Both the position numbers and the translations under genes were made by a program. Below are positions 1 through 64,000 of a stretch of DNA of 64,000 nt, piece by piece (position 1 is the first letter of the stretch; each line of letters starts with the position of its first letter). This DNA comes from Massalongia carnosa (taxonomy: Eukaryota), in assembly GCA_965645245.1 (NCBI GenBank), contig OZ287080.1:744001-808000 (forward strand), in the 5' to 3' direction. Under the pieces are notes generated by a model, which did not search any database, was not told where the DNA came from, and saw only the letters and a program-made list of their open reading frames with translations.

Positions 1-13
1 TTCAGGCCCCGAT

Positions 14-3000
14 TTGATCGAAAAAGCCAAAAAACCCAGCCCAGCCTACCAACCATTGCCATCTCGAGCAAGCCCGCACGAGAAAGAAATCCACCTAGCC
101 TTATTTAAGATGAATAAGGCCCTAACCCTAGCCACCGCCGTGACTCGTGAAGAGTTAGACGCTTACCGAGAAAGTAAGAACGTCGACCCAGCCCCCCTTC
201 TGCCCAAGCAATACCACGAATTCCTAGATGTCTTCTCGAAGAAGAAATCCGAAGACTTGCCCCCCCGCCGTCCCTACGATCATGCCATAAACCTGAAAGA
301 AGGTACGCAGGCCCCTAGTCAGGCCCTGTATGGTATGATTCGTACCGAAATCGAGGAGCTCCGCCGCTACCTCGACGAAAATCTAGCCAAGGGATTTATT
401 CGGGCTAGTCGCTCCCACGCCGCCTCCCCGGTGATGTTCGTGAAAAAGCCAGGTGGGGGACTTCGATTTTGCGTGGATTATCGTGCTCTGAATGCCATCA
501 CGATTAAGGATCGCTATCCGCTGCCCTTGATCGCCGAGACCCTGCACCAATTAATCAAAGCCAAGATATTCACCAAGATAGACATCATCGCCGCCTTCAA
601 TATGCTCCGCATACGAGAAGGAGACGAAGAACTCACCGCTTTTCGCACTCGTTTCGGCCTTTTCGAGTCCTTGGTCCTACCCTTCGGCCTATGCAACGGG
701 CCCGCCTCATTTCAGCACTTCATCAACGATACGCTTCACGAGTATCTTGCTGACTTTTGCACTGCGTACCTAGATGATATCCTCATCTACAGTGACAATG
801 AGCTGGAGCACGAGGTCCACGTCAAAAAAATCCTGTCTCGACTCCGAGATGCAGGCCTGCAAGCCGACATCACCAAGTGCAAGTTCCATGTCACCGAAAT
901 TGCATACCTAGGGATGATCGTGACCACCGAAGGGATAAAAATGGACCCGGCCAAGGTGGAAACCGTCGTCAATTGGCCAAACCTCGTCAATGTGAAAGAT
1001 GTGCAAAGCTTTCTGGGTATTGCTAACTTTTATAGACGATTCGTGTATGGGTTTAGCGACATAGCTGGCCCCCTAACCAACCTGACCAAGAAGGAGACGG
1101 AATTCCTGTGGACTGACAAATGCCAATTGGCATTCGAAATGCTGAAAAAAGCTTTCACCTCCGATGTCATTCTCAGGCATTTCGACCCCGATCGTCCCAT
1201 CATCGTCGAAACCGATGCCTCCGACTATGTTTCGGGGGGCATTCTTTCTCAATACGACGATGATGGGATACTTCACCCCGTCGCCTACTTCTCAAAGAAG
1301 CACAATCCCGCCGAGTGCAACTACGAGATCTATGACAAAGAACTGATGGCAATCGTTCGATGTTTTGAAGAATGGCGACCCGAACTAGAAGGATCTGCCT
1401 TCCCCATCAGCGTCATATCCGACCACAAAAACCTGGAGTATTTTGCCTCCACCAAGCAGCTCAGCCGTCGCCAAGCTAGATGGAGCGAATTTCTCTCTCG
1501 ATTTGACTTCAAGATAGTCTATCGACCAGGAAAAGCCGGAGGAAAACCGGACGCTCTAACTCGTCGATCGGGAGATCTTCCTAAAGAAGGGGATGATACG
1601 GACGAGCGAAGGAAATTTCAACACCAAACCATTTTGAAAACCGAAAACCTGGATGAGGAAGTCGCAAAAAGTTATTTGCGATCCATTCTTCTGGCACCAG
1701 CTTTCCTAGATGATGCAGATATCGAAGAAGCAGAACCTCAGCTAGATGAGGACCTCATCGATCCCGATGAGGATATCTCCACGGAGCTCCTCTGGGAACA
1801 AGCCCTGACACGAGACCAATTCGCCCCCGAAGTCCTGGGAGCCCTTCGTAATAACGAGAGGCATCACAATCGAATCCAATTAGCCGAATGCGAAGATAGG
1901 GACGGTATCTTGTATTTTCGAAACAAGAAATACGTACCTCGATCCGATCGTCTGAGGCTTCGTATCATTCAACTCGCTCACGATAGCGTCGCCGGCGGAC
2001 ATCCGGGCCGTTCCAAATGCCATGAGTTGGTAAATCGATCCTACTGGTGGCCCAGCATGCATCAGTCCATCAAGCGATTTATCCGAAACTGCCACACTTG
2101 CAGAAGATCAAAACCATCCCGCCAGCGCTATCAGGGCTGGCTACGCCCACTCCCCCCCCCCGAGCGCAGATGGCGGGATATTTCCATGGATTATGTAGGC
2201 CCCCTGACCCCCAGCACCTTCATTGGAATCACTTATCGCTACATCTTGGTGGTTATAGATCGCCTGTCCAAGATGCGACATTTCATTCCTATCACGTCCA
2301 TGGAAGTTGAAGACGCCGCCGATGCGTTCTATCAGAATGTCTGGAAACTACATGGGCTTCCCGAAGCCATGGTTTCTGATCGTGGCCCCCAATTCGTCTC
2401 CGATTTCTGGCAGCTCATGTGCAAGAGGCTGAAAATCGACGCCAAGCTATCCACCGGATACCACCCGGAGACCGACGGGCAGACCGAGCGAGCCAACGCC
2501 ACCATGGAGCACTACCTAAGGGCTTATGTCAACTACATGCAGGATGACTGGGCACAATGGCTTCCTGGCGCCGAATTCGCCAGCAATAACACCGATTCAT
2601 CTAGTATCCTGGCCTCCCCCTTCCTAGCCAACTTCGGGCAACATCCCCGCATGGGATTTGAACCGGAGGAACCCCTGCCGCAAGACCTAACCGCTCAGGG
2701 CAGAGCAAACCTAGTTGCAGCCAATCAGTTCGTGAATAAGATGCAGGATATCGACACTCATCTTCGAGACGAAATGCTGATGGCCCAAGCTTCGTACGAA
2801 GCAACTGCAAATGCTAGCCGACGTCCCTGCCCCCGCTATTTCGTTGGCGATATGGTGTGGCTAAGCACCAGAAATATCCAAACCGCTCGCCCCACAGTCA
2901 AGCTGGATGACCGAAATATCGGCCCCTACCGCGTCAGCAAGGTGTTTTCCAACCCCTTGATCGTACAGCTGGAGCTTCCCGATACCGTCAAAATCCATCC

Positions 3001-3328
3001 CGTCTTTCACGTCAATCTGTTGCAGCATGATGCCAATGACCCCCTCCCCGGGCAGAGACCGGAGCCTAGAGACCCCGTCATCGCCGAAGATGGCCAACGA
3101 GAATGGTATGTCAATAGGGTATTGAATTCCAAGCTCGACCGACGTTTTCAACCCCCGCTTCTGAAATACCTAGTGGATTGGGAAGGGCATCCTTCCACCT
3201 GGGAGCCTTTCAACTATCTCATCAATTGTCAGCAAGTCATAGACGAATACCACCAAGCCTATCCCAATGCGGCCGGCCCTCATCTAAACCCCTGTCAAAT
3301 TCCCCGTTGCCAATGCCACGAGGCATAG
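14..3328 (+). CDS. Gypsy Pol (RT, RNase H, integrase, chromodomain), 5'-partial
   Basis: LRFCVDYRALN, YLDD, ETDAS, YDKELMAI, HHCC zinc finger (AHDS..GH...CHTC), SMDYV/SDRGPQF/TDGQTE, C-terminal chromodomain (EWYVNRVLNS...YLVDWEG...TWEP). Confidence 0.93.
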   Translation: MIEKAKKPSPAYQPLPSRASPHEKEIHLALFKMNKALTLATAVTREELDAYRESKNVDPAPLLPKQYHEFLDVFSKKKSEDLPPRRPYDHAINLKEGTQAPSQALYGMIRTEIEELRRYLDENLAKGFIRASRSHAASPVMFVKKPGGGLRFCVDYRALNAITIKDRYPLPLIAETLHQLIKAKIFTKIDIIAAFNMLRIREGDEELTAFRTRFGLFESLVLPFGLCNGPASFQHFINDTLHEYLADFCTAYLDDILIYSDNELEHEVHVKKILSRLRDAGLQADITKCKFHVTEIAYLGMIVTTEGIKMDPAKVETVVNWPNLVNVKDVQSFLGIANFYRRFVYGFSDIAGPLTNLTKKETEFLWTDKCQLAFEMLKKAFTSDVILRHFDPDRPIIVETDASDYVSGGILSQYDDDGILHPVAYFSKKHNPAECNYEIYDKELMAIVRCFEEWRPELEGSAFPISVISDHKNLEYFASTKQLSRRQARWSEFLSRFDFKIVYRPGKAGGKPDALTRRSGDLPKEGDDTDERRKFQHQTILKTENLDEEVAKSYLRSILLAPAFLDDADIEEAEPQLDEDLIDPDEDISTELLWEQALTRDQFAPEVLGALRNNERHHNRIQLAECEDRDGILYFRNKKYVPRSDRLRLRIIQLAHDSVAGGHPGRSKCHELVNRSYWWPSMHQSIKRFIRNCHTCRRSKPSRQRYQGWLRPLPPPERRWRDISMDYVGPLTPSTFIGITYRYILVVIDRLSKMRHFIPITSMEVEDAADAFYQNVWKLHGLPEAMVSDRGPQFVSDFWQLMCKRLKIDAKLSTGYHPETDGQTERANATMEHYLRAYVNYMQDDWAQWLPGAEFASNNTDSSSILASPFLANFGQHPRMGFEPEEPLPQDLTAQGRANLVAANQFVNKMQDIDTHLRDEMLMAQASYEATANASRRPCPRYFVGDMVWLSTRNIQTARPTVKLDDRNIGPYRVSKVFSNPLIVQLELPDTVKIHPVFHVNLLQHDANDPLPGQRPEPRDPVIAEDGQREWYVNRVLNSKLDRRFQPPLLKYLVDWEGHPSTWEPFNYLINCQQVIDEYHQAYPNAAGPHLNPCQIPRCQCHEA

Positions 3329-3371
3329 ATAAGATGGCATCGCAGGAGCTCTGCCTTGAAGGGGGAGCTAC

Positions 3372-3858
3372 TGTCATGAAATGCCTCCGACCTCACCACG
3401 TGCCTCTATCACGTGCCTTGATCTGATGACTACTCACGGACGTCGTGCCATGCCTTCGGGACCCTCATATCATTCTTCGAATTCGCCGATTACTGATCAT
3501 TAATCAGCCTCGCATTGATGATTTATTCCCGTCTTTCGACTATTATCATGTCTAATAGCTTCGCATTGATGTTTGACATCTCCCGTCTCCTCGCTGACCC
3601 CATCGTGCTTATTGCCGCTATAATGCCCCTCATTCATCATCGCACTGACTAGACATCATTCGCCGCCACCCTAGAAAGATGAATATGGGAGGACAAAGAT
3701 ATAAGAAAGAAGTCGAATCATGGAAGTTCTGATTCTTTGTCGAACGTCTTGAATAGCCAACCTAGCCTAGCCTAGATTCATAGCTATAGACTCAATCAAT
3801 AAGCTTGACCATCAACCCACCTTGCCTTTGCCCTTGCCCTCGACCTGATTTCGTGACA
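3372..3858 (+). repeat. 3' LTR (~487 bp)
   Basis: TG...CA termini with 11-bp imperfect inverted repeat, directly after the PPT. Confidence 0.9.
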
Positions 3859-4069
3859 TTGACACTATTTATGAAGAATATGAATACCCGAAAGAATAAG
3901 CAATGGTAGAATAACGTCACCGGCCGAGCTGATACACTCTACTGAAGTAATGTAGTCATGATTATCCGGATCAGTCATATAAAGAGGCTTTCGTGGGTCC
4001 AAGGTGATTACTATTTGAGCTCGTCCGCATCCAATTCGAAAGCCTGTTTCGTCCATATTCCATATATCC

Positions 4070-4240
4070 TGTGACGAAGCGAGATAGTGAATAGATTTTC
4101 TACTATTGCGCCACCTGTCCTCCCGACCAAAAGGCACAATACTTAGTCAGCAGACCAAGCTCTATTCTACTATAACTGGGACTCCTGCTATGTTCGCTGT
4201 AGGTCCTGCCGTCCGCACCACGCAAGGTCGAACCGTTACA
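4070..4240 (-). mobile_element. Solo LTR (171 bp) of the TRIM family seen at 46976-47546
   Basis: TGTGACGAAG...ACCGTTACA, near-identical to the TRIM LTRs; flanks TATCC/CATCC (5-bp TSD with one transition). Confidence 0.9.
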
Positions 4241-4318
4241 CATCCAGCTCCGTTATTCCCTTTTCCCTCATCATCCTTTCTAATTTGCTGAAATATTCAA
4301 CCATATCGTTAACGTCGT

Positions 4319-4489
4319 TGTGACGGTTCGACTATGCGTGGTGCGGACGGCAGCACCTACAGCGAACATAGCAGGAGTCCCAGTTAAAGTAGAATAGAGC
4401 TTGGTCTGCTGACTAAGTATTGTGCCTTTTGGTCGGGAGGACAGGTGGCGCAATAGTAGAAAATCTATTCACTATCTCGCTTCGTCACA
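4319..4489 (+). mobile_element. Second TRIM solo LTR (171 bp), opposite orientation
   Basis: Reverse complement of 4070-4240; flanks GTCGT/GTTGT. Confidence 0.9.
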
Positions 4490-5423
4490 GTTGTGACTAA
4501 CTATTTTTTCGATCGACTGAGAAGCTTCTGTTTTCGTACATGAAGCTCGGGATTTCGATCAAGAAATCGCTTCAGTCACTGATGACCAAGAGTACGATTC
4601 TCAAAACGAATCAGATAATTTGCAGCCCCCACGATCAATTTGGGTCGCGCACACATGTTGGCCTTGTCCAATCGCTCGATGTAGTCACGAACAGCTTGTT
4701 CTTGCTTATCCGTCAGAGCTTTGTTGGTACTAGGTCGACTGCTTTTGGAGTTGCCTCCATTCCATCTTTTTTGAACCGTACGAGGGGCAACGTCAAAAGC
4801 TATAGCTGCAGCTCGACAATTAGTATACAAACCATCGTGTAACGCGTCAATTGCACTGTCAATCCGATCCTCGATAGCTGAATATGAATTGATCATTATG
4901 TTGTTGATTGTTGACGTGTCGAAGTTGAGGTGTAAAATGTTGAAAATGCGTCTTTGAACTGGTAGCGTCTTTAGCAATAAGGGATGCTCTCTGCATTCCG
5001 AAAGTGGTCTAGCACGATTAGACGAAATGATGCGAATATTCAGGAGGAGATGATATAAATCCGAAAAGAAAACCAATTTACTTCTGGACGCCGAACAATC
5101 ATTTTATGATCGCTGCCGAATTATGAGAGATTTTCCTCTGAGCAAAACTTATGATCGATTGTTGTCGCATATGTATGAAAAATAATCCAAAAAGATCTCG
5201 CAGTGATTAGTTACGAGACAGTGCCATCTCAGACCTGAGATGTTTCGAATGAAAAAATCTAATTTACTACTACTTTTCATTTACTTACTATTTGGCTTGC
5301 TATTTTTTCATGCGAATCTCAAAATATCTCTGATTTCTGCTCCGGACATGCTTCGCTTCGCTCCGCAACGGCCCTACGCTATCTCCTCCTTGGCACCCGC
5401 CAAAGCATCTGTCAAAGCATCTT

Positions 5424-5930
5424 CCAAATAGTCTCCCAGATAGCCTCCGCTGATTTTAATAAGGCCCCACATCTAGCCCCTAAATAGCCTTTCAAATAGT
5501 CTCCGCTGCTTTTCAAATAGTCTCCCAGATAGCCTCCCAAAAGCCTCCCAAAAGCCTCCCAAAAAGCCTTTCAAATAGCCTCCCAAATAGCCTTTCAATT
5601 ATCTTCCAAGTATCTCTCAAATATCTCCCAAATAGTCTCCCAAATATTCCCCTAAATAGCTATCAAATAGCCTCCCAAATAGTCTCCGCTGCTTTTCAGA
5701 TAGTATCTCAAATAGCCTTGCATAAAGCCTCGCATAAAGCCTCCCAAATAGCCTCCCAGATAATCTTCACCGCTTTCAAATAATATCCCAAATAGCCTCC
5801 CAAATAGCTTTCCAATTAGCCTCCCAAATAGTCTCCCAGATAATCTCCGCTGCTTTTCAAATAGCCTTTCAAATAGTCTCCCAAATAGTCTCCCAAATAG
5901 CTATCAGATAGCCTCTTGAATAGCCTCAAT
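5424..5930. repeat. Degenerate 12-bp minisatellite, consensus AAATAGCCTCCC, with interspersed CTCCGCTGCTTTTC units
   Basis: Tens of diverged tandem copies, directly visible. Confidence 0.85.
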
Positions 5931-6789
5931 ATCTATCTCCTTCGTTATCAATTTTCTTTTTCCGCCGCTTTTCGCATAGCTTCTTTAGCTTTTTGGTCTC
6001 GTGCATCTTGAATTCGTCTATTTTCTCGAAGCTGTCGATAATGAGACACTCTAGAAGCGTAAAATTAATCTACTCCGTTTTCTCCCTTCCAACCCGATTT
6101 TCTATTATATGTCGTTTGACGTGATTATAAGCCCGTCCGTCTCGAGTCTTATCTCTATCATCGTCAATTTTTTCGTCAAAGTATCTTCCGTTAATATTCC
6201 TGTATCGAGTTCACGTTGATATTCAGCGGTGAAAGGAGCTGCGATGAAAAGGCTAGGATGAAAAGAGCTGCGATGATAGGTAAATAACACGAAAAGCACC
6301 GTAAACCCAATCGAGTCCGCGTTAAATCTCTTATGGACGATTTCAAAGAAAATCTGATGCTTCGCAAAGAGACCTCCTCCCCCCACCGCAAACGGGCGAA
6401 AAAGCACGCAAGTTTCGAGATATCGACTATAGTTGATGTGATTAGTAGGTCTGCAAAGTTTTACGATATCATACGATGAAATGCATGCTCGCAATGAGGT
6501 GCCTCTTTTTGGTCCTTTCCGTACGGCGTCCTCTCCGCATTATTTGATAACTCAGTACTGTTCCGCAAGCCGCGTTCCCTTTTCGGGTTAAACCTAACCG
6601 CATGAGGTTGGATCTAACCGAATGAGGTAGTGTTGCCCAAAGTAGCAGGGGAACTCTTTCAGTACTATACCGTACAATTCTTTCTCGTCCCATAATAAGT
6701 CTGTTCATGTCCTATTCGGGTTAGACTCTATTACGGGATTCTATTGGTCAAAACCTGCCATGCGCACCGTGCGCCACCAAAGTGCTCGC

Positions 6790-6798
6790 GAAAAATTT
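6790..6798 (+). promoter_or_regulatory. RRPE-like motif (GAAAAATTT) ~130 bp upstream of the UTP10 ATG
   Basis: Resembles the yeast ribosome-biogenesis RRPE consensus TGAAAAATTTT and lies upstream of an rRNA-processing gene; short, so it could be chance. Confidence 0.35.
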
Positions 6799-6921
6799 CC
6801 TTTTCTCTAGAACTCGAAAATAGCTATCGCGTACTTCTGTACTCTGTACATAGAAATCAACCTGAGATTTTTTTATCAATGATCTGCATCATCATCATAA
6901 CAAACACTCTAGGTAGCAGCT

Positions 6922-9900
6922 ATGGCGAGTTCGCTTTCCCTGCAGTTAGCACAGATACGAGTGAAGGGTGTAAATCCTTTAGACCTCAAAGCACAGAAGA
7001 GAGAGCATTCGCGATCCCTGTTATTTGATCCGCGCATTGCAGCTGTTCAAGACTTCGACACCATTTTCCTTCTCTGCAATGAAGGATTCCAGGAACTTTG
7101 CCAGCTCGACACTAGATTTATCCTCTTTTCCCAAACAGTTTTCAGTGAACAGAGTAAATACCAGGATAGGGCGCAGATGACAGTTCAGCAGAATGATCAA
7201 CTGAATATCCTGCTGGAGGACTTCCTTGGTCTCATCGGTAATTGGCTACATCTTAAGCCAGCATTGAAAGCCATCGAATGGCTTGTGAGGCGGTTTAGGT
7301 GAGTATAAGGATTGATGACAGCCACTACTTTCTTCGCAAACATGATTTTTGAGTACTGATAAGGTACTCTGCATAGAATACAGTACGAAAACACCTTATG
7401 TCTGGTCTTAACCTTTCTACCGTTTCACACCACCCAGATTTTCCGAAAATTATTGGCTATCTTACCAGAAAGTCTACCACCAGTCCTCCGGTTCCTTCAT
7501 CCATACATCCGGTCGGTTGCAAATCCGCCACGCCATACCATTGTGTCCACTCTGATACACAACAACTCATTATTTGCTGAGATAAACTCGCGTGTTCTGA
7601 AGGTTTGCAAAGTAGGGCATCATTATCCGGCCCTACTTTCCTTCTGGGCAGCAACAATTACGGAAGGACTTGCTGGGATGTTAGATCAATCACGCTTAGG
7701 CAGATGGGAAGCGCAAAGGCGACATCAAGGGGATGCTATGTTTCGTATTATACCGACCCTGCACGATGGTCTGGGCCTTGAAAATGTTCCAGAACTTCAG
7801 CAGGGATGCTTCATGATTCTCACAATGCTCGCGACAAGAGTGGTGCTGCAAAATGAGGTTTTAGCAGTCCTGATGGAAGCGGTTGCATCTACATTAACAC
7901 GAGCGAGCTCAGCAGGACTCATCTGCCTTGCTTCTTTGGCGCAGCAAAGAGAAGTTGTTATTTTGCCAAACCTGGTTTTGAGGACTTTGCTCAACGTTGA
8001 AAAATTCGACGAGATGATTTTGGTGCTCAAAGCTAGATACAGAGTTGATAGGATAATTCTTGGTGTGATATTAGGTATTCTTGGGGAATTGCACATTGTG
8101 CACAATGTGGAGAGGGTGAGTATTGTGCGATCGTTCATCGAATCTGACTCGATGGATGATTCATTAACCGTTGTTGCCATCAAAGCGATCTTATTCGCAG
8201 CTAGAAATGAAAAAACCAAGCACAAGAAAGGATCAAAACCTAAAAGCTCGTTGATCGACCTACTGCTCAGTCTCGCCAAGAAAGAGAAATTGCGAGAGAT
8301 GATCCAAAGAGCTGTCCAGACATCTGATTTGGAACTGGATGTAAGACTGAAAGAACTAATACCGTTGAACCAACAGTCTCCTGGCCAAAACCATGAGAAC
8401 ATAGAAGTGGAATCCTTAGGCTCAGGTTCTATAACGAAAACCTATGAGGAGGTTGCGCATCAAATTGCCATCAAAATAGTGACTGAAACTAGCTTCCTTT
8501 CGCACTCTGACTCTGATGTATTTGAGAATCTTGCAAGCGCATTCATCCTCGCATCATCGTCAGCAGAGATGACCAATTTTTCTGACCTACCAGTGCTCCG
8601 CAAGCCTTCAATTCTGATTGAACCTTTGTATATTTCATTTTTTATCCGAATATGGTGTGGCGGCTATCCAGCTCCAACTCGCGCCGCGGCTCTCAAAATG
8701 GTAGCGGACTCCCTTGTAAGTCGGGAATTGGTTACGGACCTACAGATCCTACTACCTTACCTACTATACGGGCTGGCCGATCCTGTTCCAACCGTGCGCC
8801 AAGCTTCTGCACAAGTTGTGGCGACCTTGCTCTCAGGTTATAATAATGTTGGGAACGAACGGAGGCGGCTTGAACGTCCTGTCCTTGGCCAAGAGCAAAT
8901 ATACGGCTGGGGGCCACAATCCAGTGAAGTATTGTGGCTATCGGCGGATACAGCCGCTCGATTTCTCGAAGACATTCTAGCATCGAGCCTTGAAGAATGC
9001 TTACTTGATGCTAATCATATTTTACAGCTTGTCTCAAATAGCCTAAGGAGCGTGAAAAGGTCCAAGGCTTCTCAAAATATATTCAAGGAACTCAAAACTG
9101 CCCCTAAGCAGGCAATTTTTGCTTTTCTGTGCAGTCACGTTATCAGCACCCCAATATATACTGTGAAGTATCGTCTCCTGGCAATCTTAAACCAGATCGA
9201 GAAAGTGGGAAGCTTGTCAAGAACAAAGGCCCTCCTGCCAATGTTATCTAGAATTATTGGCATGAATCAGGAAAATTTTAAGGAAATAGCTGATACGGTA
9301 CCTGTCAGCACTCCGGAGCTACTTGATCGGCTATTTGAGGCCATATCGCCAGCTGATCGAGAGGGTATACACCTATTGCAGTCACTCATTAAAGCTGATC
9401 AACTACAGAGATCACATCTGTTTGTACTAGTGGCCCATAGACGTATTCGAGTGATTTGGTCATGTCTTAAGGCCGATCCGCAATTGGTTTTAGCGAACAT
9501 ACTGCTAGAAGAAGCCGCGAGGGAACGGGCAAACAACGATGATCAATGGCGAAGAGATGAAGCTTTGAATACTTTACGAATACTCCCACTTTCGCCCTTA
9601 ATTTTAGAGCATTTCATGGAGAACCTTTCTGCCTCTCGAAAGTGTACACAAGATAAGCCACACGCCACGAAACGCAGACAATCACGGCACGCTGGAAGAG
9701 ATAGCTATACTGATCATAATCCGCAAACTTTGGCGCTTAAGTTGAAGAAATTAGCATTGGTTCTAGAACTCATAGAGTCTAATAATACCAAGAAGCAACC
9801 ACAGCTGATGAAGGGCTTATTCGAGATCATGGATGACTTACAGCAACTTAACAGTCCATCTGGCCTCGATTTGGGATATCTCCAGGTTTTAGCGATGGGT

Positions 9901-12791
9901 AACATTCTGACAATTGTCAAAGAACTACCTGTAAGATTTTCCCTTTCGGTAAAGGGCAAAACGAAGAGAAGCTAAGAACTTGCAGAAGTCATCCCCTATG
10001 GAAATTGAGTATTCTATTATTAAGCCCAATGTGCTCGTTGACTGTCTGAGAACTACTGTTAGCCCTCAGGTACAACAAGTAGCTTTGTTGCTTTTAGCGG
10101 GGCTTGCAAGCCTGGCTCCGAAACTAGTCCTTCATAGTGTCGTACCTATTTTTACCTTTATGGGTGCAACTACTCTGCGACAAAATGATGAGTACTCAGC
10201 TTACGTAGTGGACCAGGTAGGTCAGGGTTGCTATCTCAGTGTCTGAGCTAACATACAAACTTGCAGACGATGGAGTCCGTAATCCCGAGCCTCATAGAAT
10301 CCCTACACATGGAAAAGAATGATACTGTCGTGGGAGCCTTGGATTTGATGATTAGCTTTGTAGCAGCTTTCAAGCACATTCCGGCTCAGCGACAGCTTTT
10401 TCTGTTCAAATCACTTACTGATAAGCTCGGTCCCGCTGATTTCCTATTCGCGATCCTTATACTCCTTTTGGATAGATATCCAGATGACCCAATTGTTGTG
10501 TGTTTTGCTGGCGAGCTTGCTGGCAGTTATGGTGGCGCAGTTCAACTACAGGTAATTCTGTCTTAGGCCTGCAGCCTAGATATACACATTTGACATTTGA
10601 GCAGACGGTAGACAAATTTCTATCCGTGAATCTTGATTCACTAAAGCCAAATCCTTCTATCTCCCGGTACCTAATGACCATCGAGAGATATGGAAGCGCC
10701 GAAGCCGCTATCGCCAGAATACTCCCACTTTTGAGCATGATTTTCCGGGGTAAAAGATTGATACGGACAATGATAGGGATATCAAAAAAGCAAGAGGCGG
10801 ATGCTGTTTTGATGCAGACTTTGTACACTCGTTCATTGGAGCAAATGATCCTGCTTATCACAAGATCCAATCATGACAAGACATGTGTGTCGCCTTACCT
10901 TGTAATGCATCGCTAATACTAACCGCGATCTAGTGCAGAGGACTTGTAATCAGGTTTTAGATTCATTGGTTGGGCTTCTATCGATTTCTGGGCTTGTAGA
11001 TGCACTTCGCACCCTACTTGTAAATGGTGAGGATGAGGTAAGAACTTCGCACATGGAATGAAGGCGCAGCCTAATATTGCTAGGTTCGTCAACAAATGCT
11101 TAGTTCCTTTCACCAACGTTTGCTGGCGAATATAGTCGATTGGCAGGCCTCGCAGAAGGCTTGTATATCTCTACTTCCCCAGCTAACGTCCGTAGTGAGG
11201 GATTCATCTAAATTTCCACTGAAAATAATCGCTCTAGCCTGCGTAGATTGCATTGCAGAAAAATTCGGCAAGAATGATAGTAATACTGTTCTTACAGCAG
11301 CAAAGGTTATTTACAATTGCCAAGAGCAAGGGACTGTGGACCAAAGATTTCGGATTGCATTTCTGCTCTGCCTAGCAACCATGATCGAAGTTCTTCAAGA
11401 CGTGATCCTGCCACTAGTGCCACTGGTCCTTCCAAAGGCGATGGAGTACCTAATTACTAGTATTAATGAAGACCCGAGGGACGGTCAGCTTCATAATGCG
11501 GCATACTCTTCGATATGTGCGATGCTTCTCTATATTCCGTGGATCATTCCAGACAGCGCTTTAGAGCAAGTGTTGCGGATATCATATCAGTCTGCAAATG
11601 GGAGGATGGGGGAGGACTGCGACAACAGCCGTCTTGAAGCTCTTGAGCTTGTTGCAAGACAAGTTAAGCCACAAAAGCTTTTTGCTGCAATGTACCAGTC
11701 CTGGAAAACTGCAACGAGTGAAGGTTCCAAAGTGAGTTTATAGGAAAGCTATATAAGGAGTCACTCTAATTTATATTAGGCTGTCAAAGAGTATCTTGAG
11801 ATACTCTGCCGTGTTGTTGAGCAACAACCGAAACTACTTATTATAAAGCAATCTGAAATTCTGACTAATATTCTGATTCAAGCGTTTGACCTAAGGCACA
11901 TCCAAATCTCGTTGCAACCAAATAACAGGTTTGAACTCAGCGAGATTGAAGAGGCCGAAGCTTTTATATTCAAACTAGGAATCGCGATAATTTACAAGCT
12001 TAATGATGTCACCTTTAGACCAATGTTTATGAAAATATGGGAGTGGACGGTCAACCTCAGGTCTGAGAAAGGAGTGACGACATGGACATATCGCCGCACA
12101 ACCACGTATGGCTTCCTCCAGATGTTTTTCGGAACCTTCAAAGTAAGGCTTATAGCTCCATAACCTTTTTCGGAGCTAAAATAGTTAATTTTTATAGTCT
12201 GTTGTTACTAGTTATTCAGATATCATACTGGACGACGCAGTGAGTACTCTACAAGACGTCTTGATACAGGACGAAGAGTCAAAGTTGTTATGGAAAACGG
12301 TTATCACTACGTTACAAAAGTCGTTCGAAAGTGATCAAGACGGTAAATGTCACAACCTGAGAAAGACGCGGGTAAAAGACTTATTGTTTTTAGAATTTTG
12401 GCAGCTGCCTTGCCACTTTTCCCGAATATCGGAGACGCTGCTATATCAACTGAATCATGCTTCAGAGACATCTATGATTTCCGAAGTCATTCCAGCCATA
12501 ACTGAGCTAGCGATCGCGGTAGACTCAGCGAGTCATCATAAGGCGCTCAACTCGGCGATATTACAATACATGCGGTCGGACAATGTATCTATTAGATTGG
12601 CTGCGGTGCAGTGCGAGTACAGCCTTACAGTACGAATGGGAGAAGAGTGGCTTGCGTTCTTGGCAGAGATGCTACCTTTCATCAGCGAGTTACAAGAAGA
12701 CGACGATGAGTCAGTCGAGCAAGAAACGCAAAAATGGATTGTAAAGATAGAGGAAATACTCGGTGAAAGTTTGAGTCCCATGCTTTGTTGA
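6922..12791 (+). CDS. UTP10: U3 snoRNA-associated protein 10 (HEATR1/BP28). Exons 6922-7298, 7377-9930, 9986-10216, 10267-10551, 10605-10884, 10934-11037, 11084-11731, 11780-12142, 12198-12342, 12394-12791
   Basis: N-terminus MASSLSLQLAQI...SLLFDPRIAAVQDFDTIF...KAIEWLVRRFR. BP28CT motif YKLNDVTFRPMF. C-terminus GEEWLAFLAEMLPFISELQEDDDESVE...IEEILGESL. Nine GT-AG introns keep frame; spliced length 5385 nt = 1794 aa + stop. Confidence 0.95.
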
Positions 12792-12904
12792 TTGTTATCT
12801 TATAATGAAATTTCGAGTTACATCAAAACATTTCATACAGGAATCAAAAATTAAAAATATATAAAGACATATATCGTATAACGAAATTAAGTCGTGTTAT
12901 AATG

Positions 12905-14330
12905 TATGATGATGATGATGATAATTCTTATTCCGATGTGGTACCGGCCGAAGGCCGGCCCATGCGGGCAAAGCTATCTAAGTTATGTTACATGGAAAAC
13001 CTTTTTCAGGTGTAAAAACCATATCCCTTGATACCTGTCCGATGTGACACCAGGTCGACGTCGGACAGGAGACGCAGAGCGAAAATCATGTGAGAACTGT
13101 GACGCCTTGTGAGATAAGAAGGAAAAGAGGAGTGAAACTACTGTTAATTGTACAATAGTGTAGATGCCAGTGAGAATTGGGTCAGTAGACCTGTTTTCAT
13201 TAGCCAAGCAGTTAATATCTTTAGAGTTTTTGATGTTTCGGTCAGCTGTTGATAGTTGTTCGTGCCAGCGGCGCAAAACATCTGTTCTCTATTGTCAATA
13301 AGTCTACAGAACATAATTACATGTTCTGGAGTTTGTCTGTGCCAGCCACATGGGCAGGCCGGTGAGGTGACGGCGGGGACCCGTCGCTGGTAGAGGAAGT
13401 CAGCTAGACCGATCTTACCGGTGCGGATCTGTGTTGTCAGGGCGCTTTCTGCCTTTTTTAGCAGCGTGTGTATTTTCAGTCGTTTTTTGCTCAGTGGGAC
13501 TGATTGCGCTATGGAGGGTTCGGTGACGCGATTTTGATATGCGCTCCACGAGTCGTTCCAGACTTTCAGCTGTCGTGCTTTAATTGTCTGCATTTGTTTT
13601 TGACGAGCCAACGCTACTACGGAGACTTCGCGGAGATGCGCTGGGGAGGGGTCGGACCATGGTGGGTGTGCTTTGGGTGGTTGAACGATTTTTGCGTCTA
13701 TCAGTAGTTTTTTGGCCCAGGTGTGCTTCAGCTCTCCCGGAGTGGGTTTTTGAAGGCGTTTGCGACCTGCCTTGCCTTGAAGTTTGTTAACTATTTTGCT
13801 GCATGCGGAAGAAATGACCTTCGATTGACCTCCGGCTCGGAGTCGATGTCTGGCCTCCGCCTGTAGCGTGTCGAGGTGTACATCTATGGGTGCTATGTAT
13901 GTCTCTGCTTCAAGAACTGGAATGGGAGTGGCTTTAAAGGCACCGGCTATGGTGCGAAGGCAGTTGTTTTGCATAACGAAGAGCTTGCTCGTTGACGTTT
14001 TTGACTTTTTGACTTCTTTGGGCATGTGCCATACGGTTGACCCGTATGTCATGACCGGACGCACTACGGCGCTGTAAACTTGCCTTGCTTTGGTGAAGGT
14101 GGCACCCCAAGTCGATGTGGAGATTTTTGTCAATGCCATGGATTGTTTAACCATTTTCTTTTGCGTTTTGCGAACGTGCGGTCCCCATTTCAATTTGGTG
14201 TCAATTTGCAAGCCTAAGACTCTAATGTCCGTTTTTGGTTCAATTTCGGTGCTTGCAATGTTGATAGATGCAGCCATATTGAATCTTTTGGGATTTCTAG
14301 ACAAGTGAATGAGTTCGTACTTCGTCGGAC
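12905..14330 (-). mobile_element. Tad1-like LINE, 5'-truncated 3' fragment with (CAT)n tail
   Basis: ORF 13144-14304 (RVLGLQIDTKLKW, YGSTVW, CPCGWHRQTPEHVIMFC zinc finger), 3' hairpin block at 12941-12969 and (ATG)n at 12905-12922. Confidence 0.9.
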
Positions 14331-15148
14331 TAAGAATGATAAAATAGAGTTGACATCTCCTTCGTGAAGTCTCTATCCCAGTTTTCGTTCATCTCACTGG
14401 TGCGTTTTACGGCCCAAGACTATTGATGAATTCTACGATTGGGGTGAACGACGTCCCTTTCGCCCAGGTCAAACCCAGTTTACTCCTTAAGCATATATCA
14501 AGGGCGAGTCTAGCCGTAGCCCATGCGCCGGCGAACCGACGGGGTCTCGTTACGAGCGAGATAGACATTCCCTGTTCTATATACACCGACATGCGCATAC
14601 TGTCCTCTCGGGCTATGCAGACGGTCTCCGTACGGTGGCCGCCATTGCATACCACGCCTCACGGGTTTTTTACGCCCACTTCGCGTTATTCATAAAGGTC
14701 TCCCGTTTGTGAACCGACCATGTCTCGCTGGGATTTCGACCACTATACTCCTGACCAGGCAGTATAGTATCGATTTTCCGTCCCTACTAACCAAAACGAG
14801 TCGAGGACAACTCGGAGGGGTGCTCGTTTGAAATTCGTCTATTAGCTCAGGGCCTAGACTGTTATCAATTAACGGGTTCCTCGTATATTGCCCTCTTCTT
14901 GTCCCAAGGGTGTCCTATTTGATGACTAGGTTGCCTCCACCATCCCCGGTACGACTCCGGTTCGGGCCGTGTTGCTCACGGTAGCCATCAATCGGATGGT
15001 TTTCATAACCCAAATCCCTTGTATCGTGTAGGGTGTGACCCTACACTATGTGTCTATATGTTTTATTTCTTTCAGCCGGAGGGCTCCGTGTTGTAGACGA
15101 AGGAGACCCGTGTGATAGACATAGCTGACCCGTGTCGTACGTCTTTAG

Positions 15149-15856
15149 CTCTCAGCCGATGACTGCATGAAAGGACTTGAACCTTTAAGAGTATGACCGA
15201 ACGTTGTTAACGAGGTCTATGAAAATCTTATTAACGAGGTCTTCGAGAACAATATTAACGAAGTTCCGCTGAACTCTTTTCATTCGTTTTGTGATCCATC
15301 GAGGTCTACCCGTGTCAAATTCACACCATGCCCGTGTCAAAATACATTATTTTCAGCTGATGACTGCTAGAAAGGACTTGAACCTCTAAAAATATGTACT
15401 CCGATATTAACGGGGTGCAGATCTGTCTTAACGAGCCCCCGCAGAACCCCCTTCACAGGGACGTGTTATTGATTTGTGACTGTGTTTTTTGTGACTGTGT
15501 GTTTGGTGACTGTGTGTTTTTTGACTGTATGTTTGTGACTGTGTGCTTTGTACAACGTGTGATTGATGACTATGTGTTTTGTGACTCTGTGTTTTCCTCG
15601 ATTTTATTTAACAGGCCGGGCCTATTAAATGGGATATTGTTATTCTGCTCCGAGATGGAGTTTTCTTGAGGTGACAGCATTCGCCCCGGTGCCTTTACGC
15701 GTTCTGTTGATCCCAGCTGATGACTGCATGGGGAGACTTGAACTCTCAGGAGCTAGAACGCGTGTCGACTGTGCCCGGGTGGGGGATGATGCGGCTCCTT
15801 TGGTCCATATCTTCTTCCAGCTGATGACTGCATGAAGGGACTTGAACCCTTAGAAG
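15149..15856 (-). ncRNA. Candidate structured RNA / B-box motif, 4 copies: 15149-15191, 15348-15394, 15711-15751, 15814-15856
   Basis: Minus-strand pattern P1 - 5-bp stem - TTCAAGT - 5-bp stem - CATGCAGTCATCAGCT - P1', with compensatory changes among copies. The repeat is certain; an RNA function is inferred. Confidence 0.45.
15470..15592. repeat. Degenerate ~15-bp tandem repeat (TTTGTGACTGTGTGT-like), ~7 units
   Basis: Recurring GTGACTGTG with ~15-bp spacing. Confidence 0.8.
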
Positions 15857-16033
15857 CATGGTGCAGGGACGCGCGCATTCTACCCCCCGGCGGTTGGCCT
15901 TCGTATCCTCTTCCGTACGTACGTCTGCGACGCGTGTGCACGCGTTAAATTAGCATTGTTTTGATGCGAAAAGATAGGAGCAAATCTATGTTTGACGGTC
16001 GCCCCACGGTGAGGCCTTTGGCGTCTCCGTGGT

Positions 16034-16296
16034 GAGGACCGATGGTGTAGAAGGAGGAGGACCGATGGTGTAGAAGGAGGAGGACCGATGGTGTAGAAGG
16101 AGGAGGACCGATGGTGTAGAAGGAGGAGGACCGATGGTGTAGAAGGAGGAGGACCGATGGTGTAGAAGGAGGAGGACCGATGGTGTAGAAGGAGGAGGAC
16201 CGATGGTGTAGAAGGAGGAGGACCGATGGTGTAGAAGGAGGAGGACCGATGGTGTAGAAGGAGGAGGACCGATGGTGTAGAAGGAGGAGGACCGAT
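16034..16296. repeat. Perfect 23-bp minisatellite ACCGATGGTGTAGAAGGAGGAGG x11 plus partial units
   Basis: Unit starts 16038, 16061 ... 16291; no mismatches seen. Confidence 0.97.
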
Positions 16297-19200
16297 CGGG
16301 CAAGTCTACATAATAACTACATGGAAAACCTTTTGAGGAAGAAAAACCAAGTAATCCGATACTTCTATGAATACTCTCCGAGTCTCCGTCGAGAGATCTT
16401 CCTAAAGAACAGTTGACCGATGAAAAGTTAAAGAAAAGAATCGACGTATTTAATCGCCAATTGTCAATGATATAAATGCTGTGCTGCCAGTGAGAACTGG
16501 GTTGGTAAGCCGGTCTTCATTAACCAAGCGGTGACTAGTTTCATCGCTCTAGATGAGTCAGTAATGAGTCGATAATTATTTGTTCCTATGGAGCGTAACA
16601 TTGAATTTCTGTTACTGTTGAGTTTGCAAAACATGATTACATGTTTCGCGGTTTGTTTTGGCCAGCCACATGGACACTTCGGTGTCAAGACGTCGGGAAC
16701 GCGACGTCTAAATAGGAAGTCGGCTAGACCTATCTTTTCTGAGCGTATCTGAATTGTTAGAGCGCTTTCTGCTTTGGCTAAAGTTTCGTGTAATTTGATG
16801 CGTTTTTTTGTGAGTGGGGCTGCTTGTGCTGGAGTAGGCGTAGATGTGAGGTTCTGATATGATTTCCAAGAGGTCTGCCATGCGTCTGTATATCGTTGTT
16901 TTTATTTTGCGATTATTTTGCCTTGAACGGCACGCGCTTCTTGGATGTCTCGAGCTGTATTTATGGGGTTTCGGCCCATGGTGGGTTCGCTACCGGCATC
17001 AGGCTTTTTTGTGTATCCGATGTTATTTTCTTGGCCCATGCATATTTCAGCGTTCCCGGAGTACTCGCAGGAGCTAGCTTTCGTCCAGCCCGTCCTCTGA
17101 GTTTGTTTGCAATGGAGTTGCATGCATTGATGATGAATTTCTTTTGACCTCCCTGACACAAGCGATGTCTAGCCTGAGCCTGAAGTTGATCTAGATGTAT
17201 ATCAATTGGGGCTATGTACGTTTCCGCTTCCAGTACCGGTATGGGAGTCGCCTTAAATGCCCTAGCTATAGTTCGTAAGCAATTATTCTGTATGACGGCT
17301 AGCTTGTTTGAGATGCCGTTCGATTTTTTTATGTCCTTTGGCGTGTGCCATAAGGTAGAACCATACGTCATGGCCGGACGGACTACGGCGGTGTATACTT
17401 GGCGGGCTTTTGGAAAGGTGGCGCCCCATGTGGAGGTAGAAAATTTTGTCAGTGCCTTGGATTGTTTTGTCAATTTTTCCTGGATCTTTCTGACGTGCGG
17501 ACCCCATTTCAATTTTGTGTCGATTCGAAGTCCTAAGATTCTAATGTCCGTTTTTGGTTCTATGATGCTGTTTTCTATTCTAGTGATAGTAGACATGTTG
17601 AATTTCTTCGGATTTCTTGACAAGTGTATCAGTTCGTACTTTTTCGGTGCAAAAACTGATCCGTGTCGAGTAGCCCATTTTTCGCATTTCTTGTGAATTT
17701 CCTCCAGCGTTTTGCAGTTTTCTTCCGTGCTTTTCCCATATGCTAGTACGTTTATGTCGTCTACGAAACCTAAGGCGCTCGTGTTTGTTCCGGGTCTTTC
17801 ACATATGTCTAACAGGTCTGCGTTATAGAATAGATAAAGGACAGGGGAAATAGGAGAGCCTTGTGGTATTCCAGTTCGTAGTTCGAATATGCCGGTGACT
17901 CGGCTATATATTGCTGGCGTGGTGCTTCTTTCGTTTAAAAAACTGTCTACCCAGTCAGTAATCCATTTTGGGATTTTCGTGTTATGAATTAAACGTCGAT
18001 GTGACACTGTATCATACGCTCCTGCTACGTCCATGCTTAATAGAGTAGCTATTTTGTCGTTGCCTTGTCCCCATACTGTGTGAATTTGTTCAGTTAACAA
18101 TTCCAGAGCAGTTTCGGTTGATCTTCCTCTTCTGGCCCCCATCCGTGAGTCCGGTAGGAGTCTGTGGGTTTCCGCTAGGTGAGTAATTTTCTTGGACATA
18201 ATAGATTCCATAACTTTGCCGAGCGTGTTCAGAAGTGCTATGGGGAAATAGGCGTTCGGAGCCGTATAGTCGTCTTTGTCTATCTTTCTCAGTGTGATTG
18301 TATTTGCGGTCTTGAATGCGCGTGGATGATATGCCTGATCTATGCATGCTTGAAATAAAGGAGTTAGTAAATCGGACGGCTTTTCGGAGCACGCCTTTAC
18401 AATTCTGTTGGCTATTCCGTCCGGACTAGGGGCCGTGTCGGGTTTGAGTCGGCGTATCGATTCTGTCACTTCCGATCTGGTTACGATTATGGGACAGTGG
18501 GGAGGGCTAGGATAGAAAGAGCCCTCTATATCGCTGAGGTCAGCAGGAGGGGCGGGTGGGAAGAATTTCTGTTTAAGCATATCGGTTTTTCCTTCGAATG
18601 TGGATGCTATTTGCCGTCTTTGATGAGGTTAGGCATTTTTGGAAGTTCTCTTGTCTTTTCACTTTTGTCTTTTGCCCATTTGGCTAGTCGCCATAATCCC
18701 ATGGATGATTCAGTGGCTTTTTCTATTTCCTTGCGAAAAGATAGTCTTTTAGCTTTTTGAATCACTTTTTGTTTTCGGTGATTGGACTTCATGTATGTTA
18801 TCCAGTCTCAGAGGTCTCTGGAATTGGTCCAGACTCGTCTGAGCCTACGTGTTTCTTTCGTAATTACACTGCAATCATCATTCCAAAAGGGTTTAGCGTA
18901 CTTACTGGGTCTGGCCCATGGAACGGCGGCATTTATGACTTGAAGGAATTTTTGGATCGATACGGTGTACGCGTCAATTTCGGCGTGAGAACGTGGGGTA
19001 GTAATGGGGGGAGCCTGTTTTTCAGCTTCCCTCGGTTTTTCCATGTTCAATAACTTCCATGCTCTACGCTCGATGATTGTTTGAGGCTCACTGTCAAGTG
19101 TTATTCGGGTCGAGATTGGTATGTGATCAGATGACTGATTGAGTTCAGGTCTTGACATGCAGTGTTCTAATCTTTCGGTTAAATTCTCCGACATGAATAC

Positions 19201-21321
19201 AAGGTCGATTGTGCTGAACGATTGTCTAGCCTCCCATGTGATAGTGCCTTTTGGTAGCGTTAGTGATAGACTGGACTCTTCAATTATGTTTAACAGTTGA
19301 TCTGCGCCCGCATGTTGCGTTGTTCTGGACGGATCGTTCCAAAGGGGATGATGTAGGTTGAAGTCGCCTAACAAAATGTGATTTGATCCTGTCGTTCACT
19401 GACGTTTTACAATCGGTAAAGTTGACGGACTGTCTATAGAGGAATAGGAAGCCGGGGAAGGATTGTACACGTTATGAACGTGAATCACTTCTGATGTTTC
19501 TCCAATTTTTGTGCGTATTATTAGGGTGTACATGTCTGCCGACGGGAATTCTACTTCCCAACTATCGGGATCAATTGAGTCATTGATGTAGAAAACATAC
19601 TCTTGTGTCTCTATTTGGACGATATAATAGGTGAAATCCACTTTGATGAGAGCTTAATGTGGTAGGAGCAAAGGGATTGCGCCAGGGTTCTTGAATAGCG
19701 ATAATGTCATAATCCTGAGTGTTCAGGTCTGCTAAGAGGGGTAACATAGTACTCACTGTCATTTCTGACGTTATACTGTAGTATGGAGAGAGAGTTTGTG
19801 TTCCTCATAAGACGTCCATGGAGTTGACTTGAGAGGTCGTGGGGGCGGCACTAGTTGACGCATTTGCATTGAGGATAATGGGAGCTGTAGACTCACCTCG
19901 GGGCCTAATTGGTGGCCTACCTACGATTGGTTTTGCGAGAGCCTTCGCCATGTTCTCTGGGTTCATGATACCGGTGTCAGCCTAGGTTGTTCCGATTCTT
20001 GGAGGAATGGGAGGCGAATCCGGAGGTGTTACGATTTTCCGCTTTTTGCTGCTTGCGTTGTTTGTGTTTGTGTTTGTGTTTGTGTTCATGATTTCGCCTT
20101 GAAAGCTGAACGGGGCTGGTGCGAGGGCGACAACTGAGAAAAATGGGACCCGATTTTGCATGGCCTTGTCTACTTTACGTTTTTCTGATTTCCTGATTTC
20201 GCAAGATGTAGACCATGCTTCATGTCCTTTCTCATTGCATGCAGCACATCTTCGGTATCTACCCGTTGTTTCCATGTTGCATTCTGCGCTAGGGTGGCCC
20301 CCGGCGCAGTAGCCACAGGTGGTAGGGTTTGGGCATGAGCGACCAATGTGACCGTATTTGTGACAGTTGAAGCATTGCGTCATAGTGCATCCCTTGGTGA
20401 ACCTTTCGCAGTCTTTGATTTCGTAGTCGACAATGAGGCCTGCGGCTATGATCCGGTTGGCCGTTTCGGCGGTTGCGACTTCCATGTGTAGCGTATAGTA
20501 CGTCTTTTACTCTCTTATAGCTTTAATGGACCAGGCTATTTTCTTGATATTCAGGTCTGGATGCAGGCGTGCATTAGCGGTCTTCAGGTATCCTATGGCT
20601 AGTGATTGGTTCGCAGTTTTGATGTGTTCAACCTTGACCCCGTTTACTCTGACAGAGTACGTTCGTGTCTTTATTGCCGCAGATTCGGCTATCTTTTGGG
20701 TCCATTCTGAGTTCTCTTGTAGAGCCTTTTTAGCCTCTGGAGATTCGGTGTGAATTTTCAGGTCTCCACTGATAAGCCGTGACACTCCCCAGATCCCTTC
20801 CATCTCTGCTTGTAGTGTCTCCACGAGATCTTTAGTGGTCATGTTCTTTAGTTTGTCTTTGTCCGTTTCTTCAGATACGATGATGGTGATTTCCATAGCC
20901 TTTCGCACTTCTTGAGGCGAGAGCTCATTGCGTTTTAGTGGTGCGGTAGGTTTAGTGCGACGTGGATCGGTGAAGCCTCGATGGCCTGGCCTCTAATTGC
21001 AGCAGCGGCGTAGTTGTTTGCTTTTGTGGTTGGTTTTGTGCTTTCGATGCGAGCAAGACTTTGCTGAATTTCTCTTAGGGTGTTGTTAAGGGTGGACGGT
21101 GTTTTATCGTTATCATTGTCAATATTCCTTTGATTTAGGAGAAATTCTCTCACTTCCTTCAGGACCTCGGTCCCCTTCGGTTCCCCCCCATCTCCTACTC
21201 CTGTGAGGTAGTCCATGATTCTAGACAGCAGATGATCCCTCTGCTGTGCGTGTGCGACTGCGAATGAGTTTGTTTATTGAGTGTTCATATTTCAAGATAA
21301 CCATTATGACTATATTATTAT
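16297..21321 (-). mobile_element. Near full-length degenerate Tad1-like LINE (ORF1 ~21288-19810, ORF2 ~19808-16464) lacking its own 3' terminus
   Basis: ORF1 CCHC knuckles (QCFNCHKYGH, CGYCAGGH, CAACNEKGH); APE (IAIQEPW, GDFNLHHP, TIDLVF, SDH); RT (PQGSPISP, FVDD); C-terminal CPCG..H..C. Multiple stops and frameshifts. Confidence 0.93.
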
Positions 21322-21468
21322 GTCGTGTTATAATGAATACTTGACTCGTAAAAATTGTAAAATGTTCATCTGCAATTGTCTTAATTAAGTCTGAAGTGAC
21401 AGTGATTATAAACTGAAAGTAGTATAATGAAATGTACAGTCGGGTGTAGAAAGTTACCGACCGGTGTC

Positions 21469-21913
21469 TACGTCGCGCAACGGGTTGGGTTAAACTCGTC
21501 GGGTTTAGGTCGGGTTTTCGGGTCGGGTTGGACCCCCTCGAACCCGACCAGACGGGTTCGGGTTTTTTATGCGGGTTTCCGAGTTAAATAGTTTAACCCA
21601 GTCAGTTTACTTTGAAAATTAAATATGAAAATTCGACGAAAATATAACGTTTAAAGTACTAAATTTTTTGCTTACTAAACAACATTTCTTGATGCCTAAT
21701 TCCAGAATTTTTAGAATATTCAAATGTGTTTAAAACGTCTAAAAAACGTTTAAAATTGACATAAAAAAATTCACCGGGTCGAACGGGTCAAACGGGTTAA
21801 CCCGGGAACGGTTCCCCAACCCAACGGGTTGAACCCTACAGGATTCCCAACCCGGTAACGGGTCAAATTCTACTAGTCAAAACTCAACCTAACCCGACCC
21901 GTTGCGCGGCATC
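21469..21913. mobile_element. hAT-type MITE, long variant
   Basis: TIR TACG(T/C)CGCGCAACGGG, many CGGGT/ACCCG subterminal repeats, AT-rich core shared with 51479-51842; flanks CCGGTGTC/CCGGGGCC (degenerate 8-bp TSD). Confidence 0.85.
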
Positions 21914-22054
21914 CCGGGGCCCCGCATCTTATCAAATTTTGATCCTACTTTTTTTCTTTCAACTTATCTCTCAAATTCAACATTTAATTCAAAGGCTTGA
22001 ATATTCAAATTTAATGATATTTTGATCGCTAAATAAGGTTTAATAACCAATATT

Positions 22055-22719
22055 TGACGATGATAATGATGATGATTTTTATTCCGATTTAGTACCGGCC
22101 GAAGGCCGGCCCATGCGGGCGAGTCTATCTAGTTGTATAGTACATGGAAAACCTTTTGAAGAAGAAAAAATATGCAATCCTGTGTCCGGCCGAGGACCCT
22201 CTGGGTCCAAGCCGTGTGCTCTATAAAAAAACCTTTGACCCAAGACAAGTATAAAAAATAAAACAAAGCATGCCTACTGTTAGCAGTATAGATGCTTTGC
22301 TGTCAGCGAAAATTTTAACAATAAACCTATCTTCATTAGTTATTTTATGACTAATTTTATTGCTATAGATGACTCAGTGATTAATCGATAGTTAATTGTG
22401 CCTATCGTGTTTAGTAGATTTTGTCTGTCACGATTCTACACGGCACGACCTCGGCACTCGGCACCGCCTAGGGTAATATTAGATGGAACATGCAGGCACT
22501 TTCGATTTCGTTCCCGTAGCTACTAGAAGATTCCATGACGACTATACCATATGGGTACTAGCGCAGTAGAGCATATATAGGAGCAGGTTCTGGTTGTCGA
22601 TAGTAATTTTCCTTCTTCATCTTTATTGTATTCGTTTCTAGTGTCCCTATAACTTGTCTCTAGGTAGATCATAATATTGTCTTTTGTCGTTGAGTTTGTA
22701 AAACATGATCACATGTTTT
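22055..22719 (-). mobile_element. Third Tad1-like LINE 3' fragment (continues at 38819-38890 after nested insertions)
   Basis: (ATG)n tail and the same 29-bp hairpin block at 22092-22120. Joining 22719 to 38824 restores ...HKQTAKHVIMF. Confidence 0.85.
22426..22676 (+). mobile_element. Solo LTR (251 bp) related to the 233-bp Gypsy LTR
   Basis: Starts TGTCACGATT and shares the TTCATCTTTATTGT...TCTAGGTAGA U5; TSD TTGTC on both sides. Confidence 0.85.
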
Positions 22720-25004
22720 TGTAATGGGCTACGAGACCAGTAAGCTAATCATGAGCGACACTGATCTCGAAAGGGGAAATGCTCAGCGTGAGATAGCTAC
22801 TACGTGCTAGTCTCCGAGAGTATACGTGATCCAAAGAACTAATGGATGTAGAAGTGCTCAGACCAAGAGATCTCGTCCGAGACCCAAACGTAGGTTGTTC
22901 ATAGAATAAAGACTAATTGCTAACGAATACTACAGGATTCGTTCTGGTATTTATCCCAGTCACCCCAAGCCTATAGCCTTGGGAGCCTTGGAACCTTAGG
23001 AGCCTTGCAACCCTCTTCTGACCTTATCGTCTTACATCTAACCATCCCTCAGGATCCATCTACGAACTCGGCGTTCGCTGGATCATCTAGTCAGCCTCGA
23101 GCAGCCTTTTAGACCTTCCCTTGCAAGGTAGAACACTTCTACCTCCGGCTAGATCCCGCACTACATTGCTAGCCTGCCTCTAAACATAACGTAACTCACT
23201 GGGCAACGGGACTAAGTAATTCCGAACTCATCACTTTTTGACTACTCTAGATGATAAAGCCTTCATTACATACATTTTACATACAAATTCAGCTTCAGAC
23301 ATCACAGTAGATTATATTCATCTTTTTGAAACTTTATAATCATGGGTGTAGGTAAAAAAACCACCTCCCACAAGACCTCCATTCCTTCATGTTTTCACCC
23401 CACCTCCACCTATCAACAACGATTACAGTCGGCCTTTTTGGCCTGGAAACAGGCCGATGGAGCTCTTTCCATTACGAAGGCAGCTTTTCTATATGATGTT
23501 TCAAAGTCTACCCTCCATGCCCGCATTCAGGGTCGTCAATCACGATTTACGTCTGATCAAACTAAACAACTGCTGACCCCCGAGGAGGAAGACGCTTTGA
23601 AGAACTGGGTTTTACAACTGTACGCCTGGGGCTGGCCTGCTAAAATAGCTCAGCTACGTCAGATGGCCATAGAATTACTACGAGCAAGGGGGAATCATAC
23701 TGTGCTAGGAGTCAATTGGCAACAGTATTTTTTACATCGTCATCCCGATCTGCAGGCTAAATACAGTCGCACACTAGATCAAGAACGATTATTCGCTGAG
23801 AATGAAGAGATATTTCAGCACTGGTTTGACCTTTTCCTCTCCATGAAAGAAAAGCACGGAATTCTTGATGAAGACATCTACAACATGGACGAAAAGGGAT
23901 TCATGATGGGGGTAGCTGCTAGTGCTAAAGTAGTAATTTCTAAGCACGAAAAGCAAGCCTTTTCAGCACAGTCAGGTAATCGAGAATGGTTGTCATTGAT
24001 CGAGGCCATTTGTACTACCGGTCGAAGTTTACCTCTTTTCGTCATCTTCAAAGGAGTCAACAAGCAAAAGGCCTGGTACGATGCACTGGAGGACATTGAC
24101 ACTGAAATAGCTACCAGCGAAAACGGATGGACAGACAATGAACTAGGTCTCGATTGGTTGAAAAAGTGGTTTGAACCTGCTACTGCAAAATATCTACACG
24201 GTGAATATTGACTTCTTATAGTAGATGGTCATGCTTCCTATATTTCTACCGAATTCATCAAGTTTTGCAACGAAAAGAAAATCATTCTTTTGTGTCTACC
24301 TCCACATACTACCCATATGTTGCAACCTCTGGACGTGAGTGTTTTTGGGCCCTTATCACGGGAGTACAAAAAACAATTGGAGGTCGTCACCCGATTCAAC
24401 GTCTGTTCAGTGGACAAGGTGGATTTTCTGAAGATCATTCAAAAAGCAAGAAAAGAAGCAATCAACACAAAAAACGTGCTGACTGCATGGAGAGCAACCG
24501 GATTAGTACCATACAATCCATCATCAGTTCTTCAAAAACTCACTAATAAACAATCGGTGTTGCGAAAGACTGATAGCATCATCACCACTGTCACGATTCC
24601 ACCTTTCGCCTTTAGGAGCTAAACCTAATCGAGCACCTACGGGTCGGATAACGAGATTCACGAGATAGCGCGGAAAACTCTTTCGCGACCGTACTGCATG
24701 AGGGCAAGGGAACGCGTTGGTATATAGGGACGGGTCAGACCTTTCGAGTCTTTTTTTCTCTTCATCTTTATTGTTTTCGTTCATGGCGTCCCTATGACTA
24801 GCCTCTAGGTAGACCGTAACATTACAATAAAGATCAAACTTCAAACTGTTATCCTATGTGAAGGATATAAAACAATTCACCTGACAAACACGAAGACACC
24901 AGATATTGATACCGACACCGAGAATTAAACATCGTAGAGACGAGACGACCACTGACACTGAACCCAAGATACCAGACACCGATAACCAGATACCAGCTTA
25001 TAAC

Positions 25005-26261
25005 ATGGCACGATCAACCGGGACCGAGGTCCCAAGACACCGGGACTCGATAATCCCCGAGACTAGAGAGACAGAGGACGAACTAGAGGTAACGGAGCCT
25101 CTGATGATTATAAACCTCCGACAATTGAAGGCATGGATGGAGCACGACCCTCAGGCCGTGTCCGACATGCTTCAAAACCTGAAGGGAGCATACAACGACT
25201 CCGTTGAACGAGGTAACCGAGCTATTGATATGGCTGAGGGATTCCAGACCAGAATGAACCAGTTGGAGGGCATGATGTCCTACCAGAAAGAAGAAATAAG
25301 AGAATTACAAGGACGGGCCCCCGTGGCCAGCACTGAATTGAGCCGAGAACAGACGCGAGAGCCGTCTCGCCCACGAACCCCATCCCCTTCCCGTAGCAGC
25401 CGTCGCAGCGACGGCGGTAGGAAGAGGTCGATGAAACTGCCTGACCCGCCTATCTTCACCGACGGAAAGGAAATCTCCATAGACCATTGGCTGACAAAGA
25501 TGCGGAGTAAACTAGCAGCCAATGATGACCACATGCCGTCGGAACTACTCAAGAAGGCATACGTGGAGAACCGGGTAGGAGGAGAAGCAATGGGACACCT
25601 AGAACCCCGACTTCGAAAAGGCGCGATGAAGCCCTTTCTGACGGCCGAGGAAATGTTTGACCAATTGGAACGCACATACGGCGACCCCAATCGAAAACAA
25701 ACTGCGATGAACGACTTTCGGTATCTTCGGCAAGGAAGCAAGGATTTCAACACCTTTTGGGCTGAGTTTCAGCGTCTGGCAGCTGAGCTGGACCATAACG
25801 AGGCTACACTAATTAGCGAGTTGAAGCACAAGCTTTCTTGGGGAATGAATCGGCAATTGGCCACCGGCGCCGAGGCACCGACCGACCTGTATGAGTTCGC
25901 GCATAAGTGTCAGCGCTTGTATCAGGACCTCAAGGACTTGGACCGAAGCAAGGCCAATATGGACCGTTATGCGGAAAGTAAAAGGCCCAGCACCACTGCC
26001 TCGAGTTCTAGCGCCCCGACCACGACGACCACAACCTCCACCACCGAGACCTATGTCCCTCCCCGTCACGCCATCACGGCCTCGACCCCCAGGCCCTCTT
26101 CCTACATGACGGATGAAGAAAAGGAACGATTGACCAGGGAAGGTCGTTGTTTCTTTTGCAAGGAGCATGGACATTTGTCCAGAGATTGTGAGCTGAAGAG
26201 GAAGAGTCGGCCAGCGAAAGTGCAGAAAATCGCTGAAATTGATGACTCGGGAAAAGAGTGA
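25005..26261 (+). CDS. Gypsy Gag
   Basis: KLPDPPIFTDG, LRQG, zinc knuckle CFFCKEHGHLSRDC. Confidence 0.92.
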   Translation: MARSTGTEVPRHRDSIIPETRETEDELEVTEPLMIINLRQLKAWMEHDPQAVSDMLQNLKGAYNDSVERGNRAIDMAEGFQTRMNQLEGMMSYQKEEIRELQGRAPVASTELSREQTREPSRPRTPSPSRSSRRSDGGRKRSMKLPDPPIFTDGKEISIDHWLTKMRSKLAANDDHMPSELLKKAYVENRVGGEAMGHLEPRLRKGAMKPFLTAEEMFDQLERTYGDPNRKQTAMNDFRYLRQGSKDFNTFWAEFQRLAAELDHNEATLISELKHKLSWGMNRQLATGAEAPTDLYEFAHKCQRLYQDLKDLDRSKANMDRYAESKRPSTTASSSSAPTTTTTTSTTETYVPPRHAITASTPRPSSYMTDEEKERLTREGRCFFCKEHGHLSRDCELKRKSRPAKVQKIAEIDDSGKE

Positions 26262-29200
26262 CCTCCATCAAAGACGCAGATGGAGGTGAACCAGTGTTGA
26301 TTTCGTCGAGCTGTTTACCTGGTGATTTGTTCACCGATGAACCCCTGGTCATACAATGTAGACTGGGCAATAGCGAAGAAATAAAAGTGATGGGTCTATT
26401 GGACACCGGTGCCACTGGGCATGCTTTTATTGATGAATCAACAGCGCGTGAAGTTTGTGAAAAGCTTCAGATCTCCCCTCAAAAACTGACAAGACCGAAA
26501 CCAGTCAAAGGTTTCGACGGTAAACGAGGTAAAGACATTACGCATGCCATTTACCCTACCCTGACCGTACAAAATCATAAGGAAACAATAGCCCCTATTC
26601 TAATCACGCAGCTGGGGCAACACAAGATGATATTGGGAAAACCATGGATGAGAAAGCATGGAGTGATTATTGACATGGCCACAGACAAGATAACTTTCTG
26701 GCCTGGTCATTGTTCTCATCCTGGAGCTCCTCAGCTGCCCAAGGAGGAAAAGATGATGATGGAGTCCGAAGGGGCTAGAACGATCATGAAAATACTGAAA
26801 CGACCCGAAGAGGCAAGAACGGACACGAAGGAATCAGAGCGGACTAGTCCAGATCAGCTCAGTTCGTCAGATTTGTTAGCTAACAAAGCTGACGTAGGGC
26901 TATCAGGAAGACCAGCAGACTCTGGAATCGAGGATAAGCCGACTCCCGAAGATGAGCCGATAGAAATGGCGATGATAGGGGCTGCCGCGTACCGACTGCT
27001 CTCCAAACAAAAGAATGTCGAGTTATTCGCCATCTCTTTAAAAGACATCGAGTACCAATTGAATAAGGAAGACCAGCCACCCACTGACCCGAAGACGGTA
27101 GTTCCCTCAGAGTACCACGAATTCCTAGATGTCTTTTCCAAGACAGCATCTGACACTCTGGCACCTCATCGAACGTATGATCATAGGATTATTCTGGAAG
27201 GAGACAAAGATCACGGACATAGTCCGCTTCGGAGCATGTCACAGAAAGAATTGGAGTTCGTCAAGAAATACCTCGAGGACAACCTTCGAAAAGGATTCAT
27301 CGAGGCCAGTCACGCAGCGTGTGCTTCCCCTATTCTGTTGGCCAAAAAGCCGAACGGAGGCCTGCGTTTCTGTGTCGATTATCGAAGGCTAAATCAACTG
27401 TCAAAAAAAGACCGCTATCCCATACCTCTGATAGAAGAAACTCTGGCACAGCTGAAGGAAGCTAAGGTCTTTTCGAAGATTGATATTCGGCAAGCATTTC
27501 ACAAGCTCAGAATGGCCATAGAGTCTGAAGACCTGACGACGTTCAACTCTCGTTTTGGTGCCTATAAATATAAGGTACTCCCATTCGGACTCTCTGGCGG
27601 ACCAGCTTCCTGGCAACACTACATCAACGATGTGTTATTCGACTATTTGGACAAGTTCTGCACGGCTTACCTGGACGACATCCTGATTTATAGCAAGAAC
27701 CTGAAGGATCATCGGGAGCACGTCCGATTCGTTCTGATCAAACTTCGGGAAGCGGGACTACAAGCAGACGTGGACAAATGCGAATTCCATGTGACGGAAA
27801 CCAAGTACTTGGGACTGATCATTAGCGTCGATGGCATTCGCATGGACCCAGCTAAAGTCAAGGCCATCCAGCAATGGGAAATCCCAACTTGTCTACGTGA
27901 GGTCCGTTCGTTCATTGGCTTTTGCAACTTCTATCGACGATTCATCAGAGGCTTCTCGAAAATCGCCAAACCCCTGAACGCACTGACGAAGAAAGAACGA
28001 ATCTTTGAATGGACCTTAGCATGTGAAAAAGCTTTTCGGACCCTGCAGAAACAAATAGGCGAAGCCCCAATTCTGATACACTTCGACCGAGACAAGCAGT
28101 GTTACTTGGAAACCGACTCTTCTGACCACGTCAATGGTGGCGTGCTTTCCCAAATGGGGGATGACGGAGAACTTCACCCGGTAGCGTTCTTCTCCAAGAA
28201 TATGAGCCCTGCGGAATGCAACTACGAAATCTACGACAAGGAACTGCTGGCAATCATCCGCTGCTTTGAACAATGGAAACCGGAACTGGAAGGCACTGAT
28301 CTACCAGTGAAGATCTTCACTGATCACCGAAGTCTAGAGTATTTCATGTCCACCAAAAAGCTGACCAGAAGACAGGCTCGCTGGGCGGAGTTCCTCTCGG
28401 AGTTCAATTTCGTCATCACCTATCGCCCGGGCAAGAAAAACGAAAAAGCAGACGCTCTGACCCGAAGGCCAAACGATAAACCTCAGAACGAGGAAGACGA
28501 ACGACAACAGCATCAGCTCCAAACGCTGCTGCCCTCGGAAAGACTAGAACTGCAACCCATCGAAGAAGCAACGGAATCAGATGAAACTCCTGCCCTTGAC
28601 GACACTGACACTACCACCGATCCCGATCCACAGCCTTTGGACGAAAAGGTAAAACAGGAAAACCTCGAAGATGAACTCTGTACGAAGATCAGAAAAGCGC
28701 TGACAGACGACGATACTCCTGCGGACAACACCTTGCCAGACACAAAGAATTGTACGGTGAAAGATGGACTGCTATATAAGCGAAAACGCTTATGGGTCCC
28801 GGACAACAAGGAAACAATTCTCGAAGTCGTACGGCAAATTCATGACCAGATAGCGGTTGGGCACCCCGGAATAGCAAGGACCATTCAGACGATCTCTCGA
28901 AATTACTACTGGCCGAATATGGGCAAAGATGTTCGCCGCTATGTTCGCAGCTGTCACGTTTGCAGACGGGCAAAAGCACCAAGGGATAAATACAACGGGC
29001 TACTGAAACCCTTGCCCATACCTGACAAGCCATGGTCAGACATCACCCTCGACTATGTGACCGGGCTCGCCAAAAGCAAGGAGCAGTACGACGCCATTCT
29101 GATGGTTGTGGACCGGATGTCCAAGGAAAGACACTACATTCCATGCACATGTAGTGACGAAGGAACAATTGCCGAGTCTACAGCGAAGCTGCTCATCGAC

Positions 29201-30121
29201 AACGTCTGGCGTTATCACGGACTCCCGAACAGCATATTATCCGATCGGGGCCCCCAGTTCGTGTCAGCGGTATGGAAGGCATGGTGCAAAATTCTGGGAA
29301 TCACGGCGAAACTGTCCACCGCTTATCATCCCGAAACAGACGGACAAAGCGAAATAGCGAACCAAGAAATGGAACGTCACCTCCGGAGTTTCACCAACTA
29401 TAATCAGGATGACTGGGCGGACCTTCTCCCGATGGCCGAGTTCGCTGCCAACAGCGCACCGTCGGCCACAACTGGGCTTTCACCATTCATGGCCACAAAA
29501 GGATATGAACCGAGGATGAGTTTCGATCCAGCAGAGCTTTCCGCTTCTTCCACCAGAGAAAGGTTGGCCAACGCCCAAGCTAGGGCCATCACAGACGACA
29601 TGCAGAAAGTCTGGAACTTCGTCAAGCAAAGAATGGAGCGAGCCCAGGAAAGGCAAAGAACAGCGGCTGATCGACACCGGACGGAAGTATCTTACGAGGT
29701 AGGAGACATGGTGTGGTTATCAACCAAAAACATCAAGACTGAACGGGCTTGCAAGAAACTGGACCACAAGATGATAGGTCCCTATCGAGTCATGAAATTG
29801 GTAGGATCATCATGTCAGCTGGAACTTCCACCCTCGATGAAAATACACGATGTGTTCCACACCAGCTTGCTCCGAAAAGCTGCAGACGACCCCCTTCCTG
29901 GTCAGATAAACGAACCACCCCCACCGGTAGTAGTCGAAGGTAACGACGAATGGGAACTGGACGACATATTAGACGCACGAAAGCGATATCGAAAGATCCA
30001 GTTCAAGGTCAAGTGGAAAGGAATTGACGAAGACCTGACGTGGTATGATGCTGACGGCTTCGAAAATGCAGAAGAACTGGTGAAGGACTTTTATCGACGA
30101 CACCCTAACAAACCACGTTAA
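26249..30121 (+). CDS. Gypsy Pol (PR-RT-RH-IN-chromodomain), expressed by -1 frameshift
   Basis: LLDTGA, YLDD, ETDSS, HHCC, DDE core, EWELDDILD...VKWKG; reading frame is -1 relative to gag. Confidence 0.95.
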   Translation, partial: GKRVTSIKDADGGEPVLISSSCLPGDLFTDEPLVIQCRLGNSEEIKVMGLLDTGATGHAFIDESTAREVCEKLQISPQKLTRPKPVKGFDGKRGKDITHAIYPTLTVQNHKETIAPILITQLGQHKMILGKPWMRKHGVIIDMATDKITFWPGHCSHPGAPQLPKEEKMMMESEGARTIMKILKRPEEARTDTKESERTSPDQLSSSDLLANKADVGLSGRPADSGIEDKPTPEDEPIEMAMIGAAAYRLLSKQKNVELFAISLKDIEYQLNKEDQPPTDPKTVVPSEYHEFLDVFSKTASDTLAPHRTYDHRIILEGDKDHGHSPLRSMSQKELEFVKKYLEDNLRKGFIEASHAACASPILLAKKPNGGLRFCVDYRRLNQLSKKDRYPIPLIEETLAQLKEAKVFSKIDIRQAFHKLRMAIESEDLTTFNSRFGAYKYKVLPFGLSGGPASWQHYINDVLFDYLDKFCTAYLDDILIYSKNLKDHREHVRFVLIKLREAGLQADVDKCEFHVTETKYLGLIISVDGIRMDPAKVKAIQQWEIPTCLREVRSFIGFCNFYRRFIRGFSKIAKPLNALTKKERIFEWTLACEKAFRTLQKQIGEAPILIHFDRDKQCYLETDSSDHVNGGVLSQMGDDGELHPVAFFSKNMSPAECNYEIYDKELLAIIRCFEQWKPELEGTDLPVKIFTDHRSLEYFMSTKKLTRRQARWAEFLSEFNFVITYRPGKKNEKADALTRRPNDKPQNEEDERQQHQLQTLLPSERLELQPIEEATESDETPALDDTDTTTDPDPQPLDEKVKQENLEDELCTKIRKALTDDDTPADNTLPDTKNCTVKDGLLYKRKRLWVPDNKETILEVVRQIHDQIAVGHPGIARTIQTISRNYYWPNMGKDVRRYVRSCHVCRRAKAPRDKYNGLLKPLPIPDKPWSDITLDYVTGLAKSKEQYDAILMVVDRMSKERHYIPCTCSDEGTIAESTAKLLIDNVWRYHGLPNSILSDRGPQFVSAVWKAWCKILGITAKLSTAYHPETDGQSEIANQEMERHLRSFTNYNQDDWADLLPMAEFAANSAPSATTGLSPFMATKGYEPRMSFDPAELSASSTRERLANAQARAITDDMQKVWNFVKQRMERAQERQRTAADRHRTEVSYEVGDMVWLSTKNIKTERACKKLDHKMIGPYRVMKLVGSSCQLELPPSMKIHDVFHTSLLRKAADDPLPGQINEPPPPVVVEGNDEWELDDILDARKRYRKIQFKVKWKGIDEDLTWYDADGFENAEELVKDFYRRHPNKPR

Positions 30122-32302
30122 ACCGCATTTATAACTCAATCTATCACGTGATGAAACGAACGGTGGTAAAGCGGACTTTATCGCGGTCAGGTGACTCGCG
30201 ATCTAAAGCGGAGGGTAGTGTCACGATTCCACCTTTCGCCTTTAGGAGCTAAACCTAATCGAGCACCTACGGGTCGGATAACGAGATTCACGAGATAGCG
30301 CGGAAAACTCTTTCGCGACCGTACTGCATGAGGGCAAGGGAACGCGTTGGTATATAGGGACGGGTCAGACCTTTCGAGTCTTTTTTTCTCTTCATCTTTA
30401 TTGTTTTCGTTCATGGCGTCCCTATGACTAGCCTCTAGGTAGACCGTAACAACCACCACTACCATCACCACCACCACCACCACGAATATCACCTCCTCTC
30501 ATCCTAACACTCCGACAACCCTTCAAAACTCTCACGAAATTGAAAAGACACCTGCAAATATCGATCAAATAGATCAACTGATTCGTCGAATCCGAAATGA
30601 TGAAGAATCAGACTCGACTCCCGTTCGAGCGCTAAATAAATTGATAAAAGGAGCTAAATATGCCTTCGCAGGCTCTACCTTGCTACGTATCACCAACAAC
30701 GAGCTTCTTCAGGCCAATGTACGGCGCCATCATCGAACCAATCGTAGCGGGGCTCACTATGGAGGAAAGGCTCGAGTTCTAAGCCTTGAAGACGTTCAAC
30801 AAAGACAGCAATGGGCTAAAGATAAACAAAAGGTGAAAGACGAAAAAAAGAAGGCCGCTCAGCTAAAACGAGCTGAGCAGGACCTTATCAAAACTTTCAG
30901 GGAAATGTGTCGATTTGGACCTGATTTACTAGGACAAACGTCTACTGCAACTTCGACGAAAAGTCCTCAGAAAAGTCCTCAGAAAGCACCTGATAGTTCA
31001 CAAAGTAAGCCTATTTATTCTTTTTAAAGACGATTGCTACCTCCTCCCGTGCTTCAACCAATGACAGAAGAGGTAGAGGGGGTGGAGGAGGTGAAGGTGA
31101 GTGGGGGGGTAGAGGTGGAGGTGGAGGTGGTGGAGGAGGTGAAGAAGGTTCAAACTACCAGACGGGGTCGTATTGTACGTCAACCACGTAAAATGTGTTT
31201 AAGTTGCATGCAGACAAAATATCAATTTCACGTCTAATAGACATTGAAGCCGAATTTGTATGTTAAACGGGTGAGAGGGAGGCTGTAGAAATTAAGCGAA
31301 ATTTAGTTAGTCCCGTTGCCCAGTTTGTCCCGTTGCCCAGTGAGTTACGTTTAAGTCTAGACGCCGAGGCTATGTAGCTTCATTTCGCCGTCACCACTAC
31401 CAACGTAGCGATGGAAGGTTACCTCCGACTGAATCTCTATCTACACTGCGGACCTGCCTCTAGACATAAGGTCTAGACCACAAGGTCATGTAGGTTCATT
31501 CAGCCGACATCATTACCAACGTAGCAATAAAGGTGGAAGCTGAAGTTTACACCGGGGAGGCCGAGCTCAAGCTGCGTCCAGCTAGCCGTGCCTCCTGCTA
31601 CAACTCTTGATCCATCAAGAGATCGAGTAGCTCCGAGTAGGCCAGTAGATTCCATATAGAGTTCACGGCTAGTCTCCACAGGAGTTCGCCTTACTCCATG
31701 GCAATCTACCACCACGGCCTCGACAGGTGTTTGGTCTTGTCGATATGTCTACATCTACTAAGCGAGCTTGATCTCACGTGCTCAGCCCTACCCATTGTAT
31801 ATAGTCAGCCGAAAATTCTGTTGTAGCAAATCAAGGTCTTCCATCATCAATATTCTGTCCCACACGATATTAATAGACCGTGGTTCAAGCCAATTCCCGA
31901 AGTAAGATCCTGTTGAAGGAAAAGCACGTGATTTCGGACTAATAACCGAGGCCTCGATCTTTCAGATGCTATTTCTTTCTATGTCATATATCTGATTTCT
32001 AATACTCAATGATTTCAAAGCATTGTACCTCGCATGGGTTCCGGATCACTAATGATCTATTAGTAAATAGAAGTGGCTGGAAGATATCTAGATTATGAAA
32101 GAATGTGGCGAAATGGTCTATATAGCTAGCTAGAATTTCCAGTTTAGATAGACAAGGAGAACATCATTTTCCAGATCAATAAGAACGGTCCGACAGTTAT
32201 GAGCCCGGCTACCTAATCGCTGCATTCATCGATCAGTATCCCCAAGTTCTTATTGACCTTTATTGTTACTTCTTCCATCTTCTTTGGACAATCGAACAGA
32301 AG

Positions 32303-35300
32303 ATGTCTTTCTCTACCTTGCCCGCTTCTAGTCAGAAAACCGTGGTAGTCCTCAAGGAGCCCGGTGACTGGGATGAATGGATCCTTATCGTGGAGTCTAT
32401 GGCCAAGCGAGGTGGAATCGAGCAGTATGTGGACCTGGCGAAACCTGAGCCAGACGAGCCAATCAGACCCATTACCCCTACCTTCTCTTCCATGAAAGCA
32501 GGTGCCGTGTCATCCGAGGACATAACCGAGGGACAGCGACGGGATCTGATATTGCGAAGAGAGGATCATAGAGAAGACTTACGTACGTATCGGGAGAAGA
32601 CCGAAGCCCTAAAAAACCTGGAAGCATATATATTGACCACCGTGTATCGGACCAATTTGTTATATCTCAGGGGACAGGACTCGATATATAAGAAGTTATC
32701 AGCTCTAAAGAAGAGGCTTGCACCGACGGACCGGATCCGAGAAGTCGAAGTTATTCGGAAATATAAGGATCTACAACGTGCCCCCAAGAGTCAGCAACTG
32801 GATCACTGGTTGTTGGAATGGGAGAAAGTCCATGCAGAAGCGGATAGACTGAAAATTCCGGACGTTCAGGGACATAGATGCATTTATGATTTCTTGAATG
32901 CGCTAAGGACAGTGGACGGTTCGTTTGTGGCCGGTAGAGAGGCCATATTACAGTATAAAATTCATCGGAATGAGGAAGATTTCTCGATAAAGGATCTTCT
33001 GGAAGAATTCCGGAATCATTTGCGAACCGCCAGGGCCCTAGATAGCAAGGGGGCTACCCATTCGGCATTTGCAACATTTCAAGGATCTGACCAATCAGAT
33101 CAAGAAAAATCGAACTCGACAATGAGTCAAAAATCAGCTCAGGGATCTACCTCGGACCAAGGAAATTCCGAGAAGAAGTGCATATGTGGCAAGAAGCACC
33201 GCTTCAAGGATTGCTACTATTTGCTCAAGGACCTGAGGCCAGAGGGGTGGACCCCGGATAAGAGCATTGAGAAAATAATAGAAGAAAAGCTAGCTAAGAA
33301 TCATCGGCTAGATAAGATCATCAAGTCGGTCCGAGATAAGCACGCAAAACAAGTCGAAAAAGTCGGAAAGGATGAGAAATCGTCTTCAGAAAAATCCGAT
33401 CCTGCAGCATTTGCAGTTTCGATAGTGCCTGCCGGATCATCAGTCTCGATCTTGCCTGCCGCACCACCTAGATCGTTTTCAACGTTTGCAGTTGCTTCCG
33501 AACCGGAGCCACATAGGTTGGTCAACTGTTGGACCCTGGATTGCGGAACAGACATTCATGTATGCAATGATCCGGAGCGGTTTCAGTTGACGCGTATAGC
33601 AAACACTGATGACAAGCTCATGGCCGGAAAAACCGTTTATAGCATAGATGGATATGGAACGGTAGATATCACGGCACAAGGACCTCATGGGCCGGTGCCA
33701 ATCAGGCTTCTAGATGTGGCGCTATCCTCAGGATTTTTCACCAATTTGGTGTGCCTAAGCAAGCTAACAAATAAGGGGGTTCACTGGGACACCGAATATT
33801 CTTATCTGCATCAGAAGGGAAAGACATTCTGCCGCACCAAGCAAATAGGGGGCCATTGGGTGATAGAAGACAACCCACCAACGGTAAGGTCGCATAGAGC
33901 ATTTGCGGCCAGTACCAGTCCGAAACCGGAATTGATAGCGACGGGAAAAGAGTGGCACGAGATGCTCGGTCATCCTGGACCGGAAACAATTTCTCACCTC
34001 GAAAAGGGGGTAGATGGAGTTAAGGTAACAGTACCCGAGTCAGCACCGAATACGATGCAATGCGAGACATGCTCGCTGACCAAAGCCCATCACCTGATCT
34101 CGAGACGTTCGGGACAGGAAGAGCCAGCGAATTTTCCGCTCGGTCGAGTAGGGTATGACCTTATTCAGCTGACTGAAGCATACAACGGGGACAACTGGGT
34201 GAGCCACTTCAGGTGTTTTTATACCAGTATAGACTTCGTCTACACCCATACTCGAAAAAATGATGCTCTAGGGGTGATCAAGGAATTCCTGAAAATGATC
34301 AAGACTAGATACGATCAGACCGTTCGGTTTTTTCGAACAGACGACGAGCGAACCCTCGGCTTAGAATTCGCCGAGTTCATGAAAATGAGAGGTACAGTAC
34401 TAGGCCAAAAGTCTGCGGCCCCGCACCCCACCAACATTTTAATCATTCTATTCAATCAACAATCAACCACGTCACGATTGCTGAAATGTCTTGAAACTTT
34501 ACATAATGATTACATACATACTAAACAAGAATTCCCCCAAAAATTGATTTTTAATATTTAGTATACCATCCTTCCGACGCTATACACGCTTTTATCCTCC
34601 TATTCATGCTCTCTATTAACCTCCTCATCATTTTCACATCTATCAACGTCCAGACTTCTTCTATCGCTTTCCAAAGTACCTCACGAACAGTTTCATCACT
34701 GCCGATTACTAAATCTATGTTCGGGTTGACTTGATAGACGAGTTTTTTGAACACATACCAAACGTGCTCGATGGGATTTAAATCAGGTGAATATGGGGGC
34801 CAATCGATGACCTCAATGCCGTTCTCATTGAACCATTCCATCACCTTTTTAGCCTTATGTATAGATGCGTTATCCTGCATGAAAATGAGGTCCGCTTGCC
34901 AAATTCCAAGCAGATTATCGTTCAATAATTCCATATATGAGTTCGCCGAGTACCCTATCTTCTTCGCAGCAAAATCACGAGCCAATTTGTAAAGATCTGA
35001 CCTGTCATCTCCCCAAAAAGTTGCCCAGACATGACACTGACTTCTTTACCTTTGGGGACAGGTTGTATTATCTCTTTATTCCATTTTTCTTTCGGTAATC
35101 TGAACACCCACTGACGCTGTTTTCCTGACCCCTTTTCCACCGAGCACTCATCTGACCATATAACTCTTGACTACTGCCCAAAAGTCCACTCACGCCGCAG
35201 CAAGCACCAATCCAATCGTTTCTTGGCCACCTCAGGCGTCAATAAAGGTCGTTTTTTAGCCACCCAGTTGGTTAAACCATACAGTTTGAGTGCCCGATAA

Positions 35301-38240
35301 ATGGTCGTACGACTGCAGCCGAGCCCCACTTCTAGTTTGATTTGTGCATAAGTGATTCGTGGATTGATTCGTGCATGCTTGATGATATAACGTCGATCGC
35401 GTTCTGACAGCACTTCAGGCCATCCAGAACGTGATTTAGACACGCCGTCGTTGCAAATTGAGTACTTCTGAATGGTGCTCTGCACGGTCGATTTAGTGAA
35501 ATTAAGAGTCTTCCCAATCTCGGTCGGTGTGTGCCCCAACGCCTGGGCCCCAACAATCATACCACGTTGATATGGCGTCAATTCAGTATTACGAGGCCGA
35601 TTACCACTTATGGGGGTCAAAGAAGTACGAAGCATGGCGAAATAATGAGGTGGAAGATGAGGAGTTGATGAGTTGAAAACGCGAAATCACGAAAATCACG
35701 GGTTGGGCCGCAGACTTTTGGCACGGGACTGTATCACTACCGAAAGATCGGCCCCATATACTCCAGCACAAAACGGTCAAACCGAGCGATCTGGGGGGGT
35801 ACTGGTGATCCGAGCGCGGGCCCTGCGCATAGCAGCAAATTTGCCAGCTAGTATGTGGCCAGAAATATTCAAAACGGTTGGTTATCTAAATAACCGGACC
35901 CCGAAGAAGATGCTAGGGTGGAAAACACCAATAGATAAATTAACCGGGGAAAAACCGAAACTATCTCACCTGCAGCCGTATGGTTGTCGAGCGTTCCCGC
36001 TTAATCAGGCGATTCCCAGGAAAGAGAAGCTCGAACCAAGGGCTTTTATTGGATACTTGGTGGGGTACGACTCCACTAACATCTTTCGAATATGGATTCC
36101 CAGCCGTATGAAAGTCATCCGGACCAGGGATGTAATGTTTGATAAGACAAGATTCTATAAGCCCAATGAGCTCGATATAGGACATTTATTAAACATAACC
36201 GTGGAAAACGTGATTCAGGTTTTGGAAGTGCCCGAAACGTCCTTTGCAGGAGTGATGATTGAGCAAGACGATGAGGAGGTAGGTCCGAGATTGGACCAAA
36301 CAACCAATCAACCTAGTGAAACGGAAACGTCAGAAAAGACGATGTTTCCTCATACCGATATGGAAAACAATCCTCACTTACCTACCCCTGAAAAGACACC
36401 GGAGCGTGATGGTTTGGAAAAGACTCTGCAATCGGACGTTCAAATAAGCTCCGAGCCGGACGTTCAAGGAATGCCAGGTGTTCAATCAACCGAGGACGGA
36501 CCGAGCCAGCCGAGACAGTCGGCTAGGCCGAGACGGACGCCTCGGGTGGTAGAGACAACGGATGAATCAATTGCCAGGAACACTAGATCAAGGAAACAGG
36601 CATATGCAATTGCGCTGGCATCAGTCAGCAAGTTAACCCCGTTCCATGCAGCGTTTTCGGTCGGCCTAGAACGGCCACAGGTCGGAACCTTGAAGAAATT
36701 CCATCGGGATGAGATCCCGGTGGAGCCCCGATATTGGAGGCAGATGCTCCATCACCGTTTTTCGCAGGAATTCCAGCTAGCGGCCATCAAAGAGCTCACC
36801 GAGCTTGAAAAGCGTGGTACGTACGAGCTAGTGGAAAAAGTTCAGGGACAGGACCGGATACCACTCACCTGGGTATTTAAGTATAAGCATGACACCGACG
36901 GCTATGTTGAGAAATTCAAGGCCCGTCTATGTGTACGAGGAGATCTTCAGATGACTCAGCAAGATACGTATGCTGCAACATTGGCAGCGAGAACGTTTCG
37001 AGCTCTAATGGCTATTTCAGCTGTATTTGACCTTGATATCTACCAGTATGATGCGGTCAGTGCTTTCATAAATAGCCCGATTGATGAGGAAATCTTTTGT
37101 GAGTGTCCAGAAGGTTTTGACAAGCCCGGATACTGTTGGAAGCTTAGAAAAGCTCTGTACGGATTAAAACAAGCACCGATTCTATGGTATAAACTCCTAA
37201 CCATGGCCCTAGAGGAACTCGGACTAGCGCCAGTCCCAGGGGTCAACTGTCTATTTGCCAATGAGTGTATTATCCTATTCTTCTATGTCGATGACATTGT
37301 AGTCATATGCAGGAAGCATAATTCTGACAAATTACAAGAATTTGAGAAAGCTCTCCTAAAACGATTCGAAATGCATGCTCTAGGGGAATTGAAATGGTTT
37401 CTCGGTATAAGGATTACCCGAGACCGAGCAAATAAGAAGATATGGTTATGTCAGGACTCATACATTACCAAAATGGCTGCGAAATTTAATCAGCACGGGG
37501 AAACCGCGAAAACACCACTGACAGTGGTGCCTCCAGCCAATGAAAACGAGCAAAAAGCAGACAGTCAACGTATATATGCGTACCAGCAACGGGTAGGTTC
37601 ATTGAACTTCGCAGCTGTAATATCCCGGCCCGATATATCATTTGCAACTGCAAAATTAGTTCAATTCTTACAAAACCCGTGCCCGGATCATCTGTCTGCG
37701 GCCGATCGGGTTATTGCTTATCTAAATGGGACTAAAAACCTGGTTATAGAATATAACGGTCATCAGAAAACTGACATTTTGATGTGTGCTAGCGATGCAG
37801 CGTTTGCTGATGATGAGTTGACTCGAAGAAGCTCCGATGGTTACCTTTTTCAGCTGTATGGTGGACCAATAGACTGGCGAGCAGCTAAACAAGCCACGGT
37901 CACCACATCGAGCACTGAAGCCGAGTTGCTAGCCCTGTCTCGGACCGACAAGGAAGCTATGTGGTGGAAACGGTTTTTTCAAGCCATTCGGTTCAATCCC
38001 ATGGAAAAGTTGTACATTCGGTGCGATAATCGCCAGACCCTCAGGATCCTAGATAAAGAGATGTTGAAGCTAGATACTAAGCTTCGGCATGTGGATATAC
38101 ATCGTCACTGGTTAAGGCAAGAAGTTCAAGCTGGTCGTATAAACGTCAGTTGGATGCCCACAGCGGAAATGCCTGCCGACGGATTTACCAAGGTCTTACC
38201 TCGTCAGAAACATGACGATTTCATCAACAGCTGCATTTGA
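32303..38240 (+). pseudogene. Copia A Gag-Pol, interrupted by a Tc1 element in the integrase
   Basis: WTLDCG, WHEMLGH...CETC, QNGQTER, KARLCVRG, FYVDD, SSTEAE, ADGFTK. Removing 34395-35733 restores MRGITTERSAPYTP. Confidence 0.92.
34395..35731 (-). mobile_element. Tc1/mariner (impala-like, DD34E-type) transposon with disrupted transposase 35635-34551
   Basis: 27-bp imperfect TIR CAGT..GCCAAAAGTCTGCGGCCC, TA TSD on both sides; WSDE, FMQDNASIH, WPPYSPDLNPIE. Confidence 0.95.
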
Positions 38241-38890
38241 CTGACATATCAGTCATACTGGCTAATCAAGGTCAGGAAGCAGCTTCAGCATAGTATGCTA
38301 AATCTGGGGGGGTATGTCGATATTAATAGACCGTGGTTCAAGCCAATTCCCGAAGTAAGATCCTGTTGAAGGAAAAGCACGTGATTTCGGACTAATAACC
38401 GAGGCCTCGATCTTTCAGATGCTATTTCTTTCTATGCCATATATCTGATTTCTAATACTCAATGATTTCAAAGCATTGTACCTCGCATGGGTTCCGGATC
38501 ACTAATGATCTATTAGTAAATAGAAGTAGCTGGAAGATATCTAGATTATGAAAGAATGTGGCGAAATGGCCTATATAGCTAGCTAGAATTTCCAGTTTAG
38601 ATAGACAAGGAGAACATCATTTCCAGATCAATAAGAACGGTCCGACAGATCTGTAAGTAGTCTAGAATGTAGTAATAACTAATTCGGAGTTGTGTGGCAA
38701 GGTGGCGTCGTGTCAGCCTCGACGGCTATGCGACTAAGTACTACGGCCTGGCTCATGCTAGTTAATCCCGCAACCGCCGTAGGCGATCATGTATCCCTCT
38801 AGCGCCATCCGCATTACAGTTTTGCAGTCTGTTTGTGCTAGCCATATGAGCAGTTCAGGGATGAGACGTCTGGGACTCGGCGTCTATATA

Positions 38891-38949
38891 TACGCCGCGC
38901 AACGGGTTGGGTTTTCGCCACAAAATTGCTTTTTCGCCACCGGGTTTTT
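38891..38949. mobile_element. Truncated hAT-type MITE (short variant, left end)
   Basis: Matches the first ~59 bp of 52086-52237. Confidence 0.85.
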
Positions 38950-38961
38950 CTCTGAAATCTC

Positions 38962-38988
38962 TGTTACGGTCTACCTAGAGGCTAGTCA
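38962..38988 (-). repeat. 27-bp stub of the 233-bp Gypsy LTR
   Basis: Exact reverse complement of TGACTAGCCTCTAGGTAGACCGTAACA. Confidence 0.85.
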
Positions 38989-41900
38989 TGTAGAAGTATG
39001 AGGTTATTCATTTTGTTATATTCATGATTCTATGACTCTACTTCTAAGGTCTAAAATCATCCTAGTCCAGGATGCGTGCCGCATACCGGAATAGGTCTAC
39101 TGTTACACGTGACCATAATAATGTCTAGCGCTATAGGTTGCTATCCAACACCCCCACAAGCTATGCGCTAGTTACGTAAGAATCGCCCACGCTAACGAAT
39201 CGATTTTTATCTCGTTTTTTTGGAAGAATCAGCAGCTGTTGGTTGCATCGGTTCATTGGTAGGTTGTGGCTCCAGGTAGTGTGGCTGTGCTGATTTGGCT
39301 CTAGGTCACCTGCATCTGTTCGACAAAGGTGTGGAACTTTGCGTGCGTTAGGGCCTTCGTCAGGCCGTCGGCGATCATCTCCCCAGTTGGCACGTAGGTC
39401 TACTCGATTCTCTTTGCCTCCACCTCGTCTCGGATGTAATGGTGCTGGATATCGATGTGTTTGGTCCTGGCATGGATTACTGGGTTGTGTGCCAGAGCAA
39501 GAGATCCTTGGTTGTCACCTTTGAGTGAAACAGTGGGGTCTCCGTCGCTGGGCTTGAGGCTGTTGAGGTCTCTGTTGATCGCTTGTACGCACGAGTTCTT
39601 GTTGGAGACCTTGATCTCAGCATGCTGTTGGTCCGCTTCCAACACCCCAAGCTCTGTGAGGAGTAGACGAAGCCAGGTGGCTTCTTTGGCTGCCAGCGTG
39701 AGTGCGATGTATTCCGCTTCTGTGGAAGAGAGAGCAACTGTTAATTGCCTTTTAGAGCACCAGCTTATCGGTCCCCTGTTCAGCATAAAGATGAAACCGG
39801 CTGTTGACTTCCGGCTGTCCTTGTCACCTGCCCAATCCGAGTCCGAATAGCCTTCGATTTTCAGTTCTTCATCCCCCCCATAGGTTATGCCTCGATGTTT
39901 CGAGCCCTTGAGGTATTTGAGGATGGTTTTGACTGCTTCGGTGTGCTGATGGCTCGGGTTCTTGGCAAAGCGATTTACGAGGGACGTGGCGAAGGCAATA
40001 TCTGGTCTGGTCTCTACCATGGAGAACATTATGGACCCCGTCATTCCTTGGTATCTCTCCTTCTCTGGTGGTGAGGCTTCTCCTTCCTCGCGTTGGGAGA
40101 GTGGCATAGATTCTTTCATCGGGGTTGTTGACGGGGTTGGCTTTGTCGAGATGGAATCTCTCCAACACTTTTTCGATGTAGGCCGATTGAGACAGTTTGA
40201 TGGTTCGTTGCTTTCGATCCCGATCTATTCTCAGTCCTAGGTAAAAGCTGATGGGACCCATATCTGACATAGAGAATGCAGCTGTGAGTTCTGCTTTGAC
40301 TCGCTTGATTATCCCACTGTCCTTTGGCGCCATAATCTTGATGTCATCTACGAAGACGCTGAGTACGGGACCTTTCAGCCCTGCACCCGATACGAATATA
40401 CTGTGGTCTGCGTGGATGCGTTTCATGCCTAGTTTCTCGAGGAGGAAGGCCGAAAAGCGTTCGTATCAGAGGCGGGGAGATTGTTTGAGGCCGTAGATAG
40501 CTTTCAACAGTTTGCAAACCATATTCTTTGTGGCTTCTGTCTCAGTTCCCTTTGGAATCTCCATATATATCAGTTGATCAATGAGGCCATAGAGAAAAGC
40601 CGTTTTTACGTCCATCTGGTCGATGTCCAGGTCGAAGAAGGCGGCAAGGGCGAACAGGGTTCTGAAGGCCATTGGCTTCACCACGGATGCGTAGGTTTGA
40701 TCGAAATCAACACCAAACTGTTGTAGGTACCCTTTGATAACCCATCTGGCTTTGAATCTAGATACCTTGCCTTCGACATCATGCTTGACCTTATACACCC
40801 ACTTCCCCCCCAGAGGTCGATGACCTGACTCCATCTCGTTCTTTGGTATGAGAACCCAGGTCTTGTTTTCGTGTAGAGAGTCTATTTCTTCTTTCATTGC
40901 CTGTGCCCACTGCGAGGCGTGGGGGCATTGCATTGCCCTGTTGTATGACTCAGGTTCTTCGACATCTAATTGGGTGGCAAGGACGTAGTCTCCTTTACTT
41001 TGGGCGTTGGCCTGAATGAGCCTCGAAGTCAAGATTGTGTATGGGTCGTCGTCTGCGTCATGGCCATCCTCCTCGCATTCGATGTTTGTCAGGAACGCGT
41101 TTGCTTTTTCCTCCGAGTTGTGTTCCCAGTCAAGGTCTAGCAGCTTGCTGGGATGTACTATCAGATCTTGATCTTGAGCCTTTTGTGTAGGCCTTATCGT
41201 TCGGCCAGACCGAGACTTCCTTGTCTCCGTAGTTTCATCTCTAGTAGTGACCTTTCGGCCCTTCCTAGGGGTTACTCTGCTGGGAGTTGACTCGCTGGCA
41301 CCTGTTGCATTGTTGACCTTTCGGCCTACATCCAACATCTGTGAGTCGCTCGTCGCCTCGTCATCGTCATCGGAGAGTAAGAAACCTGAGAAGGTGGGAG
41401 TGTTTTTGTATTCAGGAAGCTCGGTGGACGTCTTGGCCTCGTAGTCTTCAAAGATTCTGAGATCTTTGTGGCGAATGACTTTGTTCTGTTCTCGGATGTG
41501 GACTCTGTAGATTGTATGACCATCGTATCCAACAAGAATACCGCGTAAGGCTCGTGGGTTCCACTTCTCAGACTTTAAGGCTCGTTCCTCTTCGTGTAGG
41601 AGAACGTACACTGTCGAGCCTAACACTCGGAGGTGTTGGATATCTGGGTGGATTTTCTGCTGTGCATGGTAGGGGTTGTCTCCACCTAAAGCCTTCGTGG
41701 GGCGAACGTTTTTGACGTACGTCATCGCAAGAACAATTTCAGGCCACAGCTCGTCATCAAGGCTTCCCTCTAGGATTGTCGCTCTTGTCATATCCATGAT
41801 GGTTCTTCCCATTCGTTCTGACACGCCGTTTTGTTCCTGAGAGTACGGTGCTGAGGGTTCAAAAGTGATGCCCTTCTTCGCAAACCATTCCTCTACCCTT

Positions 41901-44420
41901 TTGCTCTGCAGTTCTGATCCATAATCTGAACGTAGGCGTTCGACTGGTCTCTCCTTGTGTGACCTGGTTTTGCAGAGGTTGTAGAAGGTCTTGAGACATT
42001 TGAACCAATCGCTTTTCCGGGCACCAGTGTACACTTCGGTATATCGCGTGAATTCATCCGTAAATGTGAAGAAGTATCTCTCCCCTCCAAAACCAACAGG
42101 GTTGATGGGACCTACTAGGTCTGTGTGTATAAACTGGTACGCCTCGCTTGCTCGTTTCTGAGGCTCGTGGCGGTTGTAGATTTTTGTGGCTTTCGCACGT
42201 TGGCAGCTGTCACACACGTACTTTTCTGAGTCGTCCACGTAGTCGATCTCCAGTTTGTGGAGATGTTGTTTCAGTGAGGGGAAGTTGAGGTGGCCGAGTC
42301 GTTTGTGCCAGGTGGTGAGAGGTAGTTTTGATGAGGTGGTGGTCCTGTAGGCGTGTGGTGGCCACTCGTACGTGTTGTCGTCGATCTGCTTTAGATGAGT
42401 TGCAGAGACAGAGAGGTTGAGAGGGTGAAGAAGGAAGCTGGTCCTCCACCTTTCGGCGTAAGCCAGGGTTTCCTTTGTTCTTCTATCATAGAGTGTCTCG
42501 TTTTCATTATCATACAAAATTCCATGAATGTTAAGAAGGCCGAGGCTGACAAGATTAGAAGGACTGTGGGGAAGGAAAAACACGTTTTTCAGGTTCAGGA
42601 TCACTCCTTCGCGACCGTCTTTCAGGCTGAGGCGAAGGCGCACCTTTCCACGGCCTGGTGAAACCCCATCTGCAGTTGAGCCTCCAATCCAGGTAGGCTT
42701 TTCGTGGTACTCAGTCATCAAGCTTCGATCATTGCACACGTGCACGTCCGCCGCGCTGTCAACCAGCCAGGAAGCGTCTCTCGGCCCTTTGACCGCTAGC
42801 ACCTTTGGTTGTCAACTTTCGCGGGACGGGGTCTCGGAAGGGCTCTCTGTCTGGCTTTGGAGGTTTTGCCTAGAGCCTTTTGTTCTCATCTGGTGCAGCG
42901 AGCGTTTTGGCCGAAGTTCGGGGTATCTCAGGAAACAACGGTCTGTGTAGTGCTGTGTATTTCCCTTCTTGATGCAATCTGGGTTTGTGCAGGTCCCCGG
43001 GGGTGCTCGATTACAAGGCTTTGGTGGTTTGGAGGTGAAGAGTGCCGATTGTTAGGGTGTGCCGGATTGTCCTGGAGTTTGGTCGTTCTCTTTCCTGATT
43101 TCTGCAAACCGGATAAGCTTTTTAGTGCTCTCGGCGATGTTTGTGTTCCCCATTTTCCACTGTCTCCATCATGGAGACGATCCCCGAGTATTCGTTTCCC
43201 ATTCCAGTGATCAGTCCTGCCTGCAGGAGTACCTCGGCTCCTTTTGCCGGGATCTCGGAATCAGTGGGAATGAGGCCGCACACAGTGTCGTGGCCTCTTG
43301 GTATTTGCTGCAATATTCGTGAATGTCTGTGCAGTCCGATAGTCCTAATTTGGTGGTCTCCAGGATGAGTCGCGAGATGCTCATTGGAGAGATGTGCTGA
43401 AATTTCGTTTGTAGGGTTTCCCACATTTCCTTGGCTTCTTTGCCCTCGATAGCTGCTTGGTGTTTGGAGGCTACCGAGTTTTTGATGATGCCCTCCGCTT
43501 TGCTCAGGGAGGCTCGGTGCTCTTTAATTTCGGTGGAGAGGGCAGTCCAGAGTACTTGGGCCGTCATTTCGGTGGGTTTGAAGCCCATGGCTATGATGTC
43601 CGATCTGACGGACTCCTTCGTTGGCTCTGGCTTTCCGGTGACTGCCCAGGCGCAGTTCTTCTGCTTGAGCTCTCCCAGAATGTAGGATCGCCATAATGTA
43701 TAGTTCTCGGAGCCTTGGAGAATGATGCGGGGAGCCTTCTCCTGCTCTTCTCGTCGGTCTGACATTTTGTGGTTTTTTGGGCGAAGAGTTCTCAACGCCT
43801 TAGGGTTGTAGGAAGGTGGGTTGCCTTGTAGCTGTTGTAGTATGCGAGCGTCTTCGCTTCGTAACCTTTGGTATATGAGTAAGTTCTCCGCCTCGTAGCC
43901 TTCGGTATGTGAGCGTTCTGCTTCGTATGAGCGTCTTCGCCTCGTAGCCGTCTGGTATGTGAGCGTTTGCCTCGTAGCCTTTGGTATATGAGCGTTCTAC
44001 TTCGTATCCTTTCAGTATGTGGGCGTAGCACTCTTCCTATCTATTGTGGTAGGTGGTCAGGCGCATTGGCTTGATTCCACACCTCCATTTCAGAATTGGC
44101 TCCTTTTGGTAGCCAAGTGGGGTCGGATGTTCCCTCCTGCCTCACACCGCTCCTCCTTTTCGGGTAGGAAGTTTTTCCAGAGGTGGATCGGACTTTCGGT
44201 CTGATACTGATTATGCCCCTTTTGTTCTAGGTGCTTTGCTCTGGGGGGTGTGGGGTATTTGTGGCCTGTCGCTAGCGAAGATTAATGAGCTTATGCGCTG
44301 GCCGGGCTCATAACCTGTAGAAGTATGGGGTTATTCATTTTGTTATATTCATGACTCTATGACTCTACTTCTAAGGTCTAAAATCATCCTAGTCCAGGAT
44401 GCGTGCCGCATACCGGAATA

Positions 44421-46853
44421 CCGTATAATTTCCCATATAAGCCTGGACTTAACTATTAACCGCTTTTCGGCTATAAGCCTGTGTTCTAAAATTGACTTTT
44501 CAGACCGAGGGGGGTTATTGGGCTATAAGCTCCTAATTTCTTAAGAAGAGATAGAGGTACTTAATTTTCCTAGTAATTCTCACTGAAATTAAAGTACCTT
44601 CCTATTATTCTTCATCCATCTCGTTGTCGCCGCTATTATCTTCCCCGCCATCGTTTTCCTCAATATTCGACCCTATTTCATCTCTTAAAACATACTCGTA
44701 TCCCCTCCTAATATTCTCATCCATAACTACCTTATTTGTCTCGTCATTTGTCCCCTAATCTGCCCTCTCATCTATTCTCTCAGCTGTCTCTATTTCTTCC
44801 TCGTTATTTCGTCTCCAATTTCCCACCTCAATGCCCGGAAGATCTTCTACACGCAATTCGTCATCTTCCGATCCATCTATGGCCAGAGAAAGTCCTAATT
44901 TTCTAAACGCTCGACGAATTACATCGGAGCTTTCTTTATGAAATTCCTTCCAAGCTTGTCCAACCCATTGAGTAAGCATGATTCGACGATCCCCCATAGT
45001 GTATTTTCCCTGATTCCATTGCTCGAAATGCATGTCGAAATGCATGTCGGCCAGCTCCTTTATTCGATTTTTAATGGGTTTGTTGACTGCTACGTCCAAA
45101 ACTTGAACGTAGCCGGTGCAGCCCGAGGGGATAAAGGAAGGGGTAATATTCAACTCTCGAAAAGCATCTCGAACCTACAAATCGGTCAGTTAATCAATTG
45201 TTATCTTATCAGATTAAAAGCATACCTCGTCGGTTTTCTGTCCTCTGAATACGTCTAAAGTCAACAATCGAGGTGTAGCATCTCGAGCATCTCGAGTATC
45301 TCGATTGACGAATCCGACGGTAGCGTACTTATATTGGTGTTTTAGCTATCGAATCATGACCGTGGTATTGCTCCATGCAGTATCATTCCATTGGACCGAC
45401 ACCCCTGTATGATACTGACTTATCTCCTTTTTTATACGACTGTTTTTGATTCCGTCTTTTCCCCTGAAGATAAGAAGCGGTTTGCAACGATTTATCCCAT
45501 CAGCAGAGACCTATATCATTAGTGTAGCTTGTCTCTTATCCCATCCCGATCTATGCGTCTTGGCCTATATCGTTTTAGCCCCCTTGAAGTCGTAGGTATA
45601 TCCGTCCAGAAATTCGTACGCAATTGGGTTTTGATCCATGTTACCAATATCACAAAGACGATATCTTCCCTCTCCGTGCTGTGGAATTTGACCTATTAAG
45701 GGCTGAGAATTACGTCGATTGAATTGCAGCCAACTTTCAATAGTGGACCGCAAATTCTCGGAAACTATCTGTGATTTTTTGGTAACTACTCGTGGAGAAA
45801 TACCGACTCGATTCCTGAAGTTATTAAACCACCCAAAAGAGAATTTGAAGCCTAGATACTCATCTCTTTTCCCCGCTTTTCGAATAATTTGATATGGATA
45901 CAACTCGGCATATATATGTTTTGCCTGACGTATAATCCATCGTTTATCAACCTTCATTCCAGCTTCTCTTTTGTCTTTGAACAGCTCAATTAGCTGTCTT
46001 TCCAACTCCGGTTCCTGACAGCCAGTATTGAGAGGTCTGTTTTTTCTGATTCCAGTACTCATGTTTTCGATTATGGAGCTTGTTTTTAACCATCTACGAA
46101 GCATAGCTAGATCAATTCCTAGATTTTTTGCAGCTTCGTATTTACTAATAAGCTTAAGAGTTCCGTCTTTTTTAGTCTTCCAAGTTGTTGTAGCATAGTT
46201 GATAGCAGCTAACTTATTCTCTCGTGTGTAGGATTTTCTTCGACGAGTGATTTCATCATCCGAATTTCTATTAGACACGTCATCAGCCGATTTACGTATC
46301 AAACGAAACTTTTCAGTTATCTGAGTATTGTCTCCGAAAGATGTCTGAGATAACTGTGAATAGCCTGATTTTTTGACACTTGATGCCCATAAGCTTCTGG
46401 AAACAACTGATTTTGTACGAGGACCGGTACGAGTCTTTTTAGGAGATATATGTGGAGGGGCAATATTGAGATATATAGGAAGGGCAATGTATAGGAAGGG
46501 CAATATATAGGAAGGGCAATGTATAGGAAGGGCAATGTATAGGAAGGGCAATGTATAGGAAGGGTAATGTATAGGAAGGGCAATGTATAGGAAGGGCAAT
46601 GTATATGAAGGGCAATGTATAGGAAGGGCAATGTATAGGAAGGGCAATATATAGGAAGGGCAATGATCAAAAAAAGATAAAATGTGTTTGGGGGTGGCGG
46701 GAACAATTTTTTTTCACCCGTTGTTATAAGCCCCTATTTGACTATATAAATGATTTGGCTATTAACCCCTTTGGCTATAAACCCCCGTTCAAAATCACCT
46801 CGGTTCAGTTATCTTAACTATACGCCCCGAGGCTTATATGGGAATTTATACGG
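44421..46853 (-). mobile_element. pogo-family DNA transposon with a degenerate, intron-containing transposase
   Basis: 24-bp TIR CCGTATAA(T/A)TTCCCATATAAGCCT, TA TSD; FKFSFGWFNNF, IGNMDQNP, IPSGCTGYVQVLDV; GT-AG intron 45225-45175. Confidence 0.93.
46471..46662. repeat. 16-bp minisatellite ATGTATAGGAAGGGCA x12
   Basis: 12 near-identical tandem units in the 5' region of the pogo element. Confidence 0.95.
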
Positions 46854-46975
46854 TAGGTCTACTGTTACACGTGACTATAATAATATCTAGCGCCATAGGT
46901 TGGTATCCAACAGCAGACCAAGCTCTATTCTACTATAACTGGGACTCCTGCTATGTTCGCTGTATCCGTGCCGAA

Positions 46976-47546
46976 TGTGACGAAGCGAGATAGTGAATAG
47001 ATTTCTACCATTGCGCCACCTGTCCTTCCCGACCAAAAGGCACAATACTTAGTCCGCAGACCAAGCTCTATTCTACTATAACTGGGTCTCCTGCTATGTT
47101 CGCTGTAGGTGCTGCCGTCCGCACCACGCTTGGTCGAACCGTTACACTACCGCCCGTCTAGCTGCGGCTAGCCCCTAGCCGCTTCCAGTTATAGTTAGCC
47201 CCGAAGAATGGGCTCTTCTTAGCGTACCGCCCTCGCCGATCCGACTTAGAGAGTTTTCATCCAACGCTTTCCCGTTTCGTCCTAGCTTCAGTCCGTCGAA
47301 GTAAGGCGAAAAAGCGAGGAACTCAGGTCAGGAATCGAACTCACGACTAGTACACCGATTGATGACTAAGTATTCTGTGACGAAGCGAGATAGTGAATAG
47401 ATTTCTACCATTGCGCCACCTGTCCTTCCCGACCAAAAGGCACAATACTTAGTCCGCAGACCAAGCTCTATTCTACTATAACTGGGTCTCCTGCTATGTT
47501 CGCTGTAGGTCCTGCCGTCCGCACCACGCTTGGTCGAACCGTTACA
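46976..47546 (-). mobile_element. TRIM copy B, complete 571-bp non-coding LTR element
   Basis: 171-bp LTRs 46976-47146 and 47376-47546 (one difference seen), 229-bp internal region, perfect TSD CCGAA, PPT-like AGACGGGCGGTAG on the minus strand. Confidence 0.95.
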
Positions 47547-48871
47547 CCGAACACCCATATAACCGAAAATTTTACTATTTCACCTACAGGCCCAAAAACA
47601 TCAGGTTATCAACGTTTTGATAAACCATACGAGCCATTCACTATATAATATGGTATCTTCCGTTTCAACTCATTAAATATCGGCCCCCATCGCTTTCGTT
47701 GTTGATGATCAGCCTTCTTCTGACGATCCGACTCCAATTGCTCCTCTTCCTCCTTTCACTCGAAAGTCATTCTTCTGCATTGATCCACCTGAATAACTCC
47801 TCCTTTTTGAACGTAATGCTTGCTCTGATTGGCCCTCACCTTTCGAGGGTTTTCAGCTGCTTTAGTCAGTACTAATTGATCCGATAACAGCTCGATTTCT
47901 CGAGCACATGCTAAAGCGTCTTTGACGAATTTCGGATATTGAGCCGCAATTTCATACGAAGCTTGAAGCAAAGCACTCAAATTCTTCGGAGTTTGCGGGT
48001 CCGAAAGATCATTATCCGAATGATCAGGGGTGTGATAATAAATATCAGCAAAAGGATCGGCCTCAATGTACGAGGCCCCTTATCCCAATTTATCGAAGAC
48101 AACAGACGGATCGAAAGGAATTATACCCACGGCCTTCCATGCTGATTTTATAGTCGAAACTTTAAAGGCTTTATTTCGAAACGAGTTGAGAGCATTCAAA
48201 AATTCCACCTTATTAAACGTCTCGTCCCCATGGGCTATTGCATCCTTAACCGCCTCAACATGGCAATGTTTCAGGGACTGAAAAACTACGACGTCTAATA
48301 GTTGCAACAGATAAGTCGTATGAGGTGGCAGGCCGAAGGGGATAATTTTGGCCTCGATACAGTACTCAATAAATTCAATAGTATGATGCGACCCATAACC
48401 ATCCATCATTAGCAGTCGATACGCCCCTTTTTGACTCTTTAAGGAGTGCTTATCGAAATACTTCAGCCATTCTATAGATAACCGGTTATTTGAATAACCG
48501 GTCTCGGCTGTCGAAAGCATGACTCTATCATTCAAATTATTTTCGGCCCATGAACCTTGAATTATCAATCCACTGAGTATGAGAAATGAAGGAATGCTGC
48601 CCCCAGCGCCATTTATACATTCGATGGCTGTTAAACTTTCACGATTGTCTGGATCTTTAGAAACTGTTAAACTTTCACGATTGTCTGGATCTTTAGAAAA
48701 CTTGTTATCTGCTAAAGTAATGACCCAATCTGATCGTGCGATGCCCAATCGAAAGCCCGTCTCATTAAAATTCCATTTGTCCTCATTATATATGCCATGC
48801 TCATGCACTATCTGACTGTACTGATTAAAATGAGCTCGTAAAACGACCGGGTCCTCCGCATTCTTTCGTAC

Positions 48872-49312
48872 TGTCAAGGACTGGGTTGGGAATTAAACTA
48901 ATTTTCCTAGGAATTGGATTGGATGATATAGATGTCTTTATTAATGAGGCTATAGCTAGGAGGTAGTTTGCTATACAAGACGTCGGACGAGGAGTCAGCT
49001 ATCTACTAGATATGTCCTCTTTTTATATCTGAGCCAGCCCTTTCTTTCTCATGTTTTACCTTCACCCTAGATGAGAGATTTTGGTGATGGTGGCGGCGAT
49101 GAGATGGAGCGAGAAGTAGACCAGTAGATGTGATCGTTCTAGCGATAAGAGGGTATAGTAGAGTGAGGAGATTGGTGGAGTGGAGTAAGGGGTTTATTCA
49201 GACTCATACCGAGGATGAATCTGAATAGGCTTTCAGGTGGCTTTTACCTCGATCGCCGCTTGGCGGTTCGGAGTAATCAATTAGGTTTTAACTCAAACTT
49301 TATTTCATGACA
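48872..49312 (-). mobile_element. Solo LTR (441 bp)
   Basis: TG...CA termini, flanks CGTAC/CCTAC; homologous to 54512-54948 in opposite orientation. Confidence 0.9.
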
Positions 49313-50536
49313 CCTACGGCTGCAATAGGTTTGCGTTTAATCCTCTGAAATTCAGAATGACGACTCATCCATCGCGCGGCCCAAATGGTTGTGGTGGGGT
49401 CGAATCAGTCCAGCCCTGTATTAGCAACTTATTGGCAGCTGCTTCTATCATTCGAAGACGAGGATGAAGGCCTAATGCGATCATTCGTTGAATCTATAAG
49501 ACTAAGGCCAAGTCTTGATCAGATGACAATCGACGTCCATGCAGTCCTCGTACGTCAGATGCGGGGGGATGACCTTGAAGTCGAAAACGGAGTCGCTGCG
49601 AAGGCACGTCGAATTGAGGCGCAATTTTAGCTCTTTTAGCTGTAGGATTTTTTCGTAGATGATCAATAGCTAGTTGAATTCGAGCCTCAATTTCCTGATA
49701 AGTGGAAGACATGATGATATTGATAATAATTTATCAAAGTGGTTGGTCAAAATTTTAAATTTTTCGGTTATATGGGTGAAACGGTTATATGGGTTAAACG
49801 GTTATATGGGTGAAACGGTTATATAGGTGTTCGGCACTCAGTCCTGCGAACTGGGTGCCAGCTACGCGGCACGGATAGGTCCTGCCGTCCGCACCACGCA
49901 TGGTCGAACCGTTACACTACCGCCCGTTTAGCTGCGGCTAGCCCCGAGCCGCTTCCAGTTATAGTTAGCCCCGAAGAATGGGCTCTTCTTAGCGTATGGC
50001 CCTCGCCGATCCGACTTAGAGAGTTTTCATCCAACGCTTTCCCGTTTCGTCCTAGCTTTAGTCCGTCGAAGCAAGGCGAAAAAGCGAGGAACTCAGGTCA
50101 GGAATCGAACTCACGACTAGTACACCGATTGATGACTAAGAATATTGAGACGAAGCGAGATAGTGAATAGATTTCTACTATTGCGCTACCCGTTCTTCCC
50201 GACCAAAAGGCACAATACTTAGTCCGCAGACGACCAAGCTCTATTCTACTATAACTGGGACTCCTGCTATGTTCACTGTAGGTCCTGCCGTCCGTACCCG
50301 CGCACGGTCGAACCGTTATATACTCGACGCTTTATATGGAGGTAGCCGCCGCCGAGATGGCTAACCGGCTCATTACCGAGGGCTTAATATAAAGCTACGA
50401 AATAAAGGACTGCTAGTGCTCACACGTGGTTGCACCATTTCTCAATGCTTCAACTGCCAAAAATACGGTAATATCGGTAGATCATGCCATAATCTCGCCG
50501 CCTGTAGTCACTGCACCGGTAGACATCAAAGCAAAG

Positions 50537-51032
50537 TATAAGAGGGACAGTAGACACCAGTCCTTATGGGTTATAATGCTTAGTGTGACTGCTAATAGAT
50601 TGGTAGGTGCTAAAGCTAAAAGCTGATTCCCTGAAGATGGGAATCGAGCTTTCTATATACCCCTTGGGGTCCTATTTACTAACTACTTATCTGGTTACCT
50701 GTCTGCCTTGTTGCCTTCAGCTGAGGTCTAGTAGATAGCCTTGCTGCCTTCAGCTGAGGTCTAGCAGATAACCTTATTGCCTTTAGCTGAGGTCTAGCAG
50801 ATAGCCTTGTTGCCTTCAGCTGAGGTCTCCTAGGCGTCCCAGGCCTCCCATGAGATCGAGGCTTATCTGAATAGCTTTAGTTGCTGCCTAACAAACTGGT
50901 AAGGCTGATTGCTGATGGCTTAGTATTGCTATCCGCCTTATCATGACTAAGCATCCGGATTATCAGTCACCCGGTCTTCTAGGGTGAGTCATCCCAGGAG
51001 CTAGCGCAGTCCTATATTGCCGCGCTATTATA
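50537..51032. mobile_element. Solo LTR (496 bp) containing a 33-bp tandem repeat x~3.7 (50705-50828)
   Basis: Perfect TSD CAAAG; termini TATAA...TTATA (decayed TGTAA...TTACA). Confidence 0.82.
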
Positions 51033-51478
51033 CAAAGAATGCAATCAGGAGACAACGAGGTAATACCGCCGCTGCGTTATATGTGGAGTGAAGGGACACG
51101 AAGCATAGTCTACAGCATGCAAAGTCTGAAAAGCTGAAAAGCGAACAACTGCAATAGCAATGCAAAACCGCGCCCCGTTCTATGCAATCGAATCACAACC
51201 GCACTTATTTCAATTTTAACTTCAACGAGAGTCGACACCAATAGTTATACAAACGGACGAAATTCCGTCAACGTGTAAGATAGTAAACGGCAAGAGAAGA
51301 AAAATACATAACGCTACGCCCTTATCCGGCACACCCCTGGGCCCTCATCGGGGAGACGACGCATCTACCTGGGCTAAAATAGGCATTATAAATCCTGATA
51401 ATATGGTAAAAGCCTTAGCAAAACTAGTGCTGGGTAGGCCTTATGCAGATTCCGTAGCATTAACGGCAGGAACTTATG

Positions 51479-51842
51479 TTAGCCGCGCAACGGGTTTGGT
51501 CGGGTTTTCGGGTCGGGTTCGGGTTTTTTATGCGGGTTCCGGGTAAAATCGTTCAACCAGGTCATTTTTTTGCAAATTAAATATGAAAATTTGACGAAAA
51601 TATAACGTTTAAAGTTATAAAATTTTTGCTTACTAATCATCATTTCTTGATGACTAAGTTTCGGAATTTTCAGAATTTTTAAATGTGTTTAAAACGTCTA
51701 AAAAACACGTTTAAAATTGATATAAAAAATCTACCTGGTCGAACGGGTCAAACGGGTTAACCCGGGAACGGTTCCCCAACCCGGTAGCGGGTCGGGTTCG
51801 ACAAGTCAAAACCCGACCCAACCCGACCCGTTGCGCGGCGTA
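51479..51842. mobile_element. hAT-type MITE, long variant
   Basis: Ends CCCGTTGCGCGGCGTA; 8-bp flanks AACTTATG/AACTTAGG. Confidence 0.9.
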
Positions 51843-52085
51843 AACTTAGGTCATATCGAAAATAGCGGCGGAAACAATAGAAATCATATTAGAGTCATAA
51901 AATCTCTCACTATATTGCAGTATAATATCAGAAATAATAGAATAAGTACTATGATACCCCTCTTAGCAGACAAAAACACCCAGGACTATGATATTATTGC
52001 AATATAAGAACCGTAGCGTAATCCATCCGCCTCTAGATTGTTTAGTTCTCATCAAAGCGGCTTTTATCTCCTATACCGCCCAGGA

Positions 52086-52237
52086 TACGCCGCGCAACGG
52101 GTTGGGTTTTCGCCACAAAATTGCTTTTTCGCCACCGGGTTTTTCTTTCAAAACCCAACCCGGACACCAAAAATCATTGGGTTTGCCACAAACGGGTTGG
52201 GTTTTCATCAGAGAAACCCTTCCCGTTGCGCGGCGTA
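52086..52237. mobile_element. hAT-type MITE, short variant (152 bp)
   Basis: Perfect 16-bp TIR TACGCCGCGCAACGGG; 8-bp flanks GCCCAGGA/GCCTAGGA. Confidence 0.93.
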
Positions 52238-52478
52238 GCCTAGGAGGTGACACCAGAGTGTACTTTTATATTAACGGCCTAATAGACACTGACAGCTGGG
52301 AGGTGGAATTCACCTCGGCCGACATGTGCACTTTAAAAATAAAGACCTATACTGAAGGCGTTATGGAAACAATTTATGTCCATAATATATATAACCCCTC
52401 TCCCGTCTCCTATTTATCCACTGACAATCCCACGACCTTACCGGCGGCTCGGAGTATACTTACCGCCGATGCGTATCA

Positions 52479-55400
52479 TGTTACGTATACCATAAATGAC
52501 TAGGGCGATGAGTAGACCGTTGCTTAGTCATCAGTGACCACTGCCTGGTCACGAAGGGACACTTGGTTACTTGGGTAGGATCGCCCGCTACGGGACATGG
52601 CTATATAATAGATCAGTTCCTACGTACAAATTAGAAAGGTCGTAGTTAATTCATATTACTAGTTCATTAGCCTACTACAAGCTTCCCTTAACTTGTACAG
52701 CGTGACTACCTACTAACGTATGATACGTGACACTTTAACTACCACCCCAACGCAGCAATCGAAAATCAAGACAAGTAGATTATCTTGGATGTTTCCTATG
52801 TAGGCAAAACCCTCCTAGAAGTGGTGGATTGCGGAGCACAGAGGGATGTCATTTCAGAGAAGATCGTCCGGAAATACAACATCCCTATTCGAAAGCTAGA
52901 GAAACCTTTCAGAGCCCGAAACATAGACGGAACGGATGGCACATGGGTAACACATGAGACCCAGCCCTAAGTACTCGACATCTCGGGACGAAAAGAAAGG
53001 AGGTCACTCGTAGTAGCAGAGGTACTACGACCTATTTATTTAGGACAACCATGGCTGTTCGACTACAACTAACGGATTGACTAGAGACTAGGAAGAATGC
53101 GTTTCACGGATCAGACTAAGGTTAGGTGGATCCGAAAAACGGTATGGGTACAGTGGAACCCATGCGAATTAGCGGCTTTAGAGGTTATACCGCAAGAATA
53201 CGAGAGATTTCGCCAGGTATTCAGGGACGAACCCGGGCCCACAGCGCTGCCAGAATATAAAGAATGGGACAGCGAAATCCCATTAGAAGAAGGCAAGAAC
53301 CCTCCAAAGAATGTATATACGAATTATCCGAAAGAGAACAGTTGGTCCTTAAAGATTACCTAAAAGACAACCTCGAAAACGGTTTTATAAGACAATCAAG
53401 CTCCCCCGCAGGAAATCCTATCTTATTTGCCGACAAGCCAGACGGATCGCTGACACTCTGCGTCGACTACAGAAAGCTAAACGCTATCACAATAAAGAAT
53501 AGGTACGCACTTCCGCTGATAAGGAAATTGAGAATGAAACTGGTACGAGCAAAAATCTTTACGAAACTAGACCTCAAGAACGGCTTTCACAACATCAGAA
53601 TAAAAAAGGGGGAAGAATAGAAAACGGCCTACAATACAAGAGAAGAACTGTACGAATATCAGGTGATGCCATTCGGATTGGCAAACGCACCGGCGACATT
53701 CCAGAAATTCATCAACAACATTATTAAGGAATACCTGGATGACTTTGTTATGACATATCTAGACGACATACTCATCTACTCCGAAACAGTTGAAGAAAAT
53801 CAACAACACGTTGAAATGGTTCTAGGGAAACTGCAAGAGAACAACCTGAGACTAAGTCTAAAGAAATGTACATTCTCAGTTAAGAAGGTGAAGTTCCTGA
53901 GATTTATTATCACACCAGGGTGTATCGAAATAGATCCAGAAAAAATTAAGGCGGTGCAAGAATGGCCTACGCCAACAAAAGAAAAAGAGGCTCAAGCATT
54001 CCTCGGCCTAGCGGGATTTTATCAAAAAATGATAAAGAAGTACTCTTAGATCATTTTACCACTCTTCGAGCTTCTAAAAAAGAAAGTTAACTGGAATTGG
54101 ACAAAGGAATGCGAAAGAGCATTTGAGAACTGTAAGAAAGCCTTCACCACGGGACCAATACTCAGATCATACGATCCCCAAAGAGAAACAATAGTCCAGA
54201 CAGACGCATCGGACGGGGCCATAGGGGGATATTTGACTCAAGTGTATGAGGATCAACGTCAACCTGTGGCGTACTGCTCGAGGAAGTTACAACCAGCAGA
54301 GTCCAACTACGATGTACACGACAAGGCACTACTGGCTATTGTTTACTGTTTCAAGGAATGGAGACCATACCTAGAAGGAACGAACAAAAAATTTACGGTT
54401 TTCAGTGATCATCACAAACTCATTCATTTTACGACACCCGAGGAATTGACCAGGCGACAAGCAAGATGGTCCGAAATGTTGTCAGAATACAACTTCGAAA
54501 TTAATTTTACCTGTCATGAAATAAAGTTTGAGATAAACCTAATGATTACCGAACCGTCAAGCGGCGATCGAGGTAAAAGCCACCTGAAAGCCTATTCAGA
54601 TTCATCCTCGGTATGAGTCTGAATAAACCCCTTACTCCACTCCACCAATCTCCTCACTCCACTATACCCTCTTATCGCTAGAACGATCACATCCACGGGC
54701 CCACTTATCGCTCCACTTTATCGCCGCCACCATCACCCAAATCTCTCATCTAGGGTGAAGGTAAAACATAAGAAAGAAGGGGCTGGCTCAGGTATAAAAA
54801 GAGGACATATCCTGTAGATAGTTGACTCCTCGTCCGACGTCTTGTATAGCAAACTATCCCCTAGCTATAGCTTCATTAATAAAGACATCTTGATCACCCA
54901 ATCCCAGTCTTAGGAACATTAGTTCAATCCCTAACCCAGTCCTTGACAATATCAAAAGAGAAGATAACGGAAGAGCGGACGCACTTAGCCGCAGGTCAGA
55001 CTACGAACTACCGGGAAAACAATCCAAGATACTCTTTGTTCAAAGAGAAAACGGTTTAGAACCGGCGGAATACAGCGAACTAGAAGATAAAACCGACGAG
55101 AAGGATATAATCAAACAAGGATACAACGAGGAAGAGAAAAACCTACTGACTGATCCAGAAGAACATGGATACACGGTTGAAGACGGAATTTTGTGGATAA
55201 GCAACAGAATGTTTATACCAAAAGGTCTAAGAAAGGAATACATCAAAAAATTCCACGATCCACCAAATATGGGACACCCAGGCATAAACAAGACATGGGA
55301 ACTACTATCAAGAAAACATTACTTCCCAGGAATGAGGCCAATGATAACGAAATACCTGGAAGAATACGTACCGTGCAGGATGAATAAAAAAACCAGAGAA

Positions 55401-56060
55401 AAACAACATGGCCTGCTGCAACCCATAGGAACACCCAACAGGTCATGGGAAGTCATATCAATAGATTTCATCACAGACTTCCCGCCAAGCGCGAACGAAG
55501 AAGGCACAACTTACGACTCCATCTGGGTAATAGTAGACAAACTCACAAAGTTTGCAGAGTTCGTCCTATGCAATGAAGCAATGACCACAGAACAGTTCAA
55601 CAGAATCTTTCAACGGATAATAATATCACATTACGGAGCCCCTAAGGGCATAATATCGGATAGAGACCGATTATTCACGTCCAAAATGTGGAAGAGAATA
55701 ACAGATATGCTGGGAATAGAAAGAAGGATATCCACAGTATTCTACCTACAAACAGATAGACAAACAGAAAGGGTAAACCAAACCCTAAAACAACACCTAC
55801 GAATGTACATCAACGAAAAACAAGACAACTGGGTAGAACTACTTCCAGTAGCAATAATGACCTACAACAATACCAAATCGGACGAAACTGGTTACTCACC
55901 ATACTTCGCAAACTACGGAAGGGAGATAGAGAATCTCTCCTCTGCCACTTCCGAGAACCCGTATGCAGTAGGACGAGTCGAGGACATGGTCTAACTCTAA
56001 GAAGATTTCGCGGAAGATCTAAAGTTCATCGCTAGAAGAATGAAGGAAAACACCCCCTGC
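52479..56060 (+). mobile_element. Degenerate Gypsy: 5' LTR 52479-52732, then broken PR-RT-RH-IN; no gag and no 3' LTR
   Basis: TGTTACGTAT...ATACGTGACA; VDCGA, LCVDYRKLN, YLDD, QTDAS, SIDFI, SDRD; many stops. Confidence 0.9.
54512..54948 (+). mobile_element. Solo LTR (437 bp) inserted in the RNase H region
   Basis: TGTCATGAAAT...CCTTGACA; same family as 48872-49312; TSD degenerate. Confidence 0.88.
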
Positions 56061-56065
56061 AGAAG

Positions 56066-58324
56066 TGTGCGACCGCTTCATGTCTTGTAGGAAGCTGTCC
56101 TGACAGTACCCTCCTCCTAGGGCTCATGTCCTCATGAGCTTGCTGTCGCGTTTTGTATAGTCTCAATTCATCCTCAGCCTAACCCCCGTCGAGTCCCTGT
56201 TATGAGTCCTTTGACATTCTGAACATGATTCATGCTTTTGCCTTCAGAGTCTCGCACATGCGACTCAAGCTCTGCATCCAGAATCTACGCTCCTGTCGTT
56301 TGAGTCATATCTCCAGTAGAACTGGTGAGTTATCGGCCAGTGGAGTGACTTTCAGTGAGGTTTCGTGAAGAAAGTGTGAATAATCCCCCACTTCTCATAA
56401 AACTCCCCATATTTCTCTTTCCTTTCTCCCTTCTACAAGCACAATCATAATGCCTAAAACTTCAGAACACCGCGTTATTTCTGCCCCTTCCTTGTCACCT
56501 GATAAGCTCGGGGATTTCTCACTACCTCGCTGTAGTGGAAGACGTCTTCCGCCTTCTGGTCTGAGGAAAGTACGTGTTCCTGGCGATTCCTCTTCTGTTA
56601 TTCGGTCTTCAGCTCGTTCTCTTGCGGTTGGTGAGGCCATATCAATTTCTTCTCGCTCTGCACCGTCCTCTGTGTCTCCGTCCTCGGCTCCTCTATCCCC
56701 GGTTCCTCCGCCCCTGCGGTCGCTTCCTTCCCGTTCCGGTCGGCCTTCTGTTTCTTTTGTAACCCAGTGGGCGTTCGTCGGGTGGTGAGAGCTCGTCCGG
56801 ATTTTATATAGAGGGAGGGTCAACTTCGGCTTCGCGCTCTGCATCGGGCTCGCCGGCCTATCGCGGGCCTTCAGGAGATGGTTTGCGTGCGCCTCCTTCC
56901 CGTATGGCTCCTCCTCCCACCGGGCATGCTCCGGCCTCTCCCGGGTCGCGCGGTGTTGCCTTCCCTCCTCACGAGGTTACGTGGGAAGAATGGGAAGGGA
57001 TTAACCTTGATGGCTATAAGATTAATGAAGAGTTATTTGCTCTCATTTCTTGTTCCTCTTCCGTCTTTTCTTGACGTGAGAATCATCAGGATTTGCTTGA
57101 TATTGCTGATGATATATTCTAATCAGGTACTGAGATCCTTCCATGTCTTCGACTAGTAACCATTGATTCGCTGTATCTGAGTAGCCTAGCAATTTCACTA
57201 AGTATTAGAGTTTACCATAATGAATCCTACTGTCTAGGATTTTCTCTACTTCCCACTGCTCTTCCCCCGCGACCTCTATTGCGGGAGGCTCTTCCGATCC
57301 TCTTTTTGGATCTATATTATGGGGTTCTAACAAGGAGACATGAAATACATTATGTACTCCCTTAAGTAAGCTGGGCAGTTGCAGGCGTTAAGCATTCTTC
57401 CCCACGAGATCTATTATCTCATATGGTCCATAATATTTATAAGTTAATTCATGGATGGCCTAGTAGACTTGATGTTTTTAGCGTTCAGCAAGACTTTCTC
57501 ACCTACTTTATATGTCTTGGGCATATGGTTTTCATTATAGAACTTAGCTTGAGAGTTTACAGCCTCATTGAGAAGTTTCTGAAACTTCTCTCTTTGTTTC
57601 AGCATGTTCACCGCTCGAAGGCGAGCCGCTGGGATCTCGCTTTACCTTTCTTCGAGAATGTTTTATCTTCCCCCTTTGGGGCTTCCCCGAATATTGCTTC
57701 GAACGGTGTCATGTTGATAACGCTGTGAAAGCTCTTGTTGTAAGCAAACTCATCTATTGGTAACCAATATAACCAGTCATCTTGCTGATAGTTCACATAA
57801 CACCTCAGGTATTTTTCTAAGGTTTGGTTTTGTCTCTCCGTCTGCCTATCTGTGTGTGGATAGAAGGATGTGCTATAATTGAGGCGTACTCGGAGGTAAT
57901 AACAGAAGTGCGACCAGAATTTGGAGGTGAAAAGACTTCCCCGATCTGTTACAATCGACACTGGCATACCGAATTTGGTAAATATTTCTTCGACAAGGAC
58001 ATCGCTCATGTTCGCAGTTTCCCTGTCCTTTCGTGCGGGTATATAGCGAGAGAATTTCGTATACCTGTCTATCGTTACCAGGATAGAGTCATACACTTGC
58101 CCCCGCCGAATGATTGGCGGAAGGTCGGTTATAAAGATTATTGTCCAATTTTGTCTAGGTCCTTGGGGGATTGGCAACGACACTAATTCTCCGTAAGGCT
58201 TATGTCTTGGAGCCTTGACCTGATGACAACGAGTACAGGTTCGACATAAGTTTTGATATCTCTTCATATTTTAGGCCAGTAGTATTTTCTTTGAATTAAT
58301 TCCACTGTCCGCCTAACTTCAAAG
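56066..58324 (-). mobile_element. Degenerate Gypsy 3' part: integrase and chromodomain (~58324-57040), ~0.9-kb extra region, PPT and LTR stub (56066-56105)
   Basis: FITDLP, TDRGSLF, TDRQTE; VHNVFHVSLL, QWEVEKILDS; PPT AGGAGGAGGGTAC followed by TGTCA on the minus strand. Confidence 0.85.
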
Positions 58325-58637
58325 TGTGACGAGGCGGCAACGGGGGCCTATTCAGGTGGTGAAGGTGGTGGCATTGCTAGCTATGACTATACTAGATAGA
58401 CAAGACGAACACAAGGAAGAAAGCATCAATTGCTGCAGAGATTTTCCATGTAACTCCCGGAACCCATTTCCTTACCTGAATGCGGTTAGCTCCCCACTAA
58501 GGCTAACGCGATACCTAAAACATTTAGCGTGTCGGGAGGTATCGCTTAGCAGAGCATCTCGCGCTCACACCATGACAGTAGCTCCCCCTTCAAGGCCTGC
58601 TTCCACGCAGGCTTTATACCTTCAGGACGGTGTGAGC

Positions 58638-61600
58638 TTATCGTGGCTTGGCTAGGTATCGTTGATGAAATTCTGCTACCCTTTCCTTGGCGTTAGTAAC
58701 ATACTCAGCATACTCCCAGGTGGGGTCGTTCCAGCCCGTCCATTGCACCAGGTACTTTAGGCGGTTTCGAAATTTCTTGGAGTCGAGAATTTCTTCAACC
58801 TCGTATTCTTCTTCGCCTTCGACTTCAACAGGTGGTGCGGGAGGGGGGATGTGATCGGGATGAGGGTGTTGCGGCACGGGCGAGAGAAGGGATACGTGGA
58901 ACACAGGATGAATTTTCATGCCGGGGGGCAGCTCGAGTTGATACGCGTATTTGCTTACCACCTTAGATATCTTGAATGGACCCAGGTTTTTCCAGTCGAG
59001 CTTTCGAGCAGGTCTTTGAGTACGGATGTTCTTAGTACTCAACCATACTTCGTCTCCTGCTTGGTAACTTGGTGCTGGTACACGATGTTCATTGGCTCCA
59101 GTCTCGTACCTGGCTTGCGCGAACTTCATCTCTTCCTGTAGCACGGACGAGATATCTTCCATCTTCTTGGCGAACTCCCCTGCGTTTAGACTGGCTGGGG
59201 ATCGAGAGGGCTCAACCGATTCGAATCCCATTCTCGGATGAAATCCCATCTCGGCCAGGAATGGGCTGCACCCAGTCGTCTCGGACACTACATTGTTCCC
59301 TGTGAATTCTGCCATGGGTAACCAACTTGCCCAATCGTCTTGAAGATAGTCCGTGTAGCTTCGAAGGTATTGTTCCATGGAGGCGTTTACTCGCTCGGTT
59401 TGACCGTCCGTTTCTGGATGGAAGGCCGTTGATAACAGGCTCTTGATACCCAGTAGTTGACAGAGCTTTTTCCAAAATTCCGATACAAAGAGCACTCCAC
59501 GATCCGATACTACGGTGCTCGGCAACCCGTGTAGTTTCCAAATATCTCGAAGAAAGAGTTCAGCAAGTTCCTGAGCATTGATCGTGGTGAGGCATGGAGA
59601 GAAGTGCCGTCGTTTCGATAGACGATCGACCACCACTAATATGGCGTCGAACCCACTACTTTCTGGAAGCCCAGTCACGAAGTCCATCGAAATATCTTGC
59701 CAGCGGCGCTCCGGGACGGGTAACGGTTTCAAGACTCCCATTTTTCCTTGACGAGAGGGCTTGCTTCTTGCACAAACTTGACAATGTTGCACGTACCTTG
59801 CTACGAACTGATAGAATCGTGGCCAGTAATAGTGACGTTGCAGAAGATCAAAGGTCTTGGCTCGACCGGGATGACCGGCTACAGGGCTATCGTGAACGGA
59901 CTTGCAAAGTCTCATCTTCAGGGCGTGTGAGTCCGGAACGTACATCTTTCCTCGATAGTGCAGTCGGCCATCCATCTCTGTGCACTCTGCCAGCGAGATT
60001 TCCTTGGAGTGTCTAGCACCTGATCGTAATAATTCCAGAATTCTCATCGGAAAGAGGTCCTTTTCCAATGCTTCTTGCCATAATTCTTCCAAGGTCTTGA
60101 TTTCATCCTGATCTGAGGCGATTTCCAGAGGTTCACTTTGTTCCGAGGCTTCAACATTTTCTTCGAGAGGTTCATCTGCTAATCCGTTCGCTAGAAGTTC
60201 AAGATTTCGAGGTTTCAAGACCACTTGATGTTGAATTTTTATCCGTGGATCATCCTCCCCCTTCGGTAGGTCTTGAGACCTTCTAGTCAGGGCGTCGGGT
60301 TTTCCACCGCTTTTCCCTGGGCGGTACATGATCTGGAAATCGAAGCGGGAGAGATACTCGGACCAGCGTGCTTGACGACGACTGAGCTGTTTCGTTGTCA
60401 TGAAGTATTCGAGATTCTTATGATCAGAAATGACTTGAATGGGAAAGGCGGCTCCTTCGAGCTCGGATCTCCATTCCTCGAAAGCTCGAATGATGGCCAT
60501 GAGTTCCTTGTCATAGATCTCGTAATTGATTTCCGCGGGGGCGTGTTTTTTCGAGAAGAAGGCTACAGGGCGTAGAACTCCCTCGTCATCGTACTGTGAG
60601 AGTACACCCCCCACTACCCAGTCGGAAGCGTCAACTTCTACCACGATTTTCTTTTCAGGATCGAAATGCATCAGAATGAGATCGCTAACAAAAGCGTTTT
60701 TTAGCCTTTGAAACGCGGCCTCACACTCGGAGTTCCAAGAGAACACGGTCCCCTTTTTCGTCAGTTTGATCAGGGGCGAGGCAATGGCTGAGAAACCCTT
60801 GACGAAGCGTCTATAGAAATTTGCGAAGCCCACGAAAGCTTGAATATCCTTAATGTTCTTGGGTGTTATCCAGTCCTTGATCGTCTGAACTTTTCGTGGG
60901 TCCATCTTGATTCCTTTGTCCGAAATGATAAGTCCCAGGTAAGTGGTTTCCGTGACGAAGAACTCACACTTTTCTATGTCCAGTTGCAGACCTGCGGACC
61001 TCAGAGCTTCAAGAACTTTTCTTACGTGAATCTTGTGTTCCTTCTTTGATTTACTGTATACAAGAATGTCGTCGATATAGGCGGTGCAAAAGGCATCTAA
61101 ATATTCTCGAAGGACGTCGTTGATATAGTGCTGAAAGGAGCCGGGCCCCCCTGAAAGTCCGAAAGGCAATACTTCATATTCGAAGAGACCGTACCTGGTC
61201 TTGAAAGCGGTCATCCATTCTTGCCCGCTCTGCATTCGTAGCTTGTTGAAAGCCGCGATGATGTCAAACTTAGAGAAAATCATGGCCTTGGCAAGACGAT
61301 CTAGTGTTTCTTGAATCAGTGGTATTGGATAGCGATTCTTGATCGTGATCGCGTTCAGAGCTCGATAGTCTACACAGAAACGCAGTCCTCCCGACGGTTT
61401 TCGGGCGAATAACACGGGCGAGGAGCAGGGCGAGGAGCTGGCACGAATAAATCCTTTGGCTAGGTTTTCTTTCAAGTATTTCTGCAAGACTAGTAGTTCA
61501 GGAGCTGACATCTTGTACAGCGGGCCTGACGAGGGTATGGCTCCTTCCTTGAGAACGATTTTATGATCGTAGGAGCGGTGCGGGGGTAGTTTATCGGCTT

Positions 61601-62639
61601 CTTGCTTGGAGAAGACGTCTAGAAGATCGTGAAATTCCACGGGCACTATACTGGCGGGATCGATGATTTTCTTGGGCTTCAAGGACTTGGCGATATCTTC
61701 GAGGGACGAGGCGGAGAGATTGAATTTCTCTCTCGGATTTCTGAGTTGTTCAAGGGCTTTGTCAATTTCATACATGGAAGCGGTGAAGATTTCGTTCTTC
61801 CGGTCCTTCATCAGGGTCGAGAATGGAGCGGCTCCAACCATGTAAATGCTCATAGGTGAGGGATCGGGAGATTCCGTGCAGACCGTCATTGGTCGTGCGT
61901 TCGAGATCGGTGGCTCAAGAAGTGTTCGGGATTCAGGACTTGAAGGAGCGTTTAATACACGGACTTCGAGAGTTCTAGGAGTCGAGCGAGAGACCTTGTT
62001 CTCACTGACTTTCAGGGTTTCAGGAGTTTTCATACAAGAGACCTCGTTCTTGCGTGATTCGACGGTTTTCAAGGACAGGGACGAAGCGGACTCAGGAGTC
62101 CCTTCAGATGGATCAGGAAGGCCAAGAATGACAAGAGGGACGTGTTTATTCTCTAAACACTCCTGGAAACAGTACGTGGACGAGAAGGTCAGGGTATTTT
62201 CAGTCCAGCTGACGGAGGGGTCATGAATTTGAAGCCACTTGACTCCCAGGACGACAGGATAATGACCCAGTTGGGTAACTAAGAACGAGCCTTGCTCGGA
62301 ATGACGGTTTATTCGCATCCTTGACTTGATCAGATGAGTAAGTTTTCCGGCCGCCGCGGGGCGACCATCGACTACTTCGAGGATACGAGGACGGACAAGA
62401 GGGGTGAAAGGCAGGGAATTTTTTCGCGCGAAGGATGAATCAATGAATGCGTAGCCCGAGGCACCGCAATCAATCAAAGCATGGGTGTGTATAACTCGAT
62501 TTTCCACAGAGAGTGCTATAGATATGACACAATGTCTACCGTCTAACGAATCTTCTGAGAGAGAAAAGGCTGAAATCGACACAGGGACCCCTTCTGAACG
62601 TCTTCGGGGGCGACTTAGCCCGAAGACGACGCGTTTTCC
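58638..62639 (-). CDS. Gypsy Pol (PR-RT-RH-IN-chromodomain), -1 frameshift product
   Basis: LIDCGA, YIDD, EVDAS, HHCC, SMDFV/SDRG/TDGQTE, EYEVEEILDS...YLVQWTG; frame open back to GGAAAAC at 62639-62633. Confidence 0.95.
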   Translation of the reverse strand, partial: GKRVVFGLSRPRRRSEGVPVSISAFSLSEDSLDGRHCVISIALSVENRVIHTHALIDCGASGYAFIDSSFARKNSLPFTPLVRPRILEVVDGRPAAAGKLTHLIKSRMRINRHSEQGSFLVTQLGHYPVVLGVKWLQIHDPSVSWTENTLTFSSTYCFQECLENKHVPLVILGLPDPSEGTPESASSLSLKTVESRKNEVSCMKTPETLKVSENKVSRSTPRTLEVRVLNAPSSPESRTLLEPPISNARPMTVCTESPDPSPMSIYMVGAAPFSTLMKDRKNEIFTASMYEIDKALEQLRNPREKFNLSASSLEDIAKSLKPKKIIDPASIVPVEFHDLLDVFSKQEADKLPPHRSYDHKIVLKEGAIPSSGPLYKMSAPELLVLQKYLKENLAKGFIRASSSPCSSPVLFARKPSGGLRFCVDYRALNAITIKNRYPIPLIQETLDRLAKAMIFSKFDIIAAFNKLRMQSGQEWMTAFKTRYGLFEYEVLPFGLSGGPGSFQHYINDVLREYLDAFCTAYIDDILVYSKSKKEHKIHVRKVLEALRSAGLQLDIEKCEFFVTETTYLGLIISDKGIKMDPRKVQTIKDWITPKNIKDIQAFVGFANFYRRFVKGFSAIASPLIKLTKKGTVFSWNSECEAAFQRLKNAFVSDLILMHFDPEKKIVVEVDASDWVVGGVLSQYDDEGVLRPVAFFSKKHAPAEINYEIYDKELMAIIRAFEEWRSELEGAAFPIQVISDHKNLEYFMTTKQLSRRQARWSEYLSRFDFQIMYRPGKSGGKPDALTRRSQDLPKGEDDPRIKIQHQVVLKPRNLELLANGLADEPLEENVEASEQSEPLEIASDQDEIKTLEELWQEALEKDLFPMRILELLRSGARHSKEISLAECTEMDGRLHYRGKMYVPDSHALKMRLCKSVHDSPVAGHPGRAKTFDLLQRHYYWPRFYQFVARYVQHCQVCARSKPSRQGKMGVLKPLPVPERRWQDISMDFVTGLPESSGFDAILVVVDRLSKRRHFSPCLTTINAQELAELFLRDIWKLHGLPSTVVSDRGVLFVSEFWKKLCQLLGIKSLLSTAFHPETDGQTERVNASMEQYLRSYTDYLQDDWASWLPMAEFTGNNVVSETTGCSPFLAEMGFHPRMGFESVEPSRSPASLNAGEFAKKMEDISSVLQEEMKFAQARYETGANEHRVPAPSYQAGDEVWLSTKNIRTQRPARKLDWKNLGPFKISKVVSKYAYQLELPPGMKIHPVFHVSLLSPVPQHPHPDHIPPPAPPVEVEGEEEYEVEEILDSKKFRNRLKYLVQWTGWNDPTWEYAEYVTNAKERVAEFHQRYLAKPR

Positions 62640-63859
62640 GAGACCTCAGCTAGAGAGGACTCGTTCAGCCGAGAGGTTCGCGGCTTGGTTTCTCCCTTTC
62701 GAGGGCAGACGGCCGCAAAATGTCCTGACCCCCCACAGTAGCGGCACAACCCTTCGTTCATCCGACGGGTGACTTCTGCTTGAGGTAACTTACCTCTGTG
62801 TGTGGCGGAGAGGTCCATTGGCTCGGCGGCCGGAAGGGGAGACGGGGAGGCGGCGGAAGAAGAGACGGATCGGGGGAGGGCGACTCCTCCCGACCGGGGG
62901 TTATGAGGGGGGGTCCCCACACCAGAAGAAGGTGGGGTAGACCGGGGGGAGTATGGCTTCCGGAGGGAAGCATTGACATTCCGTTGGCGGGTGTCTAGCC
63001 GTTGGAGGAGGGTCACCAGTTCGTCGAGGTCCTCGGGAGTGATTTGGGTAACCATGAGCTGCTTCAGCTCGTCACTGATGCCTTCCAGCAGAGCTGAGCG
63101 CATTGCCTCCTCGTCAAAATTGGTATCCGGGGCAATACGCTGGAAGTCCGAGAGGTAGACATGGAATTCCTTGTTGGCCTGGCGCAGGGACCGCAGTTCC
63201 CGCTGTGCCGTGGCCTTTTTGTCCGGGTCCCCAAAGGCCCTCTCCAACATAGCCAATAACCCTGCCACATCGGGGATACTCACTTCGTTGTGAGACTTGA
63301 CGTAGGGTTGCACTTGCGCCATGGCACGACCCTCTAAGCGGCTGATGGCGTACAGAAGGCCGGCTTTGGGATTCGTGAAACGGTCTTGATTCACAAAGAG
63401 CTTCAGGTTAAGCTGGGTGACCCACTCGCGCAACTCGTCCTTCTTGCCCGAGAACTTCGGGATGTCCGGCAATTTCTCTGAGCGCGCCTCGCGCTGGGCG
63501 GCGGGATGATGATGATGGTCACTGATCTGCTGACGGAGGCTGGCGATGGTGGCTCGAGAGGCGATGTTCTCGTTATTGGAGGTCTGCAACTGGCTACGGA
63601 TATTATTATGCTCAGCTTCCAGAAAGTCATACTGATTTGATTTTTCCGTTAGAAAGCCCTGAAGGGTCGCTGATCGGTTGGCGGACTGAATGGCTTGATG
63701 ATACCATTCATGAGGGAATTTTTGGACCGATTGACTCCAGGCCTCAATAGATGCAACATGAGGGGCGAGAGAATCCTCCTCATCGAAGCTTGGGGGGGAA
63801 AGGCCAGGACTTGATTCGGAACGGGGCGTGGCTATCTTGGACGAGGAACTGGAAGCCAT
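62615..63859 (-). CDS. Gypsy Gag
   Basis: KLPDIPKFSG, LRQA, EPMDL, CRYCGGSGHFAAVC. Confidence 0.93.
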   Translation of the reverse strand: MASSSSSKIATPRSESSPGLSPPSFDEEDSLAPHVASIEAWSQSVQKFPHEWYHQAIQSANRSATLQGFLTEKSNQYDFLEAEHNNIRSQLQTSNNENIASRATIASLRQQISDHHHHPAAQREARSEKLPDIPKFSGKKDELREWVTQLNLKLFVNQDRFTNPKAGLLYAISRLEGRAMAQVQPYVKSHNEVSIPDVAGLLAMLERAFGDPDKKATAQRELRSLRQANKEFHVYLSDFQRIAPDTNFDEEAMRSALLEGISDELKQLMVTQITPEDLDELVTLLQRLDTRQRNVNASLRKPYSPRSTPPSSGVGTPPHNPRSGGVALPRSVSSSAASPSPLPAAEPMDLSATHRGKLPQAEVTRRMNEGLCRYCGGSGHFAAVCPRKGETKPRTSRLNESSLAEVSENASSSG

Positions 63860-64000
63860 ACAAAAGAGGTGAATGAGAAACGAGGAACGGAGCACCACCT
63901 GAACACGGGTGAGGTGTTCGTAATGTGACGAGGCGGCAACGGGGGCCTATTCAGGTGGTGAAGGTGGTGGCATTGCTAGCTATGACTATACTAGATAGAC

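Follow-up and report, generated by a model that had tools for sequence, protein, structure and literature searches.

The window analysed here is a stretch of 64,000 nt of the Massalongia carnosa assembly GCA_965645245.1 (contig OZ287080.1, positions 744,001 to 808,000), in which the only evident piece of a host gene is an 870-aa open frame on the plus strand (7363-9975) that matches U3snoRNP10 (Utp10). The window otherwise consists of mobile elements, with Gypsy elements at 2-3328, 24885-30121 and 58638-63946, Copia elements at 32183-38240 and 40466-42811, and a Tc5-like element at 45565-46713. On the minus strand, a non-coding element lies between two LINEs, here called LINE A and LINE B, and the open reading frames beside the element contain the Exo_endo_phos_2 and RVT_1 domains of non-LTR retrotransposons. 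LINE A, the element and LINE B together are one 8.4-kb insertion within a 14-nt target-site duplication, a length that was reached in none of 200 shuffles. Read along the minus strand, the insertion is made up as follows:

21322..21335, minus strand: upstream copy of the target-site duplication, CATTATAACACGAC, 14 nt
16297..21321, minus strand: LINE A, with ORF1 (CCHC knuckle) and ORF2 (endonuclease and reverse transcriptase)
14330..16296, minus strand: the whole non-coding element, 1,967 nt, multi-copy, with a sharp boundary at 14330
12905..14329, minus strand: LINE B, 5'-truncated, beginning inside ORF2 (..PTKYELIHL..) and ending in a 3' UTR and (AUC)n tail of its own
12891..12904, minus strand: downstream copy of the target-site duplication, CATTATAACACGAC, right after the LINE B tail

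LINE B is joined directly to the 3' end of the element. The 3' UTR of LINE A ends in ..gcccg, and because LINE A is without a 3' terminus, the tripartite form in the window requires the assumption of either an internal LINE jump or read-through of an older composite locus. LINE B (12930-12970) and another LINE, LINE C (22095-22120), have in common a 3' UTR hairpin, GGCCGGCCTTCGGCCGG, and after it an (ATC)n tail; LINE A has neither.

Anatomy and covariation of the module

The element contains four copies of a module, a 45-60-nt RNA structural unit consisting of a basal helix (P1), a T-arm mimic (P2) and either a bulge or a mini-hairpin. P1 is variable in sequence, with at least 5 bp in every copy and up to 12-17 bp in many, and P2 is near-invariant, with a 5-bp stem, a G-C closing pair and the loop UUCAAGU. 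The preliminary description, which was made from the letters of this DNA, had reported the four copies on the minus strand, and their positions, number and strand were confirmed: a degenerate pattern gave four matches in the window at 3 or fewer mismatches versus none in 100 shuffles, and a search of the window with a covariance model (R1, built from 49 distinct copies) gave exactly four matches, all on the minus strand, with E-values from 4e-17 to 3e-15 and the next best match at E 0.22. A pattern match at 28216-28276 was a false positive inside a Gypsy ORF, and was removed before alignment. The four copies are:

15814..15856, minus strand: module copy 4, E 4.2e-17, the best-folding window copy, with P1, T-arm and mini-hairpin all in its minimum free energy (MFE) structure
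15711..15751, minus strand: module copy 3, E 3.1e-15, inner stem GAGAG/CUCCC with one A-C mismatch
15344..15397, minus strand: module copy 2, E 1.1e-15, P1 of about 10 bp with one bulge, inner stem with one G-U
15149..15191, minus strand: module copy 1, E 1.4e-16, P1 CUCU(U)/(G)AGAG, T-arm AAAGG-UUCAAGU-CCUUU followed by CAUG and CAGU-CAUCG-GCUG

As had been claimed, the sequence of the outer stem is unlike in each window copy yet its pairing is kept throughout, and the single A-C mismatch in the inner 5-bp stem is that in copy 3. Folding-energy z-scores of the window copies (0.11, -0.93, -0.15 and -1.11) are no better than those of shuffled sequence. Among 40 variable positions listed over 1,741 nt in contigs from the sequencing runs, two fall within modules (15344 and 15348, in the outer stem of copy 2), which does not depart from expectation.

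The described likeness to a tRNA T-arm in something that is not a tRNA was upheld, with the 5-bp stem, the G-C closure and a UUCRANY loop all present and no tRNA match found; the UUCAAGU loop is equivalent to the B-box sequence, and fits the tRNA T-loop bases U54 U55 C56 R57 A58. Unlike tRNAs and the heads of tRNA-derived SINEs, the module has no cloverleaf and no A box, the T-arm occupies the junction's 5' side, and the parent RNA measures 0.4-2 kb. The 16 nt that follow the T-arm had been described as a conserved linker, and while these are near-invariant (partly by design of the scan described below), this stretch is probably itself a 4-bp mini-hairpin, CAGU-CAUCA-GCUG (P3), which in the predicted fold gives a three-way junction with P1 and the T-arm and would stack on P1. 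The alternative model, a conserved 16-nt bulge, appears less likely than the mini-hairpin, which is present in the MFE structure of 5 of the 8 copies folded. The outer pair of the mini-hairpin is C-G in 47 of 58 copies, U-G in 3, G-C in 2, U-A in 2 and other in 4, with the two G-C swaps coming from copies outside the pattern selection; this single covarying pair (4 cells) gives modest support for P3. The pair described as a U-G closing the outer stem is U-G in 50 of the 58 distinct copies, but the G can pair instead with the C of CAGU, and in such a fold the conserved U may be a junction base and the conserved G a base of the mini-hairpin. It was likewise mostly true that the spacers between copies differ, except that conserved boxes flank each module, CUCGUUAAUACUGG before and CAACACGGGC after, and these can pair with each other (CUCGU with ACGGG). 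A pairing between the linker and UGCAAG upstream was rejected, as it is not conserved.

Metagenome contigs were scanned with a pattern which fixed 23 bases (those of the loop, some of the linker and the last G) and left the stems free, and this identified 35 further loci, while the same pattern had no matches in viral and prokaryotic collections. The near-invariance of loop and linker in the metagenome hits is partly ascertainment, since these bases were fixed by the scan pattern. With looser matching, the window and the 35 metagenome loci yielded 49 distinct 61-nt copies, in which the loop TTCAAGT (partly fixed by the scan pattern) is invariant except for C22, and the G19-C27 pair is invariant in 49/49. 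In these copies 95.5% of the P1 and P2 cells are paired, versus 82.1 ± 0.9% in shuffles, and there are 108 double-change cells versus 33.8 ± 8.9, a number reached by 0 of 500 shuffles; controls with slid stems gave 45-73% pairing. An enlarged set of 91 model hits contained 58 distinct copies. In these, 95.9% of the P1 and P2 cells pair (shuffles 85.4 ± 0.6%), and double-change cells number 124 (shuffles 46.6 ± 8.6, with none of 500 reaching 124). Both stems covary across these 58 distinct copies, which supports the earlier claim of selection on structure, and the homologues neither lose the pairing nor vary like codons, an outcome that again favours structure. With regard to the strand, the 522 cells of P1 and P2 in the 58 copies contain 43 G-U versus 12 A-C mispairs, and the 29 less mutated copies contain 29 G-U versus 2 A-C. 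This excess of G-U over A-C indicates that the functional strand is, as the preliminary description had it, the minus strand of the window; this is also the sense strand of the LINEs.

Neither the module nor its parent RNA had a match in Rfam 15 or in the literature searches, in agreement with the module having been called undescribed. Nothing in Rfam 15 matched the motifs at E<=10 (window positions 14000-17000), and there was no match in 7 loci at E<=1; within the same limits there was no match to the Rfam tRNA model or to the hammerhead, twister, pistol, hatchet, HDV-like, hairpin and VS models, and ARAGORN predicted 0 tRNAs in the window and 0 in 16 loci. The motif sequence was in no paper found by the literature search, and with the terms as used this returned only the reports on MINE of Magnaporthe and no later description. 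Several candidates were tried and rejected. A box C/D snoRNA on the plus strand (CUGAUGA) has no Rfam snoRNA match on the motifs, its C/D box is not conserved, and the asymmetry of G-U and A-C favours the minus strand; when inspected by eye as a hammerhead, the same plus-strand CUGAUGA has no helix II, GAAA is missing in copies 3-4, and copy 1 reads CCGAUGA. Descent of the whole unit from a tRNA was also rejected, as the likeness is not conserved. A weak match to SpR10, a streptococcal sRNA model (14771-14814, minus strand, E 0.013, 24.8 bits versus a gathering score of 50), coincides with a conserved hairpin in block B (see below), and was judged to be due to chance.

The parent element and its insertions

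While the motifs are structured RNA modules as first described, they are not free-standing, but internal to a 2-kb LINE-mobilised non-coding retroelement. In the window and in the other loci this is laid out as a repeat leader, the modules, blocks A, B and C and an exact 3' end, and in the window the parts besides the modules are:

16034..16296, minus strand: 5' leader, a 23-nt C/T-rich tandem repeat (11.4 copies), with 28-31-nt repeats at the same place in other loci
14903..15041, minus strand: block A, a conserved multi-branch domain with 42 predicted pairs, 19 of them compensatory (11 sequences)
14330..14800, minus strand: blocks B-C and the 3' end, a domain closed by a long-range helix with 118 predicted pairs, 48 of them compensatory (8 sequences)

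From the consensus structures of block A and blocks B-C it follows that the whole element RNA is predicted to be structured, beyond the modules. Across loci the element is 0.4-2 kb long, with one to four modules in its 5' half and with 5' ends that are truncated to varying extent, and the minimal element (L008) has one module, block C and the 3' end, with blocks A and B absent. Contigs from four runs show the region 14330-16040 to be multi-copy (3018 contigs from X1, 72 from X3), and past 14330 the sequences differ in runs X3, X6 and X7. The 3' end reads ...cauucuuag in the window, and ...CTTGG(C) in 6 soil loci/window and in 9 JAABU loci.

The LINE family of the window was found by blastx directly downstream of the element and on the same strand in 18 of the 35 metagenome loci, and any other arrangement in 0/35. 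Of the 17 loci without a LINE hit, 12 have less than 1 kb of sequence after the last module, and the other five (L003, L006, L023, L025 and L026) had no LINE by blastx with at least 1.3 kb downstream, so not every copy is demonstrably a chimera. L025 does run on into CCHC zinc-knuckle sequence, as seen by eye. The LINE starts at a different point at nearly every locus, anywhere between ORF1/endonuclease and the final 110 residues of ORF2, while the 3' end of the element is constant; the LINE of L008 has an RNase H domain in addition. Direct repeats abut the 5' boundary of the element in three of the seven loci tested (L001 and L013, 13 nt each, and L021, 11 nt), and the second copy of each lies about 300-430 nt past the end of the LINE ORF similarity, with the L013 chimera interrupting a Gypsy ORF exactly at the repeat. 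Among the same seven loci no target-site duplication was found in L002 and L034, L019 was ambiguous, and L027 had too little sequence. Short GC/GGC overlaps, noted by eye at two junctions (the window and L007), fit microhomology.

The genomic copies of the element RNA were made by a reverse transcriptase belonging to one LINE family. Four features together are the hallmark of template switching by this enzyme: the RNA 3' end is constant, the points of LINE entry vary, 5' ends are truncated, and target sites are duplicated. Synthesis begins on the LINE RNA and switches to the element RNA at its exact 3' end, ...CUUGG(C), and the resulting chimera of LINE and element is inserted with a target-site duplication.

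Three contigs (L003, L024 and L026) represent the same locus, which has one good and one degenerate module and no LINE downstream by blastx. A fungal Zn2Cys6 transcription-factor gene lies about 0.9 kb upstream of this element copy, a candidate solo or source copy.

Known systems and possible roles of the module

The closest parallel is MINE of Magnaporthe, which according to the accessible part of PMC2104539 consists of the WEIRD RNA and a 5'-truncated MGL LINE, includes tripartite chimeras with 14-bp repeats, and has reverse transcriptase template switching as its accepted origin. The same text describes WEIRD as having no reported relatives in other genomes and no known function. Like MINE, the element described here is a non-coding RNA copy of about 1-2 kb with a constant 3' end, joined to a variably truncated LINE on the same strand and with 10-20-bp duplications, and it also has a tripartite form with 14-nt repeats, although that in the window has a LINE on both sides, unlike what that part of the MINE report describes. 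Also unlike WEIRD as presented there (PMC2104539), the element belongs to a family found in 35 metagenome loci, and it has a predicted fold and the T-arm module, neither of which is reported for WEIRD in the same source. The three published 20-nt WEIRD/MINE primers, the only three compared, matched the element with 6 mismatches of 20 at best, as did shuffled primers. The element is MINE-like by its architecture. Chimeric retrocopies of U6 with L1, and of other snRNAs with LINEs, are known in mammals, as cited in PMC2104539, and the element resembles U6-L1 in that a full RNA 3' end is fused to a variably 5'-truncated LINE by template switching, but differs in that the partner is a large RNA with repeated modules and not a known snRNA.

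A parallel for the module itself is box B of brome mosaic virus (BMV), an RNA virus, which as far as the consulted part of PMC4083346 describes it matches the tRNA T-psi-C loop, has the viral 1a protein as its partner and is needed for recruitment of the RNA to the replicase. In both cases a parasitic RNA presents a mimic of the T-psi-C loop at the end of an extended stem-loop, a comparison which is one of analogy and implies no homology. The modules are kept under structural selection in the source RNAs, and we lean towards the reading that they are part of a structured non-coding RNA mobilised by LINE template switching, in which, by analogy with box B, they would act as RNA-level recognition or recruitment elements that mimic the tRNA elbow. 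Candidates for the binding partner would be a LINE-encoded protein or a tRNA-binding host protein; such binding would bring the element RNA into the LINE particle or keep it there, with the repeated copies of the module adding avidity.

Other explanations have been considered for the RNA and for the module. The parent RNA could be a housekeeping non-coding RNA of the host, such as an RNP scaffold or enzyme RNA, with genomic copies that are by-products of LINE template switching comparable to U6-L1. The strong and deep structural conservation over the whole RNA fits such an origin, as does the copy in L003/L024/L026, which lies beside the transcription-factor gene without a blastx-detectable LINE, and a host RNA was proposed for WEIRD by the MINE authors themselves (accessible part of PMC2104539). 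We think this unlikely, as the number of modules varies from one to four, blocks A and B are dispensable in L008, the 5' leaders are unlike between families, the copy number in run X1 is very high, and the RNA matched no Rfam family. The opposite possibility, that the region is the LINE's own UTR with the promoter monomers of an autonomous element, would account for the tandem units and for the fact that wherever a LINE was found (18/35 loci) it was always of the same family, and tandem promoter monomers are present in mouse L1. It is highly improbable given that the LINE start differs at nearly every locus while the element end is fixed, that LINE A (16297-21321, with ORF1 and ORF2) has no module and no similarity to the element, and that LINE B and LINE C carry 3' UTRs of their own which are different.

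The remaining explanations concern what the motif does. It could act as DNA, with GGTTCAAGTCC, which we take to fit the B-box consensus, serving as a TFIIIC-bound B box, either in an internal Pol III promoter or in an extra-TFIIIC insulator in TE-rich chromatin. G-TTCAAGT-C is invariant and the copies are repeated, and the sense strands of L007 and L022 (elements of about 1.2 kb) are without any run of four or more T, all of which agree with this. Against it, P1 is outside any B box, yet covaries with an asymmetry of G-U and A-C that is explained only by an RNA strand; an A box (TRGCNNAGTGG) would be expected 30-60 nt upstream of a B box, but for 57 copies the best upstream matches did not exceed those on the downstream side or in shuffled sequence; transcription set by a B box in the modules, which are 300-450 nt into the element, would lose the 5' leader that the copies keep; and the element runs about 10 nt beyond its terminal T run, a run of T4-5 about 10 nt before the element end being seen in the window and in L014 and L035 but missing from L007 and L022 (in L014 and L035 the only T5 runs are 14-62 nt before the 3' end). 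We regard a role as B box as rather improbable. A mimic of the T-arm stacked on a helix also resembles minimal substrates of RNase P/Z, and with the modules being in tandem this would suit processing signals, or self-cleaving ribozymes, through which unit RNAs are released from a precursor, as the preliminary description had proposed. That proposal was not supported, since modules with both flanks are uncut in many independent reverse-transcribed insertions, which argues against efficient processing or a ribozyme role; in addition, no ribozyme or tRNA model matched the window (E<=10) or 7 loci (E<=1), the spacers contain no recognisable unit RNA, and by eye the plus-strand CUGAUGA of copy 3 is without other core elements of a hammerhead. 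There is little probability left for it. As for a peptide repeat, GSSPFMQSSA, the spacing of copies 1-3 by multiples of three is as a coding sequence would have it, but the copies are covered only by stop-bounded frames of 53-69 aa, the changes are compensating pairs across stems and not at third positions, and most module spacings in other loci are not multiples of three, so that a coding role is almost certainly wrong.

Taking the modules as recruitment elements of a LINE-mobilised RNA, we tentatively raise a wider claim, namely that there may be a widespread ascomycete family of large folded non-coding RNAs of up to 2 kb, which are preferred acceptors for LINE template switching and use the modules as recruitment handles. 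Such an RNA family would amount to a 'template-switch SINE', and in a bolder version the folded 3' domain would be catalytic and join itself to the LINE RNA. If the ascomycete family of hitch-hikers is real, the WEIRD/MINE phenomenon gets a structural and evolutionary definition beyond Magnaporthe. What is new is a MINE-like architecture in a lichen-associated genome and 35 metagenome loci, together with its defined 3' end, its conserved multi-domain fold and its repeated, covarying module, where the partner RNA of LINE-made chimeras in fungi was previously from one species, as WEIRD in Magnaporthe, going by the accessible part of PMC2104539. An 'odd RNA' has now become a testable RNA family, with a covariance model that can be used in the annotation of fungal genomes, in which these elements are otherwise left as unclassified repeats. 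It can now be asked what binds the module, whether the LINE reverse transcriptase captures the RNA through it, and whether large structured RNAs can exist as parasites of template switching.

Repeats and short motifs within the element

Some further features of the element concern its repeats. The 23-nt leader repeat ends in ..CACCATCGG, and this resembles ..CCACATCGG of the LINE UTR. The spacer between modules 3 and 2 contains a 15-nt tandem repeat (ACACAGTCACAAA-like, 8.2 copies, 15473-15595), which is polymorphic in length, with contigs of X6 and X7 having one extra 15-nt unit after 15531. The sequence ACGCGT, which is MluI-box-like, occurs two to three times in the leader upstream of the modules (about 15935-15965, minus strand), and is also present in the leaders of L007, L014, L022, L025 and L035 and in P1 of L005/L008, forming the base of P1 in some. 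Finally, eleven loci (L001, L002, L011-L013, L019, L021, L027-L029 and L034) have their modules in a strict 183-bp tandem, with two to three copies and one diverged copy, and in this family the flanks have a very high A+T content and numerous C-to-T and G-to-A changes, a pattern that resembles repeat-induced point mutation.
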